DNA from: Phycisphaerae bacterium
GTDB taxonomy: Bacteria > Planctomycetota > Phycisphaerae > UBA1845 > Fen-1342
Reading direction: 5' to 3'
NCBI GenBank assembly: GCA_963675745.2
Contig: CAXXWX010000026.1
Coordinates: forward strand, 1-64,000
DNA: 64,000 nt
Part shown: one piece after another, positions 1 through 64,000 of the stretch
Numbering within the stretch: the stretch's first letter is position 1
Layout of the letters: every line of letters starts with the position of its first letter
Notes under the pieces: model-generated
The model's input: only the letters and a program-made list of their open reading frames with translations
The model's database searches: none
Told to the model about the DNA's origin: nothing
Translations under genes and position numbers: made by a program

Positions 1-71
1 GCGTGGACGCTGTGCCGCTGCTCCCGCGCACGGTACAATCGTGACCTGCACCTTACTGATCCCAAGGTCGC

Positions 72-3000
72 ATGACGGAGGGCACGTCCATGTACACATC
101 TCGGAACACGGCAGCCTATGCGGTGGTCTTGGTCGCCGGCGTGCTCATACTCGCGCCATTTGCAGGGATTCTCGCCAAGGCCCCGCCCGCGACCCAGCCA
201 AATTCCGACGCCGCTGTTCATGAACCGAAGGACACCAATCCCCAATCGCCGGGGAGCCGAGCCGAGCCGCCCCGGCCAGTGCTCACCGGCGAGGTCGCCG
301 AAAAGGTGGCGGAGTTGGAGAAGCAGATCGACGAACTCCACGAGCAGGACAAGTACGCCGAGGCGATCCCGCTGGCGGAGGAGGCGCTCGCGATCCGGCG
401 AGAGCACCAAGCTGGCTGGACCAACGCCCATGGCGACCCGGCGGAGTGGTACGAGATAGAAGATGCGCGCCGAACGGTCGAGGACCTGCGCCAACGTGTT
501 TCGCTTTCGCCTGAGGAGCGCGCCGAGTTGGTGGAAGCCCGCGAGACCGATTCGAAGAGCTTGGGTCTTTATGCTCAGGGGCGATATGCCGAAGTGTTGG
601 AGCTGACACAGAAGACATTGGAGATCCGCCGTCGCACGCTGCGCGACGACCACCCGGACACGCTGATCCCGATCTACAACATGGGCACGCTGCTCCAAGC
701 CCAGGGCAAGCTGGCCGAGGCCGAGATATACCACCGCGAGGCGCTAGAGGGTCTCCGGCGCGTGCTGGGCGATGACCACCCGGTCACGCTGGGCTCGATC
801 AACAACATGGGCGCCCTGCTCGAGTCCCAGGGCAAGCTGGCCGAGGCCGAGACGTACCACCGCGAGGCGCTGGAGGGCAAGCGCCGCGTGTTGGGTAACA
901 ACCACCCGGATACACTCGGCTCGATCGGCAACATGGGCCACCTGCTCCAATCCCAGGGCAGGCTGGCCGAGGCCGAGACGTACCACCGCGAGGCGCTGGA
1001 GGGCAAGCGCCGCGTGCTGAGCGACGACCACCCGTCCGCGCTGATCTCGATCAACAACATGGGCGCCCTGCTCGAGTCCCAGGGCAAGCTGGCCGAGGCG
1101 GAGGCGTACTACCGCGACGCGCTGGAGGGTCTCCGCCGTGTGCTGGGCGACGAGCACCCGGACACGCTAGCTTCGATCAGCAACATGGGGGGCCTGCTGC
1201 TAGCCCAGGGCAAGCTGGCCGAGGCGGAAGGCTACTTCCGCGAGGCGCTGGAGGGGCGCCGGCGCGTGCTGGGCGATGACCACCCGGTCACGCTGGGCTC
1301 GATCAACAACATGGGCGCCCTGCTCGAGTCCCAGGGCAAGCTGGCCGAGGCCGAGACGTACCACCGCGAGGCGCTGGAGGGCAAGCGCCGCGTACTGGGC
1401 GACGACCACCCGGACACGCTGAGCTCGATTGCAGCCATGGGCAACCTGCTCTATTCGCAGGGCAATCTGGCCGAGGCGGAGGGCTACTACCGCGAGGCAC
1501 TGGAAGGCCAGCGTCGCATGCTGGGCGACGACCATCCGGACCTACTGAGATCGCTCAACAACCTCGGCTCCCTGCTCCAGCATCGTGGAAGGCTGGCCGA
1601 GGCCGAGCCGTACCTCCGGGAAGCGCTCGAAGGACACTGCAGCGTGCTGGGCATCGACGACCGGAGCACGCTGTTTGTGATCATGAACATGGGCCACCTG
1701 CTTAACGCGCAGGGCAAGCCGGCTGAGGCCGAGCCGTACTGCCGCGAGGCGCTCGACGTGGCCGAGAGACTGCGGACCCGGATCATTGGCGCAGAACGCG
1801 GGCGTGCCGTGTATGCCGAGCAACTCCGGCTGTCAGTCATCGCGGCCCGGTTGGCGGCGCTGCTGATCCAGACGAGTCAGCCGGCCGAAGCCTGGAGCGC
1901 GTCTGAACGGGGCCGCGGCCGGGCCTTGCTGGATCTGCTGGACCGCAGCGATCTGGATCTGCTGGCGGCGGCACGAGTCCGCGCTGCGGGCGACCCTGCG
2001 GCGGTGGCCGCGCTCGACAACGCGCTGAAGCGAGAGCAACAGGCGCAAGTCGATCTGACCACGGCGGAGGCCCTGTTGGTGGGCACACAGAAGCAGCGCC
2101 AGCACACCGAGGGGCGCGACGACCTGGCCGACAAAGAGAAGGCCCAGCGCCTTGCAGCGCTCGATGAGCAGATCGTCGAGCAGCACGCCACCGTCAAATC
2201 CAAACGCCGGGCGCTGGGCGAAGCCACCGCCAATGTGTTTGTCAACATGCGCGGTCTGTTTCCAGACGCCAAGCCAATGTCGATCGAGAAAATCCGCGCA
2301 GGACTGGAGCCGGGCGAACTGGTGCTGGGATGCACCTGGACCGGCGAGTTTGTGTTGCTGCTCGTTACGCAGGGCGCGGCGGCGGGTGAGGATGCGACGA
2401 GCGAGGGCGAGGGCGTTGCCGGGTTCACATTAGTAAAGGGCACGGAAGAGGTTGAGGAACTGACCAAGCTCGCTCAAGAAGTCCGTGAAGCGCTGGCCAG
2501 CCGACCCGCTGGCTCAGCGAACACGGTGGATCGAGACCGCTGTGCGGTGGCGCTCTCCGACAAACTCATTCCGGAGTCCGTCCGGGCACAGGTCGCAACC
2601 GCCGATCCACCTGATCGTCCTTCCTGACGGCCCCCGTTGCATGGCCTGCCATTTGACGTCCTGGCCGCGGCGCAGCGAAGGCGAGCGCTGGATCGAATCC
2701 GGCCCCGATATCGTCTACTCCGCTTCCGCCACAATGTATCTGAACCGGCGGGAAGCCGCACGTCAACAGACGCGCGACAGCACGCTATCGGCGGTGGTGC
2801 TGGGCGACCCGATTTTCGCGCGCAACGCGGCCCCCGAGCCGGACTAATCCCCAGCAAGGTGTGTTGGTGCGCGGCGTGGTCGATGAGTCGAATGCCGCAA
2901 AGGCGGGACTGCAACGCGGCGACGTTTTGCTTAGCTATGCGGGAACGCAGGCCAAGGATTTCGATGTGCTGGTCACCACACTGGGCGAGGTCAGTGAAGC

Positions 3001-3967
3001 AGTCGCAGCGGGCCAACGCGACGCGGACACGCCGGTTCCGGTTACTTACTGGCGCGATGGCCGGACAGAGGAAGCCAAGCTGCCGCCCGGCAAGATGGGA
3101 GTGCAACTGGATCGCGGTGCCCCAGACTCCGGCCTGCGCCTCATGGCGATGCGTTCCCGCGGCCACGATCAGGCAGTGGCCGAGATCAGCGCGACCGATC
3201 AGGTGCGTCTGCACGGCGGCGCGTTGCAGCCCTTGCTTGGTACCGAGCGCGAGGCGCTGGCGATCACGACACTGATCGAAGGCACGAATGGCTCGGCTAC
3301 GATCTTGCTCCAGGAGGACGCGACGGTCGGTCAACTTGAGGCCGCGGCTAATGGTAAGCGGATCCTGCACCTCGCCACGCATGGCCTGACCGGCTCGAGC
3401 GAACGCCCCTACGACGCCAGCCTGGCGCTCACCCAGCCCGACACGCCGACGCGGGACGACATCGGCTTCCTGACGCTGGACCGCCTGATCGCCAGATGGC
3501 GTGGCAAACTCAGCGAGTGCGAGCTGGTCGTACTGTCTGCGTGTGACACGCAGCGCGGCGTCAAGGTCGGCGACAGTGTGATGGCGTTACCGTGGGGCTT
3601 CTTCTACGCCGGGGCACCGACTGTCGTGGCCAGCCTGTGGAAAGTGGATGACACAGCAACGGCGCTGCTGATGACGCGGTTCTATGAGAACTTGCTGGGG
3701 AGCTACGACAAGCCGCGCGAAATCGGCGGGCGGACCTTCGCAGCTGGCAGTGAGATTCCCAAGGCTGCAGCGCTGCGTGAAGCTAAGCAGTGGCTGCGTT
3801 CGCTGACGGCTGACGAGGCTTACGAGCTGGCCAGGCAACTGCCAGACGATGCGACACGCGGCTCGATCCGCCAGCGGCAAACGCGGGTCAGTTCGCCGGA
3901 GACCGTCCATCCCTACGAACACCCGTACTACTGGGCGGCCTTCATTCTGATCGGCGACCCGGGATAG
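72..3967 (+). CDS. Secreted/membrane-anchored TPR-(PDZ)-CHAT caspase-like protease, copy 1 (split by several indels at about 2530-2850)
   Basis: N-terminal hydrophobic segment (likely start ATG 90 after GGAGG); nine 42-aa kinesin-light-chain-like TPRs; SERGRGRALLDLL linker; PDZ-like segment; CHAT dyad HLATHG and LSACDT; C-terminal HPYYWAAFILIG. ORFs 72..2627 and 2861..3967 join when aligned with the paralog at 59147. Confidence 0.9.
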
Positions 3968-4074
3968 CCTCCAGAGCGCATGACAGCGAGGCTCAATCAA
4001 GAGCGAGTCCGAGGAGAACACGCCCCTCGGACCGCTCTTGGATCTGTGCCAGTTTCGACATCAAGGGCCCATCG

Positions 4075-4767
4075 TCAGGCAAGCTGCCGCCGTCTGGCGG
4101 CGGCCATGGCAAGCAACAGCAAGCCACCGGGTTCAGGCACAATCCGCAGGTTGTCGAAATATGTCCAGCCGTCCGCCGAACACCCGTACTGCTCGAAGAC
4201 CTCGACACCGACGGCGATCTCGTGCAAACCTGAAAATGTGCTGACGTCCACGACCACGTCGTAATGAGTGCCTCCGAGGTTATTGACCCACAGTTTGGAC
4301 TGTCCGACCGCGAAGTAACTGTTGGTGTGGCCACCGCCAAGCAGATTGACGTCGAACGCTATCGCTGGCACGTCGGTCAGATCAATGGCCTGATAGAACT
4401 CGAGATAGTCCCCCGGGACGTGTGGGCCCGCGGTGCTGGCGAAAACATACAGCGACCAATCCCCGTCCGAACGCCAGCCGACAGGGTCATAGAACCGAAC
4501 GCCGTGGCCGTTGGTGGCGCCCTGGTTTCGCCAAGACCAGTCTGCTGGCATGCCCCAGGTCGAGGTGTCGGAGGTGCTGATTCCGTTTGGCATTGTGCCG
4601 TCGGGTTCGTCCTCGAAGCTAGGGTTGTTGATTGTGGCGGCCGACGCCGCGACGACGGCCGTGGGCGCGAGAGATTCGTCGGCCGCGTTCAGCACACTCG
4701 CGGGCAGCAACAGCAATGCGATCGACGCGCCAATCATGCTTCTCAGGATTCTTCGGTCCTTGTTCAT
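4075..4767 (-). CDS. PEP-CTERM sorting domain secreted protein
   Basis: Signal peptide; NPSFE carbohydrate-binding-like start; C-terminal VPEPGGLLLLAMAAARRR. Confidence 0.85.
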   Translation of the reverse strand: MNKDRRILRSMIGASIALLLLPASVLNAADESLAPTAVVAASAATINNPSFEDEPDGTMPNGISTSDTSTWGMPADWSWRNQGATNGHGVRFYDPVGWRSDGDWSLYVFASTAGPHVPGDYLEFYQAIDLTDVPAIAFDVNLLGGGHTNSYFAVGQSKLWVNNLGGTHYDVVVDVSTFSGLHEIAVGVEVFEQYGCSADGWTYFDNLRIVPEPGGLLLLAMAAARRRQLA

Positions 4768-5236
4768 CTGTCGTCTCCAGTTCCACAAGGCCTCTGTTGG
4801 TTCTCACTTGTCAGCCTGCCTGCCGATGGTGCCGGCACGACCAACGCGGCACTGCGGTATTCAATCCAGGCGGCTTTCGGCTGCCCGAGCGGACAACGCG
4901 GTCGAAGGTCGCTGACCGCTGAGTCGCCATTGTGACGGCCTGCCGATATAGCCAGTCAGCCAAACGTGCCGGTGCGCAACGCGCCGTGGTGTAAAAAGAC
5001 AGAGAACTGTCGGGCTGGACTGGTTCGCTGCTGTAGATTCTCGCGCTCGAGGTGTGACGCGCTTTGCGAAACCGCGACGGGAAGCATCAGAGCCAATTGA
5101 CATTGCTCGCCGGCTACAAATCGGCGCGGCACTTTCGGCGTGTATCGGTATCATTCACCAGCGACGAAGTCATGCTGAGTATGACCTATCTCGCGGCGCT
5201 TGAGTCACGTGACATACACGCGGCTTGTTGTGGGAG

Positions 5237-5506
5237 ATGCAGATGATCGAGGTTTACATAGCGGCGGATCTCGCCGACGCGCAGCTTGTATGCAACATGC
5301 TCGAAGATCATGGAATCAAGGCAGTTGTGCAAGGCGAGCTGCTGAACATCGCACAGGGCGGCGTGCCCTGTGGACCGACCACCGCGCCGACCGTGTGGGT
5401 CAATGAGGTGGACGCGGAGAAGGCGCGCCGCCTCATCGACGAAGTCGAGCAACGACGTCGCCGGCGGCGCGAGACTGATGCGTCGAATGATGTAGATTCC
5501 AACTGA
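5237..5506 (+). CDS. DUF2007-like putative signal-transducing protein
   Basis: EVYIAADLADAQLVCNMLEDHGIKAVVQGE...VWVNEVDAEKARRLI pattern; GGGAG RBS. Confidence 0.75.
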   Translation: MQMIEVYIAADLADAQLVCNMLEDHGIKAVVQGELLNIAQGGVPCGPTTAPTVWVNEVDAEKARRLIDEVEQRRRRRRETDASNDVDSN

Positions 5507-5755
5507 ACCTCGCGCGGGTAGCCCGCGCGATCGTCTGTACACGTGGCGCGTCCGCCACCCGACAAGGTTGCGGCGGTCGCGGACGTTGCATGGCGCCGTG
5601 TTCCCCCATCCCGCGGACCAGAAGTGCCGTAGGCCCTCTTCGGAATGTGACCGTGACCGTGGCAGAAGCTGAGCGCAGGCCGCAACCCGGTTTGATCCAC
5701 CGTGGCGTCGCGGTGGGCCATGTATCGGCATCTGCGGCTTGTGGCGAACGGAACC

Positions 5756-6937
5756 TCAAAGGCCTACGAGCAGCGCCACAAACTGGTCGATGTCACCATT
5801 ATTGACCCAGCCGTCCCCATTGATGTCGCCCAGCACAATATCGCAATCCGGATAATCGGCAGCGTACTGGACCGGATCGGACAGAGCCAGGGCAAACGCG
5901 TCGATGTCGCCGTTGTTGACCCAGCCGTCGCAGTTGAGGTCGCCGATGGGCGCGACTCCGGCGACGCGGAACCCGATGGGGGCGTACTCGTGGATCGGGG
6001 CACCGTAGCCGCGAAACACCGAGAGTAGCGCGAAGTAGTTTGTGCCGAAGGACCCGCCCCGTCTCCCACGTGCCACACCGATGACCGCCTCATTCCACTC
6101 GATGACGTTACCCCCTTGGTCAAACGTACCATACGGACTGTCGGACAGTCCGAAGTACCCGACCTCTGTGCGCCAGTACGGACCGCCGATCGTGTACTGC
6201 CACGGGTAATGAAGATCGAAGTCGTAGAAATTCGCTGAGTTTCCGGTGTCTCCGGCTGGATGCCCATTGTCCGGGGTCGTGTCGCTGCCCATCGGGTAGT
6301 AGAAGTAGTTCCCTGTCAGGCCGTCGTTATAGTGATACGCCGCCTTGTACCACTCGTCCTCCGACGGAATCACCCACGTGGCATCCGGTTCACGCGCAAC
6401 GGCCAACAGGTCGGCGTCACTCACTGCCCCGTTGAGGACATACGAACCATCTTCCGTCGTGGTGAGCCCCTGGAGCCCCGACGGCTGGTCATTGTGCAGC
6501 CAGTTGCAAAACCGCGCCGCGTCGCCCCAGGAAACGAAATTCACGGGACGGTTTGCCCAGTCTGGAGCCACACTGTACGTGTAGCTGCCCGGGCTGCCGT
6601 GACGCTGGATATTGCAGCCGCGGACCCAGTCACTTACGTCGGCCATGGCTTCGTTATACAGCCCGTAGGTGTCCGTGGCGGCAATGGCGTTTAGGAACTC
6701 CGTGTACTGGCCAGCCGTCACCTCGTACTTGCCGATCTTGTACACGTAGTCCACGGCGCCATAGCCGGTAGTGCCGTCTTGCATAACTTCTGTGTCCTCG
6801 GCATTGCCCGGGTTGCCCACGGTGACGGTCTCCAGGCTCGTCAGGCCGTCGGCCATATTGAACACGTCCGCCTGTGCGGGGTGTGCGTAGACCAATAGCA
6901 AACCCGCGCACCCCGTCAGCGTCGCAAGTCCGCGCAT
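5756..6937 (-). CDS. Secreted FGE-sulfatase/SUMF1-fold protein with C-terminal dockerin-like domain
   Basis: Signal peptide; motifs GKYEVT, PVNFVSW, PSEDEWYKAAY, DQGGNVIEW, RGGSF, IGFRVA; tail GDLNCDGWVNNGDID...GDINGDG. Confidence 0.85.
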   Translation of the reverse strand: MRGLATLTGCAGLLLVYAHPAQADVFNMADGLTSLETVTVGNPGNAEDTEVMQDGTTGYGAVDYVYKIGKYEVTAGQYTEFLNAIAATDTYGLYNEAMADVSDWVRGCNIQRHGSPGSYTYSVAPDWANRPVNFVSWGDAARFCNWLHNDQPSGLQGLTTTEDGSYVLNGAVSDADLLAVAREPDATWVIPSEDEWYKAAYHYNDGLTGNYFYYPMGSDTTPDNGHPAGDTGNSANFYDFDLHYPWQYTIGGPYWRTEVGYFGLSDSPYGTFDQGGNVIEWNEAVIGVARGRRGGSFGTNYFALLSVFRGYGAPIHEYAPIGFRVAGVAPIGDLNCDGWVNNGDIDAFALALSDPVQYAADYPDCDIVLGDINGDGWVNNGDIDQFVALLVGL

Positions 6938-7420
6938 GCCACCCGCCTTTCCGGTCGCCGTGCGGAACAAGAATGCCAGCACCACGGCGGCTCGTCGCCC
7001 GTGAATATTCTGCGCACCCATCGCGATTCTCCTATTGTTGCTGAACGCGTACATTCGCGCCACGTGTGATGGCCAACCCATGGAGGCCACCAGAACGTCC
7101 CGGCGTATACCGCGCCCCTTACGGCCACGCTAGACCGGGGCACCATTGCGAACAGAAGGCACGCGGCCGGCGGGCGATGAGTGGCTATCTCAGCGGCGTG
7201 CTTGCATAGGTAGTCGCCAGGTGGCAGTGGTGCGCAACGCGCAATTGACAAAGTGTTGGCATCTGGTCGTTGCCCGATGCGGATTGCCGTGCTCGATGCG
7301 TTGCGCACCACGCTAAGCCGCGACTAGAACTTGCAGAGCCGATTGATTTAGATCGACGGCCCACATCCCGGGCCGACCTTGCTTCCCCTGGTGCCGGTAT
7401 CGGTTACAATAGCCGTCACT

Positions 7421-8074
7421 ATGCAAGGGGTGGCTGGGCTCACTGACGATACCGTTCGCGCAGCGGCCGAGGGGTCGCGGGAGGATCTCTCTCGGCTCCT
7501 GGAAGCGCTGCAAACGCAGGTACGACTGATGGTCGCAGCCCGACTCAGCCCCACACCCGCGCAGTTACACGCCGTCGATGACACGGCCCAGCTCGTGATG
7601 ACGGCGCTCTCCGAGGGCATCGCTCGCCTGGAGCGTCGAACCGTCGCCGGGCTGAGGGCCTATGCCTCCGGCATCGTCGCGCGCAAGGTTGCTGATCTTC
7701 TGCGCGGCCGCGGCGAAGGAGGGAAGCAGCACCCGCTGGCCCGTTCGCTGGACTCCACCGTGACCGCCTTTTCACATGCCGGCGGGTTGTGGCAATTGCT
7801 CTCGGCGTCGGACACCACGCCCCGGAGCGCGGCCGACCGAGCCGAGCAGGTTGCGATCCTCCTGAGAGAGCTGGGGCAGCTCAAGGCGGAATATCGCCAA
7901 ATCATCACGCTGGCGTTCTTCGACCAGTTGCCGATGGCCGAGATCGCCGAGCAACTCGACAAATCGCGGCCAGCCGCGTCGATGCTCCTGATTCGCGCCG
8001 TGCGTGCGTTGCGACGAAACATGATCGGCACCTCAACGATCGGGCACCGCGATGGCCAAGCCCCCGGAACATGA
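7421..8074 (+). CDS. ECF sigma-70 factor (kinase-associated)
   Basis: Region 2 (VDDTAQLV...LRAYASGIVARKVADLLR) and region 4 (YRQIITLAFFDQLPMAEIAEQL...LLIRAVRALR); overlaps the start of the downstream kinase. Confidence 0.85.
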   Translation: MQGVAGLTDDTVRAAAEGSREDLSRLLEALQTQVRLMVAARLSPTPAQLHAVDDTAQLVMTALSEGIARLERRTVAGLRAYASGIVARKVADLLRGRGEGGKQHPLARSLDSTVTAFSHAGGLWQLLSASDTTPRSAADRAEQVAILLRELGQLKAEYRQIITLAFFDQLPMAEIAEQLDKSRPAASMLLIRAVRALRRNMIGTSTIGHRDGQAPGT

Positions 8075-11000
8075 TCCCTCCGAAGAAGCATACGCCGACA
8101 AGGTGGAGGAGGCCCTCAAGGCGTTCTGGGGCGGCAACAGCATCCCGCTCGAGGAGCTACTGGTGGACTCGGATGACGCGACCGTACCACCTGTCGCCAA
8201 GTTGCTCGGCGGTGTCGTCGGCCAGCGCAATGATCCCTCTGCCAAGACGCGCCGGCCGACACAAATCGGCGACTACCGCATCATCCGCGAGTTGGGTCGG
8301 GGCGGCATGGGGGTGGTCTACGAGGCCGAGCAACAGAGCCCGCGCCGACCGGTGGCGCTCAAGGTCGTGCGTGGCGGTGCGTACGTTGACGAGCACCACG
8401 TACGCCTCTTCCAGCGTGAGGCTCAAGCCTTGGCCCGGCTCAAACACCCGTTCATCGGCGGAATCTACGAGGCCGGCCGAACCGACGATGGGCAGCACTT
8501 CTTCGCGATGGAACTGGTCCGCGGCGTGCCGCTGCTGAAGTACGTCAGCGTGAAAAAGCCGCCAATCCGCGAGCGCCTGGCCCTGTTCTGCAAGATCTGT
8601 GAGGCCATCAACTACGCTCACCAGCGCGGCGTCATGCATCGCGACCTCAAGCCGGGCAACATCCTGATCGACGCCGACGGTAACCCGAAGATCCTCGACT
8701 TTGGTCTGGCGAAGATCACCGACGCGGACATCGCTGTAACGACGGTGGTGACGGAGATCGGCAAGATCCAGGGCACGCTGCCGTACATGAGCCCGGAGCA
8801 AGCTCGCGGCAACCCGGACGAGATCGACCTGCGCAGCGACGTTTACTCCCTCGGCGTAATCCTCTACGAGCTGATGACCGACCAGCGGCCGTACGAACTC
8901 GGCCAGGCGATGCTGCACGAGGCCGTCCGCGTGATCTGCGAAGCGCCGCCGCGCAAGCCGAGCACGATTATCCGCCAGCTTCGCGGCGACCTGGAGACTA
9001 TCGCGCTAAAGGCCCTGGAAAAGGAACCGCGTCGCCGCTACCAGAGCGCGACCGCATTCGCGGAGGACATTGAGCGTTATCTAACCGACCAACCAATCCA
9101 GGCCCGTCCACCGAGAGCGCTGTACCAATTCCGCAAACTGGTGGCCCGGCACAAGGCCGCATTTGCGTTCGTGGGTGTGCTGTTCGTTGTGGCCGTTGGA
9201 TCTGGCGCTCTGATGTCCATCCAGGCGGAGCGCAATCGCCAATTGGCGGAGAGCGAGCGGCGCGCGAAGGAGGACGCCCTTGCGGCGCGGGACCGGGCCC
9301 GCGAAGCGCAGGCCGAAACCCAAAAACGCGCTGACGAGCTGAGGATCGTCACCGAGTTCCAGGAATCCATGCTCGGCGAGATCGACGCGCGGCAACTTGG
9401 GCGGGCTCTGTTCGACGACTTGCGCGCCCAGGTACGCGAGTCGTTGGAAGCAGAGGGCATATCGCCTGCGGAGATTGACTCTGTGATCGATGGTCTCAAT
9501 TACACGCTACACCGCGCGAACGCCACAGACATCGCCGTGAGCTTTGTGGACGAGCAGTTGCTCGGTAGAGCAGCGAGGGCGATCGAGACGGACTTCGCCG
9601 ATCAGACCCTGGTCCGCGCGGCACTCCAGCAAACCGTGGCGACCACATACTGCAAGATAGGCCGGTACCTACTGGCGACACCCTTGCAGGAAGCCGCGTT
9701 GGACACCCGCCGGGCTGAGCTTGGCGTGGACCACCCGGACACGCTGGCCTCGATCGACAACATGGGCTACGTGCTGTATTTACAGAGTAAGCTGGTCGAA
9801 AGCGAGCCGTATTTCCGCCAGGCGCTGGAGGGTCGCCGCCGTGTGCTCGGCGACGACCACCCAGACACGTTGAGGTCGATAGGCCACATGGCCTGGCTAC
9901 TCGAGTCCCAGCGCAAGCCAGCCGAAGCCGAAGGATTCTGTCGTGAGGCATTAGACGGCCGCCGCCGCGTGCTGGGCGACGATCATCCGAACACGCTGAC
10001 CTCCATAAACGACATGGGCGCCCTGCTCCAGGCCCAGGGCAAACTGGCCGAGGCCGAACCGTACTACCGCGAATCGCTGGAGGGCCACCGCCGGGTGCTG
10101 GGCGAAGATCACCCGGACACGCTGGCCTCGATCCACAACATGGGCGGTCTGCTCCGTGCGCCAAGGCAAGCTGGCTGAGGCCGAGTCGTACTACTGCGAG
10201 GCGCTTGAGGGTTGCCGTCGCGCGCTCGGCAACGATCACCCTGATACGCTGACGTCGATCCGCGCTGTAGGCGGTCTGCTCGTGTACCAGGGCAAGCTGG
10301 CCGAGGCTGTGTCGTACCACCGCGAGGCGCTTGAGGGCTGCCGTCGCGTGCTCGGTAACGATCATCCAGATACGCTGAAGTCGATCGACAACATGGGCGG
10401 CCTGTTCCGGAGGATGGGCAAGCTCGAACAGGCTCTTGGCTATCGCCGCGAGGCGCTTGAGGGCTGCCGTCGCGTGCTCGGTAACGATCATCCAGATACG
10501 CTGAAGTCGATCGACAACATGGGCGGCCTGTTCCGGAGGATGGGCAAGCTCGAACAGGCTCTTGGCTATCGCCGCGAGGCGCTTGAGGGCCGCCGCCGCG
10601 TGCTGGGCGACGACCACCCGGATACGCTCGCCTCCATGCGTAACTTGGCGTTATTGCTGGAGGAGCAAGGTCTGCTGGCTGAGGCCGAAGCACTGTACCG
10701 CGAGGTCGTGGCTGGCCGTCGCCGGGTGCTGGGCGACAAGGATCCGGAGACGGCGAGTTCGCTCATACAATTGGGGGTGAATCTCGTCGCACAGGAGAGG
10801 TCTGCCGAGGCGGAACCCGTGCTGCGAGAGTGCTTGAAGTTGCGGCAGGACATACTGGAAGAGGGCCACTGGCTGACCTTCTCCGCGAAGAGTGTACTCG
10901 GAGAGGCCCTGGTCGGGCGAGGCGCGTTTACGGAGGCCCGGCCGCTGCTCGTGGGTGGACTAGCTGGCCTCCAAGAGAAATCGGAGGATATCCCGGACCG

Positions 11001-11263
11001 CTTCCGCACGGCACGCCTCCGCGAGGCCCACGAGCGCATCGTCCAGCTCTTCGATACCTGGCACGCCCGCCGAGCCGGAAAAGGGCTACGACCAGAAGGC
11101 CGCCGAGTGGCGGGCGAAACTGGAGGCGGTCAAACAGTCAGACACGGATGATGTTGAGAGCCCGGATTCGGTGGCCAACGGTGCTGCTTCGCAACCCGGC
11201 CCCAGTCAAGGCGAGGAGGTGCCGAACCCCGGACGGCAAGGAGCCGGCGAGAAGAGCCCGTAA
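8052..11263 (+). CDS. Membrane Ser/Thr kinase with C-terminal TPR array (indels at about 10160 and 11067)
   Basis: GRGGMG, VALK, HRDLKPGN, DFG and YMSPEQ motifs; TM helix; about 10 42-aa TPRs. Correcting the frame gives tail EPEKGYDQKAAEWRAKL...SP* ending at 11263, homologous to the tail of the 28072 kinase. Confidence 0.85.
10321..10590 (+). repeat. Exact 126-bp tandem duplication of one TPR unit
   Basis: 10321-10446 equals 10447-10572, plus a partial third unit. Confidence 0.9.
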
Positions 11264-11265
11264 CG

Positions 11266-13132
11266 ATGCAGACCTCCGCCAGAACATGAAGGTTCCGAGC
11301 AATACGCCGACCAGGTCGAGCATGCCCTGGAGGCGTTCTGGCGCGGCGACTCGTCGGAGCTCGAGAATCTGGTGGCTTCGGATGACATGACCGGCCCCGG
11401 CGTCGGTGAGTTGCTGGCTGGCGTCGTCAGCCCCGATACGGCGCCCACTGTCACCATAGCCAGCGAATCCGCCGCTCCGGGATACAAGATCATCCGCGAG
11501 ATCGGCCGCGGCGGGATGGGCGTGGTTTACGAAGCCCAGCAGCAGGACCCGCAGCGGCACGTCGCCCTCAAGCTCCTTGGCCAGAAGGTCTCCGGCGACG
11601 AGTATCGCAGCAAGCTGTTTCGCCGGGAGATTAACACGCTGGCCCGGCTGAATCACCCGGCCATCGCCACGATCTACGAAACCGGCCAAACCGAGGATGG
11701 GCAACCGTTCTTCACCATGGAGCTCGTTGATGGCGTTCCGCTGACGCGATACGTCCGCGAGAACCACGTTCCTATCAAACGCCGGCTCGAGTTGTTCGCG
11801 CGGATCTGTGACGCCGTCCACTATGCTCATGAGCACGAGGTGATCCATCGGGATCTCAAGCCGTCGAACATACTCATCGACGCCGATGGCAATCCGAAGA
11901 TCCTGGACTTCGGTCTGGCGCGCATCACCGATGTGGACCTGACACAGACGACGCTCGACGCCGAGACTGGGCGCATCATGGGCACGCCGACGTACATGAG
12001 CCCCGAGCAAGCCCGCGGCGAGCCGGACCGGATCGACGCCCGCAGCGACGTGTACTCACTAGGCGTGATGCTCTACGAGCTGTTGACTGACAAATTGCCG
12101 TATGTCCTGAGCCGGGCACTTTCGCACGAGGTAGCCCGCGTGATCTGTGAGCAGCCACCGCGAAAGCCAAGCACCATCAGCCGGGTTCTGCGGGGCGACG
12201 CCGAGACGATCGTGCTGACGGCGTTGGCGAAGGAGCCCGCCAGACGTTACCAGAGCGCCGGGGCGCTGGCGGCTGACATCCGACGTTACCTGGATGGCGA
12301 GCCGATCGAAGCGAGGCGTGACAGTTCATGGTACGTGCTGTGCAAGCGTCTGCGCCAGCACCAGCTCGTGGTGTTGGCCGGAACGCTAAGCGTGCTGGTC
12401 CTCGCCACTGCCGCTATCTTCAGCGCTGATGCGTGGCGGTCGTACCGCGACAGCTCAGTGAGCACCGAGCGCGCCTATCGCATCTGGCGCGCTTGGCACG
12501 ACGCGCCCACCATCACATCCTCAGATTTGAAGATCAGTCTATACCGCGAGTATTCCATCGATGACTTTCGTGCCTTGGGTACTATTGGCGAAGACTCAAC
12601 CGATGCGTTGTTCGACGACGATGTACGCATTAACGTCAAGCTGCCGCGGCCAGCGTACTGCTATCTCCTCGCCTTCAATCCCAATGGCGCCCTGCAGCGC
12701 TGCTACCCTGAGGATGAGCGCACACCGCCGGCACTGCTCGATGAGCTCATCTACCCGGCCGGGGAGAGAGACTACTTCGGTCTGAACGACGGTGTCGGCC
12801 TCCAGGCGTTCGTTCTGATCGTGTCGCACAAGCCGCTGCCGCCTTATGACGAGTGGATATTGCGAGTCGGCGCTCTGCCATGGCAGGCCGTGCATGCCAA
12901 GGGCGTCTGGCGTTTCGATGGTAAGCGCTTCAGTATGGCCCCATCCGCTCGGGGCACGATCCGCGAACGGGCCGCGCCGCCAAAGCTGTTTGCGGATGTC
13001 TGCCGACAATTGCAGGCCACCCCCAACGTCGACACGATCCAGGCCATCGCGTTTCCAGTCCTGCCGACGGAGACGACCGGTCCCGGGGCTGAGGGAACAG
13101 GAGACGAGACCGAAGGGCAGCCGACGCCGTAA
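11266..13132 (+). CDS. Membrane Ser/Thr kinase with C-terminal DUF4384-like domain (indel just after the ATG)
   Basis: Full kinase motifs; TM helix; DUF4384-like VRINVKLPRPAYCYLLAFNPNG...CYP...GLQAFVLIVSHKPLP. In-frame sequence upstream of 11372 (PPEHEGSEQYADQVEHALEAFWRG) matches the N-terminus of the 8052 kinase; ATG 11266 lies 2 nt after the previous stop. Confidence 0.85.
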
Positions 13133-13168
13133 GGATCGCCTATGGCAAAGGCGCGCTCCCGTGGCGTG

Positions 13169-13465
13169 CTATCGGCCACGAAACTCCACCGGCGCGGCGC
13201 CCTGGCTGGCATCGGAGTGGTGGTTGGCGCCCTGCTGCTGAGAACGCGGCGGCGAGTCGACGGAGCTGGCGTCGCGCGTGTTTGTCCCCGATTGCTGGTG
13301 GAAAACGGCCAACCGCTCCCGCTGAACCGGACAAGCAACCTGGTCCTTTTCCGAGCCCGAGCCGCTCAAAGGCGGCAACAGGATGCAGAGCTGGACCGCA
13401 ACGGTGACGAGGACGCTCAGCAGTTGAACGAGTGTGTAATCAACATTACGTTCGCAGAATCGCAT
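13169..13465 (-). pseudogene. Degenerate prepilin/DUF1559-type N-terminal fragment
   Basis: YTLVQLLSVLVTVAVQLCILLPPLS...VACPVQRERLA aligns without gaps to [25 protein letters not shown]...[11 protein letters not shown] of the 43325 protein. Confidence 0.5.
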
Positions 13466-13728
13466 GGTCATCTCCCGATGTGCCGCCAGCACTGTGAGCC
13501 GGGCGGCAGTGGCCCTTTATATACGCCAGTCGCAATTCCCACCGCGAGCGCAACACGCAATCCACGGTCAGACTCCGCGCTGCCGGCAGGGCATCCCGAG
13601 TGCATGCATCATGCGGTTCGTCGGCTTCCGGGTCCGGCGATTCTGTCGCCTTGCTACGGAGCTGCCGCGCGGTAGAATCTCACTTGTCACTTCAGATTGG
13701 GCTTGGGGCAAGAAAGGGGGCGCATATC

Positions 13729-16700
13729 ATGTGCCGCACACCACGCCATTGGGCAATTGTCGCTGGAATGCTCGCCGCCGTGCTGTTGACTTTGCCAGCG
13801 CTGGGGGACATGCCGGAGACGCAGCCGGCTGAAGAGCGGTTCATGAGCGACGAGGAGTTCCTGAAGATCGGGGAGGAGTTCGACCTCGACGCGTTCATCG
13901 CCGAGCTGGATCCGCCGACGGTGGAAGAGATCATCGCCAGCCGCGAGCCGATCCCGTCGGTCGAGCAGATCCTCGATGACCTCGAGCACCCGGAACGCCG
14001 ACCGAAGCTGCCAACGCTGCCGGAGGATGTAGCCCAGCAGATTGAGCAACTGAACAGGCGGATTGACGAGTTGATGCGGAAGGGGGTCATGGGCGGCGAT
14101 GCACAGTTGAAGGAGCAGACGCTGGATGAAGCAACCCCGCATGGCCGAGCAGGAGGTCGAGCTGCGCACCCAGGCCGGCCAGGCGCAGGACTGGCATGAA
14201 GTGGTCGATGCCCAGCTGCGCGCGACGTCCCTGAAGTACCTGCGCGAGCTGCCGATGAGCAGCCGCCGTAAGCTGTCCAGCGCTGACGTACGCGCGATTG
14301 ACCTTCACAGGCTCTTCGAGCAAGGGCCAGTACGACGGTGCGCTCGCCATCGGGCGTAGCCAGTTGGCGATCCGTCAGCGGCTCTTCCCCGGTGACCATC
14401 CGGACGTGGCGACGAGTATGAACAATGTAGCGGTCATTCTCAAAACCCGTGGGTCGCTGGACGAGGCCGAGTTGCTGATCCGCGAGGCGCTAGCGATGCG
14501 CCAGCGGCTCTTCCCCGGCGACCATCCGGCCGTGGCGACGAGCCTGGGCAACCTAGCGAGCCCTCTCCAAGCCCGCGGGGCGATGGCCGAGGCCGAGCCG
14601 CTCTGCCGCGACGCGCTGACGATGAACCAGCGGTTGTTTTCCGGCGACGATCCCGACGTGGCGACCAGCCTGAACGACCTCGCACACTGCCTGGGGCACC
14701 GCGGGGCGCTGCCGGAGTCTGAGGCGCTCTTCCGCGACGCGCTGGCCATGAAGCAGCGGCTATTCCCCGGGGACCATCCGGACGTGGCGGCCGGCCTGAG
14801 CAACCTCGCAGCCGTCCTCGAGACCAGTGGGGCACTGGCCGAGGCTGAACCACTCTACCGCGACGCACTGGCGATGTGGCAACGGCTCTTCCCTGGCGAC
14901 CATCCGAACGTGGGGATTGGCATGAACAACTTGGCGGCCATTCTTCGGGCGCGCGGGGCGCTGGCCGAGGCCGAGCCGCTCTGCCGCGACGCGCTAATGA
15001 TGTTGCGGCGGTGTCTCCCCCGCGACCATCCGAACGTGGCAGCAGGCCTGACGCAACCTGGCACGAGTTTTTGAGGCGCGCGGGGCGTTGGCTGAAGCCG
15101 AGGCATCTTACCGCGACGCGCTGGCCATGAAGCAGCGGCTATTCCCCGGGGACCATCCGGGCGTGGCACTGGGCATGAACAACCTCGCGGGTGTCCTCTG
15201 GGCCCGTGGAGCGCCTGCCGAGGCCGAGCTGCTCTTTCGCGATGGCTTGACGATGGTTCAGCGAGTGTTCCCGGGCGACCACGCGTACGTGGCGGTGAGC
15301 CTGAACAACCTGGCGCTAATCCTGAGGGCCCGCGGGGCACTTGCCGAGGCCGAGCCGCTCTGCCGCGACGCGCTAACGATCTTGCGGGCGGTGTTTCCCC
15401 GCCGATGAACCGCGCGTGGCGGCGGGCCTTAACAACTTGGCGCACATTCTCCAGGACCGCGGCGCGCTGGCCGAAGCGGAGCTGTTATTCCGCGACGCGT
15501 TCGACATGAGCGAACGGCTGCGCACGCAGATCATCGGCGGCGAGCAGGAACGAGCCGCCTTCGCGGGCGTGCTCGATCTCAGTGCCCGTGCCCACGCGTA
15601 CACGAACGTACTTGCCCAACTCCATCGTGAGGCCGAGGTGCTGAAGGTCCTGGAGCGTGGGCGGGCGCGGGCGGCCCTGGACCTGCTCGAACGCTCCGGG
15701 CGCGACTTGGTAGCCGAAACTGAGGCACTCGGGGATGCGGAGCGCTCGCGGCGCCTCGCCGAGGCCGAGGCTGCTGAGGAGCAGGCCCGCATCGATCTGA
15801 CCTCGACCGAGGCGCTGCTGGCCAGCCGGCGCAAGGAACGCGACACGCTGGAGCGCCGCGAGAACCTCGACGCTCAAACCAAAGCCCGCCAGCTCGCCGA
15901 GTATGACCAGCAGATCGCTGGGCTGCTCGAAGACGTGAAGCGCAAACGCCAGGAACTTACGCAGGCCGGCATCGCTGTGCTGACCGAACTGCGGGACCTG
16001 TTTCCTGTTGCCCAGGCGTTGACCACAGACGAGATTCTCCGTGGGCTTTCGCCAGACGAGGCCGTCGTCAGCTTCAGTTGGGGCGGCGACAGCATACTAG
16101 TGGCCAGTGCTACGGGGGACACAACCGGTGCGGTGATCGTGGCAAGCGACAAGGACGCGGTCAAACAACTTAGCGAGCTCGCCGGTGAGGTCCGCGAGGC
16201 GATCGCGATTCGATCGAGCGCAGCGAGCGCGCTGGATCCGGCGAAGACGCGCGAGCTGGCCGCGGCGTTGTTCCCGGAGCCGGTGTGCGCGGCAGTCAGC
16301 GGCGTTCGGCGGCTGGTCATTCTGCCAGACGGTCCATTGAACGACATCCCAATCGAGATGCTCACCGAATCCGTGCCGGCGCTGGCGGACAAGACCATCG
16401 TCTACGCGCCTTCGGCGACGGTGTACGTCAACCGAAAGACCACGCGGCCACAAGTTGCCAAGGCAACAGACTCAAGGCCGGCCGATCGCGCTGCTGCTCG
16501 GCGACCCGGTCTTTGAGCGGGGGTATCAGGAGCCGGACTATCCCGAACAAGGCGTGCCTGGTGGTCGCCGCGCCCGAGGGCGGCAACGCTGCCAAGGTCG
16601 GGTTGCGGCGGGGCGACGTGCTGCTGCGCTATGACGATCGGGAGCTGGATGGACAGGCCGCGCTGGTTGAGGCACTCGGCTCCGTCAATGAAGCCATCGC

Positions 16701-17695
16701 GAAGGGCGAGCGTCCGGCGGATGAAGCGGTCAAGATCGCCTACTGGCGCGACGGTCAGGAAGCGGAAGTCGAACTGCCGCCGGGCCGGAATGGGCGTGCA
16801 GATTCAGCCGGGCAACCCCGCCGAGATCCTCCGCTCGATGACCCGGCTCGAGCGTGGCTTCGACGCGATGGCGGCCGAGGCCAACGCGCTCGACCAGGTG
16901 CGCCTCTTCGGCGGCTCGCTGGTGCCTCTGCCGGGTACACGTCGCGAAGCCGAGGCGATCGCGGCGCTGTTCGCGCAGGCAGCCGCGCGGCAGGCGCATG
17001 ATGCCACGTTCACGTCGCCAGCGGCCTGTCTGCTGCTGGATGAGCAGGCCACCATCGCCAACCTGAGCGAACGTGTCGCCGGCGTGCGCTACCTGCACCT
17101 GGCCACGCACGGGCTGATGGGCAGTGCCGAGCGCCCCTACGATGCCAGCCTGGCGCTGACGCAGCCGGAGACGCCGACGGCGGGTGACATTGGCTTCCTG
17201 CGGCTACAGGATCTGATATCCAGGTGGACCGGCCGGCTCGACAACTGTGAGCTGGTGGTGCTGAGCGCCTGCGACACGCAGCGCGGCATCCGCCGGGGCG
17301 ACAGCGTGATGTCGCTGCCGCTGGGGTTTTTCTTCGCCGGAGCGCGGACGGTGGTGGCGAGCCTGTGGAAGGTGGACGACACGGCGACGGCTGTGTTGAT
17401 GACGCGGTTCTACGAGAACCTGCTGGGCGAGTTCGACGAGGCGCGCGACATCGCGGGTCGTACCTACGCTGCCGGTCAACCGATGCCGAAGGCCGCGGCG
17501 CTGCGAGAGGCCAAGCTGTGGCTGCGCTCCTCGACGAACGACGAGATCACCGAGTTGGTGTCCCAGCTACCAGCCAGCGACGACCGCGGCACGGTCCGTG
17601 AGCGCCCGCCCGTGAGCGAATCGGCGGCAGGCGCTCATCCCTACGAGCACCCGTACTATTGGGCGGCGTTCATCCTGATCGGTGACCCGGGTTGA
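13729..17695 (+). CDS. Secreted TPR-(PDZ)-CHAT protease, copy 2 (split into at least 6 ORF pieces by indels)
   Basis: Signal peptide MCRTPRHWAIVAGMLAAVLLTLPALG after AAAGGGGG; about 9 LFPGDHPDVA-type TPRs; LERGRARAALDLL; PDZ-like AAKVGLRRGDVLLRYD; HLATHG, LSACDT, HPYYWAAFILIGDPG. Confidence 0.85.
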
Positions 17696-18051
17696 TGCGG
17701 TCCCGCGCGCTGACGCAGGTCAGAAGACTGTGTCCAGACATCCTGACCAGCGAAGAAGAAACGCTGCTTTTGTAGGTGTTTCTCGGGCCGTTGCAGCCTT
17801 CGGGCACGGTCATAGAACACGACAAATCTGACGGAACGAGATACGTGCCAGCCTGTGTGCGGGGCTGTGATTCGCGGGTGTTTGCTGGGCGCGCTGCTTT
17901 CCGATTCAGCTCCACGATGGTCATAACCGACTACGGGAATGTCAGGATGTCTGGTGTCAGCGAGTAGCGTGGAGTGGCCGCGGACAGTCGCTCCGGCCGT
18001 GACGCCCAATCCGAAGCCACGTGGCCCGACGACCACCCCACGGGGGTCTCC

Positions 18052-18915
18052 TTATGTGATCCGCGGAATCATCGCGTGTCTGTGTACGTCACTCAGTTTC
18101 GAAAGGGTCGTCTGCCGGCGAGGCGTCCAACTCCGTTTCAGCAGCTGCCGTACCACAATCTGGAAATCCCCACTCAAACCGAGGCATTCACAGACGGGTT
18201 GTCCAAGCCCGTCACAGTAGCAGCGCGCCTGGCGAATGATGCCAAAGAAACTGCACCAGATCTCGCAGTGACCCTGGGGGCAGTCAACCTCGCACCAACC
18301 GCGGCTGCGGAAGATACCACCAATCGACAACGTGCCGCTCTGATCATGGGCGGCAAATTCGGCTTCGAACTCGCGCGATCCGTCTTCCGTTGCGACATGG
18401 ATGTAACCACTACTTGTCTCGGGGACCCAGTCGAACAGCAGGTCGCCCTTGATCGTCAGCACGGCCTGACGCTGGCATCCATCGGGCTCCGCCTCAGACT
18501 TGCCACCGAGCGGTATCTGGGAGACCTCCGCTGTCGACAGACCGCGCTGCGTCAGGGCGTCTCCCTTGTGATCCAGGAACCAGAAGCTACCTGCATTAAC
18601 CAAGGAGAGCCCTTCGGTCCCCATCGCGAGCGCGTAGCTCTCGAGTGGCTCACGCCCCTGAGCACCGTCGGACGCTGGTGGGTCGCCGTCGATCCGAACG
18701 AGGATGACGCCGTCATTTAGAACCGTTACTGACCCATAACCCGCGTAAGGAGCGTACACGGGATCGAACGCACGCGTGGCATTCTCAGGAACGGCGACAT
18801 CGAGTGACGCTGCCGGTGTCTTTTGCATCACCCCTTCCTGCTTCTCTGCCTGGACGCTCGCAACAGGAATGAGGGCTGCGAGAAGCATCAGACTGACAAT
18901 CAACGTGCTCTTCAT
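18052..18915 (-). CDS. Secreted hypothetical protein with 8-Cys C-terminal module
   Basis: Signal peptide MKSTLIVSLMLLAALIPVASVQA after GGAGG; CEVDCPQGHCEIWC...RCYC...VCEC. The true end may be 18089 if one indel is corrected. Confidence 0.7.
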   Translation of the reverse strand: MKSTLIVSLMLLAALIPVASVQAEKQEGVMQKTPAASLDVAVPENATRAFDPVYAPYAGYGSVTVLNDGVILVRIDGDPPASDGAQGREPLESYALAMGTEGLSLVNAGSFWFLDHKGDALTQRGLSTAEVSQIPLGGKSEAEPDGCQRQAVLTIKGDLLFDWVPETSSGYIHVATEDGSREFEAEFAAHDQSGTLSIGGIFRSRGWCEVDCPQGHCEIWCSFFGIIRQARCYCDGLGQPVCECLGLSGDFQIVVRQLLKRSWTPRRQTTLSKLSDVHRHAMIPRIT

Positions 18916-19754
18916 TGGAACCTCCAATCTGACCATCGAGTCATCTGGTATTCAGTTTGCATCCAACCACTAAAGTGGCGCCATCATCGCCGGTGAATGG
19001 CCAGGTAACCGTCCAGCAACGCCGTAGTCCTACCCACGTTGGACCGTTCATGGAGTCCTTTGAATCCTCCTTTCTGCGGGTTTTACGGCTCTCTACTCCA
19101 CCGTTCCGGCAAGGCGAACCACTGTGCCACACAGCATGCACCGGCTGGCCCCGGACTTGCCCGGCGGTCAGGGTCCCGCTGTTCCTCCGGCATCAACAGG
19201 CCAGAGGCGCGTCCGGGGTGATTAAACAAGAACCGCACAGTTTTCGATCGACGGACGCTGACCTGTAGCACGTACGTATCTGACACACCGTGCCATTTCA
19301 GCAACAGGGGCCAGCAAGCAGCTGCAATGATGGTCACGTCGCCCAGCCATTGAATGGGTGCGGATCCGACATCACGTTCGCAGGAGCCCATGGTCGCCTC
19401 CCAATCACGCTGCTGGCACCGCTATGGTGCGCGGAAGTCATTCGTCATGTGCACTAGTCGTGGCTTCTACAAGAGCGCAACGCACAATCCGCCGCGATAT
19501 CTTGCGTTGCCACCAGTCATTAGACGTCTGCCGACACGGAGCTGAGCCGTCCGATCGGCCACGCAAGAACCGCTGGTCCATCGCATGGCGGCGTATTCCC
19601 TAACACATCCAGCGGTCGAGTTCGACCGATTTGATTGCTGGTGGCGCGGAGCCCTGATTTCCCTCTTCTCACCGCGGCGGCAGATCTGATAAGCTTGAAA
19701 GCTGGGTCAGTCGTCCGTGGTGACCTTGGGCCCTTGTGGGCCAGGAGGTGCAGC

Positions 19755-20910
19755 ATGGCGACTGAAAAGGTCGGTGTGTATCGCAAGTACCACGGAGCGA
19801 TTCCCATCGACAAGTCTGGCAGGCCGTTGCCCAAGAGTGCATGGCCGCGGGAGCGACCATTCCGGTGGGCAGCGAGGTGGTACGGTTTGGATGGCAAACG
19901 GTTTAGCAAGAGCTTCGAAAACAGAAAGGAGGCAGACCGGTTCGCCGAGAGGAAACAGGTGGAAGTACGAGTGGGAAAGGGCGATCAGCCGCGCGCGACC
20001 ACGCTTGAGGAGTTTTCCAGGATGTATCTCGACCTACGCGGTGATCTCGCTCCGACGACCAGGATCGAGCAGGGACGCACTTTGCGGTTTCTGAGGGAGT
20101 TCTTCGGTCACACGACGATCGTCAGAAAGGTCACATCCCTGGACGCGCGACGCTTCGTGGCGTGGTATCGTGAGCGGACGCATCGCGGTCGAACGCCGGC
20201 GCCCGCGACTGTGAATAAGGCCGTCCGCGAGTGCAAACGGATCTTTCGCGAGGGCCGTCGAGTGCTCACTGATCCGCGAGAATCCGTTCGATGGGATTCG
20301 CCAGGAGAAGGTCGGGCAGCGGGCGTGGCACCACATCAGCCCAGCGGAGTGCCGAGAACTGATCGAGGTATCGCCGTCGCTTCGTTGGCGAGGCATGATC
20401 ATGCTCGGCTACTGTTGCGGGCTGCGACTGGGTGAGGTGATCAACCTGACCTGGTCGGATGTGGACTTCGGGAAGCATCGTTTGCGGGTTGTTCGCAAGA
20501 CTGCGTCGAAGCACCAGGCCGCCTGGACGCCGAAGGACAAGGACATGAGAACTGTTCCGTTGCCTGAAGCGGCGGTCAGTGTCCTGGCAGAACTGCAACT
20601 CTCTGCCTCCGACGGGCATGAGTACGTGTTCGTCATCTCGAGAGGTCCCACGGCAGGTGAGCATCTGAAGCAGTCGAATCTCTGGCGTGACTTCCAGGTA
20701 ATCCGCAAAAAGGCTGGTCTTCCGAAGTGCTCGTTCCACGACCTTCGGAAAAGCTACTGCACGAATCTCGCGGACGCTGTCCCGTTACACGTCGTGCAGG
20801 AGTTGGCTGGGCATGCGGACATCCGCACAACGCGCAAGCACTATTTACAGATTCGCGACGAGCAGATTGATGCCGCCCGTTGCGCACTCGAAGAGGTGAT
20901 GCGATCGTGA
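19755..20910 (+). CDS. Tyrosine recombinase/integrase (frameshift at about 20250)
   Basis: N-terminal arm-binding-like WAARWYGLDGKRFSKSF; SAM-like middle; catalytic GLRLGE, K, FHDLRKS, LAGH, HY; AGGAGG RBS. Confidence 0.9.
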
Positions 20911-20923
20911 GTCTGGCCGGGAG

Positions 20924-20945
20924 TGACCCAGTTCTTGACCCACTC
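20924..20945 (+). promoter_or_regulatory. Putative integrase arm-type sites TGACCCA-N5-TGACCCACTC (left)
   Basis: Directly after the integrase stop; same motif and spacing as 55984-56005. Confidence 0.65.
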
Positions 20946-21066
20946 GTCCGGGAACAACGTTCGTTTACGTGTTCTCGGACCGATAGAAGTACAGGCATGG
21001 GGATGCAATTCCATGCCATGGAGTGACTTGCAATCCCGACTGCGTAATCGGGGCCAACCACACCAC

Positions 21067-21085
21067 TGCCAGCTCACACAGCTGG
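21067..21085 (+). mobile_element. att-like core site TGCCAGCTCACACAGCTGG (copy 1)
   Basis: Exact 19-bp direct repeat of 55843-55861; internal inverted repeat CCAGCT-cacac-AGCTGG; about 160 bp from the integrase stop. Confidence 0.7.
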
Positions 21086-21108
21086 ACGTCATTGGCCGGC
21101 CTGCTTGG

Positions 21109-21402
21109 CTACATTGCTACCCGGCTTCCACACGCCGGGCAGTATCGAGCACCTGGGCGGACGCTCGCCTCACACACCGAGCACACATATCCCCGCGGCA
21201 AGACGCGAACGCGCCATCGAGACGGCAACAGAATGAGTAGCGCCACGATGACGGTGAGCGCCGTACCGGTCAGATACTCGGCGCGAATCGCCTTGGCCAG
21301 TGGAATGACGCCAATGCGGCAAAGGCATTCGGTGATGACCGGCAGGCCGGCCACAAACAGGATGCCGATCACTAGCGCAATGACAATGAGCTTACGAAAC
21401 AT
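21109..21402 (-). CDS. Small membrane protein with C-terminal zinc ribbon
   Basis: Two hydrophobic segments; CSVC...YCPACG. Confidence 0.75.
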   Translation of the reverse strand: MFRKLIVIALVIGILFVAGLPVITECLCRIGVIPLAKAIRAEYLTGTALTVIVALLILLPSRWRVRVLPRGYVCSVCEASVRPGARYCPACGSRVAM

Positions 21403-21528
21403 TGTGCACCTCCGTCCCTGCCATCGTAGCGCGGGTGGGCAAAGCGCGCAAGTGGTTTTGAAGAGAGCTATCGCTAGCTCGGGGTGGGAATCGCGGCCAG
21501 AAGAGCGGCCGCGATAAGAGAGGTGAAA

Positions 21529-21840
21529 TTAGAAGGTGAAGGGCGAACGATCGGAATCATCGCCAAGGAGTTTGGTCAGCTGGCGCCAAAATGGGCCTCC
21601 GGGTTGAAAGTTCTCGTGCTCCCATGCAAGCGCGTGAGCGCGGGAGGGTGATTGATGAACGACTGGGCATCGCTGCCGGCCCGATCGATGCGCCGATCGG
21701 ACGGTCCAGCGCTGCAGCCGGTTGTCGAACTCGACGTGGCTTGCCCGTTCGATCCGGACGACGCCCAGCTCGCCGAGCGGCACACTGTCGTCCCACAGGC
21801 CGCGGATGCGGCCGTCGGGTGTGATGTGTAGCTTGGTCAT
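21529..21840 (-). CDS. Hypothetical protein of the DUF1257/DUF2997 module
   Basis: ITPDGRIRGLW...IERASHVEF...RAHALAWE; overlaps the upstream stop (ATGA coupling). Confidence 0.7.
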   Translation of the reverse strand: MTKLHITPDGRIRGLWDDSVPLGELGVVRIERASHVEFDNRLQRWTVRSAHRSGRQRCPVVHQSPSRAHALAWEHENFQPGGPFWRQLTKLLGDDSDRSPFTF

Positions 21841-22037
21841 CTGGTCTCCCTCCGGCTGTTCGACTGCGGAGGCAGGCGCTGGGCCTCGGGTTTGAGGCGG
21901 TCCTCAGTGACCGGACCGCCGAGGACAGTCAGAATCTGCTGCGTGGCTTGCGTACACGTCGCGTCGGTGAAGTCGATCGCATCGACCGTGCACGACCCGT
22001 CGGGTTTTATGATCATGCGGATGTGTTTGGTGCGCAT
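21837..22037 (-). CDS. DUF2997-like small protein
   Basis: IRMIIKPDGSCTVDAIDFTDATCTQATQQILTVLG...LKPE; GGAG RBS. Confidence 0.7.
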   Translation of the reverse strand: MRTKHIRMIIKPDGSCTVDAIDFTDATCTQATQQILTVLGGPVTEDRLKPEAQRLPPQSNSRRETR

Positions 22038-22077
22038 AGTCAATCTCCATTGATGGACGTTCGGGAAGGCGGCCCGC

Positions 22078-22491
22078 TTAACGGTAGCCGCCAATGACGA
22101 CCTCGATTTCACCGGTGTCGAGCATATGGCGTTCGACCGTGCGGCCGAGGGCGCGCTGCTGCCGGGCAACGGCGTGGTAGGCGTACTCCTGCTTGAGGTG
22201 GTTCTGCACTTCGGGATTGAACCGGTGCCGGCCGTCATACTCGCTAATCCAGGCGCGGTACGTGCCGTCCGGGAGCCGCTCCCAACCGATATCGTTAGCG
22301 GCCTGGCCGACGTGCTGCCGGCGGATGACGATGTGGGCCCGCTGTGGGCGCTCGTCGCCTTGGTAGCCGTACAGCGGGACGGCTTCCTCGTGCGTCTCGA
22401 TATGGCTGCGGTCGAAACCGACCGCGATGAGGGCTTCGATCAGGGCCTCGCGGTCCTTGAAGCCAGGAGTGCATTCAACGTAGTGGGACAT
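22078..22491 (-). CDS. DUF1257-like (Ycf35-like) protein
   Basis: MSHYVEC...KDREALIEAL...LYGYQGD.R...AHIVIRR...DIGW pattern. Confidence 0.75.
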   Translation of the reverse strand: MSHYVECTPGFKDREALIEALIAVGFDRSHIETHEEAVPLYGYQGDERPQRAHIVIRRQHVGQAANDIGWERLPDGTYRAWISEYDGRHRFNPEVQNHLKQEYAYHAVARQQRALGRTVERHMLDTGEIEVVIGGYR

Positions 22492-22579
22492 TGCGTGGTC
22501 TCCAATTGTTCCGGGGATAATGGAAGTACCGGGCGCAGGCGGGGCAGCATGACCCCGCCCGTGCCAACTGTGATGATGA

Positions 22580-23557
22580 TCAATCCAACACCACCCGCCG
22601 CTTCAGCCGGCCGGTGAGCGATGAGACACTGTTCGGATCCAGCAGCTCCTGCTTGAGCACGGTGCAGGCCTCGCTCAGCTTCGCCGCCAAGGCCGGCTGC
22701 TCCTTCAGCGTTTCGCCTGTCACGCCGAAGATCTGGTTCTTCAGCTCGTTGAGCTGGGCGGCCGTGTTGGCGTCGTTGAAGATGTTCATGGCGTGGAAGT
22801 GCTCGATTTTGCGGCGGATGGCCTGCAGCGTCTTGCCGTGGACCTTGCCGCCGGCGTCGATCACCTGATCGCAGAATTCTGCCACTTCGTTACGGAACGC
22901 CATGACGTAGTCGCTGGCAAACTGCTGGCACTCGGCGCGCAGGTTCTGCTTCATCTGCGCGAGCTGCTCGTCACGCAGTTGCTGATTGGCCAGTTCGGCC
23001 TGGATGTCGTCCACGGCCATGGCACTGGCGGCACCGGCGACCTTGAACGTGTGCCAGCCGAAGCTGAACTTCTTCCGCAGCTCCGCGGCCGCGGGATACG
23101 CAGCATCCGGCACATCTGAGTGCTCGAACTGCCAGTCGGCCCGCAACTGCGGGTACTGCAGCAGGAAGCCCTCGACCGCCTGTTCGAACTCGGCCTTGAG
23201 CCCCTCGAGCTTGTCGATCAGTTCCGGCGCGTGCTCCCACGGCACGAAGTGAGCGTTGGCCGCGGGGAACGGCTTCGAGTACTTCGCGAGCTGGTGGCGG
23301 GCCTGCTTCTCGACCTGCTGAAAGACCTTGCGGCCCTTGTGCGGATCGATCAGCTCCTTCGAGCCGAACGAGGCGATCGCCTTGCTTTCGACCTCGTGCG
23401 GCGACAAGTGGAAATCCTGCGGCTCGTTGCCGATCCGGCAGGACCAGTACGACGCCCGGATGACGAACAGGCATCCAAGCTGGAACAGGTTGATGGGTTT
23501 CTCGCCGTTCTTGGCGGCGATGTTTGCCTGCGGTGCAGGCGCAGTGAGAGTAGTCAT
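22580..23557 (-). CDS. DUF3150-like protein
   Basis: LFVIRASYWS...GSKELIDP...HFVP...FLLQYP...YP..AELRKKFSF, helical C-terminus; module context. Confidence 0.6.
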   Translation of the reverse strand: MTTLTAPAPQANIAAKNGEKPINLFQLGCLFVIRASYWSCRIGNEPQDFHLSPHEVESKAIASFGSKELIDPHKGRKVFQQVEKQARHQLAKYSKPFPAANAHFVPWEHAPELIDKLEGLKAEFEQAVEGFLLQYPQLRADWQFEHSDVPDAAYPAAAELRKKFSFGWHTFKVAGAASAMAVDDIQAELANQQLRDEQLAQMKQNLRAECQQFASDYVMAFRNEVAEFCDQVIDAGGKVHGKTLQAIRRKIEHFHAMNIFNDANTAAQLNELKNQIFGVTGETLKEQPALAAKLSEACTVLKQELLDPNSVSSLTGRLKRRVVLD

Positions 23558-23618
23558 GGATGGTCTCCAATCAGTTGGGGTTACAGGTTGTTGAGACTGA
23601 AAACGACCGGGAGTGTGA

Positions 23619-25187
23619 TCAGACGGTCACACGTCGCCTGAGCGCGTTGCCGTTGAGCGGCTGCGTGGGGCTGTGGCCATTCCCGGCCGGCTTGGTGTGG
23701 CTGTCGAGCCACTTGGTGACTTCGGTGACCGATTCGGGATCGGTTTTCGACAGCGGCCGGATTTCGGGGATGGCGACGAGGAGGTGATCGTTGGCGAGTT
23801 CGGCGTCGGCGTGGAATGCCAGCTTCAGACCGAGCTGGACAACCTCCTTGATGTCAGCGCCGGTGTAGCCTTCGGTCTTGCGGGTCAGAGCGTCCAGGTC
23901 GAACTGCTCCGGCTCGCGCTTGCGCAGCCGCAGGTGGATTCCGAAGATCTCTTGGCGCTCGGTGTGCGTGGGCAGGTAGACGCCGTACAGCTCGTCGAAG
24001 CGGCCCTTGCGGGTGAACTCGACCGGCAGGGCCTTGATGTTGTTGGCCGTCGCGACGACGTACACCGGGCACGAGCGGTCGGAGAGCCACTTCAGGAAGA
24101 TGCCGAACGACCGCTGGGCGGAGCCGCCGTCCTGCTCGCCACCGACGCCGCCGAAGCCCTTCTCGATCTCGTCGAGTTGCAGAACGCACGAGCCGAGGCC
24201 TTCGAGCAGGCGGATCGCCTCGCGCATGTTGCGTTCAGACTCGCCGACCCACTTGGACATGAGCGAGCCGACGTCGAGTTGGATCAGCGGCAGCCCCAGG
24301 TAGCTGGCGATGCACAGGCTCATCTGCGTTTTGCCGCCGCCGGAGATGCCGACCAGCAGCAGGCCGCGGGGGAACTCTATGCCGAAGTCGCGGGCTTCGG
24401 GCAAAAAGCACGGCTTGTCGATCTCGACGTGGCGTTTGACGTTTTCCCAGCCGCCGATGAGGTCCAGGCCGCCGGCGGGCGGGTCGCGATAGTCGAGCAG
24501 CCCTGTACGACGGATCACCTCGGCCTTCTCGTTGAGGATCAGCCGAGCCGCTTGGCCGTTGAGCTTCTTGAACTTCCGCAGCGCCAGGGCCACGCGGTCT
24601 TCGACCTGCTGCTGCGTCATGCCGCGGCAGGCGGTCACCAGGGCCGGCATCGTCGCTTCGTCGATTGGGTGATCCTCGCCGACGTAGCGCACGGCCTTCT
24701 CAATCGCTGCGTCATTGGGCAGTTTGAACTCGATCGTGGTGACGTCGTGCTGCAGCGCCGGCGGGATGTCGAAGTCCACGCCGACGAAGATCACGGTCCG
24801 GCCGGTATGGGCCAGAACGTCCCGGATCTCGCTGAGCCAGGCGAGCACGATGTCGAAGTACGCGAAGGTCCGCGACTGCAGGTAGCAGCCGAAGTCCTTC
24901 AGAACGAACAGGGCTTCCTCAGGCAGTTCGAGGATCTGCTGTGGTGCCGTCTGCGGATTGGGCGGACCGAGTTCGGCGCCGGTCTCGGTCTTGGCCGGCA
25001 CGCCCTCGGCGTCCTGCCAGCCGGTCGCGGGTGACCAGACGAAGATCGGCCGACCGTCGGGTGGCAACGCCACGGCAACCTCCTTCAGCTCCTGCACGAA
25101 GCGGGTTTTCTCCGGCGTGTGCGCGTGCAGGTACGCATGTCCGGAGAGGATGTAATCAGTCAGTGACTGTCGAAAAGACTCGTTCAT
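23619..25187 (-). CDS. Ycf46-like AAA+ ATPase
   Basis: Degenerate N-terminal AAA; Walker A GISGGGKT, Walker B LQLDEIEKG, ATAN, RKGRFDE. Confidence 0.85.
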   Translation of the reverse strand: MNESFRQSLTDYILSGHAYLHAHTPEKTRFVQELKEVAVALPPDGRPIFVWSPATGWQDAEGVPAKTETGAELGPPNPQTAPQQILELPEEALFVLKDFGCYLQSRTFAYFDIVLAWLSEIRDVLAHTGRTVIFVGVDFDIPPALQHDVTTIEFKLPNDAAIEKAVRYVGEDHPIDEATMPALVTACRGMTQQQVEDRVALALRKFKKLNGQAARLILNEKAEVIRRTGLLDYRDPPAGGLDLIGGWENVKRHVEIDKPCFLPEARDFGIEFPRGLLLVGISGGGKTQMSLCIASYLGLPLIQLDVGSLMSKWVGESERNMREAIRLLEGLGSCVLQLDEIEKGFGGVGGEQDGGSAQRSFGIFLKWLSDRSCPVYVVATANNIKALPVEFTRKGRFDELYGVYLPTHTERQEIFGIHLRLRKREPEQFDLDALTRKTEGYTGADIKEVVQLGLKLAFHADAELANDHLLVAIPEIRPLSKTDPESVTEVTKWLDSHTKPAGNGHSPTQPLNGNALRRRVTV

Positions 25188-25202
25188 GGTTCACTCCTTG
25201 GT

Positions 25203-25448
25203 TTGAGGTACGATGGTCGTGTGAAAACGACGTTGAGGCGAAAGATAGGGCCGACGTTCACGCCCGCACTCGACGCGTGGCCGGATGCGGGCGTGTATCA
25301 GCTATGGATCGAGCTGCGTCGGCCCACGAAAGTAGGTGTCGGAGCCCTGGGCGTGATCCATTTCGCCAAAGGTATGCATGTTTACACCGGGCGCGCGGCT
25401 CGCGGTCTGCGCGCACGGGTGACGCTCAATCCGCTCTCGGCTGTATGA
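25203..25448 (+). pseudogene. Truncated DUF123/GIY-YIG (Uri) nuclease-like fragment
   Basis: GVYQLWI...VGALG...HVYTGRA..GLRARV, then the family pattern stops abruptly; about half the usual length. Confidence 0.6.
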
Positions 25449-25462
25449 GGAGTGAGTCGCCG

Positions 25463-27820
25463 CTACTGAAGAACATCGGGCAGGCCCACGCGATAGAGCG
25501 TGTCACCCCAGCGAACGATGGCACGTCGACCGTTCGGCGTAAGCCGGCCGCCGCCGGCGGAATCCGGCCTCCAGTCCGGGTGTTTCACGACATCGTCCAG
25601 CTTCACGGCAGGTGCGGTTGCCTGCCAGACACCCGCGGCGTCGCGTGAGAAGTCCTGAATCCATAGCCACCCATCAAGCCATGCCGACTTCGTACGCATC
25701 ATGGCGCGAATGCGGTTCGGTCCGATTCGTCGCGCATGGATGCTCCCAAGATCATTCTCACCCGGGCAATGAACAGGGAACGCGTCACCGTCACGCGGTG
25801 CGATCCAGAACAGCCTCGGTTCCGCTTCCGCCCAAGCGACGATGAAGTCATTCGCACCGCCTGAGACGGAGAGATGTCCGATGGAGTTCGGCGTGCTGCG
25901 GATCAGGCGTGCCGAGTTACAGGAATCCTCCACGTCCCAGACGATCACGCCATGTCGGCTCGATCCATCGCGGGCAACGCCAACATACGCAATGTAGTGA
26001 TCATCGTCCGAAACGCCGACATGTCCGTCAAAGAAGTGTGAGTCATATCCGATCATGGGGCTATCGGATAGCAGCTGAATCTCGGCGGTCGTGCTCCGAA
26101 TCCAAACGTACGCCCCAATCCACCAGTGCCCGGCTTCGCAAAGGGTGTGTTCGAAGGTGGTGTTGTCGACCGTCGTCCACCAGACTTCGTGGTGCGTACC
26201 GTTGCCGTATCCCCACTCGGGTCCACTACAATTTGACCGACCACCATGGATGAACGCCTGCGAGTGCTGGTACCAGTGACCGGGGTTTCCTGGGATTGCG
26301 AAGTACACCTGCCACCATCCAGGGGGCGGGAAGGAATGGAAGCCTGCCGTCGATTTGCGCTCGTTACACCCTTCCGGCCTCATGCCAGAGTCCCAGCCCC
26401 AGTTCATACCACTCGCGAAGACGAGATTGCGGAACCCGATGTCGCTGACCCCCCCGGTCTGCGGGTCGTTAACGCGGATGCCATCCTTGGCGCCGTACTG
26501 TTGCGTGATCTGCCCGGTGGACGTTTCGATGCAGTAGACGACATCTTGGCTGCTCGCATCCCCGGCGCCTCTGCAGCTGGCGTAGGCGCCGTCTGCGGAC
26601 ACTTGGGGCGCTCGCCCGAACAATGTCCAGCCGCTGGATGAATCGATGTCAAACAGGTGAATGTGCTCACGGGTTGCAGAATCATAGTGCCACAGTTCGT
26701 CCCCTTGGTTATAGGCCAGATCGGGATCGTCCATTCCGCCAGCGACGTCCCATTCGTCATTCGGTCCAAAGTCCTCGGCGATGAAGATCGCATCTGCCCC
26801 GCGCAGTACAAGGTCATATTCACCCAGCGCACCCTCGTTCTGGTGGCGGACCACAATGAAGTAGGTGCCGGCGACTCGTGACTCCCAGCGGATCAGCGCG
26901 TTCCGCCCGCTGCCGTCGTCGTCATTCGTCGCGATCACGGTCGTGCCATCGGAATCGAGGAGGGTCAAGCGCGTATCGGTGCGGCCCTGTGTCTCGATCG
27001 CGTACGTCCAATCTGCCGGTGAGGCAAACGAGAAGAAGTCAACGTCCCCGCCGCTCTCCATAGAGCCGGCCACGGTTTCGCCAACCGCGATTGTGGTGGC
27101 ACCGTTCACGCTGTTTGCGTGGTCATCCGTGGGGACAGGAACGGGCGCAGGATCGGGGTCAGGTTCCGGGTCGGGATTCGGCGTCGGGTGTGGAACGGGC
27201 GCAGGATCGGGGTCAGGTTCCGGGTCGGGATTCGGCGTCGGGTGTGGAACGGGCGTCGGGTCGGGGTCGGGCGTGGGATCATCCGTTGGGTCAGGCACGC
27301 TCTCCTTGCGCCGAACGGTCAGCTCGTAAGACCCAGTGGATGCGCACGACAGCTCGATGAAATACGTTCCCGGCTGCGGCGGTGAGAAATCCACGTCCGT
27401 CTCTCTCCCCGTAACGCTGCGCGCGAGCGTGTCCTGGCCCGTGACGTCCAGCACGCGCAGCCCCGTGGTATTTGAGCCCGAGAAGCCGATCCGGTACTGC
27501 GTGTCGGCGGCCGCGGCAAAGGCAAAGAAGTCAACGTCGCCGGCGACGCCGATCTCGCCGCGAACCGTCTCTCCATCTGACAGCATCTTCGCCGTGGACG
27601 GGTCGTTGCCGAAGTCGTCCAGGGTGGCTGGGGAGTCCAATCCCGTACCGACCAGATCGTTGTTGTCGGTTTCGTCCTCTCCGATTTCCGTATAGTCCCC
27701 GATCTGCGTAGGCATACTTATCTGGTCCATTGGACAACCGGCGATCCCCGCTAGATACAGCAACACCGTGCTGACAAGAAGTGCTGCTCGGGAATGTCCG
27801 GTGTCGCCTGTGCATGGCAT
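25463..27820 (-). CDS. Putative lipoprotein with two PPC-like domains, Pro/Asp linker and beta-propeller-like C-terminus
   Basis: Lipobox IAG-C; two DD(F/H)xN...GDVDFF...GTYFI...YEL domains; PDP-rich linker. Confidence 0.75.
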   Translation of the reverse strand: MPCTGDTGHSRAALLVSTVLLYLAGIAGCPMDQISMPTQIGDYTEIGEDETDNNDLVGTGLDSPATLDDFGNDPSTAKMLSDGETVRGEIGVAGDVDFFAFAAAADTQYRIGFSGSNTTGLRVLDVTGQDTLARSVTGRETDVDFSPPQPGTYFIELSCASTGSYELTVRRKESVPDPTDDPTPDPDPTPVPHPTPNPDPEPDPDPAPVPHPTPNPDPEPDPDPAPVPVPTDDHANSVNGATTIAVGETVAGSMESGGDVDFFSFASPADWTYAIETQGRTDTRLTLLDSDGTTVIATNDDDGSGRNALIRWESRVAGTYFIVVRHQNEGALGEYDLVLRGADAIFIAEDFGPNDEWDVAGGMDDPDLAYNQGDELWHYDSATREHIHLFDIDSSSGWTLFGRAPQVSADGAYASCRGAGDASSQDVVYCIETSTGQITQQYGAKDGIRVNDPQTGGVSDIGFRNLVFASGMNWGWDSGMRPEGCNERKSTAGFHSFPPPGWWQVYFAIPGNPGHWYQHSQAFIHGGRSNCSGPEWGYGNGTHHEVWWTTVDNTTFEHTLCEAGHWWIGAYVWIRSTTAEIQLLSDSPMIGYDSHFFDGHVGVSDDDHYIAYVGVARDGSSRHGVIVWDVEDSCNSARLIRSTPNSIGHLSVSGGANDFIVAWAEAEPRLFWIAPRDGDAFPVHCPGENDLGSIHARRIGPNRIRAMMRTKSAWLDGWLWIQDFSRDAAGVWQATAPAVKLDDVVKHPDWRPDSAGGGRLTPNGRRAIVRWGDTLYRVGLPDVLQ
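27138..27255. repeat. 54-bp tandem repeat (two copies plus a partial) in the Pro-rich linker
   Basis: Unit encodes PVPHPTPNPDPEPDPDPA on the minus strand. Confidence 0.85.
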
Positions 27821-28071
27821 GGCAAAGCCTCCTTTGTAGGTTCCACGCGTTGGCCCACCGTCGGGCCGATATGAGCAGTTCCCGGAGGTCGACGATTTCT
27901 CGACGAATTTGATGAGAATGCCTGTAAGTCCCGCAAACGCAGTTAGTTGCTCAGATGGAAGTCTCGGGCAGGTCTGTCAGCCGCCGGGGTGCGGGCGCTG
28001 CGATGTGGTTGAGTTCGGCGTGCTTGCGGTTGCTCGCCATGATGGCAGTGAGGTTCACAGTCGCCGAACGC

Positions 28072-31000
28072 TCATCCGTCTGACGGCTGTGTGGCGCTGG
28101 GCTGTGTGCGCGTCGGCTGCGTCGTGGCCTGCCACTCGGCGAGTTTCGCCTGCCACTCGGCCGCCTTTTCGCCGTAGCCCTGACTTGGCTCGGCCACGTG
28201 CCAGGCGTTGTACAATTCGATCAGTCCCTGCATGCATTCACCGACGTACCTCTGGTTCTTGCCAGGGACTTGAGTGAAGATCGCGTGAGCCTCGAGAAAG
28301 TCGGCCTCCGCCATGACGAATTGTTCAGCGTCAGGGCCGATGCCGGCCCTGGCGCTACCGAGCGTGCTGAGTAACAGCGCGAACGCGACCCTTCTACCGT
28401 TCGTGAGGACGCGGCGCGCCGCGGCCTTTTTCGGTGTGAGCAACTCGACCGCTTCGGCCAGCTTGCCCTGAGACCGAAGCAGGAGGCCCATGTCGGTGGT
28501 CGTGGTCAGCGTTTTGGGGTGGTCGTCGCCCAGTATCCGGCGGCGGCCATCCAGCGCTTCGCGGAGATAGGGCTCGGCCTCGACCAGTTTGCCCTGAGAC
28601 TTGAGCAGGATACCCATGTTGTTGATCGCGGTCAGGGTGCCGGGGTGGTCGTCCCCCAGCATCCGGCGGCAACCCTCCAGCGCCTCGCGGTAGTACGGCT
28701 CGGCCTCGGCCAGCTTGCCTTGAGATTGGAGCAGGCTGCCCATATTGTTGATCGAAGTCAGCGTGTGGAGGTGGTCGTCCCCCAGCATCCGGCGGCAACC
28801 CTCCAGCGCCTCGCGGTAGTACGGCTCGGCCTCTGCCTGCTTGCCCTGATACCGCAGCAGGACGCCCATGTCGCTGATCGCTGTCAGCGTGCCGGGGTGA
28901 TCGCCACCCAGCAATCGGCGTCTGCCCTCCAGCGCTTCTCGGTAGTACGGCTCTGCCTCGGTCAACTTGCCCTGGGCCCAGAGCAGCCCGCCCATGTTGC
29001 CGATCGCAGTCAGGGTATCGGGGTGGTCGTCACCCAGCACCCGACGAAAGCCGGCCAGCGCTTCTCGGTAATACGGCTCGGCCTCCGCCGATTTGCCCTG
29101 CGAATTGAGCAGAACGCCCATGTTGCCGATTGACTGCAGCGTGTCGGGGTGGTCGTCGCCCAGCAGCCGCCGGCGGGGTCTCCAGCGCTTCGCGGTAATA
29201 GGGCTCGGCCTCGGCCAGCTTGCCCTGAGATTCAAGCAGGACACCTATGTTGTTGATTGAAGTCAGAGTATCGGGGTGGTCGTCCCCCAGCACGCGGCGG
29301 CTGCCGGCCAGCGCTTCTCGGTAGTACGGCTCGGCCTCGGCTAGCTTGCCTTGAGACTGGAGCAGGCTGCCCATATTGTTGATCGACGTCAGAGTATCGG
29401 GGTGATCGCCACCCAGCAATCGGCGGCTGCCGGCCAGCGCTTCACGGAGGTGCGGCTCGGCCTCGGCCTGCTTGCCCTGAGACCGAAGCAGGAGGCCGAT
29501 GTTACTGATTGACCTCAGTGTGTCGGCGTGGTCGTCGCCCAGCAATCGGCGCCTCCCTACCAGCGCTTCTCGGTAGTACGGCTCGGCCTCGGCCAGTTTG
29601 CCCTGGGCCCAGAGCAGCCCGCCCATGTTGCCGATCGACGTCAGAGTGTCGGGGTGATCGTTGCCCAACATCTCGCGGTGAATGGCCAGCGCCTCGGCTT
29701 GAGGGGCGGTTGCGCTCTCTAGAATTCCCAGTTCGCGCAACGTACTTGCGGCCGCTTGCAGCATCTGGGCCTTCACCCGTGGCTGGTCGCCAAACTTCGT
29801 ATGGATCGCCCCGATCGCCCGCGAGAAGATGTCTTCCTCAAGCGCACCCAGCGCTAGGCCAGTGAAATCGGCGCCGGCGACGAGCCGCTCCAGCTCGGCA
29901 ACTCGTTCATCAACCTGGTCCGCTGGCAGTTTCGAGCGATCGGCAGCGGCACGGACCTTCTCCAACAACCCCGAACGCAGTCGCACGCCCATCGTCGGGA
30001 CATCGATGCCGCTGAGTTGCTCAGCCTGGAAATCCGCCACCTGCTGCAATTCGTCGGCCCGCTTCTGCGTCTCCGCCTGAGCCGCATGCACATCGTTGAG
30101 GCGCTGCTTCGCCAACGCCTCGGCCGCCCACGCTCGAAACATGCCGATGCTGGTGCCAATCACTCCGAACACCAGGACCACAAACGCAGCTACTACGCCT
30201 CCGACCAGACCCTTGTGCCGCACGGCGAATTTACGGAACTGGTAGGACGTACTGGGCGGCCGGGCCACGATCGGTTCGTGGTTGAGGTAGCGTCGGACGT
30301 CCGATCCGAGCGCGGAGGCGGATTGGTAGCGGCGCTCTCTGTCCTTCTCCACCGCCTTGCCGACAATTGTCTCCACATCGTCTCGCAACGTACGGTCTAC
30401 CGAGCTCAGCCGCGTTGGATCCTCCTCGCGGATGATCCGCACCACTTCCGGAATCAGCCGGTCCTTCAGCGCATATGGCAATTGGCCTGTCAGCAGTTCG
30501 AACAAGAGTACGCCCAGCGCGTACACGTCGCTGCGGGTATCCAAGTCGGTCGGTTCACCGGTCACCTGCTCGGGGCTCATGTACGGCAGCGTCCCGATTA
30601 GCTGCCCCATGTCCGTCTGCATCGTTGCCGTCTGAAGATCGGCATCGGTGGCACGTGCCACGCCAAAGTCGAGGACCTTCGGCTGACCGTCAGCAGTCAC
30701 CAGGATGTTCCCCGGCTTGAGATCGCGATGAATGATTCCCTTTTGGTGTGCGTGCTCCACTGCGTCACAGATCTTGCCGAACAGCTCAAGACGCTGACGC
30801 GTAGTCAGATCACGTTCCTGCACGTAGTCCGGCAGCGCCTGACCTGCAATGCGTTCCATCACGAAGTACGGCTGCTGCCCTTGGCTCGTGTCAGCCATAC
30901 ACGCATCGAAGATCTGTGCGATGCCCGGGTGTTGCAGCCTACCGAGCAATTCCACCTCATGCTCGAACCGCCGAATGGCACGTGGGCTGGATGCGTGAGG

Positions 31001-31345
31001 ATGGATCAGCTTTAGGGCTACTTCGCGGCGAGGTGTCTGTTGCTCGGCGAGGTAGACCACGCCCATGCCGCCTTCGCCGAGCTTTCGGAGCAGTCGATAT
31101 TGCCCGATCCACTGGCCACCGATCGCACGGTCCCTTGAATGAATCTGCTCAACACTGTCACCGCCGCTCGTTTGTAGGGCCTGCAACTCGTTTTCGAGCA
31201 AGAGATTTGCCTGCAGTTCCTCAAGCCGATTCCTGCACGCTTCGCAATGCTCCAAATGCGCTGCAACCACCGACCGCCAGGAAACGTCGAGCGAGTCGAC
31301 AACGTACTGCTCCAGTACACTGGTATCTGGACACGACTCAGGCAT
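28072..31345 (-). CDS. Membrane Ser/Thr kinase with N-terminal zinc-finger anti-sigma-like domain and C-terminal TPR array (frameshift at about 29175)
   Basis: HLEHCEAC; GEGGMG, HRDLKPGN, DFG, YMSPEQ; TM helix; about 10 TPRs; ORFs 29030..31345 and 28072..29244. Confidence 0.88.
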
Positions 31346-31356
31346 CCTAACCCTCG

Positions 31357-31980
31357 CTAGCTCAACTCCACTTCTTCAAGATCCGCGCGAACCTCGCGCA
31401 GTTTCTTCAGCACACGGTGCTTGGCGTCGTAGACCGCTTGTGCCTCGGTACCCAACTCGATCGCGACGTCGCTGGGCTTGCGGCTTTTGAGCGACGCCAT
31501 TTCGAACATCCGAAACGTCTCGGCACTGAACTCCGGCCGCACGCGTCGCAACGCCACTTCCAGCATGTGTCGGGTCCATTCTTCTTCCCAGATTCGCTCG
31601 ATCGCGTCAACAGAATCGTACTGTCCTTCAAAGAACCCTGTGCCACCTCCACTCTGCGCGGAGATATCGACCGTTCGGTGCCGATCACGTACTTTGCGAG
31701 CCTTGTTCTGGGCAACGCCGAACAGCCAGTTTGTAAGGCGACCCTTCGAGCGATCGAACGCGCCAGCGCGGTGTTTCTCCAAGAATGTCAAGAGCGTCTC
31801 CTGTGCGACGTCCTCGGCGTCGGCGGCCCGCAGGCCTATCCGCCGGGAAAAGGCGGCGATCGGCCGGAAGAAGCGTCTGTTGAGCACTCTCCACGCCGAA
31901 TCAGCTTCCTCCCGCGGAATGTTGGGTCCTCCCGCCAGCACGCTGAGGATGTGCGTCGTCGTTCGCCATTCATCGGGCAT
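31357..31980 (-). CDS. ECF sigma-70 factor (kinase-associated)
   Basis: DAEDVAQETL...KGRLTNWLFGVAQNK; WEEEW; VAIELG...VYDAKHRVLKKLR; lies directly upstream of the kinase. Confidence 0.9.
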   Translation of the reverse strand: MPDEWRTTTHILSVLAGGPNIPREEADSAWRVLNRRFFRPIAAFSRRIGLRAADAEDVAQETLLTFLEKHRAGAFDRSKGRLTNWLFGVAQNKARKVRDRHRTVDISAQSGGGTGFFEGQYDSVDAIERIWEEEWTRHMLEVALRRVRPEFSAETFRMFEMASLKSRKPSDVAIELGTEAQAVYDAKHRVLKKLREVRADLEEVELS

Positions 31981-32084
31981 AAGCAAGGTCTCCCTCGCGA
32001 TCGGGGTCGCCCAAGCATGCTAAAACCGTTATTCAGCCTCACGCGACAGCCTTTGTGTTCTGGCGTGAGTGGTTCTCGTTTCGG

Positions 32085-32640
32085 TACATGAGGTAATCTC
32101 CGACTTCGTTCATGAGTTCGTCGATGCTGGTGCAGCGGTGATTCCGGGTGACTTCGGCATGCAGATCCAGCAGACCCGCTCGATCGGATTAAACTCCGGT
32201 GCATACGGTGGCAGGAAGTGCAACTGAATCCGCGGAAACGCCGCCAACGCCAGCGTGGTCTGTCGGCTGCTGTGGATACTGTAGTTGTCCACGATCACAT
32301 GGATCCGCTTCGCATAGCGATACGTGCGCGACAGATGCTTCAATAGATCGATGAACAACCCGCCTGCGTTTGTGCGTCGCCGCCACCCAGCGCACCAACC
32401 TCGTCCGCGCGTCGAGCGCACCGGCCACGTACCGCTTCACGTTCTGGCCCGGCGTGACGACCGTCTTCTGTTGGCCGCACAACATCCAGTCGGCCCCGAT
32501 CTTCGGGTTCAAGTGGATGTCGACTTCGTCGGCATAGACGGCGACTTCGTTCTTCGGCAACTGCTCGATCAATTGCCGTATCTTGCGGATTCGGCGATTT
32601 CGCCGAGATTTCGACCAGGGTGTATGCGTCCACCGAAAGT
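32085..32640 (-). mobile_element. IS630-family transposase remnant (DDE part only, frameshifted)
   Basis: [37 protein letters not shown] portion absent. Confidence 0.8.
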
Positions 32641-32820
32641 TGCGCGCCGATCCGAACGCCCCTCGCAGTGCAAAGTGACGTCTTATCCATGCACAGCTTG
32701 GCTTGCACGGGGCATAGAAGCACATGTCTGCCCGGTTGCGCCCGAGACATCGTGTGATCACGTCTCTCGGCGCGCACATTCACTGCAATGAGGTGGCGTG
32801 GCACACGTGCATCCGCCAGT

Positions 32821-34158
32821 TTACGCCGCGCGTTTGAGCGAGACGATCGGCAGATTCCGCTGGCGATTCAGGAACTCGACCCTCAGTGTGAACTGATCGC
32901 CCGGCTGTCCTGCGATCAGTGCATTTGGCCCGGCGCAGGGTGAGCAGCGCGGCCAGCGAGCGCGTGGCTCGATACGCGGCCGTCCGTTGGCGGGGCGCAG
33001 TCGGAGATAGACCTCGTTCGGCGTCCTGCCTTCCAGCGCTGCGTGAGGACGATGCTTGTTGTACCAGACAAAGAAGTCATCGATCCCCTTGCGAAATCTC
33101 GATCGGCCCTGCGGAACCAGGATGCGGGGCGTGCCCTCGTCTTTCAACGTTCTGATGAAGCGCTCAACGACGGCAATGCTCCCGTGGCGCCCTACCGCTC
33201 CGTACCGCGGCCGAACTCCCCTGCGGCGACACCAGTTCTTGAAGCCCTCGCACCAGAAGATGCTGTCCTTGTCGCAGATCAGGTACTTGGGCGTTGTATT
33301 CGCACGAGCAATCAGCCGGCCCAGGAAGCTACGCACCGCAAGTGAGGTGGGCCGCTTCGGAAAGACCGAGAAGCTCATCGCACGCCGCGAGTAATGGTCA
33401 ATGACAATGGCCAGCCACCAGCAGAACGGCCAGCACTGGGGCAGTGCGAATGGCAGCCAGGGTGCCCAGAGGCCCGCGCGCGTGGGTACCGTAGTGAGAT
33501 CCACGTGCCAGACGTGGTTCGGATGCTTGGCCGTTACTACGCGTTCCGACGGTTCGACTGCATCACGTGGTGCTGGCTGCGGCGGTTCCTTGAGGATCCG
33601 CCCGACGGAGGTTGTACCGAGATGCAGACCTGCACGGCACAGCATCTCAGCGATCTTGCCCTTGCCCAGACTCGGGCACAGGGCCTTCAGACGTTGCACC
33701 ACGTAACGAACGAAGTCTGGGAACCGATTGACCGGCTCGCGGATCTGGATGAGCGCGTTCGCTCCGCCCTCGTCGATGCGCTTCATCCACGAGGCGATCG
33801 TGGCTGCTGTGACGAGGAACGTGTCAGCTGTCTGCTGCGCTGACCAGCCGCGCGAAGCACGGAGTTCGAGAATCGCCATCCGCTCGGTCGGCACGTAGTG
33901 CGGCCTCTTTTGTGGCTCGACCCGCTTCATCCGCGCGCCCTTGATCCGAATCTCCTCCGTGAGCAAGGCTACCTCTTGGCGAAGCCGGCCGTTCTCGGCC
34001 TTGAGACGTAGCCGAGCAATTGGGCTGTCGACCGCCCAACCGCGCGTGTAGGTCATGACGTACTGGGCCAGAGCGATGACCTGCAGCACGGCTGACTTCA
34101 CACGCTGCGGCCAACCCCGCGGGAGCGGGATTCGGGGCGGATCGGGTCGCTTGGACAT
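32821..34158 (-). mobile_element. Integrase-core (rve) DDE transposase-like protein
   Basis: HTH; WHVDLT, ICDKDS, VERFIRTLKDE; WYNKHRPH..LEGRTP. Confidence 0.85.
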
Positions 34159-34312
34159 CGTGCCTCCAAGCCGCGCCGCAGCCATCATAACGGCTTGGAC
34201 GAAAAGACGTTACACGCCGTTGGCAACGGCGCAACTTTCGCTGGACTAGGACAGTTCTTGCTGATTCCGTAACTTGTGAGTGGGCAACACCTTCCGCGCG
34301 CTGAGCTGGTTT

Positions 34313-34329
34313 GGCTCATAACCCGGAGG
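34313..34329 (+). repeat. tRNA-fMet anticodon-arm fragment (att-like) GGCTCATAACCCGGAGG
   Basis: 17-bp exact match to 52986-53002. Confidence 0.7.
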
Positions 34330-34386
34330 GGCAACCTTCTCTGCACATTCACGGAGCGCGCGGCAGTGATTACGGCGCGTCGTCAG

Positions 34387-37300
34387 CTACCCGCCGAGCA
34401 GCGTGACGAATGCGTCGATGTCGCCGTTGTTCGTCCAGCCGTCGCCGTTGATGTCGCCGAGCATGATGTCGCAACCCGGGTACTCATCGGGGTACTCATC
34501 CGGATACGACAAGGCGAACACGAATGCGTCGATGTCGCCGTTGTTGACCCAGCCGTCGCAGTTCAGGTCACCTGCCGCGCACGGAGCGTCGTGGAACACC
34601 CCTGCGATCGGCAACGCCAGATCGTGGCAGGCCAAGGGCGTGGCTGTCACGAGCGCATCACCAGGTCTCACCACCGCCAGCATCGCCTGTGTGAAGATCG
34701 CCTCGTCGTTCCCGAACGTCGCAAACTCGCCCCACCAGTCCCAACCCTGCGGCGGTTCCTCAAGCATCATACCCAGCACCCACAAGCGTCCCGTGCACGG
34801 ATGCTCAACCATGCTCGTCACGTCCCGCATGTTGTCGATCACAACCGCGTCGGACAACGCCTCGTGAAGCACGCCAGCCACCGTGTCGTTGGCACCACGC
34901 TGGATCCAGTAACGCCGCACGGTTGTGCTGGTCGCCCCGTACGATGTCGCCGTGGCAGCGACGTATGCGCACGTGCCATCCCTGGAGAGCGTCAACGCCG
35001 TCGGGCCGCGTACGCCGGGGGCGTTCGGATCGTTCGGATCCAGCAGGCGATAGCGGCTTTCGGCCCCACCGGCGTCGTACACCAACAGCCAGCTGTTGAA
35101 GTTCAGATTCTGGCCACTGATCACAAACGCGTTGCCGTACGCATCCACCTCGATTTCCTTCAGTCGCTGGACGTCGACCACCGACATCTCCGGCGGATCG
35201 CCGTTCTGCGTCGGGTCATTCGCCGGGTTCAGCCCGTAGAGCTGTTCCACCGCATAGGTGCTGCCGCTCAGCCTCAGACGCGCGGCTGCCCGGTAGGTGC
35301 TCCCCGTGGCCGGCTGCACCTCCACCGGCACGACGTACAGCACGTTCGGATCATTCGAACCAAACACCGCGTCCCGTAGCGGCTCGCCGTGCGGCACGTC
35401 GCTGATCACGGCCAGTCCCACCCGCACCTGGCTGTCGCCGTACGGCAGCGGATTGACCGTCGGTGCCAGCACCGTCTGCGCATCTTCCAGTCTGATCAAC
35501 CCCTGCACGCCGTGCAGTTGATGCACCCGACCGGCCGGATCGACGAGCAGACGACCGTTGCCGCGATACTGATTGAACGGCCCACCAGGTGTGCTGGCCG
35601 GCGTCAGCCGAGCATCAGCACTCTGGTTGCGCGCATCGACGGTGTAGAGGAAGTCCTCCTGCAGGCTGTACCCCCAGGCGTCCACCCCGCTCGGCTTGCC
35701 GGCGATCACCAGCCGGTTCGGCGCAATGTTAACCGGACCACGCGTGGAACGCCGCCCGGGTGACCGCTGGTCAGAACCACCACACAGGTCCAGCACGAAC
35801 GGATCGCTAAGGATCGTGTCCCAGAGCAGCACGTCGTCCAGATCGATGAAGCCGTCTTGCGTGACTTGGTCCAGGCACCACTTGGCGTGGCCGGTGCCCG
35901 CGATGTCGAGCGTTTGACCATATTCGCCTAGCACGTACAGGAAGTCCTCTTCGGCCACGCCGTTCGGCGGCCCGAAGTCGCCGCAGTCATCGGTGCTCGA
36001 GCACACGATCTGCGGGTCCCAGTTGTCGATCTGCACCACCGCGTCACCGCCGCGCAGCTTCAGCTCCACGTACGTCCCCCGGCGGAAGTTCAAGCCATTA
36101 CGCGGGAAGCGACCGAAGAACGTGGCGAACCTATTGCTGCCAACCGCACCGGGCAAACCGGCCTGGGGTGGGTACAGCCGGGCGATCTCGACCAGGTTCT
36201 CGCTGACATCCGGCGCGGCGCTGAGATGGACAATCAGTACCGTGTTGGGATCGGGCGCCGCCGTGAAGCGGTAGTCGAACGCCACGATGATCTGATGCTC
36301 ACCCGCCCGGGCGAAGGCACCCTTGGCGGCTACCGAACTGGCTGGTTGCATCTCAGCACCACGCGTCCGCACCTCCATCGCGTGATTGTTCGGATCACCG
36401 GGTAGCGGGGCAGACACACGCTCGATCTGGCCCACGCGATTGGGCGGGAGCGGTGGATCTGGCTGTGGGTCATTCGGGTCGATTACCCGTTTCCGTACGC
36501 GGATGCGGAACTCCTCGTCATCCTCCATCGAAATGACCTTCAGCGAAAAACCCAGCAGTGGCACGTCCACGATTCGGCTGCCGTTCTCCATCGGCGCCGC
36601 CGGATCGTTCGGATCGCGCGTCAGCGAAATCTCCAGGCCGTTCGGGTCCACGCCGACCAGTTCCTCGTAGTACAACGTCTGCAACGCCGTGTTCAGAACC
36701 GCGCCCGGATGTAGCTTTAGCGTGCGGACGTAAACCGTCTCCGGGTAGTTGGGATCCAGCTGAAAGTCAAAGCCCTGCCGGTTGGTCAGGCTTACCTTGC
36801 ATTCGGGCAGGATCTCCAGCGTCTCGAGCACCCAATTTTCAGAGGGATCTTCGGTGAACCCGGGACTGCCGATGGCCTGGAAAGCGCCTGAGGTGCAATC
36901 CGGGTTGTAGGGGCCGCCGCAGTCGAAGTCCTGGGCGCGCAGCTCCAGCAGCTCGCCGCGCTCGCCTTCAGCGCCCTGCGTGATCAGCACATGGATGTAG
37001 TTGTACTGGAGTGTGGGGCGCTGATCCTCCGGGTCGTTCGGATCAGGATCGAGGTCCAGGTAGCGGTCACCCTCGGACACGATGTAGTTGCAGCGGATCA
37101 GTGAGTTACCCTCAACCCAGAACTCGCCGCCGAAACCCTCGCTCGACTCCAGCAGGAAGATGTTGTTGTTAACAATGTCATTGTGGCCGGCGAAGTCGGC
37201 CAGCTTGACGTCCACGTTCGTGTTCTGGATCGTCGCGTCGCGTACGACCAACGCGCCCTCGATCGTGATCGTACCCCACTGATCGGCTTGGCTGGGATCC

Positions 37301-40300
37301 GCACAACCACTGCCGGTGTGGCCGCTCAGGTCAACTGTGGCGCCCTGCTCAATCCGCAGTTCCGCCTCCGGCTCGATCCAGATGTTACCTGTGCCCGTGA
37401 TGTCCGTCCGGAAGATGGTCGCCGAAGTCTCGGCCGATTGGGTCACCAACAGCAGCGTGCCGTCGGCCAAGTTCAGTGTGCCCGAACCGGTGAACCAACT
37501 CTGCTCGACCAACAGCTCGCCGGTCTCCACGTGCAACTGGCCGCTCAGATACGCGTGGCTGGATGCTATACGGCCGGCGCTTCCCGTCGGTGCGGCATTG
37601 TAGCGCAACGTCACGTTCTCGAGCGTCGGAGATCCGTAGGAGCTGACGAGGCCACCGCCCGAACTCGTCGCGGAGCAACCCTCCAACGTGCAGCTGCGCA
37701 GCATCAAGCGGTCGAACCTCAGACGGACCGCGCCGCCGGAATCGGCAGCGCCGTAGCGCACCACAAAACCCTCGAGAGTGCTTAGTCCATGTCCGAGTGA
37801 ATCGGGGTCGATTACCCGGCCGGCGCCGCCGCAGTCGACCACCGTTGGGCCGGGCTGCTCGTAGGCGCGAACGACAATCGACTGATCATGAAAGTCCAAC
37901 TCGAAGTTGCCCGCGCCTGAGTACGTCCCAGCCGCGACGAGCACCGTGTCGCCTTCGGCGACGACATCGAGTGCCGCTTGGATCGTCCGCTTGGGGCCGA
38001 CAATACCACCCTGATGCGTCGGCCATGAGCCATCCCAGCCGTCGTCGCCGAGGAGGCTGACGTACCAGGCATTGCCTGCCGGATTACTGCCGTAACGCTC
38101 ATGTTCGGCCACGTTGACGATCCCGTCACCATCGAAATCGCCGTTTGGGTCGCCCGCGTTCGGATCGCCGAAATACTCTAGCTCCCACCAGTCTGGCAGA
38201 GTGTCGCCGTCGGAGTCCAGAAACTCATCGGCCCCGATGTCAACACTCGTACCGAGCACGCGAGCGTCACCGTCGATGTCATAGGGAATCGGTTCGTTCA
38301 CATCCTCATCGGCGTCGAGGTCAAGCCAGTCCAGCGGCAACGCGGCGGTGCTGCCGGCGTCAATGCACGGCGAGCCCGCCGTGAGATGCCCATCGGGTGT
38401 GAGCAGCGGATCAGCATCGAGATTCCCATCCCCCGGCCAGCCGCCCCGCACATCGCAGTGATTGAGGAGGACATTGGCGGAAACGACGTAGATCTCTTGT
38501 GGGCTGTCGCCCCACAGAATGCAGTTGGTCAGCGTCGCATCGCCCGACCAGCAGTAGACGCCACCACCGACATCGTTGGCTGCGTTACCGCTGATCGTGC
38601 AATTCACGAGCGACGGGCTGCTCGCGCCCTCGGAGAAGATGCCACCGCCACGGTAACTTGACGTGTTCCCATTGATCGTGCAGTTCGTCAGCGTTGGGCT
38701 ACCGTAGGCACAGTAGACACCGCCGCCGGGGCCGGCGGTGTTCCCGCTGATTGCACAGTTGGTCAGTGTCGGGCTGCTGCCATCTCGGCAGGCGACGCCG
38801 CCGCCGTAGGCAGCCGTGTTCCCGTTCCCCATGATCGCGCAGTTGGCCAGCGTCGGGCTGCTGCCACCTTGGCAGAAGACGCCGGCGCCGTACACAGCGA
38901 TACCGTTCACAATCGTCAGATCTGCTAAGACCGAATCTGCTCCCTCGCCGCTGCGGAAGTTGAACCCACGGCTGGCTTCCTCGCAGTCGATGATACACAA
39001 CCTGGGGTCGCGGGAGGCACCGCGCACGGTGATCGCCTTGCCGCGGAAATCGAGTCCGCGGTTGCCTGTGCCTGTGTACGTGCCGTCGGCAATCTCCACG
39101 ATCTCACCGTCGTAAGCTGCATCGATTGCCGCCTGGATCGTTGGAAAATACGCCGGCACCTGCAATGGACCAGCCGGATATACGTCAAGCGTCACGTTGA
39201 TGGCCCGCGGCGAATTGACTGCCGTGGGGGCGCTCACCATGATCTCGGCGGCGTAGCTGCCGGGTGTTAGGCCACTACTGTCGGCTCCGAGCTGTATCTC
39301 GTCGACCTCGCCACTTGACTCTCCTTCAGTCGGCAACACAGAAAGCCACGAAGGCGCACCGGTAATCGTCCAGTCCATGGATCCGTCACCGTAGTTTTGA
39401 AGCGCGAGAAACTGCTGAGGCGGCGTTCCACCTTCCTGCAACCTGAATGCGAAGTCGGTTGCGCTGAGAGCCAGCCATGGTCCCGGTCCGGCCACGCCAA
39501 ACTCGAATGCGCCCATATCAGCGAGCGCTATACCACTTCCGTCCCCATCGATGGGACGCGGATTGCCGTCCAGATCGCCAGCCGGCAGGCCGCCGGCAGG
39601 TGAGTTGGTTCCGGCGTCGATGCACGGTGATGCGGCGCTAAGCCGGTAATCGTTGTCTTCCCACGTGTTTGGATCGTTGTCGGGACCGTCAGGGTCGACA
39701 AACAGTGGGTCGGCGTCGATGTTGCCCGTCCCCGGCCAGCCGCCCTGGACGTTGCAGTTCACGACGGTCGGGGTGCTGTTGACATCGTACAGGTGGATTT
39801 CCTCTGGTGCATCGCCCCACAGGTTGCAATTCGTCAGCGTGGGACCGCTATCGTAACAAAAGACGCCGCCACCGTTGGTGTTCTCGCTGATCGTGCAGTT
39901 TGTCAGAGTCGGACTACTGTAGTTCAGGGCGACGCCTCCGCCCGTGTTCCCGCTGATGCTGCAGTTAGTCAGCACCGCGTCGCACCACACACACCACACG
40001 CCACCGGCGCCGAGCGACGAGTTCCCACTGATGGTACAGTTAGTCAGCGTAGGGTCGCATTCGTCCACACTGACGCCGCCACCGAGAAACGCTGTGACGT
40101 TCTCGCTGATTGCGCAGTTCGTCAGAGTTGCATCGCTCCTGTAGCAATGGACACCGCCGCCTTCGCTGCTGCCGCCCATTACAAGATTCCCGCTGATGGT
40201 GCAGTCAATCAGCGTCGGCTCACTATAGGAGCAGTAGACGCCGCCACCGGCGCTTCTGTTGCCCGTGCCAGAGTTCCCGCTGATTGTGCAGTTCGTCAGA

Positions 40301-41202
40301 GTCGGGTCGCTACGGCTGCAAAAGATGCCGCCACCATCGGACGAGGCCAAGTTCACGCTGATCGTGCAATTGGACAGCGATGGGCTGCTGTTGGACAAGT
40401 AGACACCGCTGCCTGATGACGCCGAATTGTCGCTGATCGTGCAGTTCGTCAGCGTCGGGTAGCTGTAGTGGCTGCAATAGATCCCGCCGCCGAACCAACT
40501 CGCCGAATTGTCACTGACTACGCAGTTCGTCAGTGTCGCGCGGCTGTCATCACGGCAGCGGACGGCGGCGCCGTATTCAGCCGAATTGCCACCAATTGTG
40601 CAGTCGATTAGCGTCGCATCGCTTTCGTAGCAATGGACGCCGCCGCCGTACGCGGCGTAATTCCCACTGACAATGCACTGCCTGAGTAGTGGATCGCTGC
40701 CGGCGCAGTAGATTCCTCCGGCGTAGGAGTGGAAGTTGCCGTCACCATCCGGATCTTCGTCGGCGCCGTATCCGTTCATTATCGTCAGTCCCTCGACGAT
40801 CGAATCCGGACCTTCGCCACTGTCAAAATAGAATCCGCGATGCGGCTCATTCGGGGCAGCCTGGCAGTCGATCACACACGTTGCCGGGTCGCCCGATGCA
40901 CTCCGCACGGTGATCGCCTTGCCACCGAAATCCAGGTCACGATTGCCGTCACCTGTGAACGTGCCATCGAGCAGCACGACCTCGTCACCGTCGACGGCAA
41001 CATCAATCGCCTGCTGAATCGCATCGAACGGGTGCGTGGCCGATCCGTCCTCGTTCGGGTCGCTGATCAGTGGGTCCCCCGGCCCCGGGTCATTCGGCGC
41101 GTCGTCATCGACATACCACACGCCACCGAGTGCCACCCCAGCCGCCAGACAGCTCAACCAGATCGCCACGGCGTAGCGCCATTCGTTTCGTCGCCCGGAC
41201 AT
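34387..41202 (-). CDS. Giant secreted right-handed beta-helix repeat protein (2271 aa) with C-terminal dockerin-like domain
   Basis: Signal peptide; many GGGxxC...PTLTNCTISGN repeats; choice-of-anchor-Q-like DPLF...SPCIDAG; BACON-like segment; DSDGDTLPDWWE; dockerin-like tail. Confidence 0.9.
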   Translation of the reverse strand: MSGRRNEWRYAVAIWLSCLAAGVALGGVWYVDDDAPNDPGPGDPLISDPNEDGSATHPFDAIQQAIDVAVDGDEVVLLDGTFTGDGNRDLDFGGKAITVRSASGDPATCVIDCQAAPNEPHRGFYFDSGEGPDSIVEGLTIMNGYGADEDPDGDGNFHSYAGGIYCAGSDPLLRQCIVSGNYAAYGGGVHCYESDATLIDCTIGGNSAEYGAAVRCRDDSRATLTNCVVSDNSASWFGGGIYCSHYSYPTLTNCTISDNSASSGSGVYLSNSSPSLSNCTISVNLASSDGGGIFCSRSDPTLTNCTISGNSGTGNRSAGGGVYCSYSEPTLIDCTISGNLVMGGSSEGGGVHCYRSDATLTNCAISENVTAFLGGGVSVDECDPTLTNCTISGNSSLGAGGVWCVWCDAVLTNCSISGNTGGGVALNYSSPTLTNCTISENTNGGGVFCYDSGPTLTNCNLWGDAPEEIHLYDVNSTPTVVNCNVQGGWPGTGNIDADPLFVDPDGPDNDPNTWEDNDYRLSAASPCIDAGTNSPAGGLPAGDLDGNPRPIDGDGSGIALADMGAFEFGVAGPGPWLALSATDFAFRLQEGGTPPQQFLALQNYGDGSMDWTITGAPSWLSVLPTEGESSGEVDEIQLGADSSGLTPGSYAAEIMVSAPTAVNSPRAINVTLDVYPAGPLQVPAYFPTIQAAIDAAYDGEIVEIADGTYTGTGNRGLDFRGKAITVRGASRDPRLCIIDCEEASRGFNFRSGEGADSVLADLTIVNGIAVYGAGVFCQGGSSPTLANCAIMGNGNTAAYGGGVACRDGSSPTLTNCAISGNTAGPGGGVYCAYGSPTLTNCTINGNTSSYRGGGIFSEGASSPSLVNCTISGNAANDVGGGVYCWSGDATLTNCILWGDSPQEIYVVSANVLLNHCDVRGGWPGDGNLDADPLLTPDGHLTAGSPCIDAGSTAALPLDWLDLDADEDVNEPIPYDIDGDARVLGTSVDIGADEFLDSDGDTLPDWWELEYFGDPNAGDPNGDFDGDGIVNVAEHERYGSNPAGNAWYVSLLGDDGWDGSWPTHQGGIVGPKRTIQAALDVVAEGDTVLVAAGTYSGAGNFELDFHDQSIVVRAYEQPGPTVVDCGGAGRVIDPDSLGHGLSTLEGFVVRYGAADSGGAVRLRFDRLMLRSCTLEGCSATSSGGGLVSSYGSPTLENVTLRYNAAPTGSAGRIASSHAYLSGQLHVETGELLVEQSWFTGSGTLNLADGTLLLVTQSAETSATIFRTDITGTGNIWIEPEAELRIEQGATVDLSGHTGSGCADPSQADQWGTITIEGALVVRDATIQNTNVDVKLADFAGHNDIVNNNIFLLESSEGFGGEFWVEGNSLIRCNYIVSEGDRYLDLDPDPNDPEDQRPTLQYNYIHVLITQGAEGERGELLELRAQDFDCGGPYNPDCTSGAFQAIGSPGFTEDPSENWVLETLEILPECKVSLTNRQGFDFQLDPNYPETVYVRTLKLHPGAVLNTALQTLYYEELVGVDPNGLEISLTRDPNDPAAPMENGSRIVDVPLLGFSLKVISMEDDEEFRIRVRKRVIDPNDPQPDPPLPPNRVGQIERVSAPLPGDPNNHAMEVRTRGAEMQPASSVAAKGAFARAGEHQIIVAFDYRFTAAPDPNTVLIVHLSAAPDVSENLVEIARLYPPQAGLPGAVGSNRFATFFGRFPRNGLNFRRGTYVELKLRGGDAVVQIDNWDPQIVCSSTDDCGDFGPPNGVAEEDFLYVLGEYGQTLDIAGTGHAKWCLDQVTQDGFIDLDDVLLWDTILSDPFVLDLCGGSDQRSPGRRSTRGPVNIAPNRLVIAGKPSGVDAWGYSLQEDFLYTVDARNQSADARLTPASTPGGPFNQYRGNGRLLVDPAGRVHQLHGVQGLIRLEDAQTVLAPTVNPLPYGDSQVRVGLAVISDVPHGEPLRDAVFGSNDPNVLYVVPVEVQPATGSTYRAAARLRLSGSTYAVEQLYGLNPANDPTQNGDPPEMSVVDVQRLKEIEVDAYGNAFVISGQNLNFNSWLLVYDAGGAESRYRLLDPNDPNAPGVRGPTALTLSRDGTCAYVAATATSYGATSTTVRRYWIQRGANDTVAGVLHEALSDAVVIDNMRDVTSMVEHPCTGRLWVLGMMLEEPPQGWDWWGEFATFGNDEAIFTQAMLAVVRPGDALVTATPLACHDLALPIAGVFHDAPCAAGDLNCDGWVNNGDIDAFVFALSYPDEYPDEYPGCDIMLGDINGDGWTNNGDIDAFVTLLGG
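34397..37044. repeat. About 2.65-kb apparently identical direct repeat, copy 1 (partner 45967-48614)
   Basis: Constant offset of 11570; six-frame ORF translations in the two regions are identical; first difference seen at 37045/48615. Confidence 0.9.
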
Positions 41203-41595
41203 CGCCCACCTTCCTGCTTGACTTGCCCTGGATCAGCTAAGCCTGCGGCAGCGACCACCACTGACGCGGCGCGATTCACGCATCGAAGTCCTATTGCAGA
41301 CCGCCCCAGCGATCTTGCACGAATCGCCCCAGATTTATGCCGCAGGCCAGCGCGACGCGCCATCGGAGCCACTGTTTCCCGCCGCCCGGAGCGGTCTACA
41401 CGTCCAATATACCCCCTCGGCGACTGGATCAGAAAGGACAATGTCGCTGGCGCAGTCCACATCCACACACCATCAACCGCCGCGGCTGGCACAGCCAACC
41501 AGGCACCGCGCTGCAAATCATGCGTCGTCGCCTGTTTACGTGTTTACGTGAAAGGGGCCCCGATCGCGGCAGACGCTGATGTCCTAAGCGTAGGG

Positions 41596-42267
41596 CTATG
41601 ACCGCCTGCGTGGATGCAGCAGGGCGAAAGCGGCCAGGAGCGTCAATGATGCGGGTTCGGGCACGATCAGCGAGAACTTGTGATTCTGCGGCATGCCGCC
41701 GTCATCGATTCCCGGCAGGGCATCGCCGGTGGTACCAATCGTAGGGGCGCCACCGCTCACGAACCAACCCGCGGACGTGTCCGCGCCAACACCGAGGGCG
41801 AGGATCCCCGCCGCCGGGATCGAGATCGGCGCATCCAGCGTCAGCGTCCAGAGATACCAGCCGGTCTGGCCGCTCGGCAGGTCGACCTCGAACCCACTAA
41901 AGTACTGCTGGTCAGAGTCGTAGAAGTCGAACAGAAGTGTGCTGCCGCTGCTCCCGCCAGCAATGCCTCCCAAGAACTGGAGCCTGACCAGTTCGCCCGT
42001 CGTGTCGACGGGAAGCGTGCTGACATAGTCGTCGCGTGAGAGATACATGTTTGGATCATCGCCGGGCACAAGCAGGCCACTTCCTATATCGAGCTTCGAG
42101 TACACGGATTGCTCGCTCCGCGCGGCCCACGAGGTCACCGACGCGGTGGCTGATGCGCGCATGATGGTCGTATTGACTGACCGATGATCGATACGATCAG
42201 CAAACGATGCTGACACCACACTGGTCATCACGATTCCGATTGCGGCGTTCATTGATCGCTTGTTCAT
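41596..42267 (-). CDS. PEP-CTERM sorting domain secreted protein
   Basis: Signal peptide; IVPEPASLTLLAAFALLHPRRR. Confidence 0.88.
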   Translation of the reverse strand: MNKRSMNAAIGIVMTSVVSASFADRIDHRSVNTTIMRASATASVTSWAARSEQSVYSKLDIGSGLLVPGDDPNMYLSRDDYVSTLPVDTTGELVRLQFLGGIAGGSSGSTLLFDFYDSDQQYFSGFEVDLPSGQTGWYLWTLTLDAPISIPAAGILALGVGADTSAGWFVSGGAPTIGTTGDALPGIDDGGMPQNHKFSLIVPEPASLTLLAAFALLHPRRRS

Positions 42268-42494
42268 CAGCTCACCCCTTTCGTGCCGCGCGGCACGTAT
42301 TTCACACCTGTTTTACGGGCATCACCAGCAACGCTAACACTCCCCCGAGGCCACCGTGATAACGGCGGCTAAGTACCGGTGCGCGCGTACGCCCTCATTG
42401 CGTTATAGGCTCCGTCGTGGGCACAATTCAAACGCGGCCTTCCACCACCGCGGTGAATCTGCTGTACACGCAGCACCTGCCTTGTCCACCCTGC

Positions 42495-43325
42495 TCAGGG
42501 CCATTGCGACAGTTGTTGGCAGTCGTACGCCTCATTGGCGAGTTCCGCGTATGGAATAGTCGTATAGTCGCTGCAGGTGTGGATCCCTTTGCGAATCAGC
42601 GTGAACGCCACGTGCCCATCCATGAATGCGACATTGTGCGTGTCCGTGCGATGGTGCCATTCGATGGGCTCAGCGGTGTCAGTCCGCCAGGCATCAACCC
42701 AGCCAGCGTCGCCCATGAGGGCGAGTCGGCTAGTGTCTTGTATGTCGGATTGGTTGAGTTCGGACAAACGGTTGCTGATACGCTCAAAAACCTGATCGCA
42801 GGGGTCATCCGGGGGCCATTTGAACGGGAGCTTGCCGATGATCATGTGGTTCGTGCGATAACTTGTGCCGTAGTAATCGAAGTTTGTGGGGCGCACACTC
42901 TCGCTTCCGCGGTCGGAGGGGCAGAGGAAGACCTCCGTGCCCAGAGCGTCCTGCCGCGGGCCACCGGGTCCAAGCAGCGTGCCGACGATTGGGTCGAGTT
43001 TGAGCGTGCTGTTGAGCGGCTTTGGCACAGGGAAGCGCGGGTCGCCCCCGTAGAACCGGGACCCGGCGCCCTGCTGTCCGCCGTAGTTGTAATCCAGGTT
43101 GAGTCCACGGGGGAAGCGCCCGCTGTACTCATCCAGGTACATGCTCCAAGCCTGGGCGAGGTTGCGCAGATTGACTTGGCACTTGACGCGGCGCGCTTGG
43201 TAACGGACTTGCTGCAGCGTGGGAAGCAGGATCGCCACCAGCAGCGCGATGATGGCCACGACGACCAGTAGCTCAATCAACGTAAACGCCGCTCGTGCCT
43301 TCAGACCGTGTGAGATGCGCCGCAT
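42495..43325 (-). CDS. Prepilin-type N-terminal cleavage/methylation protein (DUF1559-type, H-X9-DG-like C-terminus)
   Basis: [23 protein letters not shown]...[20 protein letters not shown]; start lies 4 nt after the kinase stop. Confidence 0.9.
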
Positions 43326-43329
43326 CGTC

Positions 43330-45117
43330 CTAACTCCCGCCTTGGCCCGCCGACTCATACGCGTCGGCTGGTGCCAGCTCCGCTCCGGCCTCGCCGGTGG
43401 GTTGCGGCTCCAGGCTACTTAGTCGAGATTTGGCCGCCGCCTTGATCATGCTCGGCCCCTCCGCCTTCATGCACAGCGAATAGAAGTGGTGCGCTTCGCC
43501 AAGGCGCTGCGCCCGCATGTGCCTCTCACCGATCGCGAATAGGGCCAGGGCCCTATACTGCTCCGGCATCTCGATCAGCAATTCTTCCGGCCTGCGCTGT
43601 TCATCGAGGAGGAACGCCATGACGCGATGCTGTGGCGACTCCTGAGACACCATCTCCAGGATCGCCTGTGCGCGTTCATCGCGCCCCGCCTGCCATTCCA
43701 GCAGGAACCACGGCAACACCTCAGAGCGGATGGGGTCCAAGAGCTTGCCCTCGATGACATCGCCGAGTTGGTGCTCGCTCTGGCGCAGTTGCTTCACCGT
43801 CTTCTCGTGCTCCGCCTCAGCGACCCAGGCACGACGCTGATATGCCACACTGATCCAGCCCGTGCTGATCAGGATGACAAGCAGACTCAGCATCGCCGCC
43901 GTCGCCGAACGGTGCTGGCGAGCCATCTTGCGCAGCAGATAGAGCGCGCTATCGCGCTTCGCCTCGATTGGTTCACCGCGCAGGAAGCGGTCCACATCGC
44001 GTCCCAGTTCGCCAGCACTCTGGTAGCGGCGCGTGTTCTCCTTCGCGAGCGCCTTCAGCACAATCGTCTCGAGGTCGTTTGGGATCGGGCAGCGTTGGGA
44101 ACGCCGACGTACGCTCTTGCTGGGCACGCCTTGCTCTGTTAGCCACGCTTGGCTGGGTCGCTCCGGGGGCGTCTCTGCAATGTGGCGGAGCACATCGGCC
44201 AGCTCGCCGACCACGGGGTAGGGGTATTTGCCGGTCAGTAGCTCATACAGAATCACACCAAGAGCGTAGACGTCGGTTCGCGTGTCGATTTCGTCAGGAT
44301 TGCCGCGCGTCTGTTCCGGCGCCATGTAGGGTAGTGTGCCTACGATCTGCTCGGTCAGCGATAACGTGTCAGCCTTGGACGCAAGCTGCTTGGCCAGGCC
44401 AAAGTCCAGGACCTTCGGACTGCCATCGGCATCGACCAGGATATTGGTGGGCTTTAGATCGCGATGAATCACGCCTCGCTGATGGGCATACTGCAACGCG
44501 TCACAGATTTCCATGAACAAGCTCAGCGTCGCCTCAAGCGATAGGCTCTGTTCCCGGACATGTCGGTGCAGCGGCAGGCCGCGCACGTAGTCCATCGCAT
44601 AGTAGTATCGGCCCTCGGGTGTCCGTGCGGCATCGTGGATTGATACGATGTTGGCGTGGCGCAACTGGGCGATGATCTCGATCTCACGCTCGAAGCGTTT
44701 TCGCGCTCGCTTGGACGCGTGGATGCCTGGCAGCAGCACCTTCAGGGCGACTTTGCGCTTGGTTGACTCCTGAATCGCCTCGTAAACGACGCCTTGAGCG
44801 CCGTGGCTGAGCTCGCGAAGCAACCTGTAACCGGGTAGACGTGGCAGCGGTGCTCCTTCGGGATCCGCGGCAGCCAGCACGGTTGTACTATCCCCTTGCA
44901 GTGCGGCCTGCGTTTCGCACTCATCGCTGACAGCAGTGAACACGTCGCCGGGCAATCTGCGCACGTCGCCGAGTAGTTCCTCCCATGCGTGCCATCCTTC
45001 GATTCGCTCTCCGCAACTCTTGCACCGGTCCACGTGTGCCTGAAGTGCCGCTGCTTCCGCTGGTGCGAGTTCCTTAGCTGCAAGCCGCTCGATCTGCTCT
45101 TGGGTCAAGCACGCCAT
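43330..45117 (-). CDS. Membrane Ser/Thr kinase with N-terminal zinc-finger anti-sigma-like domain
   Basis: [32 protein letters not shown] helix; short helical C-terminus. Confidence 0.9.
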
Positions 45118-45266
45118 TGCGACAGGTCCTGTGTCCGCTGTTGTAGATGGGAATCGCCGGTCGAGACCCTCTAGTCACGTGACTCCGCCAGCAGGCTTCC
45201 GGGGCCGTGATGTCATCCGAAACCCGGGAGCACTGCCGACCTATTGCGGTCTCACCATGGCATCTT

Positions 45267-45869
45267 TCACCAGCTTTTGCGGAACAGTGCCCGACAGCGC
45301 TGCAAGCGGCCAAGTACGCGAGACTTACATACGTAGACCGCACCCCGCGAAATCCCCAGTTCGTCCGCCACCGCGTCGGCGGTCTGGCCATCAATCGCGA
45401 AGCGCTTGAACGCAATGAAGGTCTGCGGTTCTACTTCCGCGCGGACCTGCCGGATACCCGCCGCCAGAACCGCCTGCTCCCACTCCTCCTCGAACGCGCT
45501 CTCAAGCTGGTTGTCATCGTCCGGGACTCGGTTCATGAAGGCCGTAGAGCCTGGGTTGTCCGCGACCTGACGTTCCTGCCGACCAAGGCGGCGGCGCGCC
45601 TCGCGGATCTTGTTGATGGCGATGCCTTTGAGCCACGCCCGCAGTCGTCCGCGCGCCTCATCGTACTTGCCCTCCCGAAAACTGCTGACGAATGCCACCA
45701 GCGTATCTTGCACGACGTCAAACGCGTCCTGTTCGCGAATCCCCGCACGACGTGCCAAGTTCTGCAGCATTGGCTCATAGCGCTCGCAGAACGCGCGCCA
45801 AGCTCCATCGCTGTCACGCTCCTGTAGGTCACGCAGAATCACCGCGCTGGTCATGAAATCGGCAGACAT
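45267..45869 (-). CDS. ECF sigma-70 factor (kinase-associated)
   Basis: AWRAFCERYEP...DAFDVVQDT...RGRLRAWLKGIAINK; FEEEWE; VADELGISRGAVYVCKSRVL. Confidence 0.9.
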   Translation of the reverse strand: MSADFMTSAVILRDLQERDSDGAWRAFCERYEPMLQNLARRAGIREQDAFDVVQDTLVAFVSSFREGKYDEARGRLRAWLKGIAINKIREARRRLGRQERQVADNPGSTAFMNRVPDDDNQLESAFEEEWEQAVLAAGIRQVRAEVEPQTFIAFKRFAIDGQTADAVADELGISRGAVYVCKSRVLGRLQRCRALFRKSW

Positions 45870-45953
45870 TCGTCACCCCAGGAGACGGTAGCTGTTGCAG
45901 CAGTTTACCACACCGGAGGCGGCTGCCCACCCTCTTCGCCTGCCGTCGGCGCG

Positions 45954-48900
45954 CTACTGATCAGATAGCAGCGTGACGAATGCGTCGATGTCGCCGTTGT
46001 TCGTCCAGCCGTCGCCGTTGATGTCGCCGAGCATGATGTCGCAACCCGGGTACTCATCGGGGTACTCATCCGGATACGACAAGGCGAACACGAATGCGTC
46101 GATGTCGCCGTTGTTGACCCAGCCGTCGCAGTTCAGGTCACCTGCCGCGCACGGAGCGTCGTGGAACACCCCTGCGATCGGCAACGCCAGATCGTGGCAG
46201 GCCAAGGGCGTGGCTGTCACGAGCGCATCACCAGGTCTCACCACCGCCAGCATCGCCTGTGTGAAGATCGCCTCGTCGTTCCCGAACGTCGCAAACTCGC
46301 CCCACCAGTCCCAACCCTGCGGCGGTTCCTCAAGCATCATACCCAGCACCCACAAGCGTCCCGTGCACGGATGCTCAACCATGCTCGTCACGTCCCGCAT
46401 GTTGTCGATCACAACCGCGTCGGACAACGCCTCGTGAAGCACGCCAGCCACCGTGTCGTTGGCACCACGCTGGATCCAGTAACGCCGCACGGTTGTGCTG
46501 GTCGCCCCGTACGATGTCGCCGTGGCAGCGACGTATGCGCACGTGCCATCCCTGGAGAGCGTCAACGCCGTCGGGCCGCGTACGCCGGGGGCGTTCGGAT
46601 CGTTCGGATCCAGCAGGCGATAGCGGCTTTCGGCCCCACCGGCGTCGTACACCAACAGCCAGCTGTTGAAGTTCAGATTCTGGCCACTGATCACAAACGC
46701 GTTGCCGTACGCATCCACCTCGATTTCCTTCAGTCGCTGGACGTCGACCACCGACATCTCCGGCGGATCGCCGTTCTGCGTCGGGTCATTCGCCGGGTTC
46801 AGCCCGTAGAGCTGTTCCACCGCATAGGTGCTGCCGCTCAGCCTCAGACGCGCGGCTGCCCGGTAGGTGCTCCCCGTGGCCGGCTGCACCTCCACCGGCA
46901 CGACGTACAGCACGTTCGGATCATTCGAACCAAACACCGCGTCCCGTAGCGGCTCGCCGTGCGGCACGTCGCTGATCACGGCCAGTCCCACCCGCACCTG
47001 GCTGTCGCCGTACGGCAGCGGATTGACCGTCGGTGCCAGCACCGTCTGCGCATCTTCCAGTCTGATCAACCCCTGCACGCCGTGCAGTTGATGCACCCGA
47101 CCGGCCGGATCGACGAGCAGACGACCGTTGCCGCGATACTGATTGAACGGCCCACCAGGTGTGCTGGCCGGCGTCAGCCGAGCATCAGCACTCTGGTTGC
47201 GCGCATCGACGGTGTAGAGGAAGTCCTCCTGCAGGCTGTACCCCCAGGCGTCCACCCCGCTCGGCTTGCCGGCGATCACCAGCCGGTTCGGCGCAATGTT
47301 AACCGGACCACGCGTGGAACGCCGCCCGGGTGACCGCTGGTCAGAACCACCACACAGGTCCAGCACGAACGGATCGCTAAGGATCGTGTCCCAGAGCAGC
47401 ACGTCGTCCAGATCGATGAAGCCGTCTTGCGTGACTTGGTCCAGGCACCACTTGGCGTGGCCGGTGCCCGCGATGTCGAGCGTTTGACCATATTCGCCTA
47501 GCACGTACAGGAAGTCCTCTTCGGCCACGCCGTTCGGCGGCCCGAAGTCGCCGCAGTCATCGGTGCTCGAGCACACGATCTGCGGGTCCCAGTTGTCGAT
47601 CTGCACCACCGCGTCACCGCCGCGCAGCTTCAGCTCCACGTACGTCCCCCGGCGGAAGTTCAAGCCATTACGCGGGAAGCGACCGAAGAACGTGGCGAAC
47701 CTATTGCTGCCAACCGCACCGGGCAAACCGGCCTGGGGTGGGTACAGCCGGGCGATCTCGACCAGGTTCTCGCTGACATCCGGCGCGGCGCTGAGATGGA
47801 CAATCAGTACCGTGTTGGGATCGGGCGCCGCCGTGAAGCGGTAGTCGAACGCCACGATGATCTGATGCTCACCCGCCCGGGCGAAGGCACCCTTGGCGGC
47901 TACCGAACTGGCTGGTTGCATCTCAGCACCACGCGTCCGCACCTCCATCGCGTGATTGTTCGGATCACCGGGTAGCGGGGCAGACACACGCTCGATCTGG
48001 CCCACGCGATTGGGCGGGAGCGGTGGATCTGGCTGTGGGTCATTCGGGTCGATTACCCGTTTCCGTACGCGGATGCGGAACTCCTCGTCATCCTCCATCG
48101 AAATGACCTTCAGCGAAAAACCCAGCAGTGGCACGTCCACGATTCGGCTGCCGTTCTCCATCGGCGCCGCCGGATCGTTCGGATCGCGCGTCAGCGAAAT
48201 CTCCAGGCCGTTCGGGTCCACGCCGACCAGTTCCTCGTAGTACAACGTCTGCAACGCCGTGTTCAGAACCGCGCCCGGATGTAGCTTTAGCGTGCGGACG
48301 TAAACCGTCTCCGGGTAGTTGGGATCCAGCTGAAAGTCAAAGCCCTGCCGGTTGGTCAGGCTTACCTTGCATTCGGGCAGGATCTCCAGCGTCTCGAGCA
48401 CCCAATTTTCAGAGGGATCTTCGGTGAACCCGGGACTGCCGATGGCCTGGAAAGCGCCTGAGGTGCAATCCGGGTTGTAGGGGCCGCCGCAGTCGAAGTC
48501 CTGGGCGCGCAGCTCCAGCAGCTCGCCGCGCTCGCCTTCAGCGCCCTGCGTGATCAGCACATGGATGTAGTTGTACTGGAGTGTGGGGCGCTGATCCTCC
48601 GGGTCGTTCGGATCGGGATCAAGATCCATGTAGCGATCACCCTCGGAGACGATGTAGTTACAGCGGATCAGCGAGTTGCCTTCAACCCAGAACTCGCCGC
48701 CGAAACCCTCGCTCGACTCCAGCAGGAAGATGTTGTTGTTGACAATGTCATTGTGGCCGGCGAAGTCGGCCAGCTTGACGTCCACGTTCGTGTTCTGGAT
48801 CGTGGCATCGCGGACGACCAACGCGCCCTCGATCGTGATCGTACCCCACTGATCGGCTTGGCTGGGATCCGCACAACCACTGCCGGTGTGGCCGCTCAAG

Positions 48901-50954
48901 TCAACCGTCGCACCCTGCTCAATCCGCAGTTCCGCGTTTTCCTCGATCCAAATGTCACCCGGGCCGATGATGTCCGTGCGGAAGATAGTCGGGAGCGGTG
49001 AATACCCGAGCATCTGTGCGCGCGATCGCAAACCCGTGCCGGCGTGCGCCCTTATGCGCAGCACCGCGCCGCGCGAGATTGATAGCCACCCAGGACCGTC
49101 AAACGAGCTCATGTCCGCGACCAGCTCGTTATTTTCGACAAGCAGCCCCCCGGTCAGACGCACACGACAATACTTCGCTACGGCCGCGCTTGCTTCTGGG
49201 GCAATGTTGTTGCGCAACGCGACGTTGCCCAGTCTCAGTACGCTGAATCGACACGCCAAGCCGCCGCCAGCCTCCGTGGCCTGACAATCCTCTAGCGTGC
49301 AATTCCTCAGCAGGGTTCGCGTTCGGTCGAGCCAGAGCGCCCCCCCGATGTCCCCATCCGCATTGCGGATCACAAGCCCATCCAGGGCTACGCGGGCCGC
49401 ATCAACAGAATCGGGATCCACGAACCGCCCCGAGCCACCGCAATCGATCACTGTCGGGCCCGGCTGCTCAAAAGCCCGAACGAGAACGGACTGCCCACGG
49501 AGGTCGAGGTCCGAATTGCCTGTGCCGGCATACGTACCCGCAGCAATGAGAACCGAGTCGCCCTGTTTGACCGCATCCAGTGCGCCCTGAATTGTCCGCT
49601 TGGGTCCGGTCACTCTCCCTTGCCAAGTCGGCGATGAGCCATCCCAGTCATCGTCGCCAACGGTGCTGCTAACGTACAACGTTGTGCCGACAGGGCTGCT
49701 GCCATAGACCGAATACTCCTCTTGATTAGAAATCAGGTCACCGTCGCAATCGCTCCACGGGTCGGCAACAACCGGGTCGCCGAAATGGCGCAGTTCCCAC
49801 CAGTCGGGCAACTCATCTTCATCGCTGTCTAGAAGTTCATCAGCGCCGATATCTACGTGGGCCCCCAGTACACGGGGGTCACCGTCGACGTCGAGTGGGA
49901 TGGGTTCATTCACGTTGCCATCGCCATCCAAGTCAAGCCAATCGGCGGGCAACGCCGAATCATCCCCAGCATCAAGGCCAGGTGAGCTGGCAGTCAGATG
50001 CGCACCTGGTGCAAGAAGCGGATCAAGATCCATATTCTCGCTACCCGGCCAGCCACCCTGCACAACGCAACTATCGACCGCAGCGGTACTATCCTGATCC
50101 GCGTAGATTGCCTGTGGCGTGCTGCTCGATACAATGCAGTTCGTCAGCATCGCGCTGGATTGCTGTAGTAGCGTGAGCCCGTCCCCTAACCCCATACTCG
50201 TGCAGTCGGCGATCGTGCAGTTGATCAGAATCGGGGCACTTCGTTGGCAAGCCACACCCCCGCCCAGGGACGCGGTGTTCTCCACGATGGCGCAGTTCAC
50301 GACCGTAGGATTGGCATCGACGTAGAAGATACCGCCGCCAACCATGCCCCGACTACGCTCGATTGAGCAGTTGATCAGTTGTAAGCTGCTGTCGAAACAA
50401 GCGACAGCGGCCCCGGCAGCGGCGCAATTACCCACCATTCGGCAATTGACCACAGTTGGACTGCTATTCCATGCGAAGATTGCTCCCCCGGCAGGGCTAC
50501 CGTCGCTCGACGTTGTCACGTAGCCATTCGTTATCGTTACACCCGCCAAGATGGCGCTGGCGCCTTCACCACAATGAAAGTAGAAGCCGCGGTGAGGCTC
50601 AGCCTCCGTGCCCGCGCAATCGATCACACAGGCATCCCGACTGCCGCTGCTGCTGCCAACCATGATCGCCTTGCCGCCGAAATCCAGGTCGCGATTGCCG
50701 TCACCAGTATAGGTTCCATCGGCGATAACCACCTCATCCCCATTGACGGCATCGTCGATCGCCTCCTGAATCGCGTCGAACGGGCGCTCCACCGAGCCGT
50801 CCTCCCATGGATCGCTCACCAGAGGATCCCCCGGCCCAGGGTCATTGGGGGCGTCGTCATCAACATGCCACACATCACCCAGTGCCGTGCTGGCAGCCAA
50901 GCCGCTCAGCAAGATCGCCACAGCGTAGCGCAACTCACTTCGTCGCCCGAGCAT
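45954..50954 (-). CDS. Giant secreted beta-helix repeat protein (1666 aa), shorter paralog of 34387..41202
   Basis: Homologous N-terminus; fewer beta-helix blocks; C-terminal about 880 aa identical. Confidence 0.9.
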   Translation of the reverse strand: MLGRRSELRYAVAILLSGLAASTALGDVWHVDDDAPNDPGPGDPLVSDPWEDGSVERPFDAIQEAIDDAVNGDEVVIADGTYTGDGNRDLDFGGKAIMVGSSSGSRDACVIDCAGTEAEPHRGFYFHCGEGASAILAGVTITNGYVTTSSDGSPAGGAIFAWNSSPTVVNCRMVGNCAAAGAAVACFDSSLQLINCSIERSRGMVGGGIFYVDANPTVVNCAIVENTASLGGGVACQRSAPILINCTIADCTSMGLGDGLTLLQQSSAMLTNCIVSSSTPQAIYADQDSTAAVDSCVVQGGWPGSENMDLDPLLAPGAHLTASSPGLDAGDDSALPADWLDLDGDGNVNEPIPLDVDGDPRVLGAHVDIGADELLDSDEDELPDWWELRHFGDPVVADPWSDCDGDLISNQEEYSVYGSSPVGTTLYVSSTVGDDDWDGSSPTWQGRVTGPKRTIQGALDAVKQGDSVLIAAGTYAGTGNSDLDLRGQSVLVRAFEQPGPTVIDCGGSGRFVDPDSVDAARVALDGLVIRNADGDIGGALWLDRTRTLLRNCTLEDCQATEAGGGLACRFSVLRLGNVALRNNIAPEASAAVAKYCRVRLTGGLLVENNELVADMSSFDGPGWLSISRGAVLRIRAHAGTGLRSRAQMLGYSPLPTIFRTDIIGPGDIWIEENAELRIEQGATVDLSGHTGSGCADPSQADQWGTITIEGALVVRDATIQNTNVDVKLADFAGHNDIVNNNIFLLESSEGFGGEFWVEGNSLIRCNYIVSEGDRYMDLDPDPNDPEDQRPTLQYNYIHVLITQGAEGERGELLELRAQDFDCGGPYNPDCTSGAFQAIGSPGFTEDPSENWVLETLEILPECKVSLTNRQGFDFQLDPNYPETVYVRTLKLHPGAVLNTALQTLYYEELVGVDPNGLEISLTRDPNDPAAPMENGSRIVDVPLLGFSLKVISMEDDEEFRIRVRKRVIDPNDPQPDPPLPPNRVGQIERVSAPLPGDPNNHAMEVRTRGAEMQPASSVAAKGAFARAGEHQIIVAFDYRFTAAPDPNTVLIVHLSAAPDVSENLVEIARLYPPQAGLPGAVGSNRFATFFGRFPRNGLNFRRGTYVELKLRGGDAVVQIDNWDPQIVCSSTDDCGDFGPPNGVAEEDFLYVLGEYGQTLDIAGTGHAKWCLDQVTQDGFIDLDDVLLWDTILSDPFVLDLCGGSDQRSPGRRSTRGPVNIAPNRLVIAGKPSGVDAWGYSLQEDFLYTVDARNQSADARLTPASTPGGPFNQYRGNGRLLVDPAGRVHQLHGVQGLIRLEDAQTVLAPTVNPLPYGDSQVRVGLAVISDVPHGEPLRDAVFGSNDPNVLYVVPVEVQPATGSTYRAAARLRLSGSTYAVEQLYGLNPANDPTQNGDPPEMSVVDVQRLKEIEVDAYGNAFVISGQNLNFNSWLLVYDAGGAESRYRLLDPNDPNAPGVRGPTALTLSRDGTCAYVAATATSYGATSTTVRRYWIQRGANDTVAGVLHEALSDAVVIDNMRDVTSMVEHPCTGRLWVLGMMLEEPPQGWDWWGEFATFGNDEAIFTQAMLAVVRPGDALVTATPLACHDLALPIAGVFHDAPCAAGDLNCDGWVNNGDIDAFVFALSYPDEYPDEYPGCDIMLGDINGDGWTNNGDIDAFVTLLSDQ
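45967..48614. repeat. About 2.65-kb apparently identical direct repeat, copy 2
   Basis: Matches 34397-37044. Confidence 0.9.
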
Positions 50955-51561
50955 GGCTTACCTTCCTGCTTGGATTGCCCAGCATCAGATCAACCGGTGG
51001 CAGCAACCACCACTGACGCGGCGCGGTTCACGCGCCGAAGTCCTATTGCGGATCGCCCCCGGGGATCTTGCACAAAAACACCTAGAATTGTGCAGCAGGC
51101 CAGCACAAACCGCATCAGACCCGCAACTCCCCGCCGACCGGAGCGGTCCACACGTCCAATATACCCGCTCGGCGACTGGATCAGAAAGGACAATGTCGTT
51201 GGCGCAGTCCAGACCCACACGCCATCAACCACGGCGGCTGGCGCAGCCGACCGGGCACCGCGTTGCAAGTCACACGCCGTCAGCTAGTTGCGCGAACGAG
51301 CGCTGCCGATCGCGGCAGGCGCTGATCGGCGAGGCGTGGGGCCTATGACCACCTGCGTATGCGCAGCAAACGCGCGGGTCCACAGGAGCAGGTCCATAAT
51401 GTCGGGGCGCCGTCCATTCAGTCCGGGGAGTCACGAAAGAAGCGGTTTGCGTCAACAGAGCGGCGGCGTTGGCCGGCTCGCGTACCGTCGCCGTCGTATA
51501 CGGCGCAGAATGTCACCGAGCGCGATGTTGGTCAAGTGCGGGTGAACAGAGATGAACGGTG

Positions 51562-52653
51562 CTACGCGGCGGCGCGATAGTAATGCCGGAGCAGTCCGCC
51601 GAGGGAGCGTTGGCAGCGGATGCAGTTCGATGGCGGTGCGGTCCGTGACAGGGACGCTGCGGGTTGACCATGTGCCGCTGTCGGAATCGTCTGGTTGCCG
51701 AGCCCTTGATGCGGGCGATGTTCGTTGTGGAAACGAACGTACTCCTGCCCGATGTGGTCGAGATGGCCCAGGCTGAAGCAGAGGAAGTGGCTGAGAGCTT
51801 CCCGTTTGAACGCGCCGATCCACGCCGCACAGAACGCGTTCGCATCGGGAGCCAGCACGGGCGTTCGCACGCAGCGGATGTCGGCGCTCTTGAACAAGCG
51901 CCGGAACCTGGTCGAGAACTTGCTGTCGCGATCATGGATCAGAAAGCGGGCCCCGAGCCCTTGGTCATCAAGCCACATCAACGCGTTGCGCGCCTGCTGC
52001 TGCACCCAACGATCGTTGGGGTGATAGGCGGGCGGACTCAGAAAGACCCTCCGCGTGCCGACATGGATGAACGTGAGGCAGTACGCAACTCGAATTCCAA
52101 AAGGCGTGATCACGCTTTGGGTGAAGAAGTCACACGCGACCAGCGTGTTCACATGGAGCCGAATGAACTTCTGCCACACGGTCTCCGGTCCCTTGGCGCG
52201 ACGCATCGGCGACGGCGTCAGTCCCTCGTCCTTGAGGATCCTCCGCACCGACGACCGCCCCAGGCGCAGGCGGAGCTTACGCAGTTCCCCGACAATACGC
52301 CGGTAGCCCCAGTTCCCGTTGTCCTTCGCTAGGCGAATCACGAGTTCGCGCATGTTGCGGACGATTCTCGGCCGGCCGACGCGCTTGGGATTGCGCCCTT
52401 CCCTCAGCTCCATGACCCAGCGAGAATACGTCTTCGGCGCGACGATGCCGATGATGTCAGCGACGTTATGATCCAGTTCCCGGCCGATGTCCAGCAACCG
52501 GGCACGATCGTCCGGGCTGGGGATGACGCGGTTGCCGCCGAGCTTGCGGCGGAGGATCTCGACTTCGGCTTTAAGGAACCTGATGTGGGCTTGCCGGCGA
52601 GCGGCGCCGGCTTCAACGAGGAGGTGCAGAGCGACGTAGAACCAGCGCAGCAT
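51562..52653 (-). mobile_element. Integrase-core (rve) DDE transposase-like protein, probably inactive
   Basis: WGYRRIVGEL, ACDFF, IHDRDSKF, NEHRPHQGL, LGGLLRHY; the expected catalytic ER reads AA (NAFCAAWIG). Confidence 0.85.
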
Positions 52654-52976
52654 GGCGAGTTGATCCTGAATGAAGACGGTTGTGAATGCAGCAATGAGAA
52701 GCTCACGACATTTTGAACCCCCGCCCAAAGCCGGGCAACCGGCGGCTGGGGCCCGCTGTCGCACCGATTCCGCTGCTGATCAGTCTCAGAACCACGTCCG
52801 CATGCATCCTCGCCATGTTCGGTTTGTAATTGACGCCGTCGAGGGGGGTGTCCAAAATGAGGCCCAAAATGGTGTGCAACATGTGCAATATGGTGCACAT
52901 GGAGAGTAACGGTTTTGGACTTCAACCTCTTGAGAATGCTATAAGTTACACGCTTTCAACGGGTTAGCTCGAATCG

Positions 52977-53029
52977 AGCTTGTCGGGCTCATAACCCGGA
53001 GGTCGCAGGTTCGAGTCCTGCCCCCGCTA
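52977..53029 (+). tRNA. 3' portion of initiator tRNA-Met(CAT), probably an att remnant or pseudo-tRNA
   Basis: TCGGG-CTCATAA-CCCGG anticodon arm, GCAGG-TTCGAGT-CCTGC T-arm, CCCCGCTA acceptor 3' strand; the 5' side lacks a proper acceptor strand and D-loop GG. Confidence 0.75.
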
Positions 53030-53076
53030 GTTGACGCGTCGCGTCGAAACGATGCGACCCGCTGGTTAACGCGCGA

Positions 53077-53110
53077 CGCCCGGGCAGAGACGCCTGGGCG
53101 TTTTCGTTTC
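53077..53110 (+). terminator. Rho-independent terminator-like hairpin
   Basis: CGCCCGGGC...GCCTGGGCG followed by TTTTCGTTT, downstream of the tRNA 3' end. Confidence 0.6.
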
Positions 53111-53271
53111 TAACGCGAGTTCTCGCAAGAGTTTAGCAACACGCCGATTTCGGTCTGACGCAGGTGAGACGCCGCCGCGCGAGCCAACCGAGGCGTCCGT
53201 AGCAACAATCGCGCCGTCGGTTCGCCCCAAGTCTCTGAGTCTCTCGACATCGCTGACCCGCGGGTTAAGGC

Positions 53272-53282
53272 GGCTCATAACC
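53272..53282 (+). repeat. Third short tRNA-fMet anticodon fragment GGCTCATAACC
   Basis: 11-bp match, preceded by CGGGTTA as at 52960. Confidence 0.4.
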
Positions 53283-53467
53283 AGCCGGGCGAGAGGCTGT
53301 CGCGCGCCTCATTACCCAGTCCAAAGCACCGAACAAGGCTGCTTCGGATTATGCCTCACGCCTGCCATCCGCCGCCGAGTTACGGCGATTCCTTCTCGTG
53401 GCGTCAATTGACAGATGCACAGAAATACAACCACCTCATGCGGTCAATCATTTCATCGGCTCTCGAG

Positions 53468-53806
53468 TCAAGTCACCGCCTTAGTTGACGCGGGGCGCCG
53501 AAGGATCGTGTAGGCCCACACGAACAACGCAGCCATTACCATGTCAATGATCGTGAACGGCTTCCACATGTTGGGAATTCCGGCTGCCAGCCAGTGCCAT
53601 CCACTCACCGCGCAGTAGGCGAGCTTCAGCAGGATGCCGTACCGGATAAGCTCCCGCCGAGCGACTGGATCCCGGGCGATGTCGAGGAACATCAGCGCGA
53701 AGATCAGCAGTAACGCCGCCGGGAATTGCACGTAACCAACATGGTTTGGCAGCGTCACCTCACAGATCTTGAATGGAGACTCCGGCGCCACTAGAAACCA
53801 TGCGCC
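53468..53806 (-). pseudogene. 5'-truncated small membrane protein
   Basis: Three to four hydrophobic helices (NHVGYVQFPAALLLIFALMF...); the ORF's apparent N-terminus is antisense integrase sequence. Confidence 0.65.
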
Positions 53807-54490
53807 AACTACGCAATCCGTCAGCACGGCTTCCGGGCCCTCGACCGGCGGTATCCGAATCCGGTGGATGCCGTGCCCCGGCGCCGTGAGGCGGCGCCGC
53901 AAATTCGCTTTCTGACGGCCGAGCAGATCGACGAGCAGTTGAGCGTCCTCTCTGAGCAGCCCGTGCTGCGCGCAATGGTGGCCGTCTACATATACTCCGG
54001 ATTGCGCCGCGAAGAAGCGCTCTGGCTGACGATGGACGATGTCGACCTGGAGTCCGGGATGATCCGCGTGTGCCGCAAGAGCGTCGGCGGCCACACGTGG
54101 CAGCCGAAGACTGGGCGGAACCGGCGCGTGCCGATTTCCAATGCGCTGCGGCAATGGCTTGCGCAGTATCCGCAACCCGCTGGGCGGATCTGGTTCTTCC
54201 CGTCGCCCACGGGCAAACGCTGGGACCCCGACAATTTCTCGGAAACGCTTCGCCTAATCAACCGCGACGCGGGGCTACCTTGGTCGTGCCTCGATTTTCG
54301 ACATACGTTCGGCAGCCATCTCGCTATGAAGGGCGAGTCGCTCTACAAGATCAGCGAACTGATGGGCAACAGCCCGGAGATCTGCCGGCGACACTACGCG
54401 GCGCTTGTGCCGGAAGAGATGCGGGACACGGTGGAGTTTTCGCGCCCGCCGCGGCTTGCCCGCACGGCGGAGGACGGCGCTTGCGCTTGA
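53807..54490 (+). pseudogene. 5'-truncated tyrosine recombinase (catalytic domain)
   Basis: NYAIRQHG...NPV...IYSGLRREE...QPKT...DFRHTFGS...LMGNS...RHYA. Confidence 0.85.
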
Positions 54491-54752
54491 CGGCGGCAAT
54501 TGGGCCGTTGATCGTCGAGCACTGAACCCGACGGTCGATGGCGGCCCTTCCTGGCAGGCCTGGCAGTCTGGGCCACAGCGGGCTCGTTGGGTACGAGTCC
54601 CGGTCGCTCTCGTGCGAATACGCACCCCGCTGAGAATACCAGCAGCCGCGGTTCCCTCGGCGTTCGTCGCAGATCCTTGGTTGGGGATGGCTGGACCCGA
54701 CGCGGCATAGGCTGCATAATGTTGCGCACCCTAGCAGAATGAGGAAGCCATC

Positions 54753-54992
54753 GTGCCCAAACTCAACGAGTTCTTGACGGTGGGCCAGGCGGCGGAATAT
54801 CTCGGCGTGAGCAGAGACACCCTGCGCCGATGGGACAACGCCGGAAAGCTGACCGCGCGTCGGCATCCGGTCACGGGGTACCGCCTCTACCTGCAGCGAG
54901 ACCTCGATCCCATCCTGCACGTCCTTCTCGAAGAGAGTGGTTCGCAGCCGGGTGCCTCGAAGCCGAGGAAGAAGTCCAGGCCGACTGAGTAG
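54753..54992 (+). CDS. MerR-like HTH / excisionase-type DNA-binding protein
   Basis: FLTVGQAAEYLGVSRDTLRRWDNAGKL..RRHPVTGYRLY. Confidence 0.85.
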   Translation: MPKLNEFLTVGQAAEYLGVSRDTLRRWDNAGKLTARRHPVTGYRLYLQRDLDPILHVLLEESGSQPGASKPRKKSRPTE

Positions 54993-55059
54993 CACTGGAC
55001 AATCTCGTTATCCGTCACAACGGATGCCGCGTCGATCGAATGAAATGTGAGGAAGCCAG

Positions 55060-55698
55060 ATGAAGCCACTCGAGCTTCGAGACGAGTTTCTCGGCAAGCA
55101 CATGCGGGCCACGGCAATCGAACTGCGAAACAAGCAGAACACCGGCTGGGCGCAGCGTGGACCGAAGGAGATTCTCGGCATCACCTATCCAACAGCGGAC
55201 GTGCAACGGTCGCTCGAAGCCGTGTCTGTTGCTTCACCGGGCAAGCCCATCGTGTTCTTGGGGCAACGCGGACGCGGCAAATCGCACATTATGGCTCTCC
55301 TGCATCATGCTCTGGAAACCCCCCAGTGAGGTCGAGCGGTGGGCGAAGGAGTGGGGTGCACGGCTGCCCAGCGCGGCGACACAATGAAGCAGGCGCTGTC
55401 ACTGCTTCGCGATCCGTCGCCAGGAACCAATCTGATCCCGTATCTCGGCGACAAAGACGTCTACGAACAGGTCCTCCGAGTCGCGGCCAAGGATAGGATC
55501 GCGATCAACCGTAACGGGACTTGGTACGGTCCGGACCCCGGCCAAGACTTCGACGACGCGCTCCGCGTGCTGAAGCAACGGACGTTTCCTCAGGGGCTTG
55601 ATTGGGGAAGCATTCAGATCGGGCTCCCGAGCGAGAAGGCAAGTGGTGGCGTTAGGCGACGCATCAGTTGCGGGCTGATCAGCGTGCGATCGCCGTAG
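55060..55698 (+). pseudogene. DUF499-like P-loop ATPase remnant (N-terminus plus a distal fragment)
   Basis: LELRDEF...ITYPTADV...GQRGRGKSHIM Walker A; jumps to LIPYLG...RIAIN; far shorter than full-length family members. Confidence 0.6.
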
Positions 55699-55842
55699 TC
55701 CATACGGGGCACGAAGGGGGTAGAAGCGCAGCTCAGCTGGATGTTGTTGGTCACGTGGATATGGATCCCGATCGAATGACTCCAGGGGAGTAGCACCGCG
55801 TGACCAACCCGACGAGCTGCGTCACGTTCATACGCCGATGAA

Positions 55843-55861
55843 TGCCAGCTCACACAGCTGG
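55843..55861 (+). mobile_element. att-like core site TGCCAGCTCACACAGCTGG (copy 2)
   Basis: Exact repeat of 21067-21085. Confidence 0.7.
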
Positions 55862-55983
55862 CAGTCGTGGCACAACCCGCTGCCTGAACCAGGCACGAAC
55901 CGCGTTTTTCGGACGGAGACCGGGGTTGCGAGTCGACTGGAAGTTACTGCGTAGTTGGTTTCTGGCAAGAACCACGTGACGAC

Positions 55984-56005
55984 TGACCCACACAGTGACC
56001 CACTC
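55984..56005 (+). promoter_or_regulatory. Putative integrase arm-type sites TGACCCA-N5-TGACCCACTC (right)
   Basis: Matches 20924-20945; about 122 bp from the core on the outer side. Confidence 0.65.
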
Positions 56006-56302
56006 CTTCGGTGAGTCTTTGCGAGAAGACGGGTTTCGGTAACCTCGCTGAACGCGCGTGCGTGGTCGAGCATCGTTCCACGTTCGACTTTCTTCTGCCA
56101 GCTCTCCGGCCTGGATGAGTCCGTCCCAAGTCAGGTGCAGTTTCTTGCGACCAAACACGATGACGGCCAGCTTAGCCCGGAACAGATCCCCAAGCGAGAC
56201 GCGTGAGGGTGTGTTACGCGGACAGGTGCCCGACCCCATTCGCCGCGATGTCGTCGGCAAACGGGGTCGGGCGAATCCGACCGCAGGCGCCAAACAGAGG
56301 GA

Positions 56303-58681
56303 TTATTCGACGGGTGCCGGCGTCTCGGCAGTCTCGGCTGCCTGCTGTTGTAGCGGTTGGCGCGGAACTGGGCCTGGAAGCATCCGCCTTGGATTGGGCT
56401 TGAGTAGAAACGCCCGCGGCACGCCGTCGAACTCACCGTAGCCTACGATCTGCCCCGCATCGTTGATATCCGTTGCCGCGAAGAGCTCCCAGCGACTGCC
56501 TTGCGGGATCATGTTATTCAGATCAAGCATCTGACAGCCCTTTTGGATGAACGCATGTCGAGCGCCAGAGCCGGTATCCGCCCAGCCAACCGTGGTTCCG
56601 CTCGCGTTGATTGCTAGCGACCGGCTTTCTGCCCCGCCGAGAGTACCCAACACCCGCTGGTGATAGGCGGTGGCCCGGCCAGCCTGCGCCAGTTGCCAAA
56701 TCACTGCCTCCGATTGACCACCCATGACCGCCGCATACCCTGCGACTTCGCCGCTGGAACTGATGTCGTTCGCCACTCCGGCACCGAGATCGCTGACTGC
56801 CCACGAGCTGGTGCCGTCGTCGTATCCCCAAAGAGCAGCGCGTGACGTTCCATCAGCAGCGTCAGCTTGGCCGACGATTTGGCCGGCATCATTGATCGCG
56901 TACGCACAGCTCTCATTTCCTCCGAGTGTGCCGAGGTCTTCCATCGTCTCGGTGAACGAGTCCCAGACGAATGCATGAAAGGCCTCGCTGTCACCGGAGT
57001 AGCCCACTACCTGGCCGAGATTGTTGACGCCACGGCCGTACGCGAAGTAGCCCTGCGTGCTAAGATCGATGATGGTGTCTTCCCACCACCGGAAGGCATG
57101 CACGGGCGTCGCCAGGCTCTGGATGTTGGAGTCACCAGCGATTTGACCGAAGTCATTGATGTCGTAAGCGCGACTCCACCAGCCGTCGGCGAGCGCGCCG
57201 AGGTCATTCAAGCCTCCGGGAAGTCCGTACGCCGCTTTAGGCAACCACAGGTAGGCGTGTCCGCTGTAGGGGTATGGCCCACCGGACTGCTGCGCCCAGC
57301 CTACAACCTGTCCCAGATTGTTGAGCGCATACTGCTGATGCTGCTGCGTCACCGCGCCGAAGGCACCGAGGTCCTTGACAGCGTAGAACGCCTTGGGCCA
57401 CGTTACGGCCGTGCATATCTCATTGTTGTTCTCGCTCGACTCCGCGACATCGTTGTCCACGTCGGTGATTCCGCAGAATTCCCGGCTCACCGAGTTGGTC
57501 AAGGGCAGTGCCTGCACATCTTCGGAGTGCGGCCCACACCGGACCACGCAGGCGTGATTCGCTGGCAGATCCTCGATGGGTCCCTCGCAAAACGTGCCGC
57601 CATCCATGCGAATCTCGACGTTGTGGGTCGGGCAGGTCACATCGCCCGTCCAGCGATACTTGAAAAAAACGTACACCGGCGTGCCAGACTCGATCTTATT
57701 CACGCGGCAATCACCCTCCCAGTCCTCGGAATCTTCGCTCGCCCAGATGTCGAGTGCCTGAAGATCACCTTGCTGGTCCTCATCCCACTCGATTTTTATC
57801 TGGTTGAGGCAGCCAACGAGTTGCGCATTCGCGTCCGAGTACGAAGCGCCCCCCGCAGCGGCATGCACGAACACATCTACCCTGACGGACAGATACACGT
57901 CTGTGCCTGCCGGGATTGGGATGTCATGGAACGACACCTCGATATTGTCGGAGTAACCCAGCGACTCATCCTGGCGTCTGATCGCTTCGTCGAGCACGAT
58001 TTGTTTCTCGTACTCGCTCGGCTCCGGCGTCATAACCAGGACTGTAAATGTGATGCGAATGTCATCTTTCGCCAACGCATCGGAGGGTGGCACAATAAAC
58101 ACATGGCACAGGTAACTCCAATCGATGGCGTAGTAGAAGGTGAAGTCAAAACGGCTGTCTTCGTTTACGAGCCCAGCTCCGGTGTGGTAGAACCACGCCT
58201 GGGATGTCCCCTTGCCGAGACCAACGGCGCTGGCCGAGCAACCCAACGCACCACATTGGTCATCGCTGTCCGCCGTGCAATTGGCCCAGCCAGCCAGTTC
58301 ATGCCACACCACCTGGCAGTCGTGATTGTGCTCCCACGGCGGGTACATGAATGCCTCGCCACTATCACTGGATCCGAGCAGCACTTGGGGGGCGGTGGAA
58401 AGCGGCGGTAACGCCAGCGCATGACGTGGCATCGTGTCCGCGGTGTCAGCCACGGTTCCGCGTGATCCCGAGTCTAGTGCGCGGAACACGTACTCCGCGC
58501 CGCAGGCTCCGGAATCTCCCCCCGTCGTGCGCGACCCAGCAAGTGCGGGATCTGGCAGATTGTCACCGCTGGTTGGTAACAGTGCGCCATCGGCGGAATG
58601 AGCGGCCATCGGCAGCGAAACCAGAGCACCAACCAAGAACAGATACAGTAGTTGTCTCAGTGCGGAAGGGGTCATGATCAT
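56303..58681 (-). CDS. Secreted HAF-repeat beta-propeller protein with CARDB-like domain
   Basis: Signal peptide; DVAESSENNN; repeats DLGTLGG.ES.A.AIN..GQIVG...HAF.W; AAGGAG RBS. Confidence 0.85.
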   Translation of the reverse strand: MIMTPSALRQLLYLFLVGALVSLPMAAHSADGALLPTSGDNLPDPALAGSRTTGGDSGACGAEYVFRALDSGSRGTVADTADTMPRHALALPPLSTAPQVLLGSSDSGEAFMYPPWEHNHDCQVVWHELAGWANCTADSDDQCGALGCSASAVGLGKGTSQAWFYHTGAGLVNEDSRFDFTFYYAIDWSYLCHVFIVPPSDALAKDDIRITFTVLVMTPEPSEYEKQIVLDEAIRRQDESLGYSDNIEVSFHDIPIPAGTDVYLSVRVDVFVHAAAGGASYSDANAQLVGCLNQIKIEWDEDQQGDLQALDIWASEDSEDWEGDCRVNKIESGTPVYVFFKYRWTGDVTCPTHNVEIRMDGGTFCEGPIEDLPANHACVVRCGPHSEDVQALPLTNSVSREFCGITDVDNDVAESSENNNEICTAVTWPKAFYAVKDLGAFGAVTQQHQQYALNNLGQVVGWAQQSGGPYPYSGHAYLWLPKAAYGLPGGLNDLGALADGWWSRAYDINDFGQIAGDSNIQSLATPVHAFRWWEDTIIDLSTQGYFAYGRGVNNLGQVVGYSGDSEAFHAFVWDSFTETMEDLGTLGGNESCAYAINDAGQIVGQADAADGTSRAALWGYDDGTSSWAVSDLGAGVANDISSSGEVAGYAAVMGGQSEAVIWQLAQAGRATAYHQRVLGTLGGAESRSLAINASGTTVGWADTGSGARHAFIQKGCQMLDLNNMIPQGSRWELFAATDINDAGQIVGYGEFDGVPRAFLLKPNPRRMLPGPVPRQPLQQQAAETAETPAPVE

Positions 58682-59075
58682 CTCCTTTTTGAGCACCACA
58701 GCAGCCCACGCGGGCCAGTACTGGCTGTCGTTGTCCGGCATCGGACCTTGGCTGGCCGATTGTTCTGAACGGCCACGTCACTCTGCACCCACTCACCGGT
58801 ACGCCCCGAACGACGCCGGTTCATGATTCGCGTTCCTGGTGATCTGCCGTGGCCATTGCCAATCGTCATACCAGACACACGCTATCGCTCACCGCGGCGA
58901 AGAAGTTGATCGTGGCGACGACTGGCACACGGCTTCTACTTGACGTAGTCGCCGTTAACCGATGTGCGCAACGGAACGCGGGGACAATTCCGTGTGTTGG
59001 TCCCGCACCGACTCTCGAATCCCGCCAGCAGCGCCGCGCTGGAATCGTCAGCGGCTGGGTGGACATGGCGCCGGC

Positions 59076-59352
59076 GCGTGGACGCTGTGCCGCTGCTCCC
59101 GCGCACGGTACAATCGTGACCTGCACCTTACTGATCCCAAGGTCGCATGACGGAGGGCACGTCCATGTACACATCTCGGAACACGGCAGCCTATGCGGTG
59201 GTCTTGGTCGCCGGCGTGCTCATACTCGCGCCATTTGCAGGGATTCTCGCCAAGGCCCCGCCCGCGACCCAGCCAAATTCCGACGCCGCTGTTCATGAAC
59301 CGAAGGACACCAATCCCCAATCGCCGGGGAGCCGAGCCGAGCCGCCCCGGCC
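59076..59352. repeat. Identical copy of window positions 1-277
   Basis: Offset 59075; covers the upstream region and N-terminus of the TPR-CHAT gene. Confidence 0.9.
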
Positions 59353-62300
59353 GTTGCTCACCGGCGAAGTTGCCGAGAAGGTGGCCGCGCTGGAGAAGCA
59401 GATCGAGGAGCTGCGCGAGCAGGATAAGTACGCCGAGGCGATCCCGCTGGCGGAGGAGGCGCTTGCGATCCGCCAAGAGCACCAGACGGGCTGGACCGAC
59501 GCCAACCGAGAGCCCGCCGAATGGTACGAAATCGGCGACGCGCGGCGGGTGGTCAAGGACCTACGGCTCCGCAGTTCGCTAACGCCCGAGCAGCAGGCCG
59601 AGTTAGACCAGGCGGCCGCGCGGGAGTCTCAGGTGCTCGAGTTATACCAGCAGGGCAAGTATGCACGGGCGGCGAACCTATGCAGACAAATCCTACGCAC
59701 CCGCCGCCGCGTGCTGGGCGACGACCATCCGGACACGCTGATCTCGATGACCAACATGGGCGCCCTGCTGAAATCCCATGGCAAGCTGGCCAGGGCCGAG
59801 CCGTATTGCCGCGAGGCGCTGGAGGGCTTCCGCCGCGTACTGGGCAGTGACCATCCAGACACGTTGGGCGCGATTGGCCACATGAGCACGCTGCTCTATT
59901 CCCAGGGCAAGCTGGCCGAAGCGGAGGCCTGCTGCCACGAGGCGCTGGAGAACAGCCGCCGCGTTCTGGGCGACGATCACCCGGACACGCTGCAATTGAC
60001 CATCGGTATGTGCGGCCTGCTCCGTTCCCAGGGCGAGCTGGCCGAGGTAGAGGCGTATCAGCGCGCACTGCTGGCGGGTAGGCGCCGCGTCCTGGGCGAT
60101 GACCACCCACTCACGCTTGTCTCGATCGACAATATGGCCGGCGACCTCCGGGCCCGGGGCAAGTGGGCCGAGGCGGAAACCTACCGCCGCGAGGCGCTGG
60201 AGCGTCAGCGCCGTGTGCTGGGCGACGACCACCAATACACGCTGAGCTCGATTGGCAGCATGGGCTACCTACTATGGAAACAGAATAGGCTGACCGAGGC
60301 CGAGCCGTACTGCCGCGAGGCGCTGGAGCGCAGGCGCCGTGTACTGGGCGACCACCACCCGCAGACGCTGAAATCAACCGGCCAAATGGGTAATCTCCTT
60401 TTCTCGCAAGGCAAGCTCGCCGAGGCCGAGCCACTCTGCCGCGAGGCGCTCGAGGGTCTCCGGCGCGTGCTGGGAGACGAACACTCGAACACGCTGAGTG
60501 CGATCGCCAACCTGGGCCAGTTGCTCCAATCCCAGGGCAGATTATCTGATGCCATGCCATATTGCCGCGAGGCGCTCAGAATCCGCCGGCGCGTGCTGGG
60601 CGATGACAACCCGGGCACGCTGAACTCGCTCAACAACATGGGCGTGCTTCTCGCGTCAATGGGAAAGCTGGCTGAGGCCGAACCATATCTTCGTGAGGCG
60701 CTGGACGCCAGCCGGCGAGAGTTGGGCAACGAACACTCGGAGACGTTAGCCTTGGCCAACAACATGAGTATGCTGCTCCAAAACCAGGGCAAGCTGGAAG
60801 AGGCGGAAGCCTACCAACGCGAGGCGCTGGAGGGCTACCGCGCATTGAGCCACGACTCCCCGGATGCGCTGCGCTCGCTCCACAACATGGGCTACCTGCT
60901 TCATTCCCAGGGGAAGCTGGCCGAGGCGGAACTGCGCTGCCGCGAGGCGCTGGCGGGCTTCCGCCGCGTGCTGGGCGACGACCACCCGGACACTCTAGTC
61001 GCGACCGCCAATATGGGTGCCCTGCTTGAGTCCCAGGGCAAGCTGGCCGAGGCCGAGCCGTGCTGCCGCGAGGCGCTGGAGCGTCAGCGCCGTGTGCTGG
61101 GCGACGACCACCCAGTCACGCTGATCTCGCTCCACAACCTGGGGGGCATACTGCGAAGCCAAGGTAGACTCACCGAGGCGGAGAGCTACATGCGCGCGGC
61201 GCTGGATGGCCGTCGACACGTGCTCGGCAGCGAACACCCGGACACGCTGAATTCGATCAGCGACATGGGCTACCTGCTCCAGTCCCAGGGCCAATTGGCC
61301 GAGGCTGAGTCTTATTTGCACGAGGCGCTGGATGTGGCCGGGCGTTTGCGGACGCGAGTCATCGGTGAGGAGCGCAGCCGGGCCGCCTTTGCCAAGAAAC
61401 TAAAGCTATCGGTCATCGCGGCCCAACTCGTTTCACTGTTGATCGCCGTGGACCAGCCCGCAAGAGCCTGGAGCGTCTCCGAGCGGGGCCGCAGTAGGGC
61501 ATTGCTTGATCTGCTGAATCGTAGCGATCAGGATCTTCTCGAAGCGGCACGAGTCCGCGCCGCCGGCGACCCTGCGGCGGCGACCGCGCTCGACAGCGCG
61601 CTGAAGCGAGAGCAGCAGGCGCAAGTCGATCTGACCACGGCTGAGGCCTTGTTGGCGGGTACGCAGAAGCAGCGCCAGTGTACCGAACAACGCGACGACC
61701 TGGCCGAAGAAGAGAAGGCCCAGCGCCTGGCGGCGCTCGATGAGCAGATCGCCGCCCAGCACGCCGACGTCACGTTCAAACGCCGAGCGCTCGGGGAAGC
61801 CACCGCCAACGTGTTCGTCAACATGCGCGGCCTGTTCCCTGACGCTCGGCCAATGGGGATCGATGAGATTCGCGTGGGACTTCAGCCGGGCGAACTGGCA
61901 TTGGGATACACCTGGACCCGCGACATCGTGCTGCTGCTGGCGGCCCAAGGTACGCAGGCGGGTGGGGAAGCGATGGAGCGGCAGAGCGACGAAGGGACGA
62001 AGGAAGGCAAAGGGGTTGCCGGGTTCGCTTTGGCCGAGAGTAAGGATGAGGTTGAGGAACTGACCAAGCTCGCTCAAGAAGTCCGTGAAGCGCTGGCCAG
62101 ACGACCCGCTGGCTCAGCGAACACGGTGGATCAGACCGCTGTGCGGGCGCTCTCCGACAAACTCATTCCGGAGTCCGTCCGGGCACAGGTCGCAACCGCC
62201 GGCCACCTGATCGTCCTTCCTGACGGCCCCGTGCATGGCCTGCCATTTGACGTCCTGGCCGCGGCGCACGAAGGCGAGCGCTGGATCGAATCCGGCCCCG

Positions 62301-63561
62301 ATATCGTCTACTCCGCTTCCGCCACAATGTATCTGAACCGGCGGGAAGCCGCACGTCAACAGACGCGCGACAGCACGCTATCGGCGGTGGTGCTGGGCGA
62401 CCCGATTTTCGCGCGCAACGCGGCCCCCGAGCCGGACTATCCCCAGCAAGGTGTGTTGGTGCGCGGCGTGGTCGATGAGTCGAATGCCGCAAAGGCGGGA
62501 CTGCAACGCGGCGACGTTTTGCTCAGCTATGCGGGAACGCAGGCCAAGGATTTCGATGTGCTGGTCACCACACTGGGCGAAGTAAGCGAAGCGGTCAACG
62601 CAGGTCAACGCGACGCAAACACGCCGGTTCCGGTTACTTACTGGCGTGATGGCCGGACAGAGGAAGCCAAGCTGCCGCCCGGCAAAATGGGAGTGCAACT
62701 GGATCGCGGTGCCCCAGACTCCGGCCTGCGCCTCATGGCGATGCGTTCCCGCGGCCACGATCAGGCAGTGGCCGAGATCAGCGCGACCGATCAGGTGCGT
62801 CTGCACGGCGGCGCGTTGCAGCCCTTGCTTGGTACCGAGCGCGAGGCGCTGGCGATCACGAAACTGATCGAAGGCACGAATGGCTCGGCTACGATCTTGC
62901 TCCAGGAGGACGCGACGGTCGGTCAACTTGAGGCCGCGGCTAATGGTAAGCGGATCCTGCACCTCGCCACGCATGGCCTGACCGGCTCGAGCGAACGCCC
63001 CTACGACGCCAGCCTGGCGCTCACCCAGCCCGACACGCCGACGCGGGACGACATCGGCTTCCTGACGCTGGACCGCCTGATCGCCAGATGGCGTGGCAAA
63101 CTCAGCGAGTGCGAGCTGGTCGTACTGTCGGCGTGCGACACGCAGCGGGGTATCAAGGTCGGCGACAGCGTGATGGCACTGCCGTGGGGCTTCTTCTACG
63201 CCGGGGCACCGACTGTCGTAGCCAGCCTGTGGAAAGTGGATGACACGGCAACGGCGCTGTTGATGACACGCTTCTACGAGAATCTGCTGGGCCAGTTCGA
63301 CGACGCGCGCGAGGTCGGCGGTCGTAACTACGCGACCGGAAAACCGATGCCCAAAGCTGCGGCGTTGCGCGAGGCCAAGTGTTGGCTGCGTAACCTGACG
63401 ATGGACGAGGTCGATGGGCTCGTGGCCCAACTTCCGGCCGAGCGAGCCGCGCGGCACCATCCGCGAGCGCCCGCCCATAACCGAATCGGCGGTTGGTACT
63501 CACCCGTACGAGCATCCGTACTACATGGGCCGCATTCATCTTGATCGGCGACCCGGGCTGA
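59147..63561 (+). CDS. Secreted/membrane-anchored TPR-(PDZ)-CHAT protease, copy 3 (indels near 63445 and 63530)
   Basis: Same N-terminus as copy 1; 13 TPRs; PDZ insert; HLATHG and LSACDT; corrected end HPYEHPYY..AAFILIGDPG* at 63561. Confidence 0.92.
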
Positions 63562-63812
63562 TGCGGCTTCTCGCGCCGGAACAAGCGCACGAGTCATGTC
63601 AGCGAGTTGCCGGCGTTCGCCCCACGATTTTCGCGGCGAAGTGGCCTGCGCCGCTGCGGTGACTCCCGCGCCCTGCGGACCGGAACAGGCGTCGCAGCCC
63701 CTCGGGAACACGCTCGCCGCCGAGGCGGCACGTAGAGCGCACCCCACCCCGCCCCGTGGTGGCGTCGAGGTGGGATGCGCGTCTGTATCTGCGGCTGGTC
63801 GCGAGCGAACTT

Positions 63813-64000
63813 TCAACGGCTCGCGATCGTCAGCGCCACGAACGGATCGATGTCGCCGTTGTTGACCCAGCCGTCCCCATTGGATGTCGCCGAGCATTAT
63901 GTCGCACTCCGGGTACTCGTTGGAGTACCGGCTGGGATACGACAGGGCGAAGACGAACGCGTCGATATCACCGCTGTTCGTGATGCCGTCGCAGTTGAGG
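63813..64000 (-). CDS. 3' end of a protein with a dockerin-like tail (runs off the window)
   Basis: Minus strand reads LNCDGITNSGDIDAFVFAL...GDGWVNNGDIDPFVAL with indels; flank is homologous to about 5700-5940. Confidence 0.7.

Follow-up and report, generated by a model that had tools for sequence, protein, structure and literature searches.

An ECF sigma factor, a transmembrane kinase with a DUF4384-like ectodomain and an exported TPR-(PDZ)-CHAT protease form, as judged from their sequences and gene neighbourhoods, a conserved unit of three genes rather than four, and a common, co-evolving Arg tag in protease and receptor suggests that the receptor may be switched by cleavage outside the cell membrane. 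The preferred reading, with a probability of about 0.5, is that the protease would cut the receptor at the tag Arg, after which the kinase would phosphorylate the ECF. The unit lies in a window of 64,000 nucleotides from a Phycisphaerae bacterium, the window being the whole stretch of DNA that was analysed. The original prediction had described a four-gene circuit, with two receptor kinases that carry a TPR array (STK-TPR) and a DUF4384 domain, respectively, and had overlooked the tag that links protease and DUF4384.

Organisation of the locus

The features are as follows.
7421..8074, forward: ECF sigma factor (core); Pfam sigma-70 r4/ECF, TIGR02937 above cut-off
8052..11263, forward: Ser/Thr kinase-TM-TPR array (STK-TPR), two frame changes; accessory, without Arg tag
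11266..13132, forward: Ser/Thr kinase-TM-DUF4384-like receptor (core), frame change just after ATG
12518..13069, forward: predicted periplasmic Ig-like beta-sandwich ectodomain (extended DUF4384), AlphaFold2 pLDDT 95
12950..12970, forward: receptor Arg-Gly tag RGTIRER, candidate cut site
13729..17695, forward: exported TPR-PDZ-CHAT protease (core); leader 13729-13806, His 17108, Cys 17270; identity to the intact protease of L055 about 70%
17585..17605, forward: tag RGTVRER in the C-terminal loop of this protease
72..3967, forward: second exported TPR-PDZ-CHAT protease, frameshifted near 2600-2850
3857-3877, forward: its tag RGSIRQR, of the same class as the window receptor
59147..63561, forward: third exported TPR-PDZ-CHAT protease, frame changes confined to the last 55 codons
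63450-63470, forward: its tag RGTIRER, identical to the window receptor tag
19635..25187, strand unspecified: tyrosine integrase, DUF3150 and AAA genes; integrative-element context, outside the circuit
52977..53032, forward: tRNA-Met 3' half, att-like copy

The close packing that had been described is borne out: the ECF gene overlaps STK-TPR, which starts at ATG 8052, by 23 nt, and once STK-TPR is read across its two frame changes its TAA (11261-63) is followed after 2 nt by ATG 11266 of the DUF4384 kinase, the frame of which requires a further change, missed earlier, right after that ATG. The co-oriented protease genes at 13729-17695 and 72-3967 are both present, the former beginning 600 nt past the kinase stop; the third protease gene had been overlooked. 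A promoter and terminator scan performed at chance (2 found, 1.5 expected), and inspection by eye of the sequences 5' of the ECF and protease genes revealed no common ECF-type promoter.

Assembly errors account for at least some of the frameshifts. The extra bases at 10154 and 15053 are missing from contigs of public runs of the same DNA, two further read contigs span the shifts near 14137 and 15400 with a single gap each, and split TPR genes are concentrated in the first 150 kb of the contig (8/11, against 0/15 elsewhere). The protease at 13729-17695 has seven frame changes when counted against its intact L055 orthologue. The remaining six of the ten shifts in the interval were not bridged among the indels listed (12 of 21), and through these six the window copy could be partly decayed.

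A conserved three-gene unit

The complete trio was found in 16 of the 19 genome loci that have both flanks and in three of the four such metagenome loci, its recurrence spanning records of Gemmataceae, Isosphaeraceae, Pirellulales and Planctomycetaceae. Of 21 genome loci, 20 have the protease next to the receptor, as do all five metagenome loci with 4.5 kb downstream, and the ECF gene lies directly 5' of the kinase in most loci, being absent from 3/19 genome loci. Components are also fused, as kinase-TM-DUF4384-TPR-CHAT in L037, P0077 and P0118 and as ECF-kinase-TM-DUF4384 in P0122. Co-recurrence and fusion uphold the predicted linkage of exported CHAT protease, membrane kinase and ECF, but the neighbourhood survey of the predicted four-gene set was only partly favourable: STK-TPR was seen in none of the other loci with both flanks (0/19 genome, 0/4 metagenome), although frameshifted genes could hide some. 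It is also missing from L055, the closest intact operon, which is headed by an orthologue of the window ECF. In the host genome ECF-kinase pairing is generic (25 of 51 kinases), and a CHAT is found near only three of the 51, which include both of the DUF4384 kinases.

Among TIGR subfamilies the window ECF is best matched by TIGR02984, below its cut-off. In sigma2.2 the first Asp of DxxD is missing, the motif reading AVDD with two acidic residues remaining, and a Ser/Thr loop lies immediately N-terminal to this position. The QTTA-like motif that replaces DxxD in ECF43 is absent from the window ECF; the ECF of the second circuit carries QPTA, a motif resembling that of ECF43 (TIGR02999, 185 bits). 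Several ECFs of other loci have the full acidic motif and several are of unrelated types. As in the kinase-associated ECF groups, a Hanks kinase is adjacent to the window ECF and an anti-sigma gene is absent.

Exported proteases and receptor kinases

Export signals were assessed through hydropathy and visual inspection, by which the proteases have the hydrophobic N-terminal leaders that had been predicted, along with conserved His and Cys motifs. Their CHAT domains score 160-167 bits against PF12770 (cut-off 24). Among homologues a hydrophobic leader occurs in 78 of 109 proteases against 46 of 2400 control windows, and the His-Cys dyad is invariant (90/90). At the sequence level the catalytic residues of the protease are preserved and its leader is of the export type. 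Three more such proteases are encoded outside the window, giving six in the genome. The modelled fold of the L055 protease matches DdvA, craspase and separase, DdvA being best (Foldseek E 1.5e-8); matches from a profile search of solved structures were dominated by TPR.

The PDZ domain is inserted within the CHAT domain in the proteases at 72-3967 and 13729-17695. It was detected in only 13 of 20 protease-bearing genome loci, which speaks against its having been predicted as a required sensor. The TPR repeat units are most variable at positions 6, 9, 13, 16 and 35, where pN/pS is 1.0-1.5 against 0.55 overall, a pattern compatible with a ligand groove. Because synonymous sites are near saturation, it is not taken as a sign of positive selection. 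The residue of CHAT equivalent to separase D2151, by an assumed separase numbering and as counted from the catalytic Cys across a weak alignment, is Ala460, which is mostly Ala or Ser in the family. Two other acidic residues, E311 and D456, are invariant. In separase, D2151 binds the P1 Arg (PMC9729208).

The Lys, HRD and DFG motifs are intact in both kinases, each of which has one TM helix, at 9156-9212 (STK-TPR) and 12365-12421 (DUF4384 kinase), preceded by basic residues, with the TPR array or DUF4384 placed after the helix as had been noted. The DUF4384 kinase is 53% identical to its intact L055 orthologue over 637 aa. PF14326 scores 18-22 bits in the window kinase against a cut-off of 27, reaching 27.4 bits in the paralogue with neighbours, and some family members pass 27. 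The ectodomain is about 100 residues longer than the DUF4384 model and belongs to a family of 1551 clusters at 50% identity (E<=0.001). A fold search returned generic Ig-like matches only (Z <=7.2, rmsd 2-3.6 over 84-125 residues), and Foldseek with the ectodomain returned nothing at E<=0.001. In five of 152 receptors the kinase position is occupied by a TIR or SEFIR head.

The shared Arg tag

The receptor tag Arg is near-invariant (151/152) and is followed by Gly, Ser or Ala in 150/152; it lies in the least confident loop of the ectodomain model, the tag block having a pLDDT of 73 against 90-98 elsewhere. The corresponding protease loop has Arg-Gly in 100 of 116 sequences, against 462 of 2400 control windows, and is disordered in the L055 model (pLDDT<50 at 524-530).

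The residues after the Arg match within loci, with a BLOSUM score of 10.2 for cognate pairs against 0.3 (permutation p<=5e-6, n=17 pairs, of which six score <=4 and two of these are negative), whereas those before it do not (p=0.28). In 14 of the 17 pairs the locus's own protease scores above the one from the nearest relative (p=0.002), and in loci found afterwards the cognate protease ranks 1, 1 and 5 of 20. At L101 receptor and protease both switch from Arg-Gly to Arg-Asp-Pro. In the host genome two tag classes join six proteases to two receptors, three each. One of four new receptors, L099, is an orphan with no adjoining protease and no tag-matching protease in its genome, where the other CHAT is without the loop. 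A match in G176 failed confirmation. The complex predicted for the L055 CHAT region and its cognate ectodomain scored 0.00 and is not counted as evidence. It is very likely that protease and receptor are coupled through the tag.

Proposed mechanism and alternatives

The trio may act as a trans-envelope switch around a protease-activated receptor kinase. The exported protease would stay inactive until a periplasmic ligand, foreign or arising from damage, is bound by its variable TPR array, whereupon the protease would cut after the Arg in the DUF4384 loop, with the post-Arg residues setting partner specificity and the protease's own tag copy serving either as a self-cut site or as a resting plug of the same pocket. 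The nicked ectodomain would release or re-pair the kinase, leading to autophosphorylation, phosphorylation of the ECF and onset of the response. One receptor could be served by several unlinked proteases that share its tag, three for that of the window and three for the second, and the TPR kinase may give this ECF another input that does without the tag. Cleavage at the tag Arg is somewhat favoured, and the ECF is the probable output.

Precedents exist for several steps. In craspase, Csx30 is cut within a small loop of its C-terminal domain (PMC10028731), and one class of such domains is DUF4384 (10.1101/2022.08.17.504292). PknS without its periplasmic domain is phosphorylated in the absence of stimulus and phosphorylates EcfK (PMC13147305). 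The Csx30 precedent does not predict an invariant Arg, because no single Csx30 residue is essential for cleavage (PMC10028731).

A rather unlikely alternative makes the tag a ligand or docking strand: the protease copy, either intact or as a new N-terminus after self-cleavage, would displace the receptor copy from a groove in DUF4384 and so activate the kinase, with no cut in the receptor. Co-variation limited to post-Arg residues would be expected if one groove read both copies, the protease otherwise has no obvious need to carry a substrate sequence, the Arg-Asp-Pro of L101 is an unusual P1'-P2', and the Arg-binding Asp of separase is not conserved. Against this, clan CD cut sites usually consist of an Arg and a following small residue within a disordered loop, the catalytic dyad does not vary, and the anti-sigma factors adjoining cytoplasmic CHATs share an Arg-Gly linker motif in 10/10 loci.

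Less likely still is that cleavage serves as an off-switch, by which the receptor is shed or reset, or that the kinase or TIR head has targets other than the ECF, for example in growth arrest. The ECF is absent from some loci and of unrelated types at others, TIR and SEFIR heads require no sigma factor, and cloning of the PCk kinase beside SAVED-CHAT failed, probably through toxicity (10.1101/2023.06.23.546230). These points have to be set against the ECF preceding the kinase in most loci, overlapping a kinase gene in the window and being fused to one in P0122, and against the activation of PknS by ectodomain loss.

A tentative extension of the preferred cleavage reading is that the trio family represents peptide-barcoded protease-activated receptors for periplasmic immune surveillance, in which exported caspase-like sensors with variable TPR arrays would cut kinase, TIR or SEFIR receptors at the barcoded Arg loop, the new N-terminus would be a tethered ligand, protease self-cleavage would amplify the signal by exposing the same peptide and several unlinked proteases would serve each receptor. 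Such signalling would resemble that of PAR or Toll/Spaetzle.

The TPR kinase and genomic context

STK-TPR shares 58% identity over 392 aa with the kinase that follows it, and in a quick tree it groups with the DUF4384 kinases of the window locus, L056 and P0003 (SH-aLRT 92). These comparisons make it a local copy of the DUF4384 kinase whose ectodomain has been exchanged for one in which no Arg tag was found. A second tRNA-Met 3' copy lies at C26:82324-82367, and a full gene with an integrase is on C28; integrases and tRNA-Met 3' copies sit to the right of the locus, the left side falling outside the assembly. The predicted mobile element is partly supported by these nearby integrases and att-like tRNA fragments, but a border and compositional shift were not found. 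Continuation of the C28 tRNA-Met element into the start of C26 was rejected, the contig ends having no overlap. A PADLOC 2023 scan of 63 proteins returned only generic kinase, AAA, TPR and RT matches and one SoFic match 80 kb off. An immune or defence role is plausible at slightly below even odds, on the basis of the TIR/SEFIR heads that replace the kinase.

The circuit as originally drawn, in which both kinases are protease partners, TPR and PDZ sensing are required and the whole is a mobile immunity element, is improbable. The TPR kinase does lie inside the operon as a sister of the DUF4384 kinase, its repeats most resemble those of the 72-3967 protease (about 60%), and integrases are nearby. 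It is nevertheless absent from the other loci and tag-free, which removes it from the core; 13 of the 51 host kinases have TPR arrays and 12 of these lie away from any CHAT; PDZ is missing in 7/20; and the L055 operon is flanked by genes for glycogen phosphorylase and enolase. A fortuitous grouping of signalling genes that abound in planctomycetes, with partial decay, would be suggested by 55 kinase and 46 sigma profile matches in the genome and by ten frameshifts in the interval, but is largely refuted by recurrence, as well as by the fusions, the tag co-variation and read contigs that eliminate at least two shifts, and is very improbable.

Comparison with known systems

A trio with a shared tag was not found in the literature searched, although a planctomycete ECF-group survey (Wiegand et al. 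2020) may cover the gene set. ECF54 combines an ECF, a carboxypeptidase-regulatory-like protein, a subtilase and a TPR-CHAT, and ECF25 has an anti-sigma factor with DUF4384, so that both a CRISPR-independent neighbourhood and DUF4384 as a membrane-regulator ectodomain had already been catalogued; the two features are in separate groups and no kinase is described (PMC7826278). Unlike in the actinobacterial ECF54 module, the +1 gene in the window is a kinase rather than a carboxypeptidase-regulatory-like protein, and a subtilase-like gene follows the second circuit only. Relatives of the host genome have a cytoplasmic ECF-anti-sigma-CHAT module.

In Haliangium ochraceum the SAVED-CHAT/PCaspase/PCc-sigma/PCk system likewise clusters a CHAT, a sigma factor and a Ser/Thr kinase, the kinase being proposed to be protease-controlled, but it is cytoplasmic, cA3-triggered and requires a second caspase, with no receptor ectodomain described (10.1101/2023.06.23.546230). 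In the ECF43 pairs PknS-EcfK and PknT-EcfP a TM Hanks kinase phosphorylates the neighbouring ECF, and the periplasmic TPRs of PknS give the same layout as the window ECF and STK-TPR; a protease partner is not described, and the window ECF is not ECF43-like (PMC13147305, PMC8999054).

Type III-E craspase (Csx29, Csx30 and CASP-sigma) also uses a TPR-CHAT that cuts a sigma regulator in a C-terminal-domain loop, but it is cytoplasmic, RNA-triggered through Cas7-11 and acts on an anti-sigma factor rather than a kinase (10.1101/2022.08.17.504292, PMC10028731), and its cut is neither at Arg nor residue-specific, unlike the candidate tag here (PMC10028731). Type III-E CASP is defined by Cas7-11, a CRISPR array and Csx30/Csx31. 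The claimed independence from CRISPR is supported: the 91%-complete genome has no RAMP-family match, and no cas gene was seen among 39 scanned window ORFs.

A periplasmic TPR-CHAT that controls an ECF was already known from DdvA/DdvS of Myxococcus xanthus, which the original prediction overlooked. As in the window, where hydropathy and gene order are the basis, there is a periplasmic TPR-CHAT, one TM helix and an ECF, and the window-family fusion proteins share the topology of DdvA, for which cleavage is likewise unproven. DdvA combines everything in one chain, its zinc anti-sigma head releasing the sigma factor, whereas here the protease is separate and exported and a Hanks kinase takes the place of the head; only the trio has an intervening DUF4384 domain that bears the common tag, and a CBASS or CRISPR regulon was not seen for it (PMC11506125). 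The DdvA authors regard the trigger and cut of their periplasmic TPR-CHAT as unknown (PMC11506125). The trio family points to a possible substrate and a possible scissile bond and offers a sequence rule by which partners can be predicted, making periplasmic caspase-like signalling directly testable with two soluble domains. DUF4384 would gain a role as a protease-read ectodomain, control of ECFs by proteolysis and by phosphorylation would meet in one path, and the 1551 clusters with their orthogonal tags could yield programmable protease-receptor pairs.

Gene content and state of the locus

The window opens an 876-kb contig (C26) of a 5.2-Mb, 91%-complete genome, and the genes under study are arranged as follows:

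7421–8074, ECF sigma factor
8052–11263, kinase with a TPR ectodomain (STK-TPR)
11266–13132, kinase-TM-DUF4384, the receptor
13729–17695, exported TPR-PDZ-CHAT protease
72–3967, first protease of the contig
59147–63561, third protease, overlooked by the original prediction

The gene order, the 23-nt overlap of ECF and kinase and the 2-nt gap at 11264–65 are as first described, and the putative TM helices, leaders, PDZ inserts and His/Cys motifs were also found. The nearest named homologues of the protease come from Phycisphaerae, which makes a phycisphaeran planctomycete the probable host. Domain matches across the genome number 55 for kinase, 46 for sigma-region-2, 6 for CHAT and 2 for DUF4384.

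Ten frame changes interrupt the interval: two in STK-TPR, one just past the ATG of the DUF4384 kinase and seven in the protease. The extra bases at 10154 and 15053 are missing from contigs of public runs with the same DNA, which may represent the source sample; two further shifts are each crossed by one gap in these contigs, and six are unbridged among the read-contig rows listed. Split TPR genes make up 8/11 in the first 150 kb of C26 versus 0/15 elsewhere, and assembly error is likelier than local decay.

The contig begins within the promoter of the first protease, positions 1–694 being near-identical to the third protease promoter (59076–59769). The FGE-sulfatase region downstream likewise occurs twice (4659–6936 versus C26:64881–67158, 91%), so that a block of protease and neighbours was copied. 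In the 600 nt separating kinase and protease lies a small frame (13169–13492, minus) that by eye resembles a decayed prepilin-type leader.

Recurrence of the trio

A profile of the ectodomain retrieved 25 genome and 32 metagenome loci. Where 4.5 kb of downstream sequence was available, a CHAT protease adjoins the receptor in 20/21 genome and 5/5 metagenome loci. With both flanks available, ECF, DUF4384 kinase and exported protease occur together in 16/19 genome and 3/4 metagenome loci, so this part of the predicted gene set recurs; STK-TPR, its other member, is found in 0/19 and 0/4, counted with local profiles that frameshifted genes could escape. PDZ was detected in 13/20 proteases. The closest intact operon, L055, consists of ECF, kinase-TM-DUF4384 and leader-TPR-PDZ-CHAT with no intervening gene, and a second circuit in the same genome (C26:137–150 kb) runs ECF, protease, DUF4384 kinase, protease. 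Predicted kinase-TM-DUF4384-TPR-CHAT fusions (L037, P0077, P0118) and an ECF-kinase-TM-DUF4384 fusion (P0122) mean that every link of the trio appears joined in some protein.

At 50% identity the ectodomain family splits into 1551 clusters; of 152 proteins with the ectodomain, 88 have a kinase as judged by a local profile and five a TIR or SEFIR head, the remainder being mostly fragments. In L063, L076, L100 and L102 the protease is convergent with the receptor, and the tags described below match in most. L010:6824–11450 encodes a kinase-less FGE-sulfatase-CsgG-DUF4384 protein beside an exported CHAT, with matching tags (RGTVL/RGTIL), and L014:2276–6102 an anti-sigma-headed form of the layout (ECF, anti-sigma-like-TM-Ig protein, exported CHAT).

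A shared arginine tag

Modelling gives the ectodomain an Ig-like sandwich fold (pLDDT 95). Its least confident block (pLDDT 73) is a loop in which 151/152 relatives have Arg, followed by Gly/Ser/Ala in 150/152; the query profile already contained Arg-Gly, and a plain search recovers it in 129/151. In 100/116 homologues of the protease, a disordered loop ahead of the last strand contains Arg-Gly, versus 462/2400 control windows.

Tags of the two receptors and their proteases
Window receptor (class A): RGTIRER
Window proteases: RGTVRER, RGTIRER, RGSIRQR
Second receptor (class B): RGIEMEH
Proteases of the second receptor: RGTEMTH, RGTEVAH and, on another contig, RGAEVAH

Each of these six proteases scores 12–22 against one receptor and at most 2 against the other, and the two tag patterns have seven matches genome-wide, six of them within these genes. 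The unlinked class-B protease on contig C19 (L003) has a transposase fragment fused in frame ahead of it, and beside it lie two genes that by eye are ADP-ribosylglycohydrolase-like, with AAA and DUF3150 (L003:1194–3197 and 9780–15647).

Automatic tag extraction passed 28 of about 35 pairs, the others failing the pattern or being frameshifted; five of six pairs viewed by eye match. In 17 pairs thinned to <60% identity, cognate partners score 10.2 over residues +2 to +8 and non-cognate partners 0.3 (0/200000 permutations as high), while residues before the Arg carry no cognate signal (p=0.28). A receptor's own protease outscores its nearest relative's in 14 cases, with one tie and two losses (p=0.002); six of the 17 pairs score ≤4. 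When 400 further genomes of the class were searched later, with only eight candidates scored per genome, five matches turned up in four genomes, and four of the matches were confirmed. Three of the four confirmed receptors adjoin a protease, whose cognate tag ranks 1, 1 and 5 of 20, the Arg having been chosen by eye at the position it takes in the window, 30–34 residues ahead of the last strand. Both partners in L101 have Arg-Asp-Pro, and the receptor of L099 has no partner protease. Ten cytoplasmic ECF-anti-sigma-CHAT modules of relatives have proteases without the tag loop; their anti-sigmas (L016–L025) carry a linker Arg-Gly, as G[FIL]RG, in 10/10, a candidate cut site.

Possible mechanism

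An exported clan CD protease with an intact dyad, together with a fixed Arg-small motif in a floppy loop of its partner, points to cleavage. Against this, the position that a weak alignment pairs with the Arg-binding Asp of separase (PMC9729208) is not Asp, and Csx30 cutting is reported to need no single residue (PMC10028731). A ligand groove reading the tag would fit the one-sided co-variation equally well. Cleavage of the receptor would resemble that of Csx30, which is cleaved within a small loop of its C-terminal domain (PMC10028731), one class of such domains being described as DUF4384 (10.1101/2022.08.17.504292). PknS lacking its periplasmic domain reportedly stays phosphorylated without stimulus (PMC13147305), suggesting a possible route from nick to kinase activity. 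Gene order, fusion and the ECF43-type sigma found in the second circuit are the grounds for taking the ECF to be the output; the window ECF retains two acidic residues in sigma2.2.

The TPR kinase

The original prediction counted STK-TPR as a circuit member, which its absence from the surveyed loci does not bear out, and no sign of a tie to the protease was seen. ECF-kinase pairs are generic in this genome, since 25/51 kinases sit behind a co-oriented ECF; TPR arrays occur in 13/51 and only 3/51 have a CHAT less than 6 kb away. STK-TPR is 58% identical to the neighbouring DUF4384 kinase and groups with it (SH-aLRT 92) in a quick tree across which DUF4384 kinases are dispersed. The gene looks like a tandem copy whose ectodomain was exchanged, and would feed the ECF as a second input, in the manner of PknS-EcfK. 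Two more ECF and TM kinase pairs lie at 29030–31986 and 43330–45869 (minus), one with a frameshifted TPR kinase and one whose kinase begins with zf-HC2; the second interval has an 85% copy on C24.

Mobility and defence

The proposed mobile element is only partly upheld. An integrase lies 2 kb downstream of the circuit; also present are an AAA and DUF3150 pair like that beside the C19 protease, two IS genes and tRNA-Met fragments of att-like type. GC (64%) equals that of the genome, tetranucleotide distance falls between the median and the 90th percentile and the assembly does not contain the left border; a plastic island is therefore indicated, not a delimited element. ARAGORN calls a tRNA-Met at 52958–53029, probably the remnant of an att site, since it agrees with the complete gene on C28 in its 3' 56 nt only. 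An integrase and group II intron maturase occupy the second att copy (L004:14993–17862; L088:1–5866, 12325–13689), followed by an additional ATP synthase operon and a Fic gene. The strongest tetranucleotide outlier of the region is L091 (C26:170–180 kb; 0.077 versus a median of 0.014). Two giant genes for beta-helix surface proteins contain a 3.0-kb duplication (34397–37421 versus 45967–48991, 99% identity), with relatives on C20 and C24. This duplication may be either real or an assembly artefact.

TIR/SEFIR heads, paralogue expansion, known CHAT-sigma systems and patchy spread count in favour of a defence role; as to spread, this query did not find the ectodomain in 24 relatives of the same family, and four relatives compared shared no syntenic block. 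No named defence system was found near the circuit among 63 proteins scanned, and the L055 operon lies among metabolic genes. P0004, P0007, P0020, P0023 and P0051 have a Toll-like TIR or SEFIR-TM-DUF4384 layout with the Arg tag.

Relation to known systems

TM kinases carrying periplasmic TPR are described as common in planctomycetes (PMC11032199), the kinase-DUF4384 architecture is listed in 10.1101/2025.01.12.632604, and DUF4384 is reported on orthocaspases (PMC6426788, PMC7475262). The openly accessible literature searched yielded no description of the trio or the tag. The window shows two tag classes in one genome, assigning unlinked proteases to receptors, and contributes one-sided co-variation and exclusion of the TPR kinase from the core. 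All parts and the broad logic of the circuit are already known, whereas a co-evolving tag that links protease to kinase has no counterpart in the literature searched.

Follow-up and report, generated by a model that had tools for sequence, protein, structure and literature searches.

A short motif beginning with Arg-Gly is shared, in matched form, between the ectodomain of a planctomycete receptor kinase and the C-terminal loop of the CHAT protease encoded directly after it. We found that the motif is real and reproducible, that it has almost certainly been selected jointly in both partners, and that, judging by residue couplings in family alignments, its variable part is probably read by the DUF4384 domain of the kinase. 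A protease-activated receptor kinase, in which this domain would bind an N-terminus newly exposed by cleavage behind Arg, is an evenly balanced possibility. The locus represents a directly testable variant of bacterial caspase-like protease signaling.

Organization of the locus

The window comprises 64,000 nucleotides of a Phycisphaerae genome (contig CAXXWX010000026.1). The features relevant here are as follows.

72..3967, + strand: CHAT copy 1, a TPR-PDZ-CHAT protease with no adjacent DUF4384 kinase
7379..8074, + strand: ECF-type sigma factor (identity confirmed), the first gene of the module and its presumed output
8052..11151, + strand: second receptor kinase, with a transmembrane helix and a TPR ectodomain, placed between the sigma factor and the DUF4384 kinase; assembly frameshift at 10154
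11266..13132, + strand: receptor Ser/Thr kinase with a kinase domain, one transmembrane helix (12365-12427), and a C-terminal DUF4384-like domain
12527..13069, + strand: DUF4384-like ectodomain, an Ig-type beta-sandwich (model pLDDT 93.6)
12677..12811, + strand: cluster coupled to P1' (Asn 12677, Cys 12701, Phe 12776, and Phe 12809), a putative pocket; Tyr 12752 couples to P3'
12773..12781, + strand: Y-F-G strand of DUF4384 (profile positions 81-83), coupled to P6', P4', and P1'
12950..12970, + strand: RGTIRER in the DUF4384 loop of the kinase, modeled as coil (block pLDDT 67); predicted cut at R|G, with GTIRER as the predicted tethered ligand
13729..17695, + strand: CHAT copy 2, the cognate protease, with a signal-like N-terminus, a TPR array, and a CHAT domain with an inserted PDZ domain
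16853..16858, + strand: second R-G, in the linker from PDZ to protease of CHAT copy 2, common in the family
17585..17605, + strand: RGTVRER in the C-terminal loop of CHAT copy 2 (equivalent loop at pLDDT <50 in the relative L048)
59147..63560, + strand: CHAT copy 3, a paralogue of copy 1

The DUF4384 kinase is a Hanks-type receptor Ser/Thr kinase, as indicated by its Pkinase match (E = 4.7e-48), its single hydrophobic segment at 12365-12427, and its C-terminal ectodomain. Its listed ORF starts at 11372; the gene itself probably begins near 11266, ahead of the assembly frameshift that falls at 11273. The gene directly after it encodes the exported-type TPR-PDZ-CHAT protease (copy 2), whose ORF is also split by assembly frameshifts. 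The frameshifts within 8000-18000 look like assembly errors, as single extra bases (at 10154, 11273, 14135, 15053, 15386, 16476, and 16789) are absent from the contigs of one sample, which is probably the source sample and hence not an independent comparison.

All three CHAT copies match PF12770 at 160-167 bits against a cut-off of 24, and their catalytic residues are intact. His, Cys, and Asp are found at 3380, 3542, and 3650 in copy 1 (which has a frame break between 2627 and about 2800), at 17108, 17270, and 17378 in copy 2, and at 62972, 63134, and 63242 in copy 3 (whose loop is shifted to a different frame by a break near 63440). A model of the relative L048 has the caspase-like fold and matches DdvA, Csx29, and separase. 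All three CHATs carry a hydrophobic signal-like N-terminal segment, so that protease and DUF4384 domain would share a compartment. Copies 1 and 3 share 90.8% identity in the catalytic part; they (72-2627 and 59147-63544) have a near-identical N-terminus and catalytic part and differ in TPR number and in loop sequence (RGSIRQR versus RGTIRER), a pattern of recent duplication or recombination.

The window domain appears to be a divergent DUF4384 member. It scores 18.2 bits against a Pfam PF14326 cut-off of 27, with a paralogue in the same genome at 27.4; PF14326 is matched at E <= 0.01 by 46 of 55 family members (best E = 1.3e-9), and 26 of 30 Atlas matches are DUF4384 clusters. Foldseek with the DUF4384 model gave no match at E <= 0.001, and a sequence search for a related solved structure returned none. 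The best VIA hits (Z 6.8) are generic Ig-like folds, including alpha-2-macroglobulin domains, with no clear match; we did not adopt the latter as bait-region homology.

The motif co-varies between cognate partners

The initial annotation had noted four related peptides and proposed that they are a protease recognition site, used for autoprocessing or autoinhibition in the protease and as substrate, bait, or inhibitor in the kinase. The peptides are present, all on the + strand, as RGSIRQR (3857-3877), RGTIRER (12950-12970), RGTVRER (17585-17605), and RGTIRER (63450-63470). A six-frame search of the 5.2 Mb genome with the pattern RG[TS][IV]R[EQ]R, which was derived from those same four peptides, found no fifth match. 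Since the three window CHATs are paralogues, they count as roughly one observation, and the actual test against chance is co-variation across loci, which the motif passed.

A DUF4384 alignment search yielded 34 genome and 41 metagenome loci, every named one from Planctomycetota, and both loops are available for 42 loci when the window and three seed loci are counted. Across these, the DUF4384 motif co-varies with that of its own CHAT (0/5000 permutations), as the annotation had envisaged. With one scoring rule for all pairs, the five residues after R-G score 12.2 in cognate and 1.7 in non-cognate pairs (35 clusters); the scores are 10.7 versus 0.2 at 14 clusters (50% identity; 0/5000 permutations), and with 6 clusters the cognate score is reached in at most 17/5000 permutations. 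In the five multi-module genomes, the best-scoring CHAT is the own one for 10 of 11 DUF4384s. Seven near-duplicate loci were omitted from the own-CHAT and codon, the upstream-residue and tree, and the groove-rule analyses; two loci with truncated cores (L043 and L045) were left out of the trees and the groove-rule test and kept in the permutation scoring.

The co-variation is confined to the prime side, where identity at P3'-P6' is 42-55% in cognate pairs against 11-18%. The four residues upstream of Arg show no cognate co-variation (2856/5000 permutations), nor does the linker R-G of CHAT, used as a control, co-vary with DUF4384 (20 loci, 3854/5000). About ten different codes are matched, in classes that include T-I/V-R-E-R, E-M-x-H, K-T-R-R, V-R-P-L, I/V-V-R-R, E-P-R, and K-G-x-K-A.

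It is very improbable that chance, shared ancestry, or copying of DNA between neighboring genes produced this pattern. Identical codons are slightly more frequent than expected (75/162 versus 63.5, z 1.9), and the partial Mantel correlation that remains after removal of tree distances is small (r 0.16, 50/5000), both of which would fit such an origin. Against it, more than half of the shared residues use different codons, the flanking DNA differs, about ten codes are matched, the linker control lacks co-variation, and the principle recurs in another protease family (see below); copying at the DNA level was rejected on the codon usage and the differing flanks. When each pair is compared with its nearest relative, the cognate partner wins 22, loses 9, and ties 2 times on the CHAT tree, which includes frameshift-contaminated rows (L017 and L036 were flagged), and wins only 16, loses 11, and ties 6 times on the DUF tree.

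A second module of this genome (C26:137486-149917, L012), which is largely intact, encodes a sigma factor, a CHAT, a kinase-DUF4384, and another CHAT. Its code is RG-x-E-M/V-x-H, with RGIEMEH in the DUF4384 loop and RGTEMTH and RGTEVAH in the CHAT loops. The window module and module 2 are thus each matched internally, under separate codes. We also observed an orphan TPR-PDZ-CHAT with the module-2 code, RGAEVAH, at C19:144785-150680 (L013:6783-12680), in a neighborhood lacking any DUF4384 match; its kinase may be encoded elsewhere, as may that of window copies 1 and 3.

Among 55 DUF4384s, 5 lack R-G or R-S, and none of these has a CHAT in the DNA examined; three form one clade and two have <400 bases downstream. 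In two others (L014 and L061), R-G is retained although no CHAT was found, and the correlated loss is thus weak. In one clade (L038, L040, L044, and L046), R-G is replaced by RR-hydrophobic, apparently with no kinase or CHAT and in a housekeeping neighborhood.

The motif has the character of an arginine-specific cut site

In the 151 DUF4384 rows that span the loop, Arg is present in 148 and a small P1' residue (G, S, or A) in 148, followed by 139 different five-mers; the R-G conservation is inflated because the profile used to gather homologues contained R-G columns. Among the loops of 112 database CHATs, 91 have R-G, 10 have R-S or R-A, and 11 have neither. The His-Cys dyad is invariant in 33/33 CHATs, as is the Asp of a W-x-V-x-D motif at Cys+36. 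Separase uses an invariant Asp (Asp2070 of the human enzyme) to hold the P1 Arg (PMC10317155); this S1 Asp lies at Cys+41, and we tentatively equate it with the CHAT Asp at Cys+36 by spacing, not by direct alignment. A profile search from the CHAT family did not reach separase or align any separase sequence, and a PDB search with a single CHAT sequence gave no match. The CHAT Asp aligns with Ser in the Csx29 of Scalindua, an enzyme described as cleaving after Leu (PMC11106740). The motif thus looks like an Arg-specific cut site, and cleavage at R|G is probable.

Both models place the motif in low-confidence coil, in DUF4384 (where the loop model rested on a shallow alignment of 10) as well as in CHAT. 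The reading of the initial annotation holds in part. The Arg, the small P1' residue, and the invariant His, Cys, and Asp agree with a protease recognition site, while the data do not support the variable code as the recognition sequence of the protease. The premise of cutting after Arg proved not to be general for CHATs, since Craspases cut after L, M, or A (PMC11106740). The ExxR motif that separase reads is not found before the predicted cut, where residues are variable and unshared.

The linker R-G at 16853-16858 has a counterpart at 3158-3163, likewise between the PDZ domain and the active protease half, and these sites are candidate activation cuts.

The code is coupled to the core of the DUF4384 domain

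To compute couplings, we used mutual information and mean-field DCA on 184 DUF4384 sequences, and both rank motif-to-core pairs at the top. Redundancy filters at 80% had reduced the DUF4384 alignment from 221 to 184 rows and the CHAT alignment from 144 to 114; 11 CHATs without an R-G/S/A loop were omitted. The pair Y81-P6' (z 11.7) is first among all DUF4384 pairs, and Y74-P3' (z 9.0), G83-P4' (6.7), and D30-P4' (5.0) are also coupled. The P1' Gly couples to C57, F93, and F82 (z 5.6, 5.5, and 5.1) and to N49, residues that are also coupled to one another. Residues upstream of Arg reach at most z 3.1. The pairings are specific, as Tyr81 goes with Arg at P6' in 55/78 cases, Gly81 with Leu in 31/38, and Ser82 with Ser at P1' in 6/6. 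The couplings persist after removal of one distinct clade and keep z 8-11 when subsampled to 114 rows. The P1' cluster would form a pocket, and the register of 81 with P6' and 83 with P4' suggests an antiparallel strand pair; both are geometries deduced from the alignment.

The CHAT side behaves differently. Its catalytic half shows nothing above z 4.8 against its own loop, and P2'-P6' reach at most z 3.9 against the catalytic half, the PDZ region, and the helical region, while P1' couples to two CHAT positions (z 4.8 and 6.0). The PDZ domain was rejected as the reader of the code, since its couplings reach z 3.7 at most. More noise is present in the CHAT alignment (81 effective sequences, many perhaps without a DUF4384 partner), and the coupling test covered few of the TPR repeats.

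These results bear on the reading of the initial annotation, in which the subsites of the protease read the whole motif, with the CHAT loop serving for autoprocessing or as a pseudosubstrate and the loop of DUF4384 acting as substrate or bait. The conserved Arg and small P1' and the intact catalytic residues agree with it; in addition, separase has autocleavage sites and autoinhibitory loops (PMC10317155), and Craspase-Csx30 pairs are mutually specific (PMC11106740). For the R-G part, it can hold beside the explanation that we prefer. As an account of the code we consider it rather unlikely: only the residues after Arg co-vary, with none before Arg, where separase reads its motif; P2'-P6' couple to the tested CHAT regions at z <= 3.9, as against up to 12 in DUF4384; and the linker R-G is without the code. 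The claim that the protease reads the variable code is thus not supported in its original form.

Judged by the groove rules of the partner DUF4384, CHAT loops conform to about the same degree as the loop of that DUF4384 itself (33 loci, in which kin are not independent). Tree-aware pair tests of five groove rules point in the same direction with none significant (median p 0.125-0.5) and have low power; the traits change 14-34 times on the tree. Complex prediction for the CHAT of L048 (781 aa, 33 rows) with DUF4384 (55 rows) scored 0.00 twice, which is no answer and hence neutral.

The couplings within DUF4384 would also arise if the uncut loop merely folds onto the domain. This leads to an alternative by strand exchange, in which the intact DUF4384 loop is a loose edge strand displaced by the intact CHAT loop, with no free N-terminus; docking would then present the kinase Arg to the active site, or binding alone would signal. 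Such an exchange accounts for the same couplings and for the matching of partners, and we regard it as unlikely yet deserving of serious weight. It leaves unexplained that the coupled segment begins exactly at P1', that P1' is tied to a core cluster and the upstream residues to nothing, and that the Arg is kept in the protease copy (91 R-G plus 10 R-S or R-A of 112 CHATs), and it is also opposed by the model of the uncut loop, a low-confidence coil (from that same shallow alignment).

A proposed model for a protease-activated receptor kinase

The preferred reading, the protease-activated receptor kinase, builds on the shared co-varying motif, its coupling to the DUF4384 core, the intact catalytic residues, and a compatible topology, all of which are observed; cleavage, binding, the order of events, and the sign of the output are predictions. 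The exported TPR-PDZ-CHAT protease would cut after Arg, and a groove and pocket in the DUF4384 beta-sandwich would take a peptide beginning at the next residue, with Gly in the pocket and the following five residues along the Y-F-G strand, contacts suggested by co-variation. Once activated by a signal, the protease would cut its own C-terminal loop, exposing G-T-V-R-E-R, which would dock in the groove of the cognate kinase. The docked protease would then cut the kinase loop, and the new end of the kinase, G-T-I-R-E-R, would take the groove of the same molecule or a neighboring one, so that the protease is released and the kinase switched. The switched kinase would signal to the ECF sigma factor, and the five-residue code would keep parallel modules apart. 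Upstream sensing by the TPR or PDZ domains is a guess. On this model, the motif occurs in both proteins because one groove would receive it from either of them, as a docking tag from the protease and as a tethered ligand from the kinase.

Little is known so far of what exported bacterial caspase-like proteases cut and how they are activated, or of the inputs to the many receptor kinases of planctomycetes. The analysis supplies a predicted bond (R|G), a predicted six-residue ligand, a predicted binding surface, and predicted residue-level matching rules. If the tethered-ligand reading is true, it would be categorically new, would assign a function to DUF4384, would offer orthogonal protease-receptor pairs, and may be relevant to Csx30 proteins of the DUF4384 type in type III-E CRISPR systems.

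The shared motif follows DUF4384 beyond CHAT modules

DUF4384 is described in the literature, in the text available, as uncharacterised and often fused to proteases, and matches to it occur in 61 of 301 genomes of this phylum. Full-text literature on DUF4384, PF14326, and CHAT, with subscription journals thinly covered, contained no account of the motif, the groove, or a DUF4384 function. Of 28 distant PF14326 proteins, 20 carry an R-[GSAD]-hydrophobic motif after the domain (shuffled mean 10.3, 0/2000), the pattern having been chosen after inspection of the sequences and two proteins (L096 and L108) left out. Among C14 caspase-DUF4384 fusions, 8/12 have a motif 37-54 residues after the catalytic Cys that recurs after DUF4384 (e.g., RDIGVK twice or RDIVVA twice), and the repeated motif varies in matched fashion (15.1 versus 4.8, exact p 1e-4); the other 4/12 are without a shared motif. 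The linker loop after the Cys is the one that caspases process (PMC4357240). Because unrelated C14 fusions repeat the motif, the principle follows DUF4384 and not one protease family.

Other architectures were also observed. Single-chain kinase-DUF4384-TPR-CHAT fusions (L024, P0051, and P0070, with L030 grouped with them) retain both motif copies, and TIR domains are also fused to DUF4384 (P0003 and P0006). In L101, L102, L104, and L106, of which three are kinase fusions, an extra motif copy stands just before DUF4384 (e.g., RDLAVV before and RDIVVL after); L106 carries a tandem RNVTIRP.

These fusions are relevant to a further alternative, in which the same groove acts as a brake: DUF4384 would capture the self-cut protease by its new N-terminus, and cutting of the loop would toggle the brake off or on. 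Direct fusion of DUF4384 to C14 caspases and its place inside kinase-DUF4384-CHAT fusions speak for it, as does a known cleavable inhibitor, PCi, in the SAVED-CHAT/PCaspase operon. We hold it to be improbable, as DUF4384 in most loci is the sole ectodomain of a kinase, and sometimes of a TIR protein, which a sensor fits.

Returning to the tethered-ligand reading, a broader form of it, which we put forward tentatively and with somewhat more doubt than belief, is that DUF4384 is a general bacterial sensor of the new N-termini that caspase-like proteases with Arg/Lys specificity create. As a fusion partner of kinases, TIR domains, or the proteases themselves, it would couple proteolysis to signaling via a tethered ligand, with the ligand copy in the protease as an address label. 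Its counterparts would be the animal protease-activated receptors (PARs), in which cleavage after Arg uncovers a tethered ligand for the very receptor that carries it. PARs are GPCRs with no homology to the window system, and the PAR protease is without a ligand copy; the bacterial counterpart would have a readable, diversifying five-residue code.

Comparison with known systems

The type III-E Craspase (Csx29, Csx30, and RpoE) resembles the window system in its TPR-CHAT fold and in a dedicated cleaved partner tied to a sigma factor, and some Csx30 C-terminal domains are DUF4384 (bioRxiv 2022.08.17.504292). It differs in being cytoplasmic and RNA-triggered, with no kinase and, in the available text, no shared motif reported in the protease; it cuts at non-conserved sites (PMC11106740). 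No Cas model (Cas7-11, Csx30, or Csx31) was matched by PADLOC among the 18 window proteins scanned. DdvA-DdvS of Myxococcus xanthus likewise has a periplasmic TPR-CHAT tied to an ECF sigma factor, and autoproteolysis of DdvA has been proposed (PMC11506125). DdvA is the best fold match of the CHAT model (E = 3.5e-9); unlike in the window, the protease is fused to an anti-sigma factor, with no separate receptor kinase, DUF4384, or peptide code.

In Haliangium ochraceum, a SAVED-CHAT/PCaspase/PCi/PCk/PCc-sigma system similarly combines clan CD proteases with a Ser/Thr kinase, a sigma factor, and a cleavable regulator; in contrast to the window, it is nucleotide-triggered, its PCi is described as CI-2-like and not DUF4384, and its kinase is uncharacterised in the text available (bioRxiv 2023.06.23.546230). 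Separase (C50) with securin shares the TPR-like and caspase-like fold and, tentatively, the P1 Arg held by an invariant Asp, and its autocleavage leaves the fragments attached (PMC10317155); it reads ExxR before Arg, whereas the window code lies after Arg and is coupled to the partner. Finally, the kinase-activated ECF groups (ECF43, 59, 61, 62, and 217) also have sigma genes beside kinase genes in Planctomycetota, and their activation by Ser/Thr kinases is predicted, with the inputs of the planctomycete groups not described in the available part of that source (PMC8999054).

Further observations in the window and genome

Both window kinases (7379-13132) open with a similar short segment, YAD-x-VE-x-AL-x-AFW-x-G, also found in the relative L048, which is possibly a sigma-binding or dimerization helix. 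More than 50 kinase-domain matches to the window kinase occur across this genome, and just two bear this DUF4384 domain. The region 19635-25187 holds an integrase-like gene together with an AAA ATPase, which matches IetA/CDC48 weakly, and its partner gene; on C19, the CHAT is likewise flanked by such an ATPase pair, which hints at a mobile element. Two large exported repeat proteins (34387-41202 and 45954-50954) have near-identical C-terminal halves ending in a dockerin-like tail, and each lies near an ECF sigma or kinase gene.
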